A stretch of 61,772 nucleotides of DNA, filler included, from Dimargaris cristalligena (taxonomy: Eukaryota), in assembly GCA_003614675.1 (NCBI GenBank). It is 12 parts of 12 records of this genome, joined end to end, with 100 filler letters (N's around TTAATTAATTAA, not from the genome) between each part and the next. Parts side by side here need not be neighbours in the genome. Positions count along the whole stretch, not along the records: positions 51,663 to 56,670 come from ML003693.1; 11 more parts are not named here. The stretch is one strand, 5' to 3'. Shown here one piece after another: positions 1 to 61,772 of the stretch (the stretch's first letter is position 1; each line of letters begins with the position of its first letter). Both the position numbers and the translations under genes were made by a program. The notes beneath the pieces are model-generated. The model searched no databases and had not been told where the DNA came from. It was given only the letters and a program-made list of their open reading frames with translations.

Positions 1-91
1 GGAACAGTAAGTCTATCATCACCTTTCCCTTTTATTATCTATCTTTTCAAATAAAGTTCAGTTTTCAAGGATTTGATTTCAGTTCTTTACA
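1..91 (+). mobile_element. 3' end of LTR family B (AATAAA...TTACA), inserted in a family A LTR
   Basis: 31..85 is identical to 41427..41481; contains AATAAA and ends TTACA, directly followed by family A LTR sequence. Confidence 0.55.
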
Positions 92-282
92 CCCCCCTTA
101 TACTAACTAGTAAGTGTGCCTGCAGTATGTTCCTGACATTTACCTGCATTATCCTTTATTGGTTAGTACTACACCCCCATCCTAATGCTAGTAGCCCACT
201 TGGCTGAGTCTAAGCCATGCCTACTATTAGAAGCCTATCCTCAGGACTCTTGATGGACTAAGAGTGGTAAACCTGGGTGACA
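92..282 (+). mobile_element. 3' part of LTR family A
   Basis: Aligns by eye to ~35130..35324; ends GGGTGACA. Confidence 0.8.
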
Positions 283-469
283 ATTCCTAGCAGAACTATT
301 TAGATACCAATAGCCTCCAGCTAATCTCTTTAGTATTCCCTTTTAAATAGTCAGTGGGACTATTTAGGCTTATAATAACTATACCCAGGGTATAACCTAT
401 TTATTTCTTGGCCTATATTACTTCTAGTGTGTGTGCTAAATCATTTTACCCTCACCCTATTAATAGTAA

Positions 470-613
470 ATATGGGTGAAATGCAGCCCAGCTGTATAAG
501 GTTTTAAATGATATGTGTATGGGATAATACATGGGAGATTTATTTTTAACCAGTAATATTCACTTCATCTAATGGATTTTTTATTATACAGCTTGGTTAA
601 ACCTCTCCCATAT
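470..613. mobile_element. ~145-bp MITE-like element (family C)
   Basis: Imperfect TIRs ATATGGGTGAA..CAGCTGTATAA / TTATACAGC..CTCTCCCATAT; further copies elsewhere in the window. Confidence 0.7.
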
Positions 614-2102
614 GTATTACTGCATAGTGCAGGTTTAGGGGGAAGTCTATTTTTTATCAATTCCTTTATTGGTTTTATCAAAACTGGATTATTACCCAAA
701 ATACCCCTATCTATCCAAAATAAGTATTGCTACTGGACTCACTGCCTAGAGTCGACCATTATTTCTGAAACTGTGAGAAAAGACAATTCCTTTAGCAATG
801 GGCCCAGAAGATGGTGGAGGAGAATGGTCCAGGTTGGAGAAATTGCCAATATCCATTTAACACCTGCTACAATTGCCTTAGTCTTGCAATTTGGGTATTT
901 AAACCCACCCTTTTTTGCCCCTTAGTTCAGGGAGTGGCCCATCCATGATGAACTAGTTTATATTGCCAACTCCCCCAGCTACACTTATCACAATAAAATT
1001 ATCCTTATAAAAACAATACTGTTTTGTTCTAAGTATCCATGTCCTGGAACTCCTGAGGTATCTCCATTGCTGCCTCCATCCCGCCCTTGCTTGCTGTTTG
1101 AGTGGTTGTTCCCCCTGTCCTCCTCATGGTCTGGTGCACCTCCACCTGGTGGGGCCATGATGAACCTTCCCGGGTCCCTGGGCCACGTCAATACAAATAC
1201 ATGCTAGCAAAATATATTAGCATCCCCTTACACCTTTACCAGTTGATTTCTATCTACTTTACTTCTCTCTGTTTGTACAAATTAATTGTTAGTCCATGAA
1301 ACCTCTTCTTTGATTATTTCACGCTGCACCTAGCCGCCTATTATATATTAAAAAAGACACCAGGGCCAATATTTCACAAGTCCAGGCCCAATGCAATGGT
1401 GGCTGATTGGCAGTGTTGGGTAATCGCAGCCCACAGATTATCCCACCAAACATTCTGTTAGGAGCAGTGTGAGTGGGGAATTAATTGGCTTGTGAAAATG
1501 GACTTAGCGGGAAAAAAGACCATTTAGAGTTAATTGTGGGTGTGTCTGGTAGTTGTGCCAATGGCCAGTCTATTAAGAGATCGGAGCCGACCGACGGACG
1601 ATAGGCCAATGGGAGCAGCGATGAAGTCTCATTTTAGTTGCTTTTATGGTATGCTACGAAGGGGGGGGATTTTTTCATGTTTTTTTGAACCTGGGGAGAG
1701 AATAGGTGAGACAAAGGAATGAAAAACCAATGGATAGAACAGTGTGGTGTCGCTGCAGCAGCCCCTCGCAACTTGGGTCTTGGCTTGCTTGGTCTTTACG
1801 AGCTCGTGGCCCTTGCTGCTTTATTATTCTTTTATCACGAGTGTTATTGTTACTTTCAGAGGTCTATTCCCTTGGTTTCGTTTAATCTCCCTAATTGGTC
1901 TCATTAAGGTAAGCTTGGCCTGCTGTATATACCCCCCTACCCACACACACACATACTCTAGCTAGTTTCCTGTTCATCCATCTTAGAATGCCCATCTTCA
2001 CTTGTACTCAGCGACGCGTCATCTTGTTACTCTCCCCTTTATTCCATCATCCATCTACCTAGACTTAATATATATATATATATATATAGATATACCTTCG
2101 CC

Positions 2103-2972
2103 ATGGACGTCCCCGTCGCTGCCGCCCCGAGCATCTTCCCGGTGAACTTCTATGAGCACTTCGCTCAGGGCTACCAGGCCCTAGTGGGCAAGCCGGCCGC
2201 GTCCTTCCAGTACATACGCGGTGAAACTCCCCTCTCCACCAACCTGGAGTCCTTTGCCATCATGGCCACTTACTTCGTGGTCATCTTTGGCGGGCAGGCC
2301 GTGATGAAGAACTTTAATCCTATTCGCGCCAATCTGCTTTTCCAGATCCACAACTTCCTGCTAACCGTACTCTCGGCCGGTCTGTTGGTGCTCTTCGTTG
2401 AGCAGATTTACCCCATCCTGAGCCAACACGGTGTGTTCTATTCCGTGTGCAACTCCGGGGCCTGGACCCAGCCTTTGGAACTGCTCTACTACCTGAACTA
2501 CCTGACCAAGTACTACGAACTCATTGATACCGTGTTCCTGGTCCTCCGTAAGAAGAAGCTGGAATTCCTACACTACTACCACCACAGCCTGACGATGCTC
2601 CTGTGCTTCACCCAGCTGAACGGCCGCACCGCTGTCTCGTACGTGCCCATTACCCTGAACCTGGCCGTCCACGTCCTCATGTACTACTACTACTGGCGCG
2701 CGAGCTGCGGGGTCAAGATCTGGTGGAAGAAGTACCTGACCATTTTTCAGATCACTCAGTTTATCATTGATCTGGGGTTTGTCTACTTCTGCGCCTACAC
2801 CTATTTCACCGCTACCTACTTCCCCCATATGCCCAACATGGGTTCCTGCACTGGCACTGAGTCCGCCGCCATCTTCGGCTGCGCCCTGCTCTCGTCGTAC
2901 CTGCTTCTTTTCATCCAGTTCTTCCTCAAGACCTACACCAAGAAACCCGTTGTCGCCAAGAAGGATAATTAG
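2103..2972 (+). CDS. Fatty acid elongase, GNS1/SUR4 (ELO) family
   Basis: KYYELIDTVFLVLRKK, LHYYHH histidine box, NLAVHVLMYYYY, TIFQITQF, C-terminal KKxx ER-retrieval motif; intronless. Confidence 0.96.
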   Translation: MDVPVAAAPSIFPVNFYEHFAQGYQALVGKPAASFQYIRGETPLSTNLESFAIMATYFVVIFGGQAVMKNFNPIRANLLFQIHNFLLTVLSAGLLVLFVEQIYPILSQHGVFYSVCNSGAWTQPLELLYYLNYLTKYYELIDTVFLVLRKKKLEFLHYYHHSLTMLLCFTQLNGRTAVSYVPITLNLAVHVLMYYYYWRASCGVKIWWKKYLTIFQITQFIIDLGFVYFCAYTYFTATYFPHMPNMGSCTGTESAAIFGCALLSSYLLLFIQFFLKTYTKKPVVAKKDN

Positions 2973-5117
2973 ATCGACAATATACCTTCATGATCTGTAC
3001 CCCCCTTTCCTTTCCTTTATTCACTTCGTCAATACATACCTTCCTTCTCTATATATACATACTTGTACGTTTGGCTTTAGCCCCTTGGGGTGACCCGAGT
3101 CTTCTTTATCCCCTCGTCCAATTTACTGGTTATTCTTTACGACAATATGGACCGTCGGGCCCCCTCCCTTGATGCAATGCCCGCCTGGTTTCTCGCGCTT
3201 TTGAATGTTCTATTTATGCCTTTGCTGATCGTTCTTGGATTTACCTTGGCATCACCCCCTCCGTAATAAACCTAATTTAACCGTATTGACTCTTCCTTCT
3301 TGGTATTAACATCTGCAATTATCCACCCTGCCATTTTAAGGCGAGGGAGTGTTGGAGAGGGATGTCTCAAGTTGGTTTACCCCTCATCTCCACTTTATCT
3401 TATTGGGTTTCCAGATTTCCACGCCGCACTCTCAGGACCCAGTCGCCTTCCCAGTTTATGCAGGAGATATGCCCTGGGCGCCCTAAACAATCAGTCATCC
3501 CCCCCCCTCAGCTATCCTATTAACTCCCGGGTATCATCTATGCAGGGGCCCATTTTCCGGAAAGCTGCCCAACAGTCCCCTAACCATTCGATATACCCAG
3601 CGGCGCGAGCCAGCCTGAGTGATTATTGGCAGTCTAATTGACCCGGCCTAATCAATCGCACCCGTTCACTCGACGACTCTTTTTATATTCTAGCCCAATC
3701 TCCGTCCAGTTGACTGTTTATATTATTTTTGAGGGTTCGTACTCAAATGAATGGTCGAATTTACCCGTATTTCATCTCGGTGGGGGCTTCCAGAACCAAT
3801 TAATTCATTAACCCATCCATTTTGATGTTGAAGTGTAGAGACGACCGATTGGCGTAATTAGATACCGATGCGGTGGGGCGAAAAACCCTAAGGTATCATT
3901 CAACATCCAAAATTTGGTATTTGATATTCAATTTGGTGAATGGAGTGGCAATGGGTCAGATGTGTGCAATTATTCCTGCCCTGACCACTGTGCCATCGTA
4001 TATATTACAGGGCCTTCTTGTGACTGCATCCCCTACCCCTTGGCTTTTCCGTTCATCCGGGTCTTTGTGTCGGACCTGGCGCTCCATAATTTGGGGTTTG
4101 ACAGGCCTGGTGTAACTGATTGAGGTAGTGATCGACACCAAGATATGGGGCTCTACTAATTCGACGGCTCTGTATAAAATAAACGGAGCAAGTCTGCTGA
4201 CTCCCAAGCTCAATAGGAGGTGGGTCGGGGTGTTAAATTACCGAGTCTCTGGCGACCTTCCTCGTTCCATGGAACAGATTTCCTTCCCAATTTTACCTGA
4301 TATTCGAGGCATTCCTTTATTTACGTCAACCCTTGCCAAAGACAGACCAATGCCCTTCATAGCCCGCCGCATTTCGTTAAAAAGGTATCACGTGTTGCCT
4401 TGACCTCCATGGCCCCCACTCTCTATGTTAATAGAAGGATACCTTAGTAAGCCCTTGTCCGCTGGAATAATTCATGAATGGTTGATGGCGGGGAAAATGA
4501 ATGTGGGGAGAATTAGGGCTATATTGTCACTCCGCCCCGCCGATAGGAGTAAACTCTGACTCTGACTCTACTCTGGTGTATGTGTGGGAGGGGATTGGGG
4601 TATGAGCCCGTCTCTATATTCCTTTAATACCGGTTCCTTTCCTCTCTCGTTGTGTGTGCCATTCGACCGTTTATTACGGCCCATCCCGAAGAACATCTTG
4701 CGGTGGCTCGACTTGTTCTGCTAGGACCTTTCCCAACACTGCCTCGGGGGGTTTTCCTTAAATTATATAGTTAGTTATATGTTCTACTAGCTGACTTGAC
4801 TTGCATTGTGTTTTTCACTATTGGTTTTTCCCGACCATATCTACTCACCCGGCAATATAAACCTCGTTCAGTTGAATGGGAGTGTGCCGCGACCCTTCGC
4901 CCCACAGCTGACCCTAGTTCGCCAGTGCCCATCCGCTTGCGATACTTATCACTGGCCCGTTTCGTGGAGTGTTTACTTCCCTGGTCAAAGGTGATCCCCG
5001 CGCTTTCGGCGACCCTTGAAGCCTCGACCGTCACAACGAATGTGTGAGGGGAGCGCTACTCTAGACTTCCCAGCACCGTCTTTGCAGTTCCTTCATCCGT
5101 ATATGCGCACTTGACCC

Positions 5118-5217
5118 NNNNNNNNNNNNNNNNNNNNNNNNNNNNNNNNNNNNNNNNNNNNTTAATTAATTAANNNNNNNNNNNNNNNNNNNNNNNNNNN
5201 NNNNNNNNNNNNNNNNN
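5118..5217. other. Artificial contig linker (also 10332-10431, 15544-15643, 20716-20815, 25880-25979, 31042-31141, 36189-36288, 41327-41426, 46453-46552, 51563-51662, 56671-56770)
   Basis: N44 + TTAATTAATTAA (stops in all six frames) + N44, repeated 11 times. Confidence 0.98.
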
Positions 5218-5219
5218 CC

Positions 5220-8200
5220 TACGAGACGCTCAACAACCACACCTCCGTATTCCAGGATATAACTCGCCGCTGGTCCTGCCTCGTTATCGATGAGGGACAC
5301 CGGCTTAAGAATGATGCAAACAAACTATTCGTGCAGCTACGTAAAATACCGACCCAGCATACGGTGCTGCTCACTGGTACCCCCTTGCAGAACAATGTAC
5401 AGGAGCTCTTTACCCTCATGAGTTTTATCGATCCTACGGAATTTGGCGACATTGAAACCCTGTCCGCCCGGTACGCCAGCCTTCAAGGGGACCAGATACC
5501 GGAGCTGCACGGTCTTATTAAGCCGTATATTCTCCGGCGCACCAAAACCGAGGTACTCCGGGACACGGTCCCATCCAAGCATGAGGTGATTGTGCCCATA
5601 ACCATGACCACCATCCAAAAGGAACTTTACCGGTCCACGCTGAGTAAGAACTTTACCCTGCTAAACAGCATCACCCACCAGATTGCAGCACTTCGCTCCA
5701 AAGGGGATGCCAAGGATGGGGCTTCAGCGAGCAAGTCCTCAACGGTGGCTCCAACCTCCCGGGTGGGCCTGTTGAATATTCTAATGACCTTGCGCCAATT
5801 ACTGAACCACCCATACATTCTGCCCGGGGTGGAACCACCGCTGGACGACCCAGAACAGCAGTTGCGTGAACTCATCGACGCCTCGGGAAAACTCCGTCTT
5901 TTACATACCATGTTGACGGTCATGCGTGAGCGGGGACACCGAGTCCTTATCTTTTCCCAAATGAAGCGCGTGCTCGACGTGTTGGACGATTACATGGTGG
6001 CGGAGGCCATCCCTTTCCTCCGTCTAGATGGGGACACACCAGCAGCTGAACGGCAACGCATGGTAGACCTTTACAACGCCCCCGAGTCACCTTACTTCGT
6101 CTTTATGCTAACGACCCGGGCGGGCGGGGTAGGGCTCAATCTAGCCACGGCCGATGTGGTCATTATCTATGATATCGACTTTAACCCCCAGGCAGACCTC
6201 CAAGCCATCAGTCGCGCACACCGCATCGGGCAGCGCAAACGGGTCATGGCCTTCCGATTTATCACCCGGGACACGGTGGAAGAGCGGATCGCTCAAATCG
6301 GAAATCAAAAGCGGGTACTAGACCACCTTATCATCGAAAAGCTGGACAAGGGGGACGTGGACCCGGTCAACACCCTGAGCATTCTGCAGTACGGCGCCCA
6401 AGCCCTATTCGAGTCGGACTCCGAGGACGAGGAGGAGAAGGCGCCGGCCAAGCCTGCGGGTGATCAGGACAAGCCGACCTTAAAACCAGACTCGGCGGAG
6501 CCCCCCCGAACCACACTCGCGCGCAAGACCCGAAACCGGGCCATTCGGTACAGCGCCGATGATATCCGAGCATTGTTGGATCGTACCGAGCAGGAAATGA
6601 TCGATCAGGAAACCCGCCACGAGGAATCGACTTCATCCGATCAACCTGGTACCAACAGCTTTGCGTTCGCCAAGGTTTGGTCGCAGGACAGTGGGAGAAA
6701 AGAATTCACTGAGTTGGCCAATGGGGAACCGGGCACCAGCGGAAACGTTGACCAAGCTGCCGCCGGTGTCACCGCCTCGTCTGAGGATGGAGCCCTCGAC
6801 GTGGACGACTCCTTTTGGGAGCGGCTTTTGAAGGATCAGGCCTCAGCTGGCGGCGAGTCCCTTCTCGAACCCGCACAGCAGCTCGGGCGCGGCCTCCGCA
6901 CAGTGAAACGAATCCGGTATTTCGAAAAGCCCGATAAGAATGGATCGAGTCCGAAATCGAAGCGGGTTAAGACGTCCTCTCAGGACCCTGAATACCACCA
7001 CGTCGACGTAGAAGAGTCCGCTGAGAGCGACCTCGAGCCAGGTGAAATTGTGGAAAAGCCAGCTCAGCCACCCTTGGTTCCAGCCAACCCTCCAGTTTGG
7101 CCCCCATCAGTGAACCCCCAATTTCCCCGTTCAGTACCACAAACGACAGGGGGGAGCCAGCCGCCTCCTCCGGCTGGCCCGGCACCACCGGTCAGCATTC
7201 CTCCCCGCCCGGCCCAGCCCAACTACGGATGGGTGCATCCTTCTCGTCACACTAGCGCCCAAAAGCCCTCCCCTATCCCTACGAACGGGAGTGTTCTGCC
7301 CCTTAGACCGAATAGACCTGCCCCGGCGAACGTCACCAGAGAGGTGGCCCCTGGTCTGTCTCCAACCATCCCTGTACCTGGGCCCGTAAATTTGGCAACA
7401 GTCTTCCAATTTTCGCAGCTACCCGCTTTCCATGCCCGGATGAAAGAGCAGCATGTTCCGACCAGTCCCCCGGATTTGTTCCGATTCATGTCAACCGGTA
7501 AGCAGCTCCTGCGTTCGGGATACGAAGCCCAGCAGCTGACCCGACCTTGCCCGGTATGCCACCTCGATCATAACCTTGCCTGCTACTACATTTACCACCC
7601 CTTCCTCGCGATGTTCCTGGGTCGCCTCTTGGGGACGGCCAAGTTTATTGGCCAACCCGCGATGGTTAAGCCCATCAGGGACTGGTATAACAACCAACTC
7701 AGCCTACACCTTCAGTTTCTCTACCAGGATCATAAGAAGTCTCAGGGCCAAACTTCCTGTAGGGCCAATGCGCAGCCGATTCTCTCAGCTGCCCAGCCCC
7801 GTAAAATGCCCACTAGTCAGGTCCATGATAGGTATTCTCAGCAACCCACTAGCAACCAGTGGTCGCCCCGAGCAGGCATTATTGGAGACGGGTCACCAGC
7901 GATAGGATCCATCCCGCTGCAGTCACCCAGCTGGCCTCAGGGGGCGCAAAGTCACTCGACTATGAACAGTTCTTACACCACCTATTCGTCGGCACAGGTC
8001 TTCCCGCAGCCCTACCAGACGTATGCCAATCCACCGGTCTCGACGCCAACTAGTATAGCTTATTTCCCCACCCAGTCACTATATTGTTCTCAAGCTCAGC
8101 AGCCAGTTCCCAGTCTAACCGCAATCGGTTCGCATATACCTTCCGGAACGGTCTATCACTCCTTTCCTCTCCCCCCTCCCCAGACCACTTCCTGGCCGGA

Positions 8201-8921
8201 ATATCAAAGATCGGTGGATAACGCCCACCTGGTTGCATCGTCCCATTATTATACGCCCAACCGTGATAAAATGACCGTGGTGGAAACCGAGCCAAAGATT
8301 GTTGAACTATCACCAAGCCCCCAGGTTGGGAATTCGGCAATGGTGCATCGGCCCGTATACACCCGAGCCAGCCACTCCGCGGAAGGGGCTACATATCAAC
8401 CAAGTGCGCGACCCCCGACTTACACGATACCGCAAAGTATTGGTACGGGAGCTGTCCCGGCACCGCAAAGCACTAGTACGGCAGTTGTCCCGGCACCACG
8501 GATTATGAGATTACCGCTCCCCATCGCCCCCGCCCAGCCGGTCGTTAACCAACCCATGGTACCACTCGCTTTGGCGGCGGCCATTCCGTCGACGATTTCT
8601 CCCACTGTCACTAAGACTAGCCAGTTTACAGGGTCCCGACACGACCCCTCCCCACCCCTACGTCTGACCACTTACGACACCATGTGCTGCCTATGTACCG
8701 AGGATTTAGACAACCCTAACCCTAGCATGGAAACCCCCCATAAGCCCCGAGACTGTCCCCGCCGCTTCAACACCGCGTTGATTGAACAGCAGATTGAACA
8801 CATAAATAAGCAGGAGAACCTGCCCCGGCTGACCAAGTCCGGCTGGCTATCGACTGCCCATGTCTACTTACAGGAGGCCATCCTGTCGGATCAGTACAAG
8901 GATACTACTGCCCAACCTTAG
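5220..8921 (+). CDS. SNF2-family CHD (Mi-2/CHD3/Mit1-like) chromatin remodeler, 5'-partial
   Basis: Frame open from contig edge: YETL..LVIDEGHRLKN, LLTGTPLQNN, ILRRTK, SGKL, VLIFSQM, TRAGGVGLNL, QAISRAHRIGQ; then FAFAKVW, FWERLL..LGRGLR and C-terminal Cys/His clusters. Confidence 0.92.
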   Translation, partial: YETLNNHTSVFQDITRRWSCLVIDEGHRLKNDANKLFVQLRKIPTQHTVLLTGTPLQNNVQELFTLMSFIDPTEFGDIETLSARYASLQGDQIPELHGLIKPYILRRTKTEVLRDTVPSKHEVIVPITMTTIQKELYRSTLSKNFTLLNSITHQIAALRSKGDAKDGASASKSSTVAPTSRVGLLNILMTLRQLLNHPYILPGVEPPLDDPEQQLRELIDASGKLRLLHTMLTVMRERGHRVLIFSQMKRVLDVLDDYMVAEAIPFLRLDGDTPAAERQRMVDLYNAPESPYFVFMLTTRAGGVGLNLATADVVIIYDIDFNPQADLQAISRAHRIGQRKRVMAFRFITRDTVEERIAQIGNQKRVLDHLIIEKLDKGDVDPVNTLSILQYGAQALFESDSEDEEEKAPAKPAGDQDKPTLKPDSAEPPRTTLARKTRNRAIRYSADDIRALLDRTEQEMIDQETRHEESTSSDQPGTNSFAFAKVWSQDSGRKEFTELANGEPGTSGNVDQAAAGVTASSEDGALDVDDSFWERLLKDQASAGGESLLEPAQQLGRGLRTVKRIRYFEKPDKNGSSPKSKRVKTSSQDPEYHHVDVEESAESDLEPGEIVEKPAQPPLVPANPPVWPPSVNPQFPRSVPQTTGGSQPPPPAGPAPPVSIPPRPAQPNYGWVHPSRHTSAQKPSPIPTNGSVLPLRPNRPAPANVTREVAPGLSPTIPVPGPVNLATVFQFSQLPAFHARMKEQHVPTSPPDLFRFMSTGKQLLRSGYEAQQLTRPCPVCHLDHNLACYYIYHPFLAMFLGRLLGTAKFIGQPAMVKPIRDWYNNQLSLHLQFLYQDHKKSQGQTSCRANAQPILSAAQPRKMPTSQVHDRYSQQPTSNQWSPRAGIIGDGSPAIGSIPLQSPSWPQGAQSHSTMNSSYTTYSSAQVFPQPYQTYANPPVSTPTSIAYFPTQSLYCSQAQQPVPSLTAIGSHIPSGTVYHSFPLPPPQTTSWPEYQRSVDNAHLVASSHYYTPNRDKMTVVETEPKIVELSPSPQVGNSAMVHRPVYTRASHSAEGATYQPSARPPTYTIPQSIGTGAVPAPQSTSTAVVPAPRIMRLPLPIAPAQPVVNQPMVPLALAAAIPSTISPTVTKTSQFTGSRHDPSPPLRLTTYDTMCCLCTEDLDNPNPSMETPHKPRDCPRRFNTALIEQQIEHINKQENLPRLTKSGWLSTAHVYLQEAILSDQYKDTTAQP

Positions 8922-9399
8922 TCATAGTCAGCCATGGTGCCCATAATCCCCCATCTATATCCCCCCTTATTAAATGTCACGCTCGCGCTATTCATTACAA
9001 ACGTAACGAATCAGGTTCTACCCCACCATCCCTATACCTCTATAGTTATTTACCATAAACCTAATTAGATTTCCATTTATACAGGCCATTTCTCATTTTA
9101 TGACTTTCATTTATATATTAAGTCCGTCTTTCAGGGTTTTTGCCGGCGTTTTCTTGATGCCCAGGGGTGTTATTTGTTACGCTCAGTATTAAACGGCTAT
9201 GTTGACACTTTTATGCATGCATAGGAGAAGTTCAGTGTAGCTGTATAAGTTCATGAATAAAAATTTGCTATTTATAAAACGGGATTATCGTTTATTTTTA
9301 TTGAAGCAGAATGTGCAGTTCGTAATGGGGCATATTTTGAACATAGGCAATCTTTGCAATCCGTCTTCTATGCCTAATTACCGCATAATCATATTAACC

Positions 9400-9545
9400 A
9401 TATGGGAGAAGTTCATCCAGGCTGTATAATGAAAAATCCACTGGATTAGGCCAGTGTTACTGGTTAAAGGCTATTCTCACATATTCATTCGCCCATACAC
9501 GTATTATGTAAAACCTTATACAATTGGTTTGAATTTCACCCATAT
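9400..9545. mobile_element. MITE family C copy (opposite orientation to 470..613)
   Basis: ATATGGGAGAAGTTCA...GAATTTCACCCATAT. Confidence 0.7.
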
Positions 9546-10170
9546 TTTCTAAGAATGGATTTGGCCGGATATTATCTGTACAAATCCATTTTGATCTATG
9601 TTTGAGAGCTGTCCGAGGTCCATACCACCATTATACATTCACTTAATACAATCCCCATGTACTTTGACTGCCCCATAACGCACCATCGACTATTTACTAC
9701 ATAATCTCCTCAGCTCGATTACTAATAAAACTGAGTAATGGCCCTACCATCTTGCTCTGCCCGGCCAATATGAAGGGCTCCAACGAGGTTTGATATATGG
9801 CATTTGTTCCCGCGCCGTTCGGGTGTATTATCGTAATCTATTTAATAAAGTGTTCTTCGCACCGTGTTTCTCTGCCCTGAACTGCTTGTACTGAACCATT
9901 ATACTTAAAACCACCAGGGGGTTTTTTTAGGCCCATGGTGCCAGAACTATAATCATTTCCTAGCTTTACTGGAGTTCGGGCTATATTTCTAAGTAACCTT
10001 CTACACGACCTACTATCCGAATTATATATATATATATATAAGTATAATAAAACGGGTACAACCCAGATTTCCTAATAGTTAAAAATAGTGTCTATATAAA
10101 TAAGTTAAATAACAGGGCATTGTAAAAAAATATCGAATCTACTCCGGGAAAAAAACTAATAATAATATAA

Positions 10171-10329
10171 TTAGCTGGGGGTCACGCCGTAGAGATAAGT
10201 CGGGTCAACGGAGTGCCGGTGCGTGACGGCAAAGGCAGCCTCGACCGTACTCGCTAGGTTGGCCTCGTCGTGCTCTTCCAGTTTAATACCCGGCTGGCCG
10301 GCCGAGTGAAAACCGTGGGTTTCGGCCAA
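10171..10329 (-). CDS. 3' end of an unidentified gene (LAETHGF...LYGVTPS*), truncated by contig end
   Basis: GC-rich open frame from contig edge to TAA, followed by an abrupt switch to AT-rich sequence. Confidence 0.45.
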   Translation of the reverse strand: MAETHGFHSAGQPGIKLEEHDEANLASTVEAAFAVTHRHSVDPTYLYGVTPS

Positions 10330-10431
10330 CANNNNNNNNNNNNNNNNNNNNNNNNNNNNNNNNNNNNNNNNNNNNTTAATTAATTAANNNNNNNNNNNNN
10401 NNNNNNNNNNNNNNNNNNNNNNNNNNNNNNN

Positions 10432-11113
10432 TGGCCCGGCCCCGCCCTTTGGTCACCATAGTACTAGCGAAGGCCAGATTAATACGGTCACCGAGGGGCT
10501 GGTGGGGGTCTTCGATGGGGGTCGTTATTTTGGCCACGGGAAGCGACTCGCCGGTGAGGAGCGCCTCGTCGATTTCCAAGTTGAAGACTTCGCACATCCG
10601 GCAGTCCGCCCCCACGACATCGCCGACTTCAAAAACGAGTATATCGCCGGGGACCAGGTCAATGGTGGCTATGGTTACGAGATGGCCGCTACGGAGCACC
10701 CGGGAAGTGGGCGAGGCCATCTTGCGCAGGGAGTCCATCGTTTTTTCGGCGCGGTATTCCTGGAAGAAACCGATGGTGACGTTGAGGGCGACGATAAAGG
10801 CAATAACGCCCCCTTCGATCCAGTCCTTGACGACAAACGAAATGACCAAAGCGGCGATGAGGACTAGGGTCATGGCGTTGGCGACTTGCCGGAAACACAC
10901 CCGAAGGGCACTGACCCCGCCCTGGCCCCGGAGTTGGTTGGGGCCGTGTTGGACTAAACGGGCCTGCACCTCGGAGGAAGTCAGGCCTTCCTGGCTGTCG
11001 GTGGTGAGTTGGTCGAGACATTCAGGGATGGTCAATGTGTGGTAGGCGGTTCCAGTGGCAGTCGGGACCTGTGTTCGGTAACGACGACGCAAAAACGCGG
11101 GCAAAGCTAGCAT
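10432..11113 (-). CDS. P-type cation ATPase, ENA (P2D Na+/K+ efflux) type, 3'-partial
   Basis: GLT..V..RL..HGPNQL, TM1/TM2, QEYRAEKTMDSLR, LVPGD, ADCR, DEALLTGES; first ATG at 11113. Confidence 0.88.
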
Positions 11114-14100
11114 CGCGAATATAGGTATAAATGTAAATATTGCGGAGTGGGGCAACAGGTATTAAAGAGGGGTAAATAACAGTTGCTTAGCTCAAAGATG
11201 GTGACTTTTGATAAAAGGACTCGGGGATGATTTGATGATTTGGTGGGGCGCTGGGGTATATATATATATATGTAATGACAGCATGGTGTTGCTTTGACGA
11301 AAGGATCGTAAAGTCTGTGCCATAATATTTTTTTGACAAACACCCTGGCAACTTCAGTCTCGGCATCGCCTTCCAATGAACCACTGTTTCGTAGTAGCTC
11401 GCGGTCGTGGGAAGGAGAGACTGGTGTTAACGGGTGGAAATGTCGACGACTCCAAGCAGTTGTGATTGGTCACGGTTTTGCAGGCCGCCGCCGCTGATTC
11501 GATAAGAGCGCCCAAATTTGCCAAAAAGGAAGGTCAAAATGGCGCATTAACATCCCAAGGCCTAGAGAGGTGGTCCCTGTATAAGACTCCAAAGCCTTAT
11601 CGACGCCGCTATCGGCGGCAGCTCTTGCCAGGGCCCGTCGCTTGTGAAGAGGTTGCCTCTGCACCAATCAGAGCCGAATTCTACCCAATTTCCCGATTGG
11701 TGGAGAGAGGGTATTCCCACCCAACTGCGGGTTCAATGGGTGGCGATTACCGTCACATTGTTCCGATGGAAGCTTCCACGAAAAATCACGCTATGGGTAA
11801 ACAGTGACTGTGGGCCCGAGATGAATAATTAGATCACACCGCTGCTGCTCATTCCATCTATTTATTTACCTTTTAATACACACCCCCACAGGTGAGGCCA
11901 GAAAGCAAAAGTTTCGGACATCTCTCAGGGTACCTGCGACACGTGCTGCATTAGTCCGCCGTTTTCAGTGCAACCCGTTCCTCAGCGGCATTGCTTCAAG
12001 ACAATGCCAATATCGTAGTATAAGGGGCGTGTCTCATTTCATATTGCATACTGTTAATGGTTAGAGCAGATGTTGCTGTCGTGACATCGGGAAAACCCGG
12101 GTGACCGTGGGTCCGCCAGGCGCACTCCGATGCCTCATTAATCTAATCCAGGGGTTGGTGGGGGGCATCAGGTTGCCGTAACAGGAAAGGGATACATTAA
12201 AAGTTGCGTCAAAAAATATGGAAAGCAGCTTATTAAAATACCTCATAACATAAAATACACTGACGGAAATTACGGCCCTCGTCCCCCTTACTTTAGACTT
12301 CGCGACTGAGAATGGGAAACTTGGCTATACCTCTTCCATGGATGTCCGAATGCAATGCCGGCTTCACAGAAAGCCGCCGTATCCGCCAGGTGGTATTCAG
12401 TAAAAATGATTGTGGTCCCCTATAGTAAATAAAAATAATATATGCCTTAGCCAAAGGCACACTGACCTGTAAAGGCGACTGTTTATCCTTTTGGTCACAC
12501 TGTGGTAAAGGGGGGAGAATACACCACTGAATGGTGGCGTAAACTTTACAAGGTCCAATCAGCTATTTTTACGCAGTACAATGTATTGCATCCCGTTGGC
12601 GAGGGGATTCATTGGCATTACTGGTTCGATAATATATTTCTCCCCTCGGGTATTGGTCAACACTGTCAGAAAACGGGTGTAATATCGAGGTTGAATTTCT
12701 GGTGTTTTCAGCCGATTAAGATTTCCCAGCCAAGCATGTTTTCCTCTAAATGAATACGATAGGGCGTCGGTTGGCTAATTATAATAGCCAAAAACCGATG
12801 GTTGCTGCTAGGTGTGCTGGAGATCGATTGGACCTTGTTCTTTTCAATCATCATTATAGTCCTTCTCTAAAGATATTAACTCGCATGTGACTAAGAATTT
12901 TGTTGGCACTTATTACTCCACAGATGTGAAAGATCTTAGAATTGTAGACCCCAATTCTGAAAAATAAATAATGAAGAGGTCTTACCGCTCACCGAAGGGG
13001 AAGGGGTGACTATACTGTTACCGAGTGTGGGTATACCACGTCCACTTATCTCAGTGTTGACTATTGAGGCGGGCCATTCGAGCCATAAGTAGGATCCGTA
13101 CAACCTATCAGTCAACGGTAGTGAGCTACGTCACTTTGATGAAACACGCGTCGCCGGGCCCACTGCGTTTTGTTTATGGCCAGCGGCGTATTTACCTCGT
13201 CACGACTTTATACACCTTATAGGCATCATTGTCGTCCGTACAGCCATCAGAATGGTCTGGCACATATGTTACCAACGATCCTCTACTTTATTTTTTCGAT
13301 TCCTTACTATAATCCAGTCTGATTCGGTTCGATATCCTCTCAAACCATCACTCATGCATAACATAAAGAAATACGTTGCTACCAAAAACATTGAGGCATT
13401 AAAATCTACCCTAACCTTCCCCCCTACCCTAACCGGCCTATTTGATATATCCATCAGATATATACGGGTCATGATGAGCCACCTACAGTTTCGGGTACCA
13501 ATGAAGTTCGTTAGTATCCAAGGTAAGATGAAACACCATTGGGGGAAACCATTTGATCCCTGTGAATGTTCTCACCCTCAGTTGAAACCTTTCCAAGCAA
13601 TGGTTATTGTAATGGCGGGGAGCTTACTAAACGGATAATGAAGGGCCTTACTGCTAATCCTGGCCCTATAGAAGGTAGTACCGTTTCGGGGTCAATCCGA
13701 AAATCAAATTGAAATTAAAACATGCCACTCTCATGAAATTTAAGAGTAAATGATTAGTTTCCCCTCAACCCCAACAGGTAATTCAATCAACTGATGAAAA
13801 AGATGGGCGTGTTTCTTCCGCATGGGAATGTAATTCGTAAATATGATAATATTGGAAATGGGTGTCTATAGGTTGCTTCTGCATGGTAGCAGAGAAGAGC
13901 TATGTCCAATTAAGTAGAGATGGAAATGAGTTAACAAGACTTACGTTGAATCAGGCTTCAACTGAGACTGCGATGGGACTCGCCATTATATCGATTCCGT
14001 GAAGAAACTGAACATACCACTTACAAAATATATTTCTATACCAAACTAAAAAGTATATATGAACTAAAATATTATCAAACAATGCTTATACCGTGAAACC

Positions 14101-14574
14101 GGGACACGTCCAAACGAAAAGGGGCAATTGAGTTAGTTGCCCCCAAATTCGAAGTGGAATTTGTCCAGCAGGTCTATAAATACGGGATATCCTGTTTAAA
14201 TTGAAGTGTATTCGTTAGGGGGGGGGGGTAATTTAAAATAGCAAATGTATGTACAATAACGTGGTTACAAATGGGGGGCACCATAATAATATTTTCTTAG
14301 TTATGGACATTATTTTGAGTACAGTATTCACCAAATACCAGGAAATGGCAGGCAGCACAGGTACTGTGGCTAGAAATTTAACCTTGGTAGGTTTGTGGGC
14401 CAAAATTATTTAGGTCTAAGTCCTAAAATATCCTCAGTATAGCAAAAACATCTTAGTTAATGTCTAGTACTATTATGGTTAGCTACCTTGATATTGAATC
14501 AGGGCCTATACGGTTAGGCCTCTTAAGAATACTTCGCTGGGAATTGTCTTAACTGGTACTAATTCAAATAGAGG

Positions 14575-14718
14575 ATATGGGTGAAGTTCAGCTTGGTTGT
14601 ACAAGGTTTTAACCAATATGTGTAAGGGAAAATTGGTGGGGTATTTATTTTCAACCAGTAGTATTTGCCTCATCAAATGGATTTTTCATTATACAGCCCT
14701 GTTGAACTACTCCCATAT
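14575..14718. mobile_element. MITE family C copy
   Basis: ATATGGGTGAAGTTCA...GTTGAACTACTCCCATAT. Confidence 0.7.
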
Positions 14719-15127
14719 CCTGCCTATAGTTTCTAAAAAACGACTTAGGCTTATTATTTTCGACTAGCTAATAAATATATAAGTGGTTAATGAATATTTA
14801 ATGTAAATGTTTATGATAAGAATCTGGGGCTGATGGGTTCCATAGTGCCATTGACTTCGCTGGCGCAAAAATAATAATGCTATTCAAGGGGTGTATATAC
14901 ATGATATGAAATCTACCTCAGTCAACTGGCAGATGTATACCAGATCACCAAAGGCAGTATCTCGACAAGATATATACAGATACAGGGGAATGTAATTGAA
15001 AGTTTTAAAAGAGAAAAATTACCAAATAAAATATTACACAAGGTCAAAGATATAGATAGGTACAATAAGTCGTACAGAGGTGGGCTGTAAAGTGTAGATG
15101 TATAATGTATGGGTTCTAGCCGAAAGT

Positions 15128-15541
15128 CTAGCGATGGAATCGGCGGAAGCTGTTTCCGCCGTTGCCGCCATTACCGCCATCACCACCGTTTCCTTGGCCG
15201 TTACTATTGCCACCATTTCCACCGTTACCGCCGTTACCACCGTCACCGCCATTGCCACTAGATTCGCGGTCAAAACTGCTACCACTATTGCCACCATTGC
15301 CGCCATCGCCGCCGTTACCACCGTTTCCTTGGCCTTTACTATTGCCACCATTTCCACCGTTACCGCCGTCGCCGCCATTGCCACCAGGGGCGAGGTTAAA
15401 GGTATTACCACCATTACCACCATTACCACCGTTACCGCCATTACCACCGTCGCCTCCGTTACCACGGCCGTTGCTGTTACCGCCATTGCCACCATTGCCA
15501 CCGTCACCGCCATCGCCGCCCGAGGCACGGCGGTGGGGATA
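15128..15541 (-). CDS. Glycine-rich (GGN/GGD)n repeat protein, 5'-partial
   Basis: Frame not in the ORF track: [34 protein letters not shown]...[10 protein letters not shown]; repeat variation falls mainly at Gly wobble positions. Confidence 0.8.
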
Positions 15542-16004
15542 GGNNNNNNNNNNNNNNNNNNNNNNNNNNNNNNNNNNNNNNNNNNNNTTAATTAATTAAN
15601 NNNNNNNNNNNNNNNNNNNNNNNNNNNNNNNNNNNNNNNNNNNATATATAAGTACGACATGATGAAAAAAGAAAGGCACCGTATAAATTAGTAGTAGTTG
15701 TAGTGGTAGTAAAAAATGGTTCTATAGAAACTCCCTGGAGCAGCAGCCATCCCAGTAATCTCGAGCGTGGGCGGGCTAATAAAACCGGCAAATACATAAA
15801 TATGAAATAGAATAGTAGGGACCACGGGATTTAAAGTCTCAATGTAAAATAATAATAAAATAAAAAACAACAGATATGACAGGGGAAAGTGCAGTGATAT
15901 AACAAGTACAGATGATCACCAACTATTTAATAAACCACTGGGGAAACAGAGATTGGGTTGCCCAAACGGGGCGAGGTTGACTTTGGTAAGGCAGAGGTAC
16001 GGGT

Positions 16005-17151
16005 TTACTTTCCAGACCCAGCGTGTTTGATAAGCCATTCTAATGTTTTGTCGATATTCACTTGGTTCTTGGCTGAGATTGAATAGCAGCACACCTCCCG
16101 GTTATTGATCTGGTGGAGGTCCCTAGATTTGACGAATTCCCCGTAAATAGGCCGACAGTAGATAGAGCATAGAATAAAGTAGTTAGTATCCGCCCATGAA
16201 ACATCCAGCATGCCAAGTTTGGGCTAAGCTAAGTTGGTGAATCAAGGGCCCACCACCGACCGACTCTATGCCCCCCCGAATATAGGGGGGGAATGACCGG
16301 GTCGGCCCAATGAGATCACATGCCTATTCCATCGGAGTACAACATCCGGGCAATCCACTTACATTTCCTCGATAAGTTCGTCGATGGTCAGGGCCTGCGG
16401 TAGGTCGTTTTTGTTGCCGAGAACAAGCACGGGGATATTAGCGAGTTGGGGTTTCTCCAGGAGATTCCGAAGCTCGACCCGGGCGGAATTAAGCTTGCCG
16501 TGGTCAGCTGAGTCAATGACAAAGACAATGGCATCGACTCCTCGGCAGTAGCGTTCCCACATGCTGCGAAACCGGGACTGGCCGCCAATGTCCCACAGCT
16601 TCATCGTCACGCTGCCCTTAGTGACCTTCCGCATATTGAATCCGACCGTCGGTATCATGTCTTCGTTAAATTGGCCCGACTATATACAATCAAATATATA
16701 TATATATATACATATAGGGGGATTTAGGCATTAGTAATGCCTGAGTTATATACATTAGTTATTGAAGAGTGGGTATGGGAGGGGGGGTTATTTATCCAAT
16801 GGGAACCGATGAATTAATGACGTATCGGGATATTTTACGACTAATGGATTGGTTAATGTGGGAAGAGGAGGGGAGGGCAAGGTCATTCATTCATTCATCC
16901 ACGGAATACTCCAACTATTCCGGCGGAGTACTAACAACCAACAACTCACTGCGGTGGTGAATTCGCCGACCACCCGGTTTGGTGTAGTCAGGGCCAAAAC
17001 ACCAGGCCTATCCAACAAGTCTACTTACGGCTATGACATTGACGAGGGTCGTTTTGCCTGAGTTTTGTAGTCCGACTAAAGTCAGCTCCATCTCCTCTTT
17101 GAAAAAGAGACTACGGAGCCAAGTGAGCAGAGATTTGATTATGGTCGACAT
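16005..17151 (-). CDS. ARL8: Arf-like small GTPase ARL8; exons 17151-17029, 16679-16363, 16122-16005 (185 aa)
   Basis: [71 protein letters not shown]; two GTAAGT..AG introns keep the frame. Confidence 0.95.
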
Positions 17152-17655
17152 GGCTGCAAGGGGTCGACAGTAATGGAGAGGAGCGTGTCCAATCCCAGGT
17201 GGGGGAGATTCAAGCGGTGTTCAGTTCGCAATGGGCGGTTGACCCCACCGGCAAGTATATGCTATCGGAAGGCGGGCGAAATCGGGGAGAGGTTGCGGCA
17301 AACTTATGGACCCACCGGTCAGTGGATGCAAGGAAGAGAGAGAGAGAATGAAAAACAATAACTAGCTGACTCAGCGCCAATGCCAGCCAGAAGGAGTGCC
17401 GAAGGAAAAGGGTTACAAGTAGGAAAGCAACAAGGGATGTATAAAGTACACAATGATGAAAGAAACCGAAAGACCAGCGGGGTGAGGGGGGCAGGCTCAG
17501 GGTGTGTATACACACCGGTTCAGGACCCGAACCCGCACGAGACCCTATCCTCCCTCCCCTTGCTGGTCTCTCCCCTTTCCTTGGCACCTTAACCCCTTTC
17601 CAAAATATAAACAGTGAGGTGCTGCTATTCAATCGATACCAGCCTCTCTAACCTA

Positions 17656-17676
17656 TTATACTACTATTACTACTAT

Positions 17677-17715
<39 letters not shown>

Positions 17716-17744
17716 CACTACTACTACTACTACCACTACTATTA
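17656..17744. repeat. (TAC/ACT)n microsatellite upstream of ARL8
   Basis: Long imperfect TAC tandem run. Confidence 0.9.
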
Positions 17745-20700
17745 CTCGTCCTTTCCTTTCAATTAGCCATGACTGCGGGCCGTGCAGCGAAATCATGTGA
17801 CATCCGGCCCAATTATTCTTCTCTCCACCCAAAGAACGGACCACTGTGCACAGCCAAGTGGTAAATCACCTCTGACTTGGAACATGGTTGGGGGAACAAT
17901 GGGCCGAAGTAGAGCCAAGCGAAAGCCCGCATCAGTCGAACTGGCCATTGGGGAGGGCGTGGTGTAAATGGAAAGATAAGACAAAGGTGAATTCCAACCA
18001 TTCCTTTCCTGGTATGGGCTGAATGTCATATAACCCAGTTCACTAATTACAGCGGACTTTGAATGGGTTGTTTCAGCGAATGGTCCTGTCAATCAAAGCA
18101 GGGATGGCCTAATAGATCCCAGTATTGGTGCAGCACATCCCCCCCCCTTCCCGTGTCTATCCCTGAATTAGCCACCTCTTGGAGTAGAGTCTCCCATCTA
18201 TTGGAATACGGGATATATGGCGGGAAAAGTGTATGCAAATGAGAGGACACCGGCCCCAGGGAATGTCATTATCGAGGCCATAATGATTGGAAATACCAAT
18301 CCTTCCACTCATCCCTTCGCGCCTTCCGTCGAGCTGATTATGCTAGACAGAATCCTTTGCAGTCAACCCGCTAGGTGCCAAACCATTCATTAATCTGCAA
18401 TATAACTTACTTCCCAAAGTATCTACCATTAGGTAGGCTACACCATGGGTTACCCAGCAGGCATTTAGCCCACCTAAAATGATAAAACAAACTAGGACAC
18501 TTCCCGTTCCACAATACTGATATAAAAGCACTCGTTTACGACACTTATCCTCCTGCATATTAAACTCTCTAATAGCTAGTATAACTATATAGATATATTT
18601 ATATATTGGTGAACAAATTAATCCCAAAAACCGCTGACCCTCTAGTGGTATCAGCCATACTAATATATACGCATAAATGCTGGACCCCTTTGGTCAATAT
18701 GAGCATATTCGTCTTACTACCACTGTCTGGGCTAGTAAAAAATAAACAAACCAAATCAAACCAAGATATACAACAGGTGGTCCCATTTCGCCTGAGGCTC
18801 AAATAACTACTGTCCGACTATTCCTTTCGTAATTCGCTATAAACCCCCTAACTACCTGAGTAAGATCAACGATGGTCTGAATAACCAATCCGGAAACCCG
18901 CTAAATATGCTCAAAGTAAAATTTCCTTACTGTAGCGAGGGTGTACCTTGGGCCTAACTCCCTGTGCGAGAAGGTAGTCGGGTAATTTTTCCCTTATATG
19001 TAACCAAAAACGAAAAAAAAGGGGCTTTTATTCGGAATACCACTTGCTCATTGGTCAGAAGGGTGCATGGTATATCACACTAATTTCCGAATACCGGAAG
19101 CAGGCCATAAGTCCTTGGGGCATGAGACGGACCATTAGTTCATCGCAATCCAAGTCGACTCGGTATATGATGCCTTCATGCAGAACGTTGAAATAGTAAA
19201 ATAATACCACTTCTACACGACCAAAACGCGGGGGCATATGGGGCGCAGCGTCAAAAACAAAAGGGTGAGTTAGTGCCACTTATTTATAGTTTGAATTCAA
19301 ATGCAACAATGAATGGGGCGGAGTGGGGAACTGCTACAATATATACAAAATACTTACCAAACCGGTCTAGTTCATCGATCGAGTATGTCTTGTAGGCCAT
19401 TTTGGGCAGACTGTTGAGAGTGGGTGGGCGAGTAAGAACGGCTAGCTGAGGGATAATAGGAAGCCTGTGTGATAAAAAAAAATGGGGTGAGCGAATAATA
19501 GATCAATAGTGGGTAAAATGCCAGCTTTGGGGATGGATTATATGTAATGTGCCCCAGGACACAGAATACCATCCCTTTTTATATTATCAGACATTTGTCC
19601 TGACCCATCCGCCTCCGACTAGAATATACACACGCACTTGGTTAGTATAATCGATAGGGTGAAGCATGTCGTGAACCGTCAATTGTGGATTTCTCCATCG
19701 ATGTGAACCAAGCTCATCAACCGCCGTTAATTTGGGTTAGACAGTGATGGTTGACCCGACAGTCGGATGGTATTGCCCCATTAATAGACAAAGAACTTAA
19801 TGGGCCGCCTCGCTCTTCTGGCATTCCCACCACTTGATCGTTATCCACCCCCGTTATTTTGAATGCACTGGTTTTTGGTCCCCGACCTCGATTTTACAGG
19901 TGTTTAGTTGATATTGCGCGAATTACCAGCTCTCATATCCACGCATTCAGGTCCAACTTCACCTAAGAAGAAAACTCACACGAAACATCCGTGAAAAGGG
20001 CTCTACAATGGAGTGGTGATAAGTGCCAGGAAAGCGACCAGATTCGACAGGGCAGTTTGTGTAAAAGTAATCAATGGGTTGATTATTGAGTGTACATTTG
20101 ATGGATTGGAAGATAGGTTCGGCCCAGGAATAATGGATAATGGCGCCCCATAAGCGGGGCTCCCCTATTTAGATGGCTTATTTCATTAGTAAGGAAAAAT
20201 CAGCCCATCAATCAAAGTAATTGACCTTCTTGGAATATCCCCACAAGTCCTTAGTTCATGAAAGTTGGATTTTCCCTAAAAACAACTACATCGGTGGATA
20301 AGCCTACTATTGCCACCTAGTGATCAATTCCTACTATTGTATTGCAGCGGTGGAATGTATCAAATCCCAAGGAAACCACACCAAGGCATACTGAAGCCCA
20401 ATAAATTACTCATCTTAGATGGTACTGCCATAAATGCCTATAATATGCGTTTAATCATGGATGAGCAATTTCCCCCAGTTTGAACTGCGGTGCCATTGTG
20501 GTAAGCGGGTGCATTTTTATTATTGCTATTAATTATAAAGTCCAGCGGACGTTCCTGTAACTAATAAATATTGGTAAAAGGAACATAATATATGCGGCTC
20601 AAGTGACTATATGAAGTGTACTTTATTCGCTGATAACCAAATATGTGAACTGGATAGCCCATATATATCCCATCCACGTATGCTATTAGGCAAACGTTCG

Positions 20701-20815
20701 GTATATAGTTACAGTNNNNNNNNNNNNNNNNNNNNNNNNNNNNNNNNNNNNNNNNNNNNTTAATTAATTAANNNNNNNNNNNNNNNNNNNNNNNNNNNNN
20801 NNNNNNNNNNNNNNN

Positions 20816-23800
20816 GTACTGGTGTGGCCGGTATTGGTGTTTTTGGTAGCATTGTAGGACATGATCTTGCTGTTGACGAATTCTGTGCTGGGCTATGGGA
20901 CGTATCTCTTGTAGGTGTTTAAGTCGGGCCTCATGGTCAAGTAGATGGACATGATCAGGATTAGTTATGGGGGCAAGTAGTGGATGAATAGGGTCCCCAG
21001 GAATTTTAGGAGGAACCCCATAGAGTAAAGAAAAAGGTGAATAACCATGGGTAGAATGGGTACGAATCCGAATAGAAAGTAAGGCAGCAGGTAAATGTAA
21101 GTCCCAGTTCTTTCGATCTCCAGTAATATAACGCATAAGAATACCCTTGAGGTAACCATTAAATCGTTCTAGCTTTCCATTGGACTGGGGGTGATAAGCA
21201 GAGGTCATAGTATGATGAATTTGTTGAACACTAAGGTATTCATTTAAAGTGCGGGCCAGGAAATTAGCCCCTTGATCAGAAAGTAATTCAGAAGGACAAC
21301 CATAGTGGCAAATAATATTTTCATAAAGGAATTTAGCAACAGTTTTCTCAGTTGCATCAAAGACAGCTAGAGCTACAGGCCAGTTAGTAGCATGATCAAT
21401 GGCAGTAATAATCCAAGAGTTACCACTAGAAGTACGGGGATATTGACCCATGAAATCAATACTCCAGCGTTGAAAAGGTTGTAAAGGTGGATCTAATGGA
21501 TGAGGGACTTGAGGATCCTGTGAACTAGGTTTGATTGTCTGGCACTGAGGACATTGGCGGGTAATAAGTTTGATAGTGTGGTCTTGGTGGGGCCACCAGC
21601 CACGGGCACTAATAAGTTCAGTTAAATGGTGAATACCAGGGTGACCAAAGGAGTCATGCAACTGGCGAGTGAAGGTCTCTTGATTACAGGTAGGAATAAA
21701 AGGAACAGGTTGGTTATTAATCTGCCTAAATAAGGTACTGGATTCTGAGTTCCAGGAAAATAAATGGGATTCTTTGGTAATACGTCTTTGTAAGTCAGTG
21801 GGTAAATGTGAAGGTAATTTGTGGTGTTTTTGATAGTCAGGAACTAAAAGAGGCCAGTCAGAAATATTAATATCAATGGAAGAGTTTTGGACCTGGGATA
21901 AGCGACTAAGGGAATCAGGGACAATATTCTTACTACCTGGTTGATATTGAATTTTGAAATTAAACTGCTGAAGGTACTGAGTCCATTGAAATAAACGGTC
22001 AGATAAACCAGGCTGGGCCATGATATTCTCTAATCCACGGTGGTCAGTGTAAACTGTAAAAGATTAGCTAAGTAAATAGTGCCTCCATAATTTAAGACAA
22101 TGAAAAATGGCCATTAACTCCCATTCTTGGACAGTGTATCTACGCTCAGTATCAGTGAATTTGCAGCTCTCAAAAGCTATAGGCTGAAGGCCAAGGCCAT
22201 GGTCCTGTTGGAGGACACCACCCAGGGCAGTGTTGGAGGCATCAGTAGCAACAGTAAAAGGTTTGGAGAAGTCAGGTATTAATAAAGCAGGAGGGGAACA
22301 TAAGGCAGCTTTCAATTTTTTAAAAGTGGTTTGACAAAGAGAGGACCAGTGTAAGGAAAGTGGTTTACCCTTTAGGGTATCATTTAGAGGGGCGGCAATT
22401 TCAGAATAATGAGGAATAAATTTTCTATAGTAATTACAAAGACCAATAAAGCTGCGAATATCCTTAAGCTTAGTAGGAGTAGGCCAGGACTGGATGCATT
22501 CAATTTTTTTGGGGTCAACACTAACCCGATTGTTTTCAATTATATGACCAAGGTACTCAGTTTGGGAAGTGGCAAAGGAACACTTTTTAAAATTAGCAAC
22601 CAGTTGGTGCTCCTTTAACTTATCCAGTACAAGTTTAACATGAAGCTGATGTTCAGGTAAACTATGACTGTAAATTAAAATATCATTAAGGTAAACAACT
22701 ACAAACTGGTCTAGAAAATCACGTAGTACATCATTAAGAAGAGTTTGAAAAGTAGCCGGGGCATTAGTAAGACCAAATGTCATAACTTTAAATTGGTATT
22801 GACTATAGCGAGTGTTAAAGGCAGTTTTAGGAACATCCAAAGGAGAGACTTGGATCTGATGGTAACCGCTTTTAAGGTCAATTTTGCTGAAAACTATGGC
22901 ACCATGGAGAGCATCAAAATGATCCTCAATCCTAGGTAAGGGATAATGATTTTTAACAGTCTCCTTATTAAGTAACCGGTAATCAATACATAGGCGCCGA
23001 CTACCATCCTTCTTATCTGCAAAAAGGACAGGTGCACCCCAGGGAGAAGCTGCTGGCTCAATCCAGCCTTTGTCTAGGTAATCTTGTAATTGTACCCGGA
23101 GTTCAGTGAGATCTGGTTGGCTAAGCCGATAAGGATGCTTGTACTTGGGTGCTGCCTGTTCTGTATTAATGGTATGGTCAACCCGACGAGGCGGTGGTAA
23201 TCCAGGTGGTATAGGCCCAAATACAGAATCACGGTACTGGTCAAGGAGAGACTTGAGAGGATGATTAGAGGGCAGAGTGAAGTCCGGGGAGATCTCAGAT
23301 AGGATGACTACAAACACAGAGCTAGAAGGATCCTTGAGACACTGGGTAAAACTTTGGGCACTAACAAGTTGGAGTTGAGGCAAAGGTTTAGAAGAGGTAA
23401 TTTGGGAACTGGGGTATCCTTGAAGTAATGTGTTATTCTTATCAGAGAGTTGCAATTGATACTTGTCCCAAATAGGCACAGGTTTCTTCTGTAATATCCA
23501 GGGTTGTCCAAGTATAATATCAAAATGAGAAAGTGGTAAAACATAGGCATTTAAATCATGAATAGAATCCTGAATAGAGAAACAGAGTCGAGTGTATTGA
23601 TTACTAGTAATGATTTCTTGGTTAGCTACTTGAATTTTAAGAGGAACAGGGGTACTAAAATACTTCAATTTTAAATGGTCACAACATACTTGGAAAATAA
23701 AATCATTGGTAGACCCAGGGTCAAAAAGAATCCTTAGTGGCTGGTGTTTGTAGTTACCTAGGAGAGTCAAGAGTGGTCGTGTGGGTGGTAGAGTCAATGT

Positions 23801-24493
23801 CATGGAAGCTTGGGTGTCTGGGGGTGGTAAAAATGTAGTCAGTGTGCTAGTGGGACCTGCGGTGGAGTTTAGGGACATATTGGTGGGTACAGGAAGTTTA
23901 CTGGAAGACCCAAAGCCAGCAGTCCCTCGTGAAGTCTGTGTGAGGGGTTCCTGGGTTAATGTATACCTGGTTAAAATATTAGGTAAGATAATACCCTGAA
24001 CAAGTCGGGAATGAGCTTTGAAAGTAACAGGAAAAGAATTAAGATTGTATAAAGTAAACTTGACGGTTCCCCGATAGGTAGGGTCAATGAAACCACCTAG
24101 TAATAAAATATTGGACTTATATAAACTAGACCGGGGTTGGAGTTGTATATAGTATTGGTTAGGGATTTCAAATATTAAGCCAGAATCAATTAGGGTGCTA
24201 GAATGTTGGGGTATAGTTACTTCACTTAAACAACTAAAGTCGGCACCAGCATTAAAAGGATATGCTTGGAAAGGAAGGGTAGCTTTGGGATGTGCAAGTT
24301 GGGTTGGAATAGTAATAGAAATAAAATCACTGGATTGTTTTTGAGAATTTAGGGTTATGTAATTTTTTTGGTATTTTTTTTTAAATGAGGACTTAGGTAA
24401 ATTAGTAATAACTAATTGTGAAGGTGATGCTGGTGAGAAAGAAGGGTACAGGGTTATTCGCTGGTGGGCAGTACCTGTGGGCTGTCCTGGCCA
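20816..24493 (-). pseudogene. pol: pol (dUTPase-PR-RT-RH-IN) with in-frame TAA at 22064-22066 and YLDD>YLND lesion
   Basis: ORFs 22064..23878 and 20768..22021 share a frame, separated by one stop (YLLS*SFTVYTDH). Confidence 0.9.
23903..24310 (-). CDS. dut: dUTPase domain at the N-terminus of the pol frame
   Basis: Manual translation shows all five trimeric dUTPase motifs (AGADF, PRSS, GFIDPTYRG, RLVQ, RGTAGFGSS), in frame with the ORF starting at 23878. Confidence 0.9.
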
Positions 24494-25485
24494 TCATTTT
24501 TTGTGAGTTCAGTAATCTGGGATAAATGGGTAGGTAAACCAGGACAATCCCGGGCTAAATGTCTACCTTGGCGGCAGCGGAAGCAGAGGCCTTGTGCTAT
24601 ACACTGTTAGCACTCATAAGGAGTTAAGGTCTGAAGCCGGTCCAGCTCCATGGGAGTAGAGTTTGATTGGTATACTGGGGGCCGAGGTCGAAATCCCAAA
24701 GTTGGATTATATGGAGGCCACGGAAAACTCAGGGGTTGCTGTTGCCAAGCTTGTCCCTGGCCAGAGGTAGGTCGAAAATTCTGGGGCCGGAAGTTAAAAG
24801 GCTGATTCTGGTGGATAGGAAAACGAGGGGAAAATGAAGGGTAATTTCCTAAATTAAGGGCCTTAGTTTGGGCTTCAGCCAAGTGAGTAACACCTGAGAT
24901 TAATAAGTCCCGACGCAGGGAAGGATGAAGACCATCTAGGAAATATTTCAGTTGGTCAGCTGCATTCATATCAGGAATTCGAAGAACCAAGTTATTAAAC
25001 TGGGAAATGAAGTTAGATAAGGAATTGCCTTGGCGCAGTTGACTTAATTGGCTCCGAAGGGTAAGGCCCAAGTCTTTGTTTAAAAAGTGGGTAGTGATAG
25101 ACTGTGTAAAGGTAGGCCAGGCCATAATAGGTAGCTGGGCAAGAGCAAGGTTTGGATGGGACTGGACCTCATCGGCTACAGTATGGCGAAACCAAGTGGC
25201 AGCTAAACCATCTAAGGATTCAGAGACAAAGGCCACCCAGTGAGTTCTAGGGATACTACGAAGCTCACAAAACATCTCCATGCTTTGGAGCCAGGCCAGT
25301 GGGTTATCACCAGGGTTTCCTTGATAATGGGGAGGTGTGCCGTGTCCGAGTTTGGCCTGGAGAAGGAGTTGAGCCTCAGTGGAGACAATGGAAGCCAGGG
25401 TATCATTTGCAGCCAGTGGACCTTCAAGAGCACGGATTCGCTCTTCAAGTTGGTGAATTCGGTCAGTCTGGGAGTCAGTGGGCAT
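24454..25485 (-). pseudogene. gag: gag with premature TAA (24607-24609) before the zinc knuckle CFRCRQGRHLARDC
   Basis: Retrotrans_gag-like region (L.G.A..W, LRQG.S..FI..F); the frame resumes after the stop through CX2CX4HX4C. Confidence 0.85.
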
Positions 25486-27082
25486 AATAGAAAATAAAAA
25501 GAAAAGATGCGGTAAAAAGGCTGGGTATATATATAAAAGGTGGTCAAATCGCAAAACGTAGCATCACTATCAAATGTTATGGGATTTGGTAAAAATGTAA
25601 ATAATTCACTGAAAACAATAGATAATCGATGGAAATTAGATTTAAAGAATTTATTAAGAAAAATGAGGAAGAGAAAAGCTGGTTGCCGAATTCAAGAAAG
25701 TGCGAAGTTGCTGGTATTTATATGGCAAGGAACTAGTGATAAATATAGCCGTTCCTGGTTACAATCAGAGGCTATCTATATTTAAGATTGATGAGCTCGT
25801 TGAACAATGGGGACCTGTGGTAAATTACAAAGTGATGGTAGATTGTGAACAGGTGGTAAATGATGAATTGATGGTAAACNNNNNNNNNNNNNNNNNNNNN
25901 NNNNNNNNNNNNNNNNNNNNNNNTTAATTAATTAANNNNNNNNNNNNNNNNNNNNNNNNNNNNNNNNNNNNNNNNNNNNAAATAAGAATCGCCAATAAAA
26001 TAACAAACGTCGACGGCATCTATTAACGATAATGGAGGGTCCCCAGCCAACATATAAAGGGGTGCTCGAGGACTTGCATAGGCTGTTACATTGTGTATGA
26101 AGCTGAAGCGTGCAAAAGTAATTAGGTTGGAAGTGCAAAATACCAGTTGGCCTGATGCAATACAATTTCCTAAATACAAGCCAATACAAGGATGATTTTT
26201 AATATTATGCTTGGAATACATAGTTGGCAATTGACCACTCCATTATTTGTGTGGCTCTATCAAAAAACTAAAACCCATAAAATCCCAGTTGCAAAGCAAC
26301 ACAGAAAATGAATCTGATAGATGACAAGGTAACCCTTGAATAAAGTCACATATCCCACCATTTACTCAGAATGACTGCAACCCGCCACTATATTGGAATA
26401 TTATAGCACTACACAGTGCTATATATGATGGAAAGAGCAAAATCTAAACAGGAAGGTGATTTACGGTAAACATAATACTGGGAGGAAGAGAGCCAAAGCA
26501 ATGCATCATGTCCTGGGAGAGGCAACAATAGTAATGCTTCACATTATATGATTGTTTTGTAGGATCGGTTCTTATTACATAAAAACCAAACATGGATATA
26601 TAGTAATATCACTAGCTGTTCTTTCTCTTTTATAATATACTTTTAAGATATTTAACAGAGCACTTGAATTTGGCCCTTAATTAATCATTCCAACCCCATG
26701 ACCTAGTGTACATCCGATTGACATTTGGTTTTCCTAATTTTCTAGATGATAAATGTCGAGGGCGTGTACTATAAAGGCCATGTACCACATTCGATATGGA
26801 GTGTGGTCGCTGAAACCTTATTTCCAACCGCTGGGCATTACGACGGCAATGATTCAACTGTATTGTGGTTACTGCTGTCTAAAGACAATTGACGCTTCAA
26901 AACAGCTATAAGTCTAGATTCTGTGTTTCTATGGTGACACGTCGGTTAAGATGAATATGACATGTAAATTGATATTATTTAATTCAAAAAATTAAAGTGC
27001 ATCCACCAATGCATGTCACCAAATGCCGGTTTTTGTTGCCAGGTCTAGCAAATGAATGTTTACAGCGATCCCAGGTGATGGG

Positions 27083-28288
27083 CTACGCCCCATGGATACT
27101 TTTCATATGCGAAGTGTGACTATTTTGCCAATAAAAAGATTCCTGACATTTCGCGCAGATATAAGATTTCGCCTCAGTGTGCACTTTGGCATGGGCGGTA
27201 AAATGGTCTATCCGCTTATATGATTTCTCGCAATCACTGCAGCTATAAGGCTTCTCCCTAGTATGCACTTGAATGTGTCTCTTTAGATGAGCGGATAATT
27301 TAAATGCTTTTTGGCAAACATCACAGATAAAAGGCTTCTCCCCGGTGTGCGTTCGCATGTGGACATTACAGTTGCTTTGTAATGAGAATGATTTGTCGCA
27401 CTCGCTGCAGTGATAAGGCTTATCCCCAGTATGTGTTCGGATGTGACTATTTAGTTCACTAGGTGCTGTAAATGATTTCTCACAATCCTCACAGCGATGA
27501 AGCTGCTCCTCGGTATGTAATCGCATATGTTTCCCGAGGGAATTGGGATTTGAATACACCTTGGTACACTTCTCACAGGGATAGGCCTTTGCTTTGATAG
27601 GGGTATCGGTATCAATCCCGAGTTCCTTCGGGGCCTTTGTCAAACTTTCCCCTTGATCATTGGCAGATAGCCTCCTCATGCTGGGTAATACTGAGTGATT
27701 GTCATGACGAACAGGGTCCGGGAGCTCGGATTGTCGGTGATGGTGGCTGGTGGGCTCTAATTTCGTCGGTTCTCTTTTCTGGTACTCAATTTGTTGGCCC
27801 TTGGATAGCGATGTACTTGCAACAATGGGATCCCAATCCACACCAGATGAATAATCGAATAGAGTGGGAGCCAAAGTGTCATATTCTGTCTCACTATCCG
27901 CGTCAATCGCATCGTTTATGTATTCTTCTGGATAGGGAAGACTCCTAATCGGCATGAGCTGATTGTCGAGATAGGCAGAGCCAAGTGCGGCTTCTATTTG
28001 GTAAAGCCCCGCTACTTCATTCTCACCCATGGTCTGCCTGACCTGGTCAACGAATTGCCCTAATTCATTCATGTCGAATTGAGCAACTCGATCGATGGTC
28101 TCAGATAATGGTGGGTCCTCGGGATAGGGACCTGGGAGTAAACTAGAGACTGCGTTGCCGTAACTAACCTGAGGGTCATTGGGGTAGCCAATATAGTCGT
28201 TAGGGTTGAATTCCGTATCGTACTCTTCAGAGGCACGGGCTACGGAGAGAAACACCAGAACTAATCCAGCCGTTTTGAACACACGCAT
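27083..28288 (-). CDS. Signal-peptide-bearing protein with six tandem C2H2 zinc fingers (401 aa)
   Basis: First in-frame ATG gives MRVFKTAGLVLVFLSVARA/SEE; acidic N-half; six CX2CX12HX3-4H fingers with TGDKPY/TGEKPF/TREKPY linkers. Confidence 0.88.
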   Translation of the reverse strand: MRVFKTAGLVLVFLSVARASEEYDTEFNPNDYIGYPNDPQVSYGNAVSSLLPGPYPEDPPLSETIDRVAQFDMNELGQFVDQVRQTMGENEVAGLYQIEAALGSAYLDNQLMPIRSLPYPEEYINDAIDADSETEYDTLAPTLFDYSSGVDWDPIVASTSLSKGQQIEYQKREPTKLEPTSHHHRQSELPDPVRHDNHSVLPSMRRLSANDQGESLTKAPKELGIDTDTPIKAKAYPCEKCTKVYSNPNSLGKHMRLHTEEQLHRCEDCEKSFTAPSELNSHIRTHTGDKPYHCSECDKSFSLQSNCNVHMRTHTGEKPFICDVCQKAFKLSAHLKRHIQVHTREKPYSCSDCEKSYKRIDHFTAHAKVHTEAKSYICAKCQESFYWQNSHTSHMKSIHGA

Positions 28289-29639
28289 CTTCGGACCGCT
28301 TCTTAGGAGTTTTTGCGCAAAGTGGGCGGTTAGGGAGTATCGCTTCAGACAGAAACGGAAAAACAACAACCAAGCAAATTGCGTTAATTACTAAAAAAAT
28401 CCGTAAAATCGTCGCTAAATTTATGTTGTGGGGCTGCAAAAATATATGTTGATGTAAGCGCAATAAGGCTAAACGGCAGGCACACCGGGCGGGAGACGTG
28501 TCATAGCAAAAATAGGTAGGGGTGGTATATATATATGGCATTTATGGGAATATGCATAGGATTAGCACTGACGAATAAATAATACTTACCAGTTGCATGG
28601 TGCTACATCCTGTACCATTAAATGCACCAATGCTTTACCGTTAAGGTCTATTCTATGGTTACATTGTTCAGCAATGCTGATATAAGTGCATATTCACTAT
28701 TACTTGATTGTAAGAGGACTCAGTCAGTAATATAGTTTTCCTCTACGGGACTCTTTTCATTCACAACCGGGGAAAAGGTGTTGTCGATACTGGCGAGGAA
28801 GTATTCCCAAGTGACACAAGTGTACATCATACACCGCAGGTAAAGCCATTAATTAGCCAATGAAGTATATGAGGCAGGGCGTATTTCTACAGCGGTTCTA
28901 TTTTGAAAATATTAGATATACTAATATATAAGCTCATAAAGTAGGGATTAGAACCACTGTTGGACTCTGGTCTAAAACTGTTACATTAAGTAATACAAGC
29001 GAAGAGTAATATCTTCCTTCCAACACGGCCTGAGGACGCTGAGACCAGCTCCCTAATGGTAAAAATTGTGTTACTCACTGGGTTAGAGGAGACGTTTCCA
29101 GGTGTGGCTGCAGTTGTGTTACCGCTAAGATCTGGCCATATGGCACTAGGTTTAGGCTGATGGTTGAGGACAATGATACATTTTTTATAGGAATCGTGAT
29201 GTTGAATGGTGGCTTTCCTCGAAGATAGTTAGGGACCTTGGCCAGATTTGATGAAACAAGGGATATATGAAACATATTAATATGTATATTCCAAATCCCA
29301 TTCCCCATTACATATGGTTGCCATGCAATTGTTGATACTGCGCCACTGGGGGCACCATGTACCAGGCCGGCCACCCCTGTCAACAGACTCGCGACCAAGC
29401 CACCACAGGCACCTACTCCACCATTGACATCTATCGGCCCCGAGGCCACTACAGGGATACAGCCCAAGACCACATCGTCAATTAACAGGGATCATATTGG
29501 TACTCCATCATAAATGGGAAAGTTTTCCTTCTCCCAATATGGCTCCTTAGATGACTATGTTCCTATCAGCTTATTATTATATTCCATATGTTAGGCCTCA
29601 CTCCCACCTCATCACTGCTATTAGTAAAACCACTCATCT

Positions 29640-30290
29640 ATATGCAGTGCCATCTGGCAGTCAGTACTTACCTCCAGACTATGAGTGGCCAGTCTACACC
29701 AGTGAAGGGCAGAAAATGCTGGGATATACAGTGGAGGCACCATTTCCACAGTTTTCCCACTGATTTTGCCGCCTATACCATGACCATATACTAATACAAA
29801 AATACCTTTAGCTATTTCTACACTCACAGTTTGCATTTACAAGTCTGAATCAATTTGTTTTGCATTAAAAGTCTGACATAGTTATGAGTGCTCTTATTTC
29901 ATTTATCTACATTCTTTTCTATTAGTTGTTGGAATACTAAGGACATAAAGAAAATAAAATTGGAAGTAAGGGAAGAAGGCAGCTAGAGGACAGTAGGTGC
30001 CTCTAGGTGGTTAGTTTTATTGAATTGTAATTTTTATGAGGTAAAACATAAGTGTCTAACATAAATGATCTCATGATAGCAGAATAAACTAACATAATTA
30101 GGTAAACCAGGATAGGATAAAGAACATGTAGGAACATATTCTTCAACATTAGTTCCCTCTTTCTGTTATTAACATTATCCAGCAGCCTCTAAGGCCCCCC
30201 TAAAGGTTACATAAGTAACCAGCAGAATTTACTCCCTCTTAGAAAGTTGTTATAACCAACTTGTTTAATTTTATTCCATTTTTTTTATCC
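29640..30290. repeat. Degenerate dispersed repeat (family D), similar to ~45055..45500
   Basis: Shared blocks GTGCCATC.GG, CCAGACTATGA.TGG, TTTGCCGCCTATAC, AAAAGTCTGAC, TTATCCAGCAGC, GGTTACATAAGTA.CCAGCA. Confidence 0.65.
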
Positions 30291-30685
30291 TATTGTAATA
30301 TTGGACAATCTAATCCACCTTAATCCAGACAGCTTAGATGTCCAACCATATTAGGCCTTCTAGTATACTGGTGATCCTGGTCAGAGAGGTGGTATCAGCT
30401 GGCAGTGGTTCAGTAGTGAGTTGACTATCTCCCTTTTTGCTGGAAGGGGGCTTCAGAGGCCCTAGCTTCACTGAGTCACTTTGTACATTGTGTTTATGGA
30501 ATAGGTTCATGTTGAAATTTAAAGGTAAGTTAAGAGGAATTTTTTTTATTATAAAGATATTAGTTGGTATTATGTCAAACAGTGTTATAAATTAAATCGT
30601 CAATTGTATTCTGCTTTTACTTGGGCAGGAAATTGACAAGTTTTTGTATCAGTTAAGTCACCATGTACTCCTCATGTAATGCCCA

Positions 30686-31041
30686 TGTCGCCCGAGTTAA
30701 CCACTCTTAGTCCGTCAAGAGTCTCGGGGGTAGGCTTCTAACAGTAGGCGGGGCATTGGACATGGCCAAGCGGCTACTAGTGTTAGGGATGGCGACAAGA
30801 CTAACCGAATGAAGCAAGTGTAAGATGTAGGTGAGGTCCGTGCACTAGATGCATACTTACTAGTAAGTACAAGGGGGGGGGTGAGTATATATAGAGTATA
30901 TTGAGGTAAACTGGGGGATATGAATAAGCTGCTGTTAACCGGTCCCAAAGGGGAGCCCGGTTATATATACGCTGAGGAGGCCTCCAGAGGGAGGTCCCAA
31001 GGGGGAACTACATAATGGCTAACAATAAGGTGGAACTGGAA
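30686..31041 (-). mobile_element. LTR family A, 3' part, truncated by contig end
   Basis: Starts TGTCGCCCGAGTTAACCACTCTTAGTCC, the reverse complement of the LTR 3' end. Confidence 0.8.
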
Positions 31042-31141
31042 NNNNNNNNNNNNNNNNNNNNNNNNNNNNNNNNNNNNNNNNNNNNTTAATTAATTAANNN
31101 NNNNNNNNNNNNNNNNNNNNNNNNNNNNNNNNNNNNNNNNN

Positions 31142-31327
31142 GAGACTTGGATTAGCAAGTTGAGTATTTGGAGTGTAAAGTGTTGGGGTCTAATGAGTGG
31201 GGGTACATAGTAAAGGATGACCCCATAGTACCAGGGGTGACTATGGGAGGGTAAATATGGTGCTATAAGGCTGAAATAGGATGGGTGATTATTAGGCCTG
31301 GATTAAGTCAGATTAAGAGAGCTGACA
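31142..31327 (-). mobile_element. LTR family A, 5' part
   Basis: Ends GCTGACA; reverse complement aligns to ~34733..34920. Confidence 0.7.
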
Positions 31328-32019
31328 CACCTCTTAATTTATTTTATTATATATTTCCTAGTACCTTTGCTAATACATGTTTGTGATTATAGCATTGGGA
31401 GGCAATATTATTTGTAAGAATTGTGGCATGTTGCTAACTTACCTGTATGGTATATTACTTCACAGTTAGTAGCAAATGCCTCAGAAATTGTAATAATTTA
31501 GTAGTGGGCAACCAGGCCACCCATTATTGGTGTACCCTGCCAACTTTAGGAAAGTTTGATTTAATTAGGATAACCAAACTCCACCAATGAATTGTATAAA
31601 TTTACAGTTAGTAAAGAACAAAATCTTGAGCATTTAGACTGCTTGATCTCCAAAGCAAATGGCCAGAGGTGATTCCAGTCCAAACTAAACTATACTAGGT
31701 TGTATTTTATCGATATTTAAAGTTGGTTCTGAGATATCCATCCGAGTTAAAGCTGAGAACCAAGCGGGTTTGCTAGGCTTGGTTGACTTGTCACCAATTG
31801 TTCACTGCTGAGTTATGGAAGAAATTAACAACTTTAATAGAATTGCTATGCAGTAAGTCTATATCCACAATGTGAATCTAAATAGAAACACAACTGGCAA
31901 AGACAAGGGCAACCTTCCATCCATGAAGTAGACTTTAAGATGGCTGATTTAAAATATATAATAAAATGGCAAGAAAGATCATGAGTATTATTGGGTTTCA
32001 AAATATTTTCATCTAAAGA

Positions 32020-33665
32020 TTAGTAGGAGTGGTCAAAAAGAATACGAAGCCCTCTACCAACCCATTTAATACTCTCCTTTACGGTGTATTTTTCAGATTC
32101 GGGATGCATCTTGGTGATGACGGGGTCGGCACCCTGCCGCTCAGCCTTTTTAGAGTGGTAATGCTTAATACGGACAGCACGCTTTTGAATCTCTTCGGCA
32201 AATCGGTAATCCTCCACCTTGCGGCCTGTGATAGAATTCTTCAGCTCAGGTTTATCCAAGAGACCGGGCGTTTGGATACCAGCCGATGGCACACTTTGAA
32301 TCAAATCCCCCTCGTCTGTCAACTGGAAGACTTGGGTATATAAAGGAATAGTATTCCACGGATGAGTTAATAATGTGTTGCCACGGGCGGTCGGGGGCCA
32401 CACTGCATTCAAGTTACGTGAGGCGGTTTGCATATTTCGGTACTGAAGGGTTGTCCAATAGGCCTCGCGGGTAATAAGCGGCTCCCCAACCTTTGAGCCG
32501 GTATCGACAGAGACTTCCAGGATACGTAGTACTTCGCTGACTATGGGTTCATCTTTGCGAAGGGTCGCCAAAGTAATGATCATAAACGCCAACTGGTGAA
32601 TATAATCCACCACCATTTTAATGGCCTGAGAGCCAGAAATAGTGGCAATTTGCTTGACGGCATGTTTGAAGAATAACATAATCTCGGCGTGGCGCTTGGG
32701 CTCGCTGTAGAGGCGCCAAATACTGGCTGCCAAGATCCGAATGGCGATCAAGGGAAGTTGATTTTCCAGGCACAATGCTTCGGAAACGGGCCCCACGTTC
32801 AGTAAAGTCGGGCTGTCAAATAGTTGTACGCTTGTCGCCGTGTGCGTACTAAAACTAGTGACAATGATCTTTTCCCACAGTGCTACTAGTTGATGTCCGT
32901 TGACATTCGCAGTCATGGGAAACTCTTTTTGGAGTTCCTCTTCACCCAATTTAGCCATATTGATGGCCACTCGGTGGTTGTTGGCTAGAAACGGGCTGCC
33001 TTGGTTTAGCTTCAAGAACTTTCCGAATTTCGCAGCGGTAAAATAACATTCATCGTAGACGTATCTTTTGCCACTTTCATGGATTTTGGTACAGTGATTG
33101 AAACTAGGCCCAAAACGCGAGTCGATGCTCGTCAGCAAAGTATCCCACACTTCCAGGCCGGCTTGATGCAACCATGTGGGGGTCATGGCGTTCCAGGCTT
33201 GTTGACTGGTGTATATATTGAATTGCTGCTGAAGCAGGGTATCCCAGTCTCCAAGGGGCTGGTAATCAGGAAAAATAAAGGGCAGTATACTAATATTATT
33301 AAGAGGTATATTATACGGGGCTTGTGTAATTAGGCTATAACCGTATGGAATGTACTTAAAAATATGTGAATAGGCAGTATGGCCGGTTAAGGCCGGTCTA
33401 TTATTGCAGGCAGTGTTTTCGTTAATGCGTGGTATACCAATAAACTTATGTTATGAATTACCTTGTTAACCCAGGAGTATTTTGGGACCTGGCCTATCAA
33501 ACCAGCGCGAGTAGGGTCTATTTCATATTCGGGTGACTCTGAGATGGCAGTGCTACCCGTGGATACCTCAGAAGATTCAGTGGCCGCATAAGGCAAAGAA
33601 GCGCGGGTGTTGGCAACCTGGAGTAAGTGAACCGAAAAAGAAAATACAGATATAGGCACTCTCAT
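32020..33665 (-). CDS. Orphan predicted secreted protein; exons 33665-33462 and 33258-32020 (~480 aa)
   Basis: Hydrophobic N-terminus MRVPISVFSFSVHLLQVANTRA; phase-0 intron AAG/GTAATT...CTGAT.ACCAG joins the two ORFs. Confidence 0.7.
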
Positions 33666-34732
33666 TTTGAACCAGCAAGCGGAAAATCAAACGGAAGTGT
33701 ATAAAGTAAGTCCAAACCAGGATGTTCCTAAAAACATATACGTTTGTGATGGATGAAGTATGTTGTAAAAGGAGCTATAAAGAACCATATGGGTTTGAAG
33801 CAGCGCAAAGATTGTAATAAGGTTAGCTGAAGTAAAAGTGGGCGACAAATACCATGTATATGTATTGGGGCCTGTCGATGCAGGCTTTCATTCACACTAG
33901 ACACCTGCGTGATAAAAAGCAAGAAAGGCCTTGGGGGAGGGAAGGGGGGGCATTGGGTGTGCCTACCTCGAGGGGTTGAATATGACAAACCATATGGTTA
34001 AACAACCCCCCTCGTAAAAGCCACGGTAGTACATAGACAATCAGACTACGAATAATGTGAAATAGCGGTATTTCGCTAACTCAAGATACACTCTTAAAGG
34101 AAATGGTGGCCAATTATGAATAAAGGCTTGGTTTTAAGACTTATTCGGCTTGCGCACTATTGGACAGCTAGTTCTTATAAGTGAACAGTAAAAAGGGGAG
34201 ACCAGAGACGAGAGAAGGGATAATATTTACTTGAAGAACACCTTCTTTTAATCCAGGGTGGTATAATAGGCCTATTGGGTGCCTAGTTACCATCAGAGGA
34301 ATTTCTTAGAGTGTGACTGTATATAGTTGAAAAGATATAAGGGAGTGTAACCACGGCAGCTGAGCTCGCAGTGAACTTTGACTAAAGTGCATTACCGGAA
34401 GATAATATGCGAGTCAGTTATGAGTACCCAATTCGTTCTTTTAGTTACCACTACTGATGTCTATTAATGAAAAAGACGATGGTAGGTCTTAACATATAGC
34501 CATGGGAAACCCCTGCCTATATAGATATTATAGTCTGACTTCAAAGAATTATAAACTGGAATGACCAATTCCTGATTTCCAATAATGGGGGCTAAAAGAT
34601 GGAGGCCTTCAATTGAATGTGAGGCAGTAGAGATAAAGACTAGGGACATTATAGAATCCTCTTATTCTGAGGCTGCGGCTGAGGCCAAAATGGGGCATTT
34701 TTATCAGGACTCTCATTTAGAAATGAAACACC

Positions 34733-35324
34733 TGTCAGCCCTTCTAATCCACCTTAATCTGAACACCAGGCTGACCACCCTTATTCTACCTTATAGTGCT
34801 ATATCAACCTTCCCATAGTTACCCCCAGTACTATGGGATCACCCTATATCATATAACCCTTCCCCTTCCCCTTCCAGACCCCAGCTCTTCATACTAATCA
34901 CTCAGCATGCTAATCCAAAGACTCTTCCAGTTACCCTAAGAGTCTTCCAGATCCTAGTAGCCATCTGGTTGGCCTGTTTTCACTACATACCTTAGTTATC
35001 CATAGTCTTCCCTTGGGACCTCCCTCTGGAGTTGACCCCACATATATATAACTAGGTCCCCTTGGGACTGGTTAGATTCCTTAGCTTATCCTTACTACTT
35101 AGTTTACTCCAATAAACTCTATATATGCTCACCCCCTTGTACTGACCCATAAGTATGCCCACTGCATGTCCCTTGTATAACTAATCACCTAGGCCTTTAT
35201 TAGTTAGTATAATACCCCATACCTAATGCTAGTAGTCCACTTGGCCAAGTCTAAAGCCCTGCCTACCAATAGAAGCCTACCCCTGGGACTCTTGATGGAC
35301 TAAGAGTGGATAACCCGGGTGACA
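34733..35324 (+). mobile_element. Complete solo LTR (family A, 592 bp) with 5-bp TSD ACACC
   Basis: TGTCA...TGACA termini; ACACC at 34728-34732 and 35325-35329. Confidence 0.9.
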
Positions 35325-35912
35325 ACACCCTTTCAAGCCCCAAATTACTGGGAACTAGTATAATTGAGTGTAGTTCCTGAGTGTGTTCAACTAATAAATT
35401 ACTCCACACAAAACCTTAAAAATTGAAGTTGGGCTACTGCAGTTTAGGAAGGCCAAAAAGCAGGGTATATTTAATAAAGAAAAGCACCAAAGTATAGGGA
35501 TATAATATCAGTGAGGTATATTATTACAATGAATAGGGCAGCTTGTGCAAATTCTCCTGTGGATTAGTGTTATAGAATTATCCATTAAATTCAGCACCTA
35601 CTTTGAAGTTACCAAGTGTCTAAGTGAATTATGATACCCTGGACTAGGCTGGCTTCAATGACATCTGTCAATAGTTTAATAAACTTACATTGCAAACCTC
35701 AGATTACAGAATTATGTTTTTTTGATATCATAATACAAGTCTATAATGATTTTGTAGGCATTAAATGGGGCCCCAAAAGGCACTGAATAATTCAGACAGT
35801 AGCTCTGAGACCACTGGGTTTATAATAATCCAATAACTATAGATATGCTAAGTGACATTTGAAATCACTGGGATACATTAATGGCTTTTTTCTAATATTT
35901 TTTGAGGGTAAT

Positions 35913-36089
35913 TATCACCTGGGTTAACTACTCTTGGTCCGTCAAGAGTCCTGAGGGTAGGCTTCTAATGGTAGGCAGGGCTTAGGCTTAGCTAAGCAGG
36001 CTACTAATGTTAGGGTGGGTGTAGTACTAACCAATAATAGATAGGTGTAGACAGATGCAAGGGACGTACAGCAGGCACACTTACTAGTT
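35913..36089 (-). mobile_element. LTR family A fragment
   Basis: TATCACCTGGGTTAACTACTCTTGGTCCGTCAAGAGTCC matches the reverse complement of the LTR 3' end. Confidence 0.75.
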
Positions 36090-36180
36090 ATGGTAAACTT
36101 ACCACATTTTTTACCTACTTTTATTTTTTATCTATTTTTCGCACTTATCAGAAGTACACCCCTGACGAGTGAATGAGCCC
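36090..36180. repeat. Dispersed repeat (family E); inverted copy at ~57048..57132
   Basis: AACTTACCACATTTT..CCTACTT..CTATTTTTC..ACTTATCAGAA is shared in opposite orientation. Confidence 0.6.
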
Positions 36181-36685
36181 CTGCCCCTNNNNNNNNNNNN
36201 NNNNNNNNNNNNNNNNNNNNNNNNNNNNNNNNTTAATTAATTAANNNNNNNNNNNNNNNNNNNNNNNNNNNNNNNNNNNNNNNNNNNNCATTTATCACCT
36301 TCTATATCATAGTTATATTTCGTTTATCACTTTCTGTTTTCATTCATCTCTTTATATATCATTAGTGCAGCGTATTTACCTTTTATCTGAAGTATACAAT
36401 AGCAGAACCAGCGTAGATAGAATCATCTATTATATTTACTGCCCAATATTTTCGGGGTATAAATACCCCTTCAAATCGCAACCTGAATAAAACATCTTCA
36501 TTTTTGGACTCTTTTCCTTGGTATAGAATTGTATCGGCTTATAGCCTGCAGTTCTTTGACTATTTCAGATTATTGATTATTATTAACTAGTGCTTAGGCA
36601 ATTTTCGCTATTTCTATAGCCGTCGGGACTTATTATTCATTCCGCTTTATTAAGTTTTTCCCATCGCTGCACAACAGCCAAGGAA

Positions 36686-38630
36686 CTAGTGGGGGCTCGG
36701 TTGGCTTAGTCGTTCCCACTCGCTCATCGGTGGGCGGGAACTCGATTCACCGACTGGGCGCTGCCGGTTGCTGGCAGCCTGGGAGTTCGGCAGACTCGTC
36801 GTCTGGATAGCTGGGGTTGTTGGACTTCGATTCCCCCCGGTGGTGGGCAAATCACTTTTCAGCGACCAGTTGGCGGGAGGGTTCTGTTCCTGTGTTAGCT
36901 CAGTGGTCTTCGCTACCTGTTGTAATTGGGCCACGGCTTCTTTAACCTTTGTGAGTACCGAGTCTTTCGTGAAATCACTGTAATCGGATACGGTATAGTA
37001 CAGGTCTTGAACACTCTTAAAGTCCGACACTTCGTTTCTGGAGGGGATTCCGACCATGTACTTGGGAAACTGTGTAATGAGATATTGCCATTTCCAGGGC
37101 TTAAGTCGGGCCTCCTTTCTTTGCTGTACATATATATTCTTGAGCTTCGTCTCTTGTCGGGGATAATAATAGGTGGGCTCATCGCGGTTGGCCTCGTCCA
37201 GGTCGGACTCCGTCAGCTCCGACTCCCTACGCTTTTTGTCTACCCATCTATACAGCCGATCACCGATGTCCTGTAAGGTTTTATCGTCGAATAGGAACCG
37301 GAAGAGTAGACCGTGGATGAGTATCGCGGCCTCATAGCGTTCCCAGTATAGGCTCATCATGAGGAAGCCGTAGTATTCGAGTTGACTGAATGGGAGGATG
37401 TAATGGGGACCGCCCACCTGGGTAGTCTCGGGGAATAGGTTTAACATGAGCAGTCGGCCAAGCGTCGATATGTCATTGGTCAAAATGGCGGCCCGGATGC
37501 AATCCGTGAGGATGGTGAAGGTCGTCACCTCTAATAAATTTGATTTCATTTTTCGCCACGTTGAAACCGTCGCCTAGCAAGCGCAGGCGCGCCTCGAGAA
37601 TATCCACGGCCAATTCGCCCCGACCCTCGTAAACAAGCACGGCGGATAGATAACCTGTATACCACGCTTGGTCTTGCTTGCTAATGAAACCATTCCTCCT
37701 ATGCCCGCTATCTTTGAACGGAATCGTGATGATGTCCTTATTCTGGACTATATAGACGCTTCGGGATACAAAAAACTCGGTGTCCATAAAATGTACTAGA
37801 TGTAACACTTTGTCACTAGGGGCTGTTTGGATAAGCTTACGTATGCCTCGGTACTTTTGGGTGTCCGTTGTCTTGGCAATATACGCAATCAGCTCGTCTT
37901 TAGCCTGTAATATCCCCATATTTAACCAAGGGTTCGTTGTGAAGGTAAAGGCGGTGTATGGCAGACCAATATGTATGAAAGTGGTGGTTAATTAAGTATT
38001 AGTCGATGATATTAGAAAGTCCAAGGCAGAGAAGCACTAAAGGTGTTGGCGATTTCTTGAAAACTTCCATAGGCAAACAATCGAGATATTCGTGAAACTC
38101 ATCAATTAGAAATGACATAACCAGGTGCAGTTTGGGTTTACTTGTTCGGATAATCCTCGTAGTTTCCTGTGTTGAATGCTGCGAATAGTTACTTACGTTA
38201 ATGGCTATTCTTCTTCCCTTGGACTACGCTTCGATTGAGTCGAACTAATCGTTCTACCGCATTTTATCAGATCTATTATCAGGCTGGGAAGGTCCTCTAG
38301 TCGCAGGGCTCGCAAGGGGTATACGTATACATCGTTATACTTTGGCAATTTGGCCGATTTACTGTCGGTTGCAATTTTTTTCGGGTAACCGACTTGGATG
38401 GGGAATTTGCCGATTTCTGGTCGTCCGATGTATTTGTCGTAACTGGGCAATGCCCCACTAGCATCCAGTATTCCGTGTTCTTTATGAGAAGGAGAGGGAG
38501 GTTCTTGAGGGAATAAATTAACGATCGGCGGCGAGACGGTAACGGCCGTGTCCTGTCCTATACATAAGCACCAGGGAAGTTGGGCCAAATGGAGGCCTAG
38601 CATCCATACACAGTACGTGAACTTGGCCAT
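36686..38630 (-). pseudogene. Orphan secreted-type gene with degenerate F-box-like motif; frameshifted or unresolved splicing
   Basis: Hydrophobic N-terminus (MAKFTYCVWMLGLHLAQLPWCLC), LEDLPSLIIDLI, and three consecutive same-strand ORFs; 37919 and 37549 ORFs join if one A is removed from the A5 run at ~37549-37553. Confidence 0.5.
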
Positions 38631-40991
38631 AATTTGTCGGTACTATGGGTGTGTTGGGGGGGGGTATACAGAAAATAATAATGAACGACTCGTGCGTTGT
38701 CGTAGGTGTATTTCTTACAGAGAACTTTTTAAATGGAGCTACGGGAGGTTGAATCAAAGTGTCTTGGTCCGGGAAAGTTGAGCGAAATAAAGCCACCCTC
38801 TTGACAATCTAGAATTAATAAAAAGTAGCTGCCAAAGCGGTATGGTCGTAAAAAAGGGGGAAATAATGATAAATCTCTGTGACCTGCATTCAATTGCTTG
38901 AGGATCGGCGATGACCCCCTTTTAATACATTATTAGAGAGGATATCGACGGCGTTTTCACCCCTCTCCCTATAGCTAGACTCACTAACATAACGCCAAGT
39001 CACACCCTATAACCATCTCCCTGCGTCAACTCCGCTTCCATTTCTCTTTGACGAACGGGATCTTGCCTATTCGCTGGTTATGGTTGACCTCCCCTGTCCC
39101 TCTTTGATTCCGGAATACCTGTTACTATTTTTAGCCAGTGGGAAGCTCGGGTAACTCGGATATTAATTAATTCCCATTTCCGTTCCTCTGTCCGCTTGGG
39201 CTGCTTTAGTTCCCCCCTTCGCCTCCCCCTGATGATTGTTCACCTGTTCGTATGACCGGTTGGCTATAGTTATGCTGCGTTGGCAGTGGCGAATCGCCGT
39301 CCGCTTACTATCTCAACGACACGGTTGAATATGGCCAAGTGAGAATCGGGGAGCTGTCCCATGTCGAATCAGGGAAAAGAGGCAATGGCCCCCGTACATT
39401 AGCGCAGGACAGGGGGGCACCCGTCCCTCTCAGGGCCCATTTGCCCTCGACATGCTTTAACCGATATTTACATTGTTAGCCGGTTAGTCGACTCGCCCTC
39501 CCCCTAATTTTAAGGCCTGGATGCTTCGCTAGGTTAATTAGAGTCCACTAAATGCCAATCATTGCAAGCCGGAGAGGACGTACAGTGAACGTTCGGATCT
39601 TGGCTGAACAGCCTACTTTCTACAGACCCTATAATTTTACTGTCAGGTCGGAAAATGGAATTTGCATAGTCTAAGGAGGTAGAATTACGCATTCGAGCCT
39701 TCCACTCCGTTGATTAAGCCCTACATAGTGGGGTGTATAACGGCTAGGGGTCTCGGTTGAACTACTATCCGTTTCCAGTTCTCATTCCTTTCCCTTTGTG
39801 AGACATTGTAGCACCAGCGGCTTCACTTTATGGGCGGAAAAAAGCCAAGTCGGGCTGTTCGGAGGATATAATGATTCCAAATTACTATAGATGGCCCGTT
39901 AATGGTGTTTAATGTCACTGACAATGTGGAGGATACCCGGTGGTTTTATCGAGTTTAAGGTGTATCTTAGAGATAGGCAGAGGTCCGAGTGAGAAAAGGG
40001 TAGAGGGGTAGCTATGAACCATATTGGGGGCCCCTCAATAGCAATGAAAGTAGGACGGTCACGGCTAGAACAAGGTACACCATATTTTCCGCCGGCCTTG
40101 ACAGGAGCTGGGGTCCCTTGTAGGACGTATAGAGCTTAAGGGCAATGGGAGAGGCTCACACATAATGGAAGGCTCAAAGGTACTTTTGTACCCAAGGCCC
40201 ATCGGCACTAATATGTAGTCGCGTTTCCGGACAATTCTTTACGGAAGTAGCCCTATGTAGCACCATTGTGAGTCAAGATTAGTTTTGGAAGCAAGTACAC
40301 CGGCTAACCTACCCTCCTTAAAAGTAAGCGAGTAAATATTATTAGAACTATTAATGCAGGGCGCGGAATAAATCTGTGCCTTTAGACGTAGTTTTAGTTT
40401 CACAATTCTATGCGCCTCGATTTTAAAAAAAAATGCACAAGGCTATGTGTTAAGTTACTTGTCTAAAGCAGGCCAACTTTTATACCAATGGCCCCATAAT
40501 AGTATATAATATAATATGAAATACGGTGATAGGAGGCAAGGAATTAGGCATTGTGGCACGTATATGGGTGGCAAGACCCGCGACAATGACCAACATCAAA
40601 AGCCACGGGATGAATGTATTAGTTGAAGCGAATTCAGATATTTGTCATGAGTGTTGTAAGGGGAATGGTTGAGCATCAGGGCATAATGCAACTTTACTTG
40701 AAGAGCCGAGAAGCACACCTTTATTGAAGGATTATTTTGTTAGATAATTATATATCCCGTTCCATCAATTCCATCTCTCTGATTGGCTCATCCTATACTT
40801 AGGACTATTATATCTCTGATTATATTGTCCCATACTCAGGGCATCATTTTTATTGTGAACAAGCAAGTGGAATGAGTGTCTTTATTGAGAGGGAATATGC
40901 AGTATGTAACTAATAGAGACATTACAATTGCTAGTAAACTGAGGGAATTGAGGAGTGTGGCCAATACACTTTTTAAATGGCTAATACATAA

Positions 40992-41326
40992 TGTCACCCA
41001 AGTTTACCACTCTTAGTCTATCAAGGGTCCTGAGGATAGGATTCTAATAGTAGGTGGGGCTTAGGCTTGGCCAAGCAGGCTACTAGTATTAGGGAAGGGG
41101 TAGGTACTAACCCAATTGTTGCCCGAATTAACCACTCTTAGTCCATCAAGAGTTTCGGGGATAGGCTTCTAATGGTAGATGGGGTGTTGGGCACAGCCAA
41201 GTGGGCTACTAGCATTAGGTGGGGCTAATACTGACTGAATAAAGCAAGTGTCATTATGTATGCGGGGGACATGCACTGATGCACACTTACTAGTCAGTAT
41301 GGGGGGTGAGCATATATAGGGTTTAT
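40992..41326 (-). mobile_element. Two nested LTR family A 3' ends (starting 40992 and 41117)
   Basis: TGTCACCCAAGTTTACCACTCTTAG, interrupted by TGTTGCCCGAATTAACCACTCTTAG. Confidence 0.8.
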
Positions 41327-41426
41327 NNNNNNNNNNNNNNNNNNNNNNNNNNNNNNNNNNNNNNNNNNNNTTAATTAATTAANNNNNNNNNNNNNNNNNN
41401 NNNNNNNNNNNNNNNNNNNNNNNNNN

Positions 41427-41956
41427 TTTATTATCTATCTTTTCAAATAAAGTTCAGTTTTCAAGGATTTGATTTCAGTTCATTACATCATCTATTATAT
41501 AACCCTTCTCCTTCCAGCCCCAATGCTTTGCACAAAACACTCCAACCAGCTAATCCAAATGACTCTTCCAGTTCCCATGAGAGTCTTCCAGATACAAAGC
41601 CATCCAGTCAGATTCTTTATCTACCTATACCTTAGTATTAGTAGCATTCCCCTTGGGACCTCTCTCTGGAGCTGTCCCCGTGTATATATAACTGGGCCCT
41701 ACTGTGACTGGTTCGATTCCTTAGCTTATTCATACCCCCCATTTACCTCAATAAACTATATATACTCACTCCCTCATACTAACTAGTATGTGTGCCTACT
41801 ATACATCCCTTGCATTTACCTGCACTTGTCCTATATTGGTTAGCACTATGACCCCATACTAATGCTAGTAGCCTGCTTGGCCAAGTCTAAGCCCCACCTA
41901 CTGTTAGAAGCCTATCCTTGGGACTCTTAGACTAAGAGTGGTTAACCCGGGCAACA
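41427..41956 (+). mobile_element. LTR family B end (to 41487) inside an LTR family A copy (to 41956), which abuts a partial MITE C (41957..42049)
   Basis: Identity to 31..91; family A end GTTAACCCGGGCAACA; MITE C half follows. Confidence 0.75.
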
Positions 41957-43139
41957 CTAATATTACTAGTTAAAAATAAATTTCCCATATATTCTCCCAT
42001 ACACATATAATGCAAACCCTTATATAGTTGGGCTGAATGTCACCCACATGGTGGAAACGAGGGTCGTTGGATATCCAGCAGGGGGGGGGTAGTAGGTATG
42101 TCTTCCCATAGACCATCCCAAGTCCCACTAAAGGGGGAGTCGGTGAAGTGGGTGGCATATCGGCCTGGGTGTGTGGTCCCATTGCATTTCCACCCACTTC
42201 AAGAGATGCTAACGAATGCATTGCTATCAGTTGGGCTCCCCTATTCCTCACCCACTTTCATACAGCCCTGGCGCTTCTTCCCCCCTGTAAATGTGAATTC
42301 ATTATCGAATTTTTTTTTTGTGAACCCACTCCTCAAATAAATTGGCGGCTATTTTTTTGTAAACCACCTCCCCAAACTCATACATTCCTATCCATTCCAA
42401 GTTGTACCTCTACCGCCACTTTTACTCCCTATCTACCTGTACTTCCAAGGTTGTTTGCCTGTAATAATGCCGGGAGGTTATGTATAGAGAGTAGCGGCCA
42501 GCCTGGCTGCAAATCTCTAATAAGTGACTAGCGAGGTGGGCCCACGCTGGCTATACAGCAATTTATCGGTTTAGAGACCCTCCAATATACATTTAAAATC
42601 TCTGTAGTGGGGTCTAAGTACCTTTATCCCATCGATCTCCTAGTGGTGTTATATTGGGGTGATACCGGTGAAACAGGATACCATGGTAAAGAGATGCTCG
42701 GTAGTAAAACTATGGGCCAATTCATAATAAGAATCGGGTGACGCCTTCTCCCCTACACCTCAATATAGAGTCGGGTCCTCAACATCCAAGAGCTTATTGA
42801 CTTAATATGAGTAGCCATGGAGGCCCATATCCTGTGAATAAAGCCACTAGTTACACAGCCTTGGAAGTTTTAAAGGGTATCAACAGCTCCATTAGTAAAA
42901 AGGTCCATTGCGAAGGAGCAGGACGTCCCTCCACCCATATTACTCAAAATATCGAACTTCAGCTGAGGAGTTCTATATACTAAACCCCAATATAAATATT
43001 GCACGAACGGGCCTCCGGACTGTCAACCTATAATCAATTAGTTGTTGCCTTTTGATACTAAATTGACCTTTTTACACATTTGTTTTATATCGCTTGAGTT
43101 GACATCGACTCCCCGTTTCTCCTGTCTGGCCAATTCACT

Positions 43140-44638
43140 ATGAATCTTTCCATTTCTACATTTACTCTCGCCGTCGCGGCTCTGGGCATTCCCCGTACTG
43201 AGTCTAGGCCTATGGCATATATCCCTGGATCCGGGCTACCATATCTTAATAGCCTATCCAACGAACTGCGTCGTATCGTTGCCCAGTACTCGTCTAGCTA
43301 TACGCGCAACCAACTCTCCCAGCTGAATAGGGCATGGCGGGCTGGTACACGTGAATCTTCCATGGAAGCTGTAAGAATTTACCAGGATGCCCTATGTGAA
43401 TATAGACGCTATATTCGGAGAAATATAATGGCACTTAGTATAATGGTGTTCAGTAACTACCGACTAACACTCCTGTATTCATTATAAAATTGATATTGCA
43501 TATTAATGGACCACTATAGACGAAAAGTCTGGGTCAAACATTCGCCTCTTCAATCCAATTCTACAGCGTCATTTCCGAACCCGACAAGATCCCCATCCTC
43601 GATAAAATTATTCAAGATGATGTTGAAAAGAAGGCCGAAAGTCTCGCTCACGACTGGATGACTCTTTTTAAACACGAAACTTACGTGTACCTCAGCATGC
43701 GCCTCGATCATAATATAAAGGTCCGACCTAGCGACAATCAACTCGGCGAGTTAAAGAAGCGCTTATTCAAAGAAGTCCATTCCCATGGTGTAGTGCTGGT
43801 TGATGGTCTGGAGGACAAGTCTCTGTATTCGGCGTTTCCCATTCTCCAAGTGGCTCACGAGCTGACTGTCCCGGAATTCACCGGGTTATTGAGCGCCCTA
43901 TTTGGGCCTGAGTTGGGGAGCTCGTTGACGTTGGCCACTTCAAGTACCCTGGCACCCAAGAGCTACCAGCCCCTCGTCCAGCATCTCCTTATGGCTGCCA
44001 AGAGCGATATCTACGAAGTCACTCTATTCCACGTCATCTGGCACTTATTCCAGAAAGCGGTTAGCGCGCTTCCCGATTCCGGAGCCGAAACTTTTAATAA
44101 GATCAAGGAGTTCTTTACGACTACGTTGGGTCCTGCTCGTAACGAAATTGTGGCGATATCAAATACCAACCTCACCAATTACGCCCGTTTTGCACTCGCC
44201 CTGGCTGCCCGATCGTTCCAGCCACGTGCTGGGCACCAAAGCAACGAAGCAACCAAGGCGGCTATCCACGATATGGCCGCGTTCTTTGATAAACTGGTGG
44301 GCTGGGACAGTGTAGCAGAAGAAAGCCTTGTGTCAGTTCAACAGTATCGTACCGCGTATCTAACTTGTTTAGATACTAAGGAAGTGATGGGTGCTCGCGA
44401 CTATCTCCTCGAGTATTGGCCGCAATTAGACCAGATTAATCAGGGTATTTCAAACGAGCCTAGAAGTTCCCCGATCGCCCCTTTCGTTGAGGCGGTTGAC
44501 GATGGCCTTGACGATGCCTATTGTGACGAAATCCTATTTAGCGAGTCCCGAGTCTTTTGGTCGAATGAAGGATTTGGCATGGCTGCGGCCAAAGATTTTC
44601 TTGATCAGAAGTATCTGAGCCAGTACCGCTTTGGATAG
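43140..44638 (+). CDS. Predicted secreted protein with N-terminal F-box-like motif; exons 43140-43370 and 43520-44638 (~449 aa)
   Basis: MNLSISTFTLAVAALGIPRTES; YLNSLSNELRRIVAQYSSSYTRNQLSQLNRAWR; phase-0 GTAAGA..TAG intron joins the 43658 ORF frame. Confidence 0.75.
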
Positions 44639-46552
44639 GCACCACCTTTCAGTGGTAGAAGGGAGCCGAGTATTTTAAAATTTCCCGGTTGAAATTGAAA
44701 TCCCGTGGAAAAGGCCTGCCCTTATGTAGATAGTTTATCCGGCGCTTACTGATGGAAAGACCCCATTTCTTGGAAATCAAAACTCCATCTTGTTTTTTTC
44801 TATCCTGATCAACACTTTACAACTTTCGCTGTATTCGATGATCCCTTATATAATACCCTCCAGCTATTCTCCCGCCCCATACCCCTCCTTCTCTCCCTCC
44901 AACCCTTCTGTTTTTATCTTCACCTTGCCGATAACACACCTTTTCCCGGCTTTTATTTTACCCTCTGCTCGTGTCGTGTATTTTTCTTCTACTTTCTCAA
45001 TAAACCCTAAAACGCCACTAACCCCGTACTTTTCCCCGTGGCAGCCAAGGTATGCATATGTAGTGCCATCCGGAGGTTGGCACTAAACCCCAGACTATGA
45101 ATGGTTAGTCCACACTATCAGAGGGCGGAAAATGCTGTGATATACAATAGTTGTATCATTCCCACTGTTCTCCTATTGAATTTGCCGCCTATACTGCGGC
45201 TATATACAAAAAATACAAAATACATTATTTATTCTAACATTCACGGTTTACATTTAAAAGTCCGCCCTTCTTCCTTGCATTCAAAAGTCTGACTTATTTC
45301 TTGGTAGTTCTCTTTTACTCCACCGCATTTCATTCACTAGTTATATTCTGTGACCTTCCTTTTATCCAGCAGCTTTAAAGGCCCATAAAACGGTTACATA
45401 AGTAGCCAGCAAATTCTTGCTCATTCGGAGGACAATCATCACCGACGCGTTTTATTGATCTATTTGTTTTTGACACCACTGTTTCTATTATAATTTTCAA
45501 TAAACCTTGCATCCTTGCTCATACCCACGTCCTCAATTTATTCTACCACATCTACACCCTCCGGAAATTTCACGATGGCAATACCCAACTCTGCCCCTGT
45601 CTCTTCAAACCCCACGAACCTCCCGTCTTCTGCCACCAGGGAGCTGGCCACTGCAACTTTAGGCTGCGCTAATAAGGAGACCACTGCCACCTCGAAAATC
45701 CATAAGGCCACCAGCAACAGGCCGGACATCCCCGGTAGTACATGTACAGGTAGGAATTTAGCTGAAATCCTCTTAAACAATACGGGCTACAATATTTTTA
45801 TGGCCAGGGTATTGCTATTCCAGTTCATCAATGCTGCCCACACCTGCTTCACTGTTCTTACCAACTGTGCCTATCTGTAAATACAGGGCTAGTTGCTGGT
45901 AATTATTTACCTGTGCTATATTGTGGTTTACCAGTGCATATGGTATCTCAGCTAAACTGGGCCAAAATGGTGCAGGTAATAGTGTGAAAAATGCCAAGAA
46001 CTGTAAATATTTATTTTTCCCTTCCTGGGAACTTGTTGCCAAATATTCACCAGAATGAACGTGCAGCCCTCTTAGTAAATTAAAAGGCCTGGATTAGGAC
46101 CAGGAAAAATAATACATATAAAAAGAAGAAGTAACATCTGTTAGGGTAGTAAAGTGTAATTTAAGTAGGACAAGGCAATAGGTGGGCAACTGATATAGAC
46201 ACTAAGGATCAACTGTGGTAGTAGGATGGTTGGAGGCATACGCAGCCTGTAATCAAGTTCAGCCAAACCATTCCCGGCCTATCTATTGGAGAGTACATCT
46301 CCTTTTGTGGGTTCATCTTGTTATCAATTTATATATGGGAGAGGTTCAACTGAGCTGTATAACAAAAGATCCATTAGATTGCAACCAAGGGCGACCATCA
46401 CCACTCAGAGGGAGGAGGTCGATCCTTTCCATAGTACTCCCCATCTGAGTGANNNNNNNNNNNNNNNNNNNNNNNNNNNNNNNNNNNNNNNNNNNNTTAA
46501 TTAATTAANNNNNNNNNNNNNNNNNNNNNNNNNNNNNNNNNNNNNNNNNNNN

Positions 46553-46899
46553 ACCAGCTGTATAAGGTTTTACATAATACGTGTATGGGCGAATATATGC
46601 GAGAATAACCTTTAACCAGTAATATTAGCCTCATCTAATGGATTTTTCATTATACAGCCTCAATGAACTTCTCCCATATAGATTTCTCGTTTCCACAATC
46701 CACCTCTCGGAGTATCCTTTCTCCAGTTGAGGCTGAGGACCCTCGAGATAGGTACATATGGATGAAATTCAGCTCGGCTGTATAGGGTTTTAATAGATAT
46801 GTGTATGGGAAAATCAGTGGGATGTTAATCTTCAACCAATAGTATTTGCCTCATCAAATGGATTTTTCGTTATACAGCCTTATTGAACTACCCCCTTAT
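46553..46899. mobile_element. Two MITE family C copies (46553..46679 partial; 46756..46899); more partial copies at 46332..46380 and 51663..51719
   Basis: CAGCTGTATAAGGTTTT..ATGGATTTTTC.TTATACAGCC..GAACT core. Confidence 0.7.
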
Positions 46900-48191
46900 A
46901 CTTAGCATATGGGCCGATAATACGACTATACAGATAGCCAAAGCCGCCCTTCACCCCAACTGTTCTACCCGACCCTCGAGGTAAAGCCAACCGGCCTGCA
47001 AGCCCCCCGTACAGCAGCACCGCGGCCTTTACTCCCCAGCCTACTGCCCTCCGTGAGGGTTTTTTGTTTTCGTGTTTTCTAAATTATGCTTGTAACTGGT
47101 GCCTTCGTTGACTTCCCACCAGAAAAGTACCCTGATGATAGAAATACGGCATTATTCCATGCGGGCATGCTTTGTGAATCAGTGATGTCACAGGTGGTGG
47201 AAAACAGGTACTCAGTGGTTATTGGCTCAGGCAATAATTGTCCGCGGTACAGCATGGAGGCCCGTCGTTCCCAAAAACGGGGCTATACATCGTCTACATT
47301 GTACCTATGTGGACGAAACGGCTGTATCTATTCATGTAGTTATTAAGCCCTTATCGTACTTAAATTGCACCAACTAGCCAATAGAATGGTCTTTAAATCT
47401 GCTATAGATAAATAAGAATGCTTCCTTTGAGAACCATTAGACCCTTCGAATAATGATCCAGTCTATAGTGCCACCGAAAACGTTTGGTGAAATCGGGGTT
47501 AAAAATGCGAAAGACGTGTCAATATACCTTTACGGAAGGGAAGAAAGCAGATAGTGGGCAGATGGTACCTCTAGCTGGTATATTTTATGGAATAGTGGTA
47601 TAGTCGGGTGAGGGGATTTTAAGAGGTTAAAATTAAAGGATATGGTGTAACTGAAAAAATTAACGTAGTTGGGTGGCAGCATGTGATTTTATTATCCACA
47701 ATGGAATATTCTCAACAGTCAGTGAATAGAGATGGGCTAGAGTAAAAAGGGACGAAAGAGATGCCACGGACAGCGGTTAAATCTCGATCTTATGTTATTG
47801 GACCTGGGGCTGTAGGCGGGGGGATGGTGTCACCCTTTCAACAGTCTAGATGCAATGGGGCCAGTTCCTTACTTGTAGAAAATGGGGACATTGACGATGG
47901 GGGGAAGAGGTATTATCGGGGGAGAGGGGGTGAAGACGATACAGCTAGGATTGCTGTAATTGGATTGCGTGGTTCTGTACGACAGTATACTGTACAACAA
48001 TATGGCTTGAAGTTGTAGCTATATCACTAAAATTCATTTAAGTATCGTTGTTAATGAAGTTGGTGGTATATATAAAAATGTTGCCCCAACGGAATTGGGC
48101 CCTGCAGTGGTCGAGGTAAACAAACGCAACAACAATAATGGTCTGGGCAGATTTGGCGATATCAATACAATTGGATAACAATACATTAAAT

Positions 48192-50329
48192 TTAAAGACG
48201 AGGCTGGTACGGCTTATTCGCCCTGGACGAGCCTGTGTTGGGCCCCGGGGGATGGTGGATGGTGGGCCCGGGCGCACCCGTTCGAAGAGGATTGGGGAAA
48301 GCCGCCGGAAGAGGTCGATTGAGGAGACCGGCCACCGAGTCCGATAGCTGCCGGGTGTGTCCCGTGACCGCCTGAAAGCGCGCCTTCATTTTGGTGTAAA
48401 GCCCCTGTAATTTTTCGACATCGAGACGCAATTGCAGGTTCTCTTCCTGCCGCTGAGTGGCCAGGGTGGTGATTTGGGTTTCGGACTGTGTGACTTGGGC
48501 GGCCAGTAGGTCCAGGTCAAACCGAATCCGACCCACCTGGAGCGCTAGGTCATCCAACCGGGCGTTGGCCGCGTCATCGAGCGGTGGGGGAGGGCCAATG
48601 ATATGTGTGGGGGGAAAGGACCCGTCGAGATCATCGTGGCCATGGTGGATAGGTGAGGTAGACCCCGGAAAAGGGATATGGGAACCCGGGACCCCCGTCG
48701 GGTAGTACCAGTTGCCGTCGACGCCGTAAATTGGGGGTGAGGGCCGGATAATATGTAGCGGGTGCAGGGGCCGGCCAGCCAATCGACCCCGGGGGTTCAG
48801 GGCCAGATCCTCCCATTCAGGAACAGGTTCGCCCGACGGGGTAAACGACGTCACCGGGGGTGGGTTGTGGCTAGGGGGCGGGGGCACCGATAATGCATCA
48901 TAGATTGGGATAGACCATTCATCGGGGTCTAGGGTATCCAGCCCATCACCCGGATCGGAGCTGAAGTTCGCTAAATCATGGGCGGACGGGCCCTCCATGA
49001 TGCCCCTTGCTTCCGTAGATGGTAGCTGGCCCACAATATAACGGTCCACCAGGGCCTGGAGGGAGGCTACCGATCGCTGTAGTTCGGTATTGGTGCACTG
49101 AAGATTGCGGTAGCGCTGGTCTTGGAATTCCAGAAGACCGGACAATTTGTGACAGAAACAGGTGTCGTTCAAGTGTTCCTGTAGCGCCTCTGACGAATCA
49201 CCTGTCCATGTGCAACCGTACGCTTTATATGTACAGAAAGTCTGGCGGGAGGGACAGCGGGTTTGATGATCAATAATATGTGCCTCCGGGCAGCGCTGGC
49301 TACAGAATTTGCAGGCCACTGTCGGCACACCGTCGCTATCCGGTTCCTCCAAACTTGAAGAAGGTGGACCATCGCCAAAGGACTTATTGGGATCACCGGA
49401 AATAGATATATGCTAATAGTAAAGGTTAGGACATACTTCACAAGAGGGGATACCTGTTGTATATGTATGTATTTATATATGTTGGGCAGTAGAGCACCTG
49501 GCGAAATGATTGGGAGCCAGCTAATATTATTGTAGACCCTCTGCTGGAGTTTCACTTACCCGACTGGATAGACAGATGCGACACTTAACGCAGTCCCGAG
49601 TGCCGTGGGGGCAGTTGGGTAGATGTAAATATAGTTCCTTGCGCGGCATTGCTATTGAACAGCTGGTGTGGTGACATGGTACCGTCTGGTAGGGACATTG
49701 GGTTCGCAAGTGAAGGGACAGTCGTTGGCGCTGGACCGGGATAGTGCACCCCAGGTTTTGGTTTGGGCAGTGTACCAATAGTTCATTGACTAGGCTTTGA
49801 AGCGCGACCGAGGCAGTCACCGTTGTTTCGGAAGTAAAAGCCTGTCGGTCTAACGGACACCGTGGTTCCGCGGCATTATTGAGCCCTTGAATACATTCCG
49901 CGCAAAAAGTATGGCTAGTTTATGAGGGAGAGTGTGTGGGGGGGAGGGGTACATGATAGAGTTCTATATTTATGAGTTGAACACCGCCAGAATAGGGAGG
50001 CATAGTTGGTTCAAAACTAAAAGCGAGGTTGGACTGGGCTGACTTTACACATGTCAACATGTAGGTTTTCGATAAGTCAAGTGAAAGTTCAATTCGTTGC
50101 TGGCTACATATCCACAACCCAGAGTCAAAGGCTCGGTATAAGGAAACTGGCAGATACAGCAAACGAGGTTGGAGTTGACCGTATCGACGTAGTCGATTGT
50201 GGCGTGTAAGTCTATATCGGCCGAGTTGGGTAGTCGGGAGGTGTCGCTACTGCTGCCCGCAGAAGGACTCATGGGGTTATCGGTAGGGCTCCAGACCACC
50301 GAGGAATTAGAATGAGAAGAACGAGACAT
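48192..50329 (-). CDS. RING finger + TRAF/SIAH-type zinc finger + coiled-coil protein (putative E3 ligase); exons 50329-50112, 49914-49560, 49412-48192
   Basis: Spliced CCICQFPY..LGCG|HTFCAECI..CPLDR RING; VNELLVHCPN..GC; repeated H...CP...C; intron 2 canonical with CTAAC branch point; intron 1 donor non-canonical. Confidence 0.8.
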
Positions 50330-53300
50330 GTAGGTAAATGGGTAAGTGTAGCAAGGTGGGGAATGGAGAAAGTAGCAAATATAATAGTGTTTCACCTCCC
50401 AACAATATACCAACATAAGGCGGCGAAATTTCACACTCTATTTTCCTCCCGCCATAATCACCGGTAGCACTATATTTACAAGTGGACGGGGTTAAAATAC
50501 CAAGTATAGTCGGTTTGGGTCTCAGAAAGTATACCACCCGGCCCTAAATGAGGGACATCCTTCCTATTTAGTGGGGAATATCTATTTCAATTTTAGACAG
50601 CAGTCCTATGTTCTAGATAAGCCAATTGATCGCCATTAAAACCAAAAATCAGATGTTAAGGAAAACCCCAGTACGGGCCTATCGTTACAGAGACTGTTCC
50701 TTGTGTGCACTTAAACCCCACTGGCACAACTTCAAACGCCTTCGATTATGTATTTCAATAGCTAGACGCCCTACTTAAAAGGTACTTGGAGTTAAACCGA
50801 CGCCGTGTGTGGTGACAGCAAATGCCAGGCAAGTTTTACCATTGGGGGTCTAAAAATTGGTGGTCTAAAAGCTATAGATCACCTTATAGTTCTTGTTACC
50901 ACCGCCCTCCTATTCTACAAACACCATTCCATATTTCCTGTCTAGGCTGTATAAACCCACCTATCACTTATCCTATACCTAAATTCCATATATATAATAG
51001 CTACACTTTAGTTAATAACAACGGCTAATCTGGTTATCTGAAGCAAAACCTAGCTCTTCTTAACTGTTCACTAATTAGTCACTATAATTTATACCTACCA
51101 TATGCTATCCCACTATATATTATTCACCCCCATTTTCTCGACCATTAGTTTACAATGCATCATATACCCCTGTACTAAAATTCACCTTTTGTAAGCGTTT
51201 TCTAAGTGCAATAGAACCCGAGGCTGATGTATGCCACAACTTCAGGCATGGCACATGATATTCTGTTGGAAGACCCCATAATCATCGGAATAGAAGTGGT
51301 AGACCAAAGCGCCAGACCCGCTAGCATGTGGAAACTGGCTGGTCCAACTGAAGTGGATGTTCTACAGTCGGAATAGCACAATCACCCGTAGCAATGGGCC
51401 AGAGCCCGAGAAAATTCCCAATAAACAGTCGGCATATCATGACCTGAGATTGTTGAATTGGAAAACACAGAATAATCAAACAATAGCCAACTTCTTTATA
51501 CGACCAGGTAGCTTTGAATTAGGTGCACGGCCAAACTAAACCCTCGGGAGTAGCCCTATATANNNNNNNNNNNNNNNNNNNNNNNNNNNNNNNNNNNNNN
51601 NNNNNNTTAATTAATTAANNNNNNNNNNNNNNNNNNNNNNNNNNNNNNNNNNNNNNNNNNNNTTTTCCCATACACGTATAATGCAAACCCTTATATAGCT
51701 GGGCCGAATTTCACCCATACTGACTGTCCCCCCTTCTAAATCTGCCAATCATCGCAGGAGTTATTTATTCAGGCCTTCTCCTATTAGTACATCGACCTCC
51801 CCGCTAGGGCTCAATAATTTTCAGCGTTATTTTGTTTGGCTGGAATGGAACAGTTAGTGCCACCACATATTGAAAGAAGTTTTAAAGAGCAAGGGCATTC
51901 GGCCCATCTTTCATTGGCGAAAAACCGCCAGACTGTAGTCCAAAAAAAAACCACCAAGCCTTAGTGGGGGTCGCGTTGGGCGATGTACCCAGGGTTCTAA
52001 TTCTGAATGTCTTGCCTGGCGAATACAGCAGCCAGCCAGTCGCGGGTCCTTTTTCCCCCTTAGTTTGTCAGTTCCTTTGTGGTTCTCGAAGGAAATCAAT
52101 ACAGAGACATTGCCACTATCTTAGCCTACCCTTTCTTACGTACCTTCGCATTCCATCCCTACTTTGTCTTAGCTATCTGCTCTGAGCCCAACCCTCCCTA
52201 CTAGGCCTATTGAGAGCCCTGGGCTGCACATTTACTTCTATATTCCCCCCCTCCTCCCTCCCCCTTTTGGCATTGACCTGTTGCCGCCCCCCCCTTGCCC
52301 TCCTCCTTCTGCTTGGCCCACTTTTACAGTGAGATAAATAATAATACACCCCCCCCTGTATCAAAACCCTTTGCTCCACAGTGTTGGTGGACTTCAGTAT
52401 AGTAATATCCTCCTTCAACCCCGTTCTCATTCGCACACAGCAGTCTTCAATTTTATTCATCCATCGCATCCAGCCTCAAGGTAAGTCCATTGGAACCTCG
52501 ATGTATTAACCATGGCGGTCGCAACGGGGGATTCTTATCATGGCTTCGCCATGGATGGCAGAAATATGCTGTTACATACTACTCAGTCACAAATTATCCC
52601 TAAGGCGGCCGGCTTTTTCTTACATCCTAATTTTCCCCATTTCCAAGATTCCCAAGATTCTATTTTTTTAGTTTATTTCCGGACTCTGGTATATTATTGC
52701 CCTTTACTTTTCCTTGGAGCTTGGGCTTGCCTGTCCACCGACCTAGTGAGGGTGGTGGTGGAGTCGCCCCCCTCTCTTTTACCTAGCCCATACTGCTTCC
52801 TTGGCAGTCCCTCACCATTTTACTGCTCATGGCCTGGGGAGTATTGGGTTTTCGAGGGCAATGCGTGACTTGGCAGGGTTATGAGTGGACAAACCCCTTC
52901 TTCCTCCAGTGAACTCTTCATTCGCGTTGCCTATTGGTTTCGGGGGATTCACTTGGGAATTGGGGGAGGGGGATTCACGCCATGCGCGCTGGTCTCGTTC
53001 TTTTCTTGAGGACTATCCTCATTTGGGAAGTTTTTTTCTGGCCAGTCCCACCAATATGGCTCTTTTTCTACCATGTCCCCCTTCCTTTTTACTATGGTGG
53101 CCAGCCCTAAATGAGAGCCAGCCTCCCACCCAAGGGAAGAAAGTGGTGGGGAATGAGGATGGGCTGCACAACCTCACATCTCGCGCCATTCAACTCCCCC
53201 ATGGTTCATGCATGACTATTGTTGGCAAGGCGGCGGCTCCCTCTCCCTGGTTAGGCATGGCCTTGAAGCGCATACATTCTTCACTCCCTTTTATTTCGCT

Positions 53301-53786
53301 TCGTGCACCACTTCTCCATTACATGCCCCTAATCGCCCATTTGGCTAAACCCCCCAGGCAGCCATTCTTTTTCCAGCGAATCACCCAAGCCCTGTTTTAT
53401 TAATTCCAAGCCTTCCTTTACAAGTCTCCCCATAGCGTCATTCGTGCATTGGCCCTGGCATTTCCCCGCGAGCCCTCCCTGCATCCTTTTCTCTGTTCCT
53501 GGCCCACCTTTGTATACTTCTTTCCTTTGCTGACCAGTTGTTGAATATCGACTTCAGCGCCCACCAGCCTGCTCATTCAGCCACATTTCTCTTTAAGGAT
53601 TCCCCCCAGTCGACTGCTACAGCGTTCCTGACGATCCACATTGGCCCACCGAAACAGGTTTTATGTACTGACACTCCTCGTTTTTCTTCACCCCCTAATT
53701 CCTACACCCCCCATACCCCAGCATAACCCATTCCGTGCCCACCTCGCTGGTCCATCTCTCGTTTAGTTTACCCTTAACTCTTTGAT

Positions 53787-56639
53787 ATGGACCTGCTCGT
53801 TGCGGCACAGCTGCCCGATTCCAGCCCCCCGACTTCACCGTCCCTCCCGAACGGCCAATTCAATGCCGCTCGAATGGCCCAATCCACAGACGGGCCCAGG
53901 GCGGAAACACGACCCAACTCCACCAACCTATCAATACCCAGTACCCCCACTGCCCCTAAGCCTCGTCCCGTCAACCATACAAAGAAGTCGCCCATGTCCA
54001 AAGCCGCTTCAGGGGGCTCGGCCGCTAATTTCAACCAGGGTGTAGGGGGTAATCACAACAATCGCGTATGTCTTCTCAATCTCGTTACATCCGGCTTGCT
54101 CCGGCCCCATTCCAGCGTAAGTTTCCGCAACCACACGGCAATCGTTACTCCAGCTGGGAAGCTTCAGCCGAACCCTACCGAACCCCTCTCTCAGGAAATG
54201 CAACCCGAATACGAAACCCCCAGTGCCTGGGCGACTGCCGTCTGCAAAATGGGTCGCCACGGCCGCGTGGCGGTGAACGGTTGGTCCTCGGTCAAAATTC
54301 AGGTGGCCTGCGATACCGAAGTTGGCCCGGCCCAGCACCTCGAAGTTCCGCTAGACGTGCTTCGTCAAAAATACTTGGCCATGACGAGCGGAAACCCAGC
54401 CATGGCTAACCTCCCGTTGCGTCATTTTTTGGGGGACTCCCGTAAGCGCAAGTTGCGTCCCGATACCCCCTCCACTGGCATTAAGAATCGCAAGGTGGCT
54501 GATGGGTCGTCGGAGCCTTCCGACTTCCACCGGTCACCCTCTGTGCCGTCCACTGGCCCTTCTTCCCCCGCCAATATCCCCGGAGCCATTGCGGCCTCCG
54601 TTCCTACTCCCCCGGAAATCCGCCCACCAGCCAAACGGAAATACACCCGGCACCCTAAGTTCCCCCCAGCCCTGGAACGGCCCTTAGGGGGCTGGCCTCC
54701 ACCAATTAAACTAAGTCCCATCGACGAGCCCATCATGCTTGAACCGCTCGACAGCACCAATCCAGCTGAGATGGCCAAACGCTCCCTCGCCCAAAAACTT
54801 CGTAACAAGCGCCGGAAAAAACTGAATATGCGCATATACGCTTGGCTGGATTACCGGCGCTCCACCCGGGGGGTTCCCTGGGCTTTTCCCCTACTACGCC
54901 GAGCCCAGGTGACTCAGTATTTAAAGAACCCAGAGTCGCAACCGGGCCCGACTAGTATTTTCCTCCCCTATTCACGCCGCGCATTACCAAGTCCGTCGGA
55001 TTATGTGTGCCGGACCGAAACCAGCCTTGATTCGAAACTAAACTGTGATAGGACTTGTACGACCTGTGGTCTAGGTATCCCAGCAGCTGGGCCCGCCCGC
55101 TCGGCCCATTCAGCGGGTGCACATTCCCGGGGTTCTAACCCGGCCAGTTCAGCGGCCACCCAATTCCCCAACCTTTTTCATTGTAAATATTGCGGAGAGG
55201 ACTACCATGCCACTTGTGCGGGACATGATGTTCCCTCCTCCGCCCATCCCTTGGTTCCCCATATCGCCCCTCCCCCCGCAGCGGCCCGTAAACTACCGGA
55301 CCTAGGGTCCAAACAGTGTGCTAATTGTGCGTCGTGTATGACATGTCATCAACGCGAGCCTGCAGGGCAACTTCTGCAATGCGATCACTGCCCTCAGCTA
55401 ACCCACGTGCCATGTTTACCCCCCATTGCCCTAGAGGCCGTACAGCAGTATCGGCGCTGGGTCTGTCCCGACTGCGCCCGCTGCCATGAGTGCGGATCCC
55501 GGGACCCCAACGGGCCTGAACCCGTGCCGCCCGATGGTAAGGCCTACTGGTCGTTCGATTACTCCCTATGCGGCCCGTGTGGAAAACTACTGGAGAAGGG
55601 TAATCTATGCCCCCTCTGCCAAAGCGTGTACCGGGATGACGATTACGAGACCCCCATGATCGCATGCGATACGTGCAGTCACTGGGTTCACTCTAACTGT
55701 GATGCCTATCTGACCCCCGAGCGGTACCAGAGATTGGTGGAAGACGAAGACTCCCAGTATTTCTGCCCCATTTGTCGTAAGGAGCAGGAGGAAACGATGT
55801 TCTGGACGCTACCGGTGGCCTTTGAGCGCGAACGGGTGTGGGTGGCTGCGATTGGGGGTCTGCGGGCCAGTTTCCGGCACGAACTGCGTGACCAGCTGTC
55901 ACCTAAAACGGGGCGTGGGGCCTCCGCAAAATCGACCGGGTCCGGCGCCACCAACGCCACTTTATCAGTTGAGATGCGATCCTCACCCAAGTCACTGCCC
56001 GCTACTGGCTCTAATTCCTTAGGCGGTTCACCGGGGATGTCTGCCGTACTTGAGGGCATTTCCTGTTTCAATTTCGAATTAGATATCCATCCGCTTTATG
56101 ACCTGGGTCTGACCCATCCACCATCCTCAATAGCGGAAGGGACCGCTGCTACTCGGATACGACGGGTGGGCTCCCTGGATAATGGTGATAGCCCCCGGAC
56201 ACCGGGTCTCTGTGATTTGCTGCTGGCGGCCGCCCATCCGGCCCACCCTGCCCGTGGAGCGAAAATCGGTTCGCTTTCTATGGGAGGTGGTGGACCCATC
56301 CCCCCTTCGTTATCCGCTGGCCACACCCCAATTTCAAGCTCCTTCGCTGGATCGGGCCGGACTCGACCCTCTAGCGGACTTCCGGTCTCGGCTACCAACG
56401 GCATACCCCATTCCAGTGCGATGGCCCGGCATAGCACAGTGGGAGTAGGGTGTAGCAGCATTAACAATACCAACAATCCCATCATTAACCCGGTTGGTGG
56501 CCCCCCGCCCTGCCATGCTTCGGTGGTAGACGCCGCTGAGGTCCTCCTGACCTTATTCAGTGCCGAGCCTAGTCCATCCCCGTCCGTGTCGGTTCCGCCT
56601 GCATCAGCCCATTCCAATCCGCACCTGAGCCAGCGGTAG
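53787..56639 (+). CDS. Chromatin reader with RAMA domain and three MLL/Trithorax-like PHD fingers, no SET domain (950 aa)
   Basis: LLNLVTSGLLRP..AIVTPAGKL..YETPSAWA..NGWSSV; PHDs including KGNLCPLCQSVYRDDDYETPMIACDTCSHWVHSNC; basic NLS-like RKRK and RNKRRKK. Confidence 0.85.
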   Translation: MDLLVAAQLPDSSPPTSPSLPNGQFNAARMAQSTDGPRAETRPNSTNLSIPSTPTAPKPRPVNHTKKSPMSKAASGGSAANFNQGVGGNHNNRVCLLNLVTSGLLRPHSSVSFRNHTAIVTPAGKLQPNPTEPLSQEMQPEYETPSAWATAVCKMGRHGRVAVNGWSSVKIQVACDTEVGPAQHLEVPLDVLRQKYLAMTSGNPAMANLPLRHFLGDSRKRKLRPDTPSTGIKNRKVADGSSEPSDFHRSPSVPSTGPSSPANIPGAIAASVPTPPEIRPPAKRKYTRHPKFPPALERPLGGWPPPIKLSPIDEPIMLEPLDSTNPAEMAKRSLAQKLRNKRRKKLNMRIYAWLDYRRSTRGVPWAFPLLRRAQVTQYLKNPESQPGPTSIFLPYSRRALPSPSDYVCRTETSLDSKLNCDRTCTTCGLGIPAAGPARSAHSAGAHSRGSNPASSAATQFPNLFHCKYCGEDYHATCAGHDVPSSAHPLVPHIAPPPAAARKLPDLGSKQCANCASCMTCHQREPAGQLLQCDHCPQLTHVPCLPPIALEAVQQYRRWVCPDCARCHECGSRDPNGPEPVPPDGKAYWSFDYSLCGPCGKLLEKGNLCPLCQSVYRDDDYETPMIACDTCSHWVHSNCDAYLTPERYQRLVEDEDSQYFCPICRKEQEETMFWTLPVAFERERVWVAAIGGLRASFRHELRDQLSPKTGRGASAKSTGSGATNATLSVEMRSSPKSLPATGSNSLGGSPGMSAVLEGISCFNFELDIHPLYDLGLTHPPSSIAEGTAATRIRRVGSLDNGDSPRTPGLCDLLLAAAHPAHPARGAKIGSLSMGGGGPIPPSLSAGHTPISSSFAGSGRTRPSSGLPVSATNGIPHSSAMARHSTVGVGCSSINNTNNPIINPVGGPPPCHASVVDAAEVLLTLFSAEPSPSPSVSVPPASAHSNPHLSQR

Positions 56640-58699
56640 AGTGCGTCGGGGTTAGGGCGAGTTTGGGGGGNNNNNNNNNNNNNNNNNNNNNNNNNNNNNN
56701 NNNNNNNNNNNNNNTTAATTAATTAANNNNNNNNNNNNNNNNNNNNNNNNNNNNNNNNNNNNNNNNNNNNAGAGAAGGTCCCAGAACATTGGATGACTAA
56801 GTAGAGGGAAAGGGAGGGGAGTTCCTAAATAATAATATTAGTCATCACAAAGGATAGGTAATACTTGGGTAACCAATAAATTCAATGTGAAATAATAAAA
56901 GGGAAAAAAAGGAAAGGGAGAAAGCTATTTTTAATAGTACTTTGAACAGGGGTGTAGTTGGGCCAGGGGCAGTGTGAATACAGGGGTACAGTCTAGTTAG
57001 GGGTAGGGGTGTAGCTTAGTCAGGGGTATATATAGGAAAATACTATACTCATTAGGGGTAGGGGCAGAGTTCTGATAAGTATGAAAAATAGGTAAAAAGT
57101 AGAAGTAGGTTAAAATGTGGTAAGTTCACTATAAACTGCAAAGGCAGGATGGCTCACAAGTGGAAATAGTAAATTACATATATAGGGGTATTAGTTTTGG
57201 GCTTAATACAGTTAACTAGGGGTTCATCTTGTATGTCTATGACTTATACTGTAGCTAGGTAGAGCAGTCCATTAGTATTACTGTAGATATGACTAGGGTA
57301 GTGGCAGACTGTAAAGATGTATTTTGGAAGTATCAGGTATGAATGTTTAAGGCAGCTGGAGCAGGGGGGGGGTGTTATGATGGACTAGTAATGAGGCAAG
57401 GTACCATAGGATAGATAGGAATCAAAGTGATAATAGTGAGATTATTAAAATAAATAATCAGAATAGATAAAATAAGGGGAAAGTTGCAAACTGAAGAATA
57501 AGCTATTGGGGAAGGGTGGGATTATATTTGAATAGAAGGGACAGGGGAAATAATAGTAATGACTAACTAATATGTATTGGTAATTAGAAAAGAGGGAGAG
57601 TGTAGTAATAATAATATAAATATGGTAGAATAATGGGGACATATTTTCTTATAGTGAGTTTCTAATTTACCCATCTATTGGCATGGATTTTGTTTATATA
57701 ATTAGTTAAACTTATAGTGTAAATAAATTGGTCATAACAAAGCCTAACTGAGCTAGTTTAAGGTTTATTAGGTAGGGTGATATTACTGTAATAGCAAATA
57801 TTACCACAGGAATTATTATTTATTATACTAGAATCTTATTAGGGTAATAGTAGGGGTAGGGGGTTTATATATAAAACTATACTAATCATTCTGCATAACA
57901 ATATTATGGGAGTTTATAAAAAAAACTCATATATGTCACATGTTATTCACGTGACTTTTATTGAGCCTTGTTGCCATTATATGTAATAAAATGTCTTTGG
58001 TATTTAAATTTATCCCATTTGGGCCTCCCTAAGGATTTTTTCCACCCCTATGGTGCCCCCAATGGGGAATATATTTGTCAGCATGATTAGAAAAACATTC
58101 CAAAGATAGGTGATGGGAATAAAATGTAACAGCCAATAGGGGTCCAATTAGCTGATCTGTTACAGTAGTTTGGGCCAATGGTTGATGAAGATCTACTAGT
58201 TTGAGAATATCAGTCAATAGCTGGTGAGTACCAGAAGACAATGGTAGATCCCACAGCTTGGATAAACTCATCCTAGTGACTGTATATAAAGGGGTACAAT
58301 CCCCCATAACATTATTTTTTTCCTCACTTTTCGTAATTACCCACTATTTATTTCCCATTTTAGTTGATGAAGGGGGAAGGTGCCCACAACACACTTTATA
58401 AGCCTAGTTCTCTCACTGACCTTCATTCCTTTGTTAGTATACCCACTATCTACATTATCCCTGTAGTTCTGCGCCTTTATCATATGGTAGTTGGTAATGT
58501 TATTATATTCCTTGTAGGGCAGTTGTTTATTTTTCGTATTCGCTAGTGCTATCCCCATGTAATATAGCAATATTTTTTACGTTGAGGACAAACTAGTGCT
58601 GTTCATTGTTATTACCAAAGCCTCTAAATTTTCTCCCGCCACTCCATTTCCAACACCGCGTTCAATTACTTTGAATTTCCGAACTGCCCCGTATCGGCG

Positions 58700-61575
58700 A
58701 TGCGGTTGCCGCCCAACTCAAGTGATAACATGTCGGACACCGAACCTGAATACGAAGTAGAGCGCATTATCGGTCGCAAACTCCGCGCCGATGGAAAATA
58801 TTACCAAGTGAAATGGGGCGGCTACCCCCTGTCGGAATGTACATGGGAGCACCAGAGTAGCCTGACTCATTGTCAACAGGCCATTCAATTGTTCGAATGC
58901 CACTATCGCCGAGAGAACGGTTTGACCGGTTCCACATCCCCAACCTTAGATAGCGATGGCCTGCCGCCCGAACCCCTGCTATTGTTGAAAGAGGCCCAGT
59001 CCTTTGCGGGTCGAGTTGACAAAGCACCGAATGAGTCCAGTCGTGAGCTGCTACAGCAGGCCCTTAGTAAACTTAATCGATCCAATCTGGAGCAATCCGG
59101 TAGCAGCCAACAAGAGCGGTTTCGCGAGCACCGGGTAACCAAAGTCCTTGGTCGTGAACGTGACCCGCAGGGACGTGTCCGCATCCAAGTGCAATGGGAT
59201 ACAGGTGATGCTACGTGGGAACCGCTGGCCAATGCCACATATTTTTCCGCAGAGTTTGAAAAGTATGAGCATCAGTGCTACGTCACTGATTACACCCTCT
59301 CCGGACGACGCCTGAAAAACCAGGATACTGCCCCCTCGCGGCCATTGAACCGGCATTCGCTCCGTCCCCTTACCCCCCGCAACCCACTACCCGGCAGCAG
59401 CTCTTCATCGCCGCCACCTAAGCCACCAAAGACTTTGCCCACGCCAACTGGTCCAACCAACGCTACCTCCAACCCCAGCCCTAAGCCCAAACCGACTTCG
59501 AGACAATTGTTAGCCGGTCCTCATCAAAGTCCCCCCACCCCCCAACCTCAGACCACTGTAGCCGGTAAGTAGCCTAGGATGGTGTTTTGCTTTGATTTCA
59601 GGTCGCTTAACCTCGCCATTGATTAATCCTTACTGATCCCTACCTAGGGATATGTGCCGTTACAACATACTCAACATACGCAAGCTTCTAACACTATTGA
59701 TTAAATTAATTAATTATACTGAACTGCATGGTGGCAAAGTAGCCGCTCCCGCTCCAAACCAACTGCCCAGCAAGCTAACGCCCGAAAAACCAGGTATCAG
59801 TTCCCCACACCGGAGCTCGCCACACGGACCTGAGGTTACCATTGAAGTCCCCATGCCACAAGGGAATGCGGTGACTTCGCCGGATCCCAAGGCCACCCTT
59901 AGCGTTTCCCAGGCACCCATTCCTTCCCCTCAATCAACACCAGCTAAGCAACCGGTTCCTAAGCCATCCCCTATTTTGCAGCGGGCCTTGTCAAACTCGC
60001 CTTTGCCTGTCGATTTTGAGCCCGACGCCCCTTTAGGCGTGCCTTTACTCCAACCGGTCGTCTGGATCGGGGACTCGGACGACGAATCGAAACCAACTGA
60101 TCTTATCCGAAATCCCATTAAGGAAATCCCTGGCTGGCAGTCCACCCTGAGCCTGAAATATAAATACCGGGGCCAGGTTTTTTTAGGGCCGCAGGTCAGC
60201 CATCGGAGTCCCACGCCGTCCCCTCCGATCCAGCCTTGTCGCCTGCGGGCCAAAATAATCGTCATAGACTCGGACGGCGACAGTGACGGTGACAGCGACG
60301 AATCCAACAGCACTCGAAGCGGTCCGCCTCGCCCACTCAAATTAAATGGGGATAGCACTCCAACCGCGGTGCAAAAGGCTTTACCCGTGACTCAGCCCAG
60401 TCGCCCTAACAATACTATTCCTCTTAGACCCTGGGTCAAATTAACCCAACAGATGCAACATAGTTTATACCGCCGCGGCCTCCAGCAGCGCTCTTGTATT
60501 TTATGCGCAAAACCAGACGATGATCATGGTGGTGGATCTCACCGTAGTGGGGTCAAGCAATTCATTGCCTGTCAAACATGTACTGGTTTGTATCATCCAG
60601 ACTGCGCCCACGCCTGGTTAGAATATTTGGGCCGCGAACACGGCGATTCGCCCGATACACCGCCATCAGAGAGCTCATTGTGGGCGGAATTGCGGACAGT
60701 TTTGGACAATGACCTGGCCCAAGTCACGCCCGGCATTAGTACAACCACCCCGGTTGCCCTCCAAATGGCATTATGGCCGAGTTGTTGGTTTTGTAAGGGG
60801 GGATTTGGTGAAATCAAACGCCTCCTGAAATATACCCACGATATCGGCGGATATCCACCCGGAAAGGGACCTAGTCCCACCCCGGCCCCGTGGGTGCTGG
60901 TCTGGCTGGAGAACCAGTCCCTGCGAGAGGCCACCTGGCTGCCCTTCGGCTGGGTAGAACACCGTGCCCCTTATAAAGCCAAAGGACTCCTTCGTCGCGA
61001 CCCGACACCCACGTCGTCCGTGGCAAAGGCCTGGCACCGCCATTTCGAGTCCCCAGTGGTGGTCCAGGCCCGCCCCGAAGCCTGGCGGGAACTACCCGCG
61101 CACGGACTCCATCTCGGGTCTCTTCTATCTGGTCACACCAACCAGCAGGAGAATTCCAACCTCCGGAAGGCCCTTAAAGCGGGGGTATTTCCGCCCGAGA
61201 CCGCCCGGGACCTACTCACCCATTGCCCGGCCTACTGTTGTCTCGCCCACGCGTTTGGCCAGCGAGCCTTTTTAACAATGGTTCACCAAATGGCCCGTTA
61301 CGAGCCGGCCCCGTCGTTTGTGGCCACGGCGACCCACCCACCGGAATCCTTCGGCTCCGTTGAGGTCGCCTCAACGATTGGTCCAATGGTTTATATGGCC
61401 GCCGATCCAGGTTGTGGTACGTGGCTACGCCAACTGAACCAAGCCCCAGATCAGTTTTTAATTGACCGTATCCTTGACCTTAGAGTGGAATACCGTGCCT
61501 TGGACGAGGCTCCCAGTAAGAGAATTGTTCTCAAACAGATTTACGTTCGCTGGCAGGGCCAACCCTATGAACAAG
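58700..61575 (+). CDS. Multi-chromodomain + PHD protein, 3'-partial; exons 58700-59564 and 59743-61575; probable N-terminus of a CHD remodeler
   Basis: EYEVERIIG..YQVKWGGY..TWE; RVTKVLG..VQWDTGDATWEP; CILC..CQTC..YHPDC..CWFC; LVWLENQSLREATWLP; IDRILD..YVRWQGQPYEQ; GTAAGT donors at 59565 and 61576. Confidence 0.85.
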
Positions 61576-61772
61576 GTAAGTATTTATTAATTTAAAAGGC
61601 ATTGGTTATGGACCGGTTTGCCTCTCTCCCCCTGATTTATGTATGTATGCATGTATGCGTATATCACCAACGCACTATTTGGTACTGTTAATGTAAACTA
61701 ATCTCAGCCCACTCTTCTTTTATTTGTTCGGCCAATCCGGTACATTAATTTTACATTACTTAGTGCAATGTA

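Follow-up and report, generated by a model that had tools for sequence, protein, structure and literature searches.

An open reading frame of the fungus Dimargaris cristalligena, at positions 27083..28288 on the minus strand, is a real protein-coding gene, and its 401-residue product joins a signal-peptide-like leader to a long acidic region and six C2H2 zinc fingers. We regard this protein as a candidate effector exported into the host nucleus, a reading that draws on analogy with a plant pathogen and to which we give a probability of about 0.35. A DNA-binding effector had already been proposed in the preliminary description of the locus. That proposal gains from the fungus being a mycoparasite and from a leader whose character is kept in the models of four of six family loci, but it loses from an upstream exon on record and from the lack of detectable purifying selection.

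D. cristalligena is a haustorial biotrophic mycoparasite of the Kickxellomycotina and so has a host into which effectors could be sent. To our knowledge, scarcely any effectors have been characterised from haustorial mycoparasites that belong to the early-diverging fungi. The Dimargaritales are described, in the text available to us, as parasites of fungi that use an appressorium and a haustorium (PMC9866270).

Reading frame and domains

The reading frame is intact, with 401 codons and a stop (P0001), and its product begins MRVFKTAGLVLVFLSVARASEEY. From stop to stop the frame runs for 434 codons, for which we estimate a chance probability of (61/64)^434, i.e., about 1e-9. No entry identical to the 401-residue protein was found in the protein collection searched.

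Residues 238–399 (27092..27577, minus strand) form six C2H2 fingers, located at residues 238–258, 266–286, 294–314, 322–342, 350–370 and 378–399, with 24 of 24 zinc ligands present according to Pfam and the pattern C-x2-C-x12-H-x3-5-H. Units above the Pfam gathering threshold place the protein among C2H2 proteins, both for zf-C2H2 (PF00096; E 1.4e-25, 88.6 bits against a cut-off of 25.2) and for zf-H2C2_2 (PF13465; E 9.1e-29, 98.6 bits against a cut-off of 40), and the only repeats in it are the 28-residue (84-nt) finger units. The preliminary description had placed six fingers at about 27092..27577, exactly where we find them. It had also called their linkers TGEKP-type, which holds for three of the five (TGDKP, TGEKP, and TREKP) but not for TEEQLH and TEAKS, which are degenerate.

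The closest solved structures are DNA-bound proteins (ZNF568, E 1.8e-77; Aart, 1.7e-59; PRDM9, 1.4e-44; CTCF, 5.4e-42), all matching only within residues 210–389, and judged by these structures and its linkers, the array is of the DNA-binding type. A full-length search returned 2,464 matches, the best 120 of which were all generic finger arrays, mostly from animals. Most of these 120 were 31–47% identical over 35–49% of the query, and a few were 29–35% identical over 65–91%; on the N-terminus, the best 120 of the 2,464 are uninformative. A basic-cluster scan of the 401-residue copy, using [KR][KR]x[KR] or a run of three K/R, did not reveal a classical NLS. C2H2 finger arrays can act as nuclear import signals themselves. 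The protein ends in ...SIHGA and thus lacks an ER-retention signal of the KDEL/HDEL type.

Between leader and fingers lies a Cys-free region of 215 residues (residues 21–235; 27584..28228, minus strand) with 39 D/E against 15 K/R, confirming an earlier claim that the leader is followed by an acidic, D/E-rich region. It is predicted to be disordered: AlphaFold2, run on residues 1–235 with a seven-row alignment, gave a mean pLDDT of 39.3, with 207 of the 235 residues below 50. Several family motifs run through it in alignment A1 (PPLSETID, LGxF, TMG, QIE, YLxNQL, and DWDPxVAS). No Pfam family besides the fingers was found at E ≤0.1, acidic region included, and an ESM Atlas search with residues 1–235 gave no usable match.

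The leader itself (residues 1–20; 28229..28288, minus strand) has an n-region MRVFK, an h-region TAGLVLVFLSV and a c-region with A-R-A before S20. We called it using hydropathy and our own heuristic of small residues at −3 and −1, not a trained predictor, and by this heuristic it fits the layout of a signal peptide (basic n-region, uncharged h-region of 7–15 residues, small −3/−1), as had been proposed. Eleven-residue Kyte-Doolittle windows above 1.5 begin only at residues 3–10, and the same scan found no further hydrophobic segment in the 401-residue protein; the top nine-residue window, LVLVFLSVA, has a mean of 3.09. Among 120 unrelated finger-array proteins used as a control, N-terminal hydropathy reached 2.0 or more in five and 2.78 or more in one.

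Family and species distribution

As far as database searches indicate, the N-terminal domain is restricted to D. cristalligena, where it belongs to a small family. All seven matches to the N-terminal 235 residues among 1.84 billion representative sequences were from this species, as were all five matches in a profile search with the domain. Tieghemiomyces, Dispira, and D. xerosporica contributed none, though proteins of these fungi were in the database searched. The family comprises at least six loci, and its paralogues are 27–52% identical. In run X5, and likewise in X4, a contig has N-domain and finger matches at near-identical spacing (692 vs 685 nt), so a second locus has the same architecture. 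Paralogue P0244 also carries a finger, with a basic cluster, KRPRK, just before its first finger.

Leader character is conserved among the paralogues: the models of four of the six loci start with M-[RH]-x-x-K and continue with an uncharged core (nine-residue hydropathy 2.78–3.09) and small residues at −3/−1. Between this locus and P0244, 6 of the 20 leader positions differ, each a hydrophobic-for-hydrophobic exchange. In the models of the other two loci the leader is missing, and they begin at positions that align with residues 57 and 87. The paralogues as annotated are only 89–211 residues long and so fragmentary; we count both points against the effector reading.

The contig and its surroundings

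The window, i.e., the whole stretch of 61,772 nt that we analysed, consists of 12 unrelated contigs of 5,002–5,117 nt each, spliced together with N44-TTAATTAATTAA-N44 spacers. The gene has its own contig of 5,062 nt (25980..31041), with artificial spacers at 25880–25979 and 31042–31141, and the rest of the window is unlinked to the gene because it lies on other contigs. Linkage to a Ty3/gypsy element (20768–25563) and to SNF2, PHD, and ELO genes was rejected, all of these being on different contigs. A fatty-acid elongase on another contig is 83, 79, and 75% identical to its counterparts in Tieghemiomyces, Dispira, and Dimargaris xerosporica, respectively.

The gene had been described as isolated on a contig rich in repeats. 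Two segments of dispersed repeat do lie on its contig, and no second stop-to-stop frame there reaches 150 residues, but the neighbouring elements of the window cannot be added to this picture. The first segment (30686..31004) has copies 74–81% identical on several other contigs of the window by blastn, and the second (29640..29883) is 73% identical to 45056–45299. A tblastn search found no paralogues of the 401-residue protein on the other 11 contigs, only finger-to-finger self-matches. Contamination with animal DNA was rejected: N-terminal domain and fingers are read in a single frame, runs from two studies contain the locus at a depth similar to that of other contigs, and contigs named D. 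cristalligena, up to 68 kb long, carry family members.

Start codon and the public gene model

Translation most likely starts at ATG 28288, because the 215 nt directly upstream (28289..28503, minus strand; putative 5′ UTR) contain no ATG, there is an A at −3, and the start Met is kept. For comparison, eight ATGs fall in 28504–28700. In alignment A2 the start Met does not vary, although no more than four loci have a residue at this position. Upstream of ATG 28288 the frame of the gene stays open for the first 99 nt, with an in-frame stop at 28390, and a TATA-like run, TATATATATA (28526..28535, minus strand), lies approximately 240 nt upstream and may act as such.

The public model of the locus (RKP33625.1, here P0243; 129 residues) is different, and we could reproduce it letter for letter from exons 28598–28590, 28342–28043, and 27756–27676. 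Its 9-nt mini-exon ATGCAACTG (28590..28598, minus strand) would add MQL, and then 18 residues, ahead of the leader. The predicted first intron (28343..28589, minus strand; 247 nt) has good-looking splice signals: a GTAAGT donor, a TTAAC branch-like site, and a pyrimidine run before the acceptor AG. The predicted second intron (27757..28042, minus strand; 286 nt) is probably wrong, because it breaks the frame and deletes a region conserved among paralogues (residues 88–170; P0246, P0249, and P0250). The gene had previously been called intronless, which agrees with the continuous frame but not with this two-intron model. An upstream exon, named in the preliminary description as grounds for refuting a secreted product, is thus formally on record (9 nt, 21 residues before the leader), but we found no RNA evidence behind the model, which as far as can be told is ab initio, and it is poor elsewhere.

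In a somewhat unlikely alternative, the protein would be an ordinary transcription factor at work in the parasite's own nuclei, with the hydrophobic stretch inactive as an ER signal and translation starting elsewhere, either at the mini-exon (giving a 41-residue basic N-terminus with no acidic residues) or at an internal Met, M73 or M87. An acidic region followed by C2H2 fingers is a standard layout for activators, and finger arrays are normally nuclear, with even weakly hydrophobic N-termini rare in our control. The P0244 model, whose locus-tag prefix differs (H4R33 vs BJ085DRAFT), likewise has a three-codon exon (MCL) and 18 residues before the leader, and the two leaderless paralogue models point the same way.

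Several observations weigh against this nuclear reading. Besides the probably faulty second intron, two more ATGs (28608 and 28618) lie 10 and 20 nt upstream of the mini-exon ATG, whereas none lies in the 215 nt before 28288. Against P0244, the 18 extension residues show A>P and K>E changes, while the leader changes are all conservative. The main text of the single-cell D. cristalligena assembly paper does not contain the word ‘transcriptom’ (PMC6784888), so the annotation was probably made without RNA support, if we are right in assigning P0243 to that assembly. Even in an extended protein, the hydrophobic core and A-R-A would fall within the first 40 residues, and ER engagement would be possible. 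There is also no evident reason for a nuclear factor to keep the core in all four of the four leader-bearing paralogues.

Sequence variation and selection

We compared two versions of the gene: that of the window and that of a run X5 contig with protein P0242. They differ by eight non-synonymous changes (L11Q, A17T, N109D, K171Q, P174S, T229I, D289E, and H391L) and by one to three synonymous changes, i.e., one listed and at most two differences not listed. Divergence is 0.75–0.9% in the reading frame and approximately 0.9–1.0% in the flanks, and omega is approximately 0.7–2.1. The divergence of the reading frame looks neutral, and there is no detectable purifying selection. The ratio of 8 to 1–3 rejects an omega of ≤0.1 (p 2e-4 to 2e-3), while an omega of 0.3 is rejected with one synonymous change (p 0.03) but not with three (p 0.16). 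One of the changes, L11Q, puts a Gln in the hydrophobic core of the leader and lowers its hydropathy from 3.09 to 2.03.

A further explanation, which we consider quite unlikely, is that this is a young lineage-specific family which is drifting or decaying, i.e., an open frame without a maintained function, with a leader and fingers that remain from a chance fusion. The substitution ratio and the equal divergence of frame and flanks fit such decay, as does run X4, where a TAC>TAG change makes codon 169 a stop at a depth of 17.5 of 17.5; we count this stop against the effector reading as well. The GC3 of the reading frame (0.47, compared with 0.60–0.75 in conserved genes of the same assembly) is near the contig background, the gene sits on a small repeat-carrying contig, and every public model of the family is a short fragment. 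Against a paralogous contig, differences in 27935–28122 fall on first, second, and third codon positions 7, 7, and 3 times, a count made by hand from the 17 listed of 35 differences, the other 18 being unlisted.

Decay would, however, leave other features of the family unexplained. At 27–52% identity, the paralogues keep their motifs, start Met and leader hydrophobicity, and neutral decay to that level would not spare such features or a 401-codon frame. The zinc ligands are complete, and run X5 lists no insertion or deletion across the reading frame. Two changes in the other version bring it closer to the consensus for fingers: TGDKP becomes TGEKP, and at helix position +4 His is replaced by Leu. 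A high dN/dS is the usual signature of effectors too. The stop allele comes from one amplified library only; it may have arisen by an error in amplification, or the genome may not be haploid and the stop one of its alleles (PMC6784888).

An organelle-targeted or membrane-anchored protein is very improbable: the extended N-terminus (MQLRYSLTAHFAQKLLRSGPKMRVFK..., with six K/R and no D/E ahead of the hydrophobic core) and its A-x-A presumably resemble a bipartite mitochondrial presequence, or it could be an uncleaved signal anchor, but the extension depends on the predicted mini-exon and is missing from the P0250 and P0251 models (P0251 has five residues ahead of the Met where P0248, another model of the same locus, starts), the uncharged core of approximately 12 residues is short for a membrane span, and we know of no role for a six-finger DNA-binding array in the intermembrane space.

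Proposed export into the host nucleus

If the candidate effector reading is correct, a start at ATG 28288 would give a pre-protein whose ER signal peptide is cleaved after A-R-A19, which would leave a disordered, acidic, Cys-free region and the six-finger array. Export would follow because the positive n-region and the acidic flank past the cut site would orient the fingers to the lumenal, and hence exported, side, provided that the leader works. After leaving the cell, the protein would have to be taken up by the host, imported into its nucleus, and bound to DNA there, by analogy with the MoHTR1–3 proteins of Magnaporthe oryzae. Action in the host nucleus seems the most plausible use that a haustorial biotroph could have for a DNA-binding array it exports. 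Zinc fingers have to reach their fold after transit through an oxidising secretory pathway, which we count against export. The wider picture, in which D. cristalligena exports a small multi-finger C2H2 family that reads DNA sequence via its haustoria into the nuclei of Mucorales hosts and rewires their transcription, with rapid amino-acid turnover reflecting an arms race over target sites, is in our view doubtful.

If exported into host nuclei, the protein would carry the MoHTR principle over from plant hosts to fungal ones, and from single fingers to an array of six. It would be the first transcription-factor-type effector in fungus-on-fungus parasitism, and no earlier natural effector would rest on a modular poly-zinc-finger array. 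Because finger arrays follow a recognition code that can partly be predicted, likely host targets could be proposed and put to a direct test. If the protein is not exported, the locus illustrates how gene-model uncertainty can give a transcription factor what looks like a textbook leader, which is a warning for single-cell assemblies annotated without RNA evidence.

Comparison with known systems

Our search of the literature on Dimargaris and on zinc-finger effectors of mycoparasites found no published report of such a leader and zinc-finger family. With animal-type poly-finger proteins, the D. cristalligena protein has in common tandem fingers joined by TGEKP-type linkers, but those proteins carry KRAB, SCAN, PR/SET, or BTB domains, or none, whereas this one has a hydrophobic leader instead.

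The preliminary description had also drawn an analogy with the TAL effectors of Xanthomonas. The analogy is apt by function only, in that both would be modular DNA-binding transcription factors delivered by a pathogen into the host nucleus. TAL effectors are built from 34-residue repeats (33–35) with repeat-variable diresidues and are delivered by type III secretion. They thus differ in fold, export route, and kingdom, and have no sequence relation to the 401-residue protein, for which membership of the TAL family was rejected on account of its eukaryotic source and its 28-residue finger repeats.

The closest parallel is with MoHTR1, MoHTR2, and MoHTR3 of M. oryzae, which published descriptions present as secreted C2H2 proteins located in host nuclei (PMC7672089, PMC10189765). 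Shared with our proposal, according to the same descriptions, are an N-terminal signal peptide, a C2H2 DNA-binding domain, and restriction to one species (PMC7672089, PMC10189765); lineage-specific distribution, a trait of effectors of this kind, is found here in the N-terminal domain. The logic is also the same, as the MoHTR proteins are described as delivered by a biotrophic fungus and as binding promoters in host nuclei. We drew this likeness from the published descriptions and for the finger motif only. The MoHTR proteins are described as small, with ‘a’ C2H2 domain flanked by basic residues, whereas here six tandem fingers follow a 215-residue acidic region, and the MoHTR host is a plant, whereas the host of the D. 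cristalligena protein would be another fungus. A secreted C2H2 nuclear effector had been put forward as a new idea, but with MoHTR1–3 already published it is not, and a protein with a leader and six fingers would be a new variant on the MoHTR principle rather than a new concept.

Genomic context of the finger gene

The window is cut by 11 spacers (each N44-TTAATTAATTAA-N44, at 5118-5217, 10332-10431, 15544-15643, 20716-20815, 25880-25979, 31042-31141, 36189-36288, 41327-41426, 46453-46552, 51563-51662 and 56671-56770) into 12 contigs, ordered from longest (5,117 nt) to shortest (5,002 nt). The spacers separate unlinked contigs, so gene-neighbourhood readings across them are invalid. The finger gene's own contig (25980-31041, 5,062 nt) holds no other stop-to-stop frame of ≥150 aa, and two dispersed repeats lie upstream of the gene: 30686-31004, which recurs at 73–81% identity elsewhere in the window, on four or more contigs (92-282, 35010-35324, 35915-36015, 40991-41326 and 41649-41956), and 29640-29883, which matches 45056-45299. 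The preliminary description had the gene alone in a repeat-rich contig, which needs correcting: the apparent neighbours in this 12-contig window are unlinked to it.

Linkage to a Ty3/gypsy element with a dUTPase, an SNF2 helicase, a PHD protein and an elongase was ruled out, as all are on other contigs. The Ty3/gypsy-type element (20816-25563, minus strand) encodes gag, a dUTPase domain before the protease, RT, RNase H and integrase, and its frame is broken at about 22063/22064. The elongase gene lies on the first contig, and its product is 83% identical to that of Tieghemiomyces parasiticus, 79% to Dispira simplex and 75% to Dimargaris xerosporica. Three long frames on other contigs have no Pfam match at E ≤0.001 and may be further orphan genes of the species, Dimargaris cristalligena: 32020-33450 (minus, 476 aa), 43520-44638 (plus, 372 aa) and 59637-61595 (plus, 652 aa). 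There is also a microsatellite-like array of TAC/TACTAT type (period 9) at 17641-17764.

Protein architecture

Translation of minus-strand 27083-28288 gives an unbroken frame of 401 codons (434 from stop to stop in a frame scan), with GC3 of 0.47, a value between those of the Ty3 element (0.33–0.43) and the genes for the elongase, the SNF2 helicase and the PHD protein (0.60–0.75). Its product, P0001, begins MRVFKTAGLVLVFLSVARASEEY. Residues 21-235 contain 39 D/E, 15 K/R and no cysteine. Six C-x2-C-x12-H-x3-5-H fingers occupy residues 238-399; their 24 zinc ligands are all present, and the linkers between the fingers are TEEQLH, TGDKP, TGEKP, TREKP and TEAKS. Pfam finds PF00096 (E 1.4e-25) and PF13465 (E 9.1e-29) and no family beyond zinc fingers. 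The preliminary description's account of the protein, including the finger coordinates, is therefore accurate by translation, finger pattern and Pfam. According to the preliminary description, long C2H2 arrays are uncommon in fungi.

The nearest solved structures are DNA-bound arrays (ZNF568, Aart, PRDM9 and CTCF), matching only residues 210-389. In an AlphaFold2 model of the N-terminal part, pLDDT averages 39.3 and stays below 50 at 207 of 235 residues, which we read as predicted disorder.

A family restricted to one species

When the N-terminal 235 residues were searched against 1.84 billion representatives, all seven matches were from D. cristalligena, and a profile of this domain again matched only that species (5/5). 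The domain was unmatched in three other Dimargaritales whose proteins are in the searched database. The seven matches carry two locus-tag prefixes, read as two assemblies, and their clusters comprise ten proteins from the finger-gene locus and at least five other loci. All public models of the family are fragments (89–211 aa), and the complete 401-aa protein is absent from the collection searched. Members align at 27–52% identity and have in common the motifs PPLSxxID, LGxF, TMG, QIE, YLxNQL, DWDPxVAS and HDNxSV. One paralogue model, P0244, runs on into a single finger immediately preceded by KRPRK. In sequencing runs X5 and X4, one contig each carries matches to a part of the N-domain and to a part of the finger region, at similar spacing (692 and 685 nt), which indicates at least one further locus with the full architecture.

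Evidence for a leader

Hydrophobic windows in P0001 are confined to residues 3-20, where the best 9-residue hydropathy is 3.09. In the models of four of the six loci the start Met aligns and leads into two basic residues (P0251 has one) and then a core free of charge, with small residues at -3/-1; up to the putative cut, these leaders read MRVFKTAGLVLVFLSVARA (then S), MRVFKTVGFILAFISLARA (S), MRVFKVSSVVLAVLSMICGSEA (N) and MHACKMTGLLSLLFLVCTSGA (N). Their core hydropathy is 2.78–3.09, and among 120 unrelated finger-array proteins (the best 120 full-length protein-search matches, measured identically) only five reach 2.0 and one reaches 2.78. Models of the other two loci begin deeper, aligning with residue 57 in one case and residue 87 in the other, and say nothing about the leader. 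Selection on a signal peptide would be expected to give this pattern, in which residues vary but hydrophobic character is kept. Also in favour of the leader, P0001 has no second hydrophobic segment, and its C-terminus no ER-retention ending. Given the positive n-region and the acidic stretch past the cut, the putative leader would place the fingers on the exported side.

Past the putative cut (residues 21-40, 28169-28228), an acidic/aromatic pattern is kept in P0001 and the leader-bearing paralogues P0244, P0250 and P0251 (SEEYDTEFNPNDY, SEEYDPEFNFDDY, SEANNPELDPADP and ANDSELDFNNTVLY), and it could be a candidate sorting or uptake motif.

The public gene model and the start codon

The public model of the locus, RKP33625.1 (129 aa), can be rebuilt by joining 28598-28590, 28342-28043 and 27756-27676, identical at every letter, so the finger gene's contig is that public locus. 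Its first exon is 9 nt (ATG CAA CTG, then GTAAGT), lies 247 nt upstream and joins a pyrimidine-rich acceptor at 28343/28342, adding MQLRYSLTAHFAQKLLRSGPK in frame ahead of MRVFK. A model of P0244, under the other locus-tag prefix, has the same structure (MCL, then RYSLTVHFPQELLRSSPK). Both models count against the leader, and an upstream exon that makes the hydrophobic stretch internal is the first refutation named in the preliminary description; but the public model of the finger gene is unreliable elsewhere, since its second intron, of 286 nt, causes a frameshift and removes a paralogue-conserved region. The model probably comes from a single-cell assembly (PMC6784888), and the main text of that source does not contain "transcriptom", so the annotation was probably made without RNA support.

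Further ATGs lie 10 and 20 nt before the mini-exon ATG (28608 and 28618). Between this locus and P0244, the changes among the 18 residues just ahead of the leader are A>V, A>P, K>E and G>S, and the six within the 20-residue leader are all hydrophobic swaps. The coding strand has eight ATGs in 28700-28504 and none across the 215 nt of 28503-28289, ATG 28288 has A at -3, and a TATATATATA run lies upstream at 28535-28526, all of which fits a transcript that begins within 28503-28289 with 28288 as its first AUG. We consider the 21-residue extension possible but doubtful; the extended form would still have the core and A-R-A within its first 40 residues, weakening ER entry without excluding it. A 104-codon ATG-started frame (28227-28541, minus strand, another frame) overlaps the gene's 5' end and would be an upstream ORF if transcription began above 28541.

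Variation and alternative readings

Our main reading, at a probability of about 35%, is that P0001 is an exported DNA-binding protein acting on a host. The observations of the preliminary description stand, genomic context aside, and its proposal of a secreted nuclear effector is reasonable, as an unproven candidate. That P0001 is instead an ordinary nuclear factor with a misread N-terminus is only slightly less probable: it would suit the mini-exon, and the leader-like start in four loci speaks for export.

A young, drifting gene is less probable again. X5 contigs, from another study, span 26600-29200 with 23 differences and no insertion or deletion among those listed; in the ORF, those listed are K171Q, P174S, T229I, D289E, H391L and one synonymous change at C322. 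P0242, a second sequence version, has K171Q and P174S in common with X5, plus L11Q, A17T and N109D, of which L11Q puts Gln inside the hydrophobic core (hydropathy 3.09 to 2.03). Together they give eight non-synonymous changes and one synonymous change listed, with at most two more, so omega is 0.7–2.1 (951 non-synonymous and 252 synonymous sites) from a small sample of nine to eleven substitutions. Omega ≤0.1 is rejected (p 2e-4 to 2e-3), and 0.3 is rejected with the one-synonymous count (p 0.03) but kept otherwise (p 0.16). ORF divergence (0.75–0.9%) equals that of the flanks (about 0.9–1.0%). At 27782, X4's only contig there has C for G (depth 17.5/17.5), changing Tyr169 to a stop (TAC>TAG) not seen in runs X1 and X5. 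D. cristalligena is described as non-haploid, and its amplified libraries as polymorphic from cell to cell (PMC6784888, PMC9866270), so this stop may represent one allele or an error of amplification. These data suit either a fast-evolving effector or unconstrained drift. The open 401-codon frame, the intact ligands, and the motifs and leader character kept at 27–52% identity argue against pure drift.

An organelle-targeted or anchored protein is very improbable; other explanations take the small remainder.

Comparison with known effectors

Dimargaritales are described as biotrophic mycoparasites that form an appressorium and haustorium on Mucoromycota and some Ascomycota (PMC9866270), a way of life that provides a biological context for the effector proposal. 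Our search of open-access full text turned up no publication describing such a family, either in Dimargaris or in mycoparasites. A zinc-finger effector is not a new concept: MoHTR1 and MoHTR2 are reported to be secreted, reach rice nuclei and bind promoter elements, and MoHTR3 to combine a signal peptide, NLS and C2H2 domain (PMC7672089, PMC10189765). The finger gene differs from MoHTR1-3 in its six-finger array with TGEKP-type linkers, its long acidic region, and the fungal host and early-diverging lineage of D. cristalligena, while its likeness to TAL effectors is a functional analogy only.

Follow-up and report, generated by a model that had tools for sequence, protein, structure and literature searches.

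Trithorax/MLL1-2 (KMT2A/B) and Trr/MLL3-4 (KMT2C/D) proteins combine three PHD fingers with an ePHD, FYRN, a Win motif and a KMT2-type SET domain, and in MLL1 the PHDs are preceded by AT-hooks and CXXC (a CpG reader in human MLL1). The RAMA domain is known from MPND, where it accompanies a JAB deubiquitinase, and as the domain at the C terminus of the DNA methyltransferase CcrM. SET and PHD have been listed among the less common partners of eukaryotic RAMA (PMC4738411; Iyer, Zhang and Aravind, 2016). The sections of that survey considered here name RAMA architectures for animals, chlorophytes, stramenopiles, rhodophytes and large DNA viruses, not for fungi, and do not link a RAMA fusion to Trithorax/MLL; its supplement may list members. 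The pseudo-methyltransferases Set3, UpSET and MLL5 (KMT2E) pair an H3K4me-reading PHD with a SET domain devoid of the NH motif. In fungi, Set1 is usually described as the sole COMPASS enzyme (see the relevant parts of PMC7762615 for yeast and PMC10938801 for Mucor). The term "MLL" is absent from the main text of the fungal SET/COMPASS surveys examined, and literature searches for fungal Trithorax/MLL proteins found no description of a RAMA-bearing family.

Judging by its predicted domains, the Dimargaris cristalligena gene described here almost certainly encodes a Trithorax/MLL (KMT2A-D) relative of early-branching fungi, about 2,100 aa long and with a RAMA domain ahead of the PHDs. It shares with KMT2A-D, in the same order, PHD1-2-3 with an MLL1-like cage, ePHD, FYRN, Win motif and SET, but RAMA occupies the position of the AT-hooks and CXXC of MLL1. 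Unlike KMT2A/B, the fungal protein is only half as long, and CXXC, AT-hook and bromodomain had no Pfam match at E up to 1 across the 2,099-aa database record P0046. A genome-wide zf-CXXC search gave no match, and its controls gave none either. Further differences from KMT2A-D are the proximity of FYRN to an FYRC-like region and, in this lineage, a SET domain without NH-x-C and post-SET. RAMA has the fold and the backbone-contact residues of MPND and CcrM, but shares only 23-31% identity with them and is fused to a KMT2 body instead of a deubiquitinase or DNA methyltransferase. An H3K4me-reading PHD next to a SET domain lacking NH recalls Set3, UpSET and MLL5. However, the ancestry is a different one, as the SET domain is closest to KMT2A-D and the Trithorax layout is complete, and four PHD-type fingers are present where Set3 and MLL5 have one.

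Gene model and full-length architecture

The analysed window, a stretch of 61,772 nucleotides, consists of 12 contigs of approximately 5 kb separated by N spacers; the gene lies on contig C1486. Positions 53787-56639 of the plus strand form one uninterrupted open frame of 950 aa, whose stop codon (56637-56639) sits 31 nt before the contig end. The first-pass annotation had noted that this product has no SET domain, but this absence is an assembly artefact. Contigs from four sequencing runs were compared (X1, X3, X4 and X5, X3 being from a second study). X1 and X3 span 53787..56621 without gaps, three of the four (X1, X3 and X4) match the window up to 56621 and then diverge into other sequence, and X5 stops short of this place. 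The three diverging contigs carry window positions 56616-56667 inverted and about 273 nt farther downstream, and P0046, which is 99.8% identical to the window protein across residues 1-945, holds the inverted piece in frame as residues 1037-1053. The contig's terminal ~50 nt are an inverted downstream piece, and the stop codon is false because it lies in this misjoined end. The SET-bearing third of the gene was found on another contig of the same genome. P0046 is colinear with both contigs, and its SET domain passes the Pfam cut-off. The 950-aa model and a 714-aa C-terminal model, separate records in the database, are two halves of one gene.

That the 950-aa protein is real, owing to a true stop or a split gene, has a negligible probability. 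The two separate models and the occurrence of SET-less members in Kickxellales would agree with it, but three runs, one of another study, lack the stop, and the colinear P0046 refutes it for this species. The divergence of the run contigs at 56621, the full-length record and the SET contig likewise rule out a SET-less adaptor. An intron near the stop was also considered and rejected; it is unnecessary because P0046 is colinear. A 1-nt frameshift near C169:168, a candidate sign of a pseudogene, is missing from P0046 and is therefore read as an assembly error. The features of the window are as follows.

53787..56621, plus strand: true coding part in the window, no intron seen; residues 1-945 of a Trithorax/MLL-type protein 2,099 aa long
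54048..54386, plus strand: RAMA domain (residues 88-200), from Pfam, fold match and conserved residues
54771..54902, plus strand: conserved basic stretch (residues 329-372), from orthologue conservation
55056..55328, plus strand: PHD1 (C424-C514), from its Cys/His pattern; two low-complexity insertions
55335..55475, plus strand: PHD2 (C517-C563), the best Pfam PHD stretch (517-563)
55482..55580, plus strand: four-cysteine zinc knuckle between PHD2 and PHD3 (C566, C569, C595, C598)
55596..55778, plus strand: PHD3 of MLL1 type (residues 604-664), with aromatic cage
56526..56579, plus strand: short amphipathic motif of the type A-A-E-x-L-L-x-L-F (residues 914-931), the best-conserved linear motif of the protein
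56622..56670, minus strand: inverted, misjoined contig end; its minus strand codes for residues 1037-1053 of this protein

The complete domain order is RAMA, PHD1-2-knuckle-3, amphipathic motif, ePHD, FYRN, FYRC-like region, Win motif and SET. All five Dimargaritales orthologues (49-53% identity, 1,864-1,976 aa) terminate in SET. Another, word-based homologue search with alignment gave only five proteins. In P0046 the ePHD exceeds its Pfam cut-off (zf-HC5HC2H, 31.6 bits versus 29.1), and FYRN falls just short (E 6e-5, 23 bits versus 24) but is above it in P0022, P0025 and P0026. FYRC had no Pfam match in P0046; a conserved block (50-56% identity) occupies the expected position, and FYRC of Allomyces reaches only E 0.012. 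The Win-type motif A-A-R-T-D follows the FYRC region at residues 1541-1545. An A-R-T of this type occurs in all seven Dimargaritales records, in Jimgerdemannia and Geosiphon, and in three of four Blastocladiomycota-type records; in Mortierellaceae it is altered or was not found, with seven of 31 records lacking a match to a loose pattern.

The 13 best solved matches of the genome's own SET piece are KMT2A, 2C, 2B and 2D, with yeast Set1 after them, Foldseek ranked MLL1 and MLL3 first, and the intact SET of Allomyces scores 153.6 bits on KMT2A versus 129.1 on Set1. SET-only trees left the placement of the family mostly unresolved, and a tree grouping the degenerate SETs beside Set1 was not rejected (p-AU 0.065). 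Rooting the PHD-only tree on an oomycete protein gave a long branch to the outgroup. A canonical, intact Set1 is encoded in the same genome.

PHD cassette, RAMA domain and DNA methylation

The first-pass annotation had recognized three PHD fingers, the third MLL1-like, and this was borne out by the Cys/His pattern and by MLL1 PHD3 as the best solved match of the third finger (E 3.3e-12). Across 18 aligned members the ligands of PHD1 are invariant with the exception of C427, and the four cysteines of the zinc knuckle are conserved in all 18. MLL proteins have such a four-cysteine knuckle at the same place. The cage of MLL1 PHD3 comprises Tyr1576, Tyr1581, Met1585 and Trp1594 (PMC8022399), and these four residues align with Y615, Y620, M624 and W633. 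The proposed reading of H3K4me thus appears well founded at the sequence level. The position of MLL1 Gln1587, reported to be important for H3K4me binding (PMC8022399), is Ala in this protein.

The proposed RAMA domain also proved real, although its Pfam score (PF18755 on residues 89-171, E 8.2e-6, 26.2 bits) lies below the curated cut-off of 35.2, a value exceeded by the homologues of Allomyces and Catenaria and by P0076 (40.5, 41.6, 35.5 and 35.7 bits). An AlphaFold2 model of positions 54048-54389 (mean pLDDT 86.5) was compared with 48,161 chains and matched the RAMA domain of MPND (Z 12.3, rmsd 2.0, 85 aligned residues) and CcrM's C-terminal domain (Z 12.0, rmsd 2.7, 88 aligned); the next-best row had Z 5.0. 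Foldseek ranks 1-5 are MPND and CcrM only, and a profile built from 14 members matches MPND at E 5.5e-4. T144, S146, N164, W166, D190 and R193 occupy backbone-contact and core positions of both proteins; with numbering offset and CcrM mapping inferred from motif spacing, all of these except D190 match the backbone contacts S113, S115 and W135 of MPND and S315, N330, W332 and R350 of CcrM. The S and W of the MPND contacts are matched by pattern in all 69 members with RAMA and PHD3. In the published MPND-DNA and CcrM-DNA structures, the domain contacts phosphates and no bases. By this analogy, the fungal RAMA would grip the DNA backbone and is probably blind to methylation. The basic stretch further downstream (57-66% identity in five Dimargaritales orthologues versus 15-20% in the preceding linker) could add DNA contact or serve nuclear import. 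Leads from Atlas feature searches were all below 0.9.

RAMA had also been suggested to read N6-methyladenine (6mA). The genome encodes AMT1, which matches the ciliate enzyme at E 4.7e-72 and METTL3 at 1.4e-34, and an additional AMT1/AMT6-7-like piece, and carriers of the RAMA-PHD protein in Mortierellaceae and Kickxellales are rich in 6mA (Lobosporangium 1.57%, Gamsiella 1.27%, Coemansia spiralis 1.24%; PMC11258239 supplement). RAMA is as well conserved as the PHDs (72-78% identity), has been named a candidate sensor (PMC4738411) and, in MPND, bound 6mA DNA preferentially in one pull-down study (PMC6591016). One may thus propose that RAMA of AMT1-positive fungi prefers symmetrically methylated ApT linkers and, acting jointly with PHD3, recruits the COMPASS core, or other cofactors, to promoters carrying 6mA/H3K4me3. 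In the mostly unresolved RAMA-only tree, the RAMA of 6mA-poor Blastocladiomycota forms a separate long branch, and therefore the two RAMA groups may differ. However, the family is not confined to AMT1- or 6mA-positive lineages: Allomyces macrogynus and Catenaria anguillulae both encode the RAMA-PHD protein, yet lack AMT1 (PMC12695648 supplement), and 6mA amounts to 0.02% in C. anguillulae (PMC11258239 supplement). A stand-alone RAMA occurs in the ascomycete Saitoella, and the Mucorales, the 6mA-richest group, are missing from the named matches, a weak point since only 19 of 50 new representatives were looked up and many are nameless. The preference of MPND was not reproduced (PMC9963953) and was not seen for GATC or for MYSM1, and solved RAMA domains touch only phosphates. 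The distribution thus came out against the suggestion. A 6mA-reader role is possible but weakened and not favoured, and the specific preference for methylated ApT linkers is distinctly unlikely.

SET domain and amphipathic motif

In P0046, SET reads QHSA where NHSC is expected, and the chain ends one residue past the last Tyr (equivalent to MLL1 residue 3945). This lineage has lost the Asn that binds SAM, the Cys that binds zinc and the entire post-SET, and the NH motif is reported to be indispensable for binding SAM (PMC12886896). With these elements lost, SET most likely does not methylate. A hidden post-SET exon was rejected, as no GT donor was found in the last codons, within frame-relevant reach of the stop, and the six other Dimargaritales proteins tested all stop at the same position as P0046. 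Farther downstream, in one frame, there is one C-x-C-x-C pattern.

Three states of SET are found in the family. Blastocladiomycota-type members are the only group with a canonical SET that includes NH-x-C and post-SET; none of the 27 other SET-bearing members, this one included, keeps these elements (two models are partial), and in Mortierellaceae and Geosiphon the His is lost too. In Kickxellales, SET is present in none of 12 named members, and the rest of the protein is therefore kept without it. The C-terminal half of SET is conserved (66-69% identity versus 15-31% in linkers), which indicates that the domain is still under selection.

Partner subunits are known to complete certain SET enzymes. 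A still-active, non-canonical methyltransferase could be envisaged, which binds SAM weakly or obtains its post-SET lid from a partner and is targeted by RAMA and PHD3 as MLL1 is by CXXC and PHD3. The fold is intact in the model (core pLDDT >90; structural matches Z 10.8-12.2), His and the last Tyr are retained (the latter is Phe in four of the five Dimargaritales orthologues), and the strong conservation of SET and the preserved Win motif would fit as well. Considering the losses across the 27 members, the additional loss of His in two groups and the absence of SET from Kickxellales, we regard such activity as quite improbable; the residue losses have probably left SET catalytically dead.

The amphipathic motif is 81-95% identical across the five orthologues, and 58 of 65 members contain its pattern, against an expectation of 0.1 from shuffled sequences. 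It is missing from P0012, P0049, P0075 and P0077, which are of Blastocladiomycota type with intact SET, and is kept by Kickxellales even though Win and SET are lost. We take the motif to resemble Sin3-binding helices. Together with the PHD and dead SET, a Set3/MLL5 design, this distribution would suit a co-repressor that combines H3K4me reading with recruitment of a deacetylase complex via the motif, without WRAD. However, the SET domain differs in type from that of Set3 (MLL5 E 0.076 versus KMT2A E 1.3e-6), the match between motif gain and SET loss represents a single evolutionary step, and Win is kept in Dimargaritales. A predicted complex between the motif and the genome's own Sin3 PAH1-2, made without alignment, scored 0.01 and is evidence neither way. 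We consider the co-repressor unlikely.

Proposed role and meaning

We moderately favour a scaffold without catalytic activity that works at active 5' chromatin and combines binding of the linker-DNA backbone, H3K4me2/3 reading and WDR5 docking, each step being deduced from residues conserved with solved homologues. PHD3 would bind H3K4me2/3 deposited by Set1, which is intact in this genome, and RAMA would hold the neighbouring linker DNA via phosphates, reading neither bases nor methylation. The Win motif may dock WDR5 and thereby the shared COMPASS core, and the amphipathic motif and dead SET may act as protein-binding surfaces. Because 6mA lies between H3K4me3 nucleosomes, the protein would co-locate with 6mA without reading it. 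The adaptor role that had been suggested for the protein is plausible, but on other grounds, as SET is present and looks dead. Some observations run counter to the scaffold: the Ala at the Gln1587 position, the retained SET Tyr, the weak or absent FYRC match, the Win motif altered or not found in Mortierellaceae and lost with SET in Kickxellales, the single report of 6mA preference by MPND, and the tree with p-AU 0.065.

More speculatively, and improbably in our estimation, an ancestral RAMA-Trithorax protein would have lost catalysis in terrestrial early-diverging fungi and its RAMA would have become a symmetric 6mApT reader, with the dead enzyme tying 6mA-marked linkers to nucleosomes bearing H3K4me3 and to the COMPASS core. 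If so, 6mA would stand to this MLL as unmethylated CpG stands to human MLL1, and the proteins of Blastocladiomycota, where AMT1 is absent and SET is live, would serve as a natural methylation-blind control.

The identity of 6mA readers has been named a key open question (PMC12695648), and orthologous RAMA domains in fungi with and without AMT1 would offer a clean test of it. The three states along the species tree, with intact SET, conserved dead SET and no SET, form a natural series for roles of MLL without catalysis. Early-diverging fungi possess, besides Set1, a second gene of Trithorax/MLL type, with a bacterial-type DNA-binding domain placed before the PHDs.

The contig end and the full-length gene

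The window consists of 12 mutually unrelated contigs of 5,002-5,117 nt with N spacers between them, so that features on either side of a spacer are not genomic neighbours. The gene under study and other features of the window are as follows.

48192-50437, minus strand (previous contig): zinc-finger gene of RING/TRAF type whose product ends in a coiled coil
51663-56670: contig C1486, which carries the gene
52481-53786: long stretch without coding sequence before the ATG; it holds one GTAAGT site resembling a donor (at 52481) and several that resemble branch or acceptor sites; judged from these signals, possibly a 5' UTR intron
53787-56639, plus strand: frame encoding 950 aa, with its stop 31 nt short of the contig end
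58628-61595, plus strand (next contig): chromodomain frame (PF00385, E 8e-18), then a second frame in which chromo-like motifs and a weak PHD-like finger are seen; the two probably belong to a single chromatin gene with several exons

The gene end was compared in four sequencing runs, three of which reach the region of 56621. All three match the window up to this position and then diverge into other sequence, and in all three the stretch 56616-56667 is found on the opposite strand, 273 nt (91 codons) further on. Run X3 stems from a second study, and run X1 may be the source of the assembly. Inverted joins of this sort are typical of amplified DNA. A 2,099-aa record from Dimargaris cristalligena (P0046), which shares a 90% cluster with the 950-aa protein, matches residues 1-945 of the latter at 99.8% identity and contains the inverted piece in frame (residues 1037-1053). 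Beyond this piece the loose contig end, read by hand, runs on into P0046 residues 1054-1063, and contig C169 of the Dimargaris genome matches P0046 from residue 1337 to the end. A 1-nt frameshift near the start of C169 (vicinity of C169:168; L009:160-175 in the locus with the SET piece) is absent from P0046. Apart from the inverted piece, residues 946-1336 were not found in the Dimargaris assembly. The first-pass annotation had noted that there is no SET domain; the divergence of three runs at 56621 and the continuation of P0046 to a SET domain overturn this, and the missing SET is an artefact. That the truncated protein is real is extremely improbable.

Domain architecture and family assignment

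According to Pfam, P0046 contains RAMA, PHD1-3, ePHD, FYRN, and SET in this order. All five Dimargaritales orthologues (1,864-1,976 aa, 49-53% identity) have the same layout, SET is present in 15 of 16 long homologues scanned (24 homologues were found), and a Win-type (putatively WDR5-docking) motif lies downstream of a FYRC-like block in all seven Dimargaritales records. The order is like that of MLL1 (PMC8022399), which, however, has AT-hooks and CXXC ahead of the PHD fingers at the place where P0046 has RAMA.

The RAMA and MLL1-PHD3 calls of the first-pass annotation were borne out. Pfam places RAMA at residues 89-171 (E 8.2e-6) with 26.2 bits, which is below the cut-off of 35.2 bits. An AlphaFold2 model of this part (14-row alignment, mean pLDDT 86.5), compared with 48,161 chains, matched the RAMA domain of MPND (Z 12.3, rmsd 2.0, 85 aligned) and CcrM's C-terminal domain (Z 12.0, rmsd 2.7, 88 aligned), followed by a SAND domain at Z 5.0; MPND and CcrM also fill Foldseek ranks 1-5. 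No other RAMA candidate was found across the Dimargaris genome. Pfam also detected PHD in the 950-aa protein (E 2.4e-12), and among solved structures the protein matches constructs of MLL1 PHD3 best (E 3.3e-12 to 7.1e-11). For the SET piece of the genome, the 13 top solved matches are all KMT2A-D and Set1 comes after; a model of this piece adopts the SET fold, and Foldseek ranks MLL1 at the top. A canonical Set1 is encoded separately, and some family members are already labelled 'trithorax-like' or 'Histone-lysine N-methyltransferase 2A/2B' in source databases. On its architecture and best matches the gene is assigned to the KMT2A-D family, in which we file it neither as an active member nor as a 6mA reader. 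SET-only trees were poorly resolved, and a tree with the degenerate SETs constrained to Set1 was not rejected (p-AU 0.065).

RAMA with SET or PHD has been listed as an uncommon architecture (PMC4738411), and the supplement of that study may name members of this family among non-JAB architectures. In the available text of a chromatin survey, MLL1-4 are described as conserved among eukaryotes and RAMA is not mentioned (bioRxiv 2021.11.30.470311), the available main text of two fungal surveys does not mention MLL (PMC9692433, PMC10938801), and yeast has one COMPASS (PMC7762615). In the literature covered, with most subscription journals outside its scope, we found no account of a RAMA-bearing fungal Trithorax/MLL family.

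Three states of the SET domain

RAMA, PHD3, and SET occur together in 31 of the 119 proteins collected. Four of these, of the Blastocladiomycota type (P0012, P0049, P0050, P0075), keep NHSC and YDY, and three of the four have post-SET cysteines (P0050 is a partial record); their top solved matches are KMT2 proteins. NH-x-C and post-SET are both absent from the other 27 (two partial). In Dimargaris, QHSA stands at the motif position, and the chain ends one residue past the last Tyr, at the position corresponding to MLL1 3945. It is the post-SET zinc site that closes the pocket. The NH motif has been described as essential for SAM binding (PMC12886896), and SET activity was probably lost in these members. 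The C-terminal half of SET is nevertheless 66-69% identical among five orthologues versus 15-31% in the linkers, which argues that the domain was kept for something. A role as a non-canonical active enzyme appears improbable, and a Set3-like co-repressor scaffold is also unlikely. Within the Dimargaritales SET lies a glycine-rich, poorly conserved insertion of ~100 residues (P0046 residues 1931-2028; L009:1770-2075).

All 12 named members from Kickxellales lack a SET domain, and seven of them terminate 5-37 residues past the FYRC-end motif. Ten shorter Mortierellaceae models without SET may be split models, because longer relatives possess the domain; two Actinomortierella records likewise have none.

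Reader residues, 6mA, and family distribution

PHD3 keeps the four-residue cage of MLL1 (Y615, Y620, M624, W633; compare PMC8022399), with Ala at the position of MLL1 Gln1587; the second cage Tyr is missing in several Kickxellales. The family-invariant RAMA residues T144, S146, N164, W166, D190, and R193 map to phosphate-binding or core positions of MPND (S113, S115, W135; PMC9963953) and of the CcrM C-terminal domain (PMC6787082), and according to the published accounts the domain does not touch bases in either structure. In a single pull-down study, 6mA was favoured by MPND RAMA in one context but not in GATC, and MYSM1 had no such preference there (PMC6591016); in a later MPND study 6mA was without effect (PMC9963953; also PMC11037411).

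The proposal that the protein is a true 6mA reader would fit the MT-A70 genes of Dimargaris, which number four (L012, L013, L014/L015, L016) and comprise METTL3-like, AMT1, and METTL14-like types and an AMT1/AMT6-7-like piece, as well as the 1.2-1.6% 6mA in the carriers Lobosporangium, Gamsiella, and Coemansia spiralis (PMC11258239, supplementary table 1). The table searched has no 6mA entry for Dimargaris. However, Allomyces macrogynus and Catenaria anguillulae have a RAMA-PHD protein, with RAMA above the Pfam cut-off, and lack AMT1 (PMC12695648, supplementary table 1, where their rows are zero for every MT-A70 family). The 0.02% 6mA measured in Catenaria agrees with this zero (PMC11258239, supplementary table 1). 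Also counted against the proposal are a related stand-alone RAMA in Saitoella and, weakly, the absence of Mucorales among named matches (both below). The distribution speaks against the proposal, which we regard as rather unlikely.

A RAMA profile run against 1.84 billion representatives gave 67 matches. Named carriers belong to Blastocladiomycota (Sorochytrium, two Allomyces, Catenaria), Dimargaritales, Kickxellales, Mortierellaceae, Jimgerdemannia, and Geosiphon; no Mucorales name appeared among the named homologue matches, a weak absence because names were sought for only 19 of the 50 new representatives. A tree built from the RAMA and PHD parts of 23 members united Blastocladiomycota (100/100), grouped Dimargaritales and Kickxellales together (97/91), and did the same for Jimgerdemannia and Mortierellaceae (97/93), a topology in line with vertical descent along the species relations. 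Three environmental proteins with RAMA joined to PHD fingers (P0083, P0085, P0090) may fall outside the named fungal groups, and the fusion may predate fungi; the oomycete Trithorax-like protein P0051 gave no RAMA match. In these three and in P0078 and P0088, also environmental, RAMA precedes PHD fingers of MLL type or the beginning of such fingers, and all five lie outside the named fungal clades in trees. Stand-alone RAMA proteins of this family's type in the ascomycete Saitoella (P0081, P0105, P0106) may represent what is left of the gene in Dikarya. Their C-terminal motif resembles an amphipathic motif found in 58 of 65 family members (shuffle expectation 0.1) and missing from four members with a live SET (P0012, P0049, P0075, P0077).

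Most likely, the protein is a non-catalytic KMT2 scaffold. PHD3 would bind H3K4me2/3 deposited by Set1, RAMA would hold linker DNA through the backbone, the Win motif would dock WDR5, and the conserved amphipathic motif would contact a partner protein.
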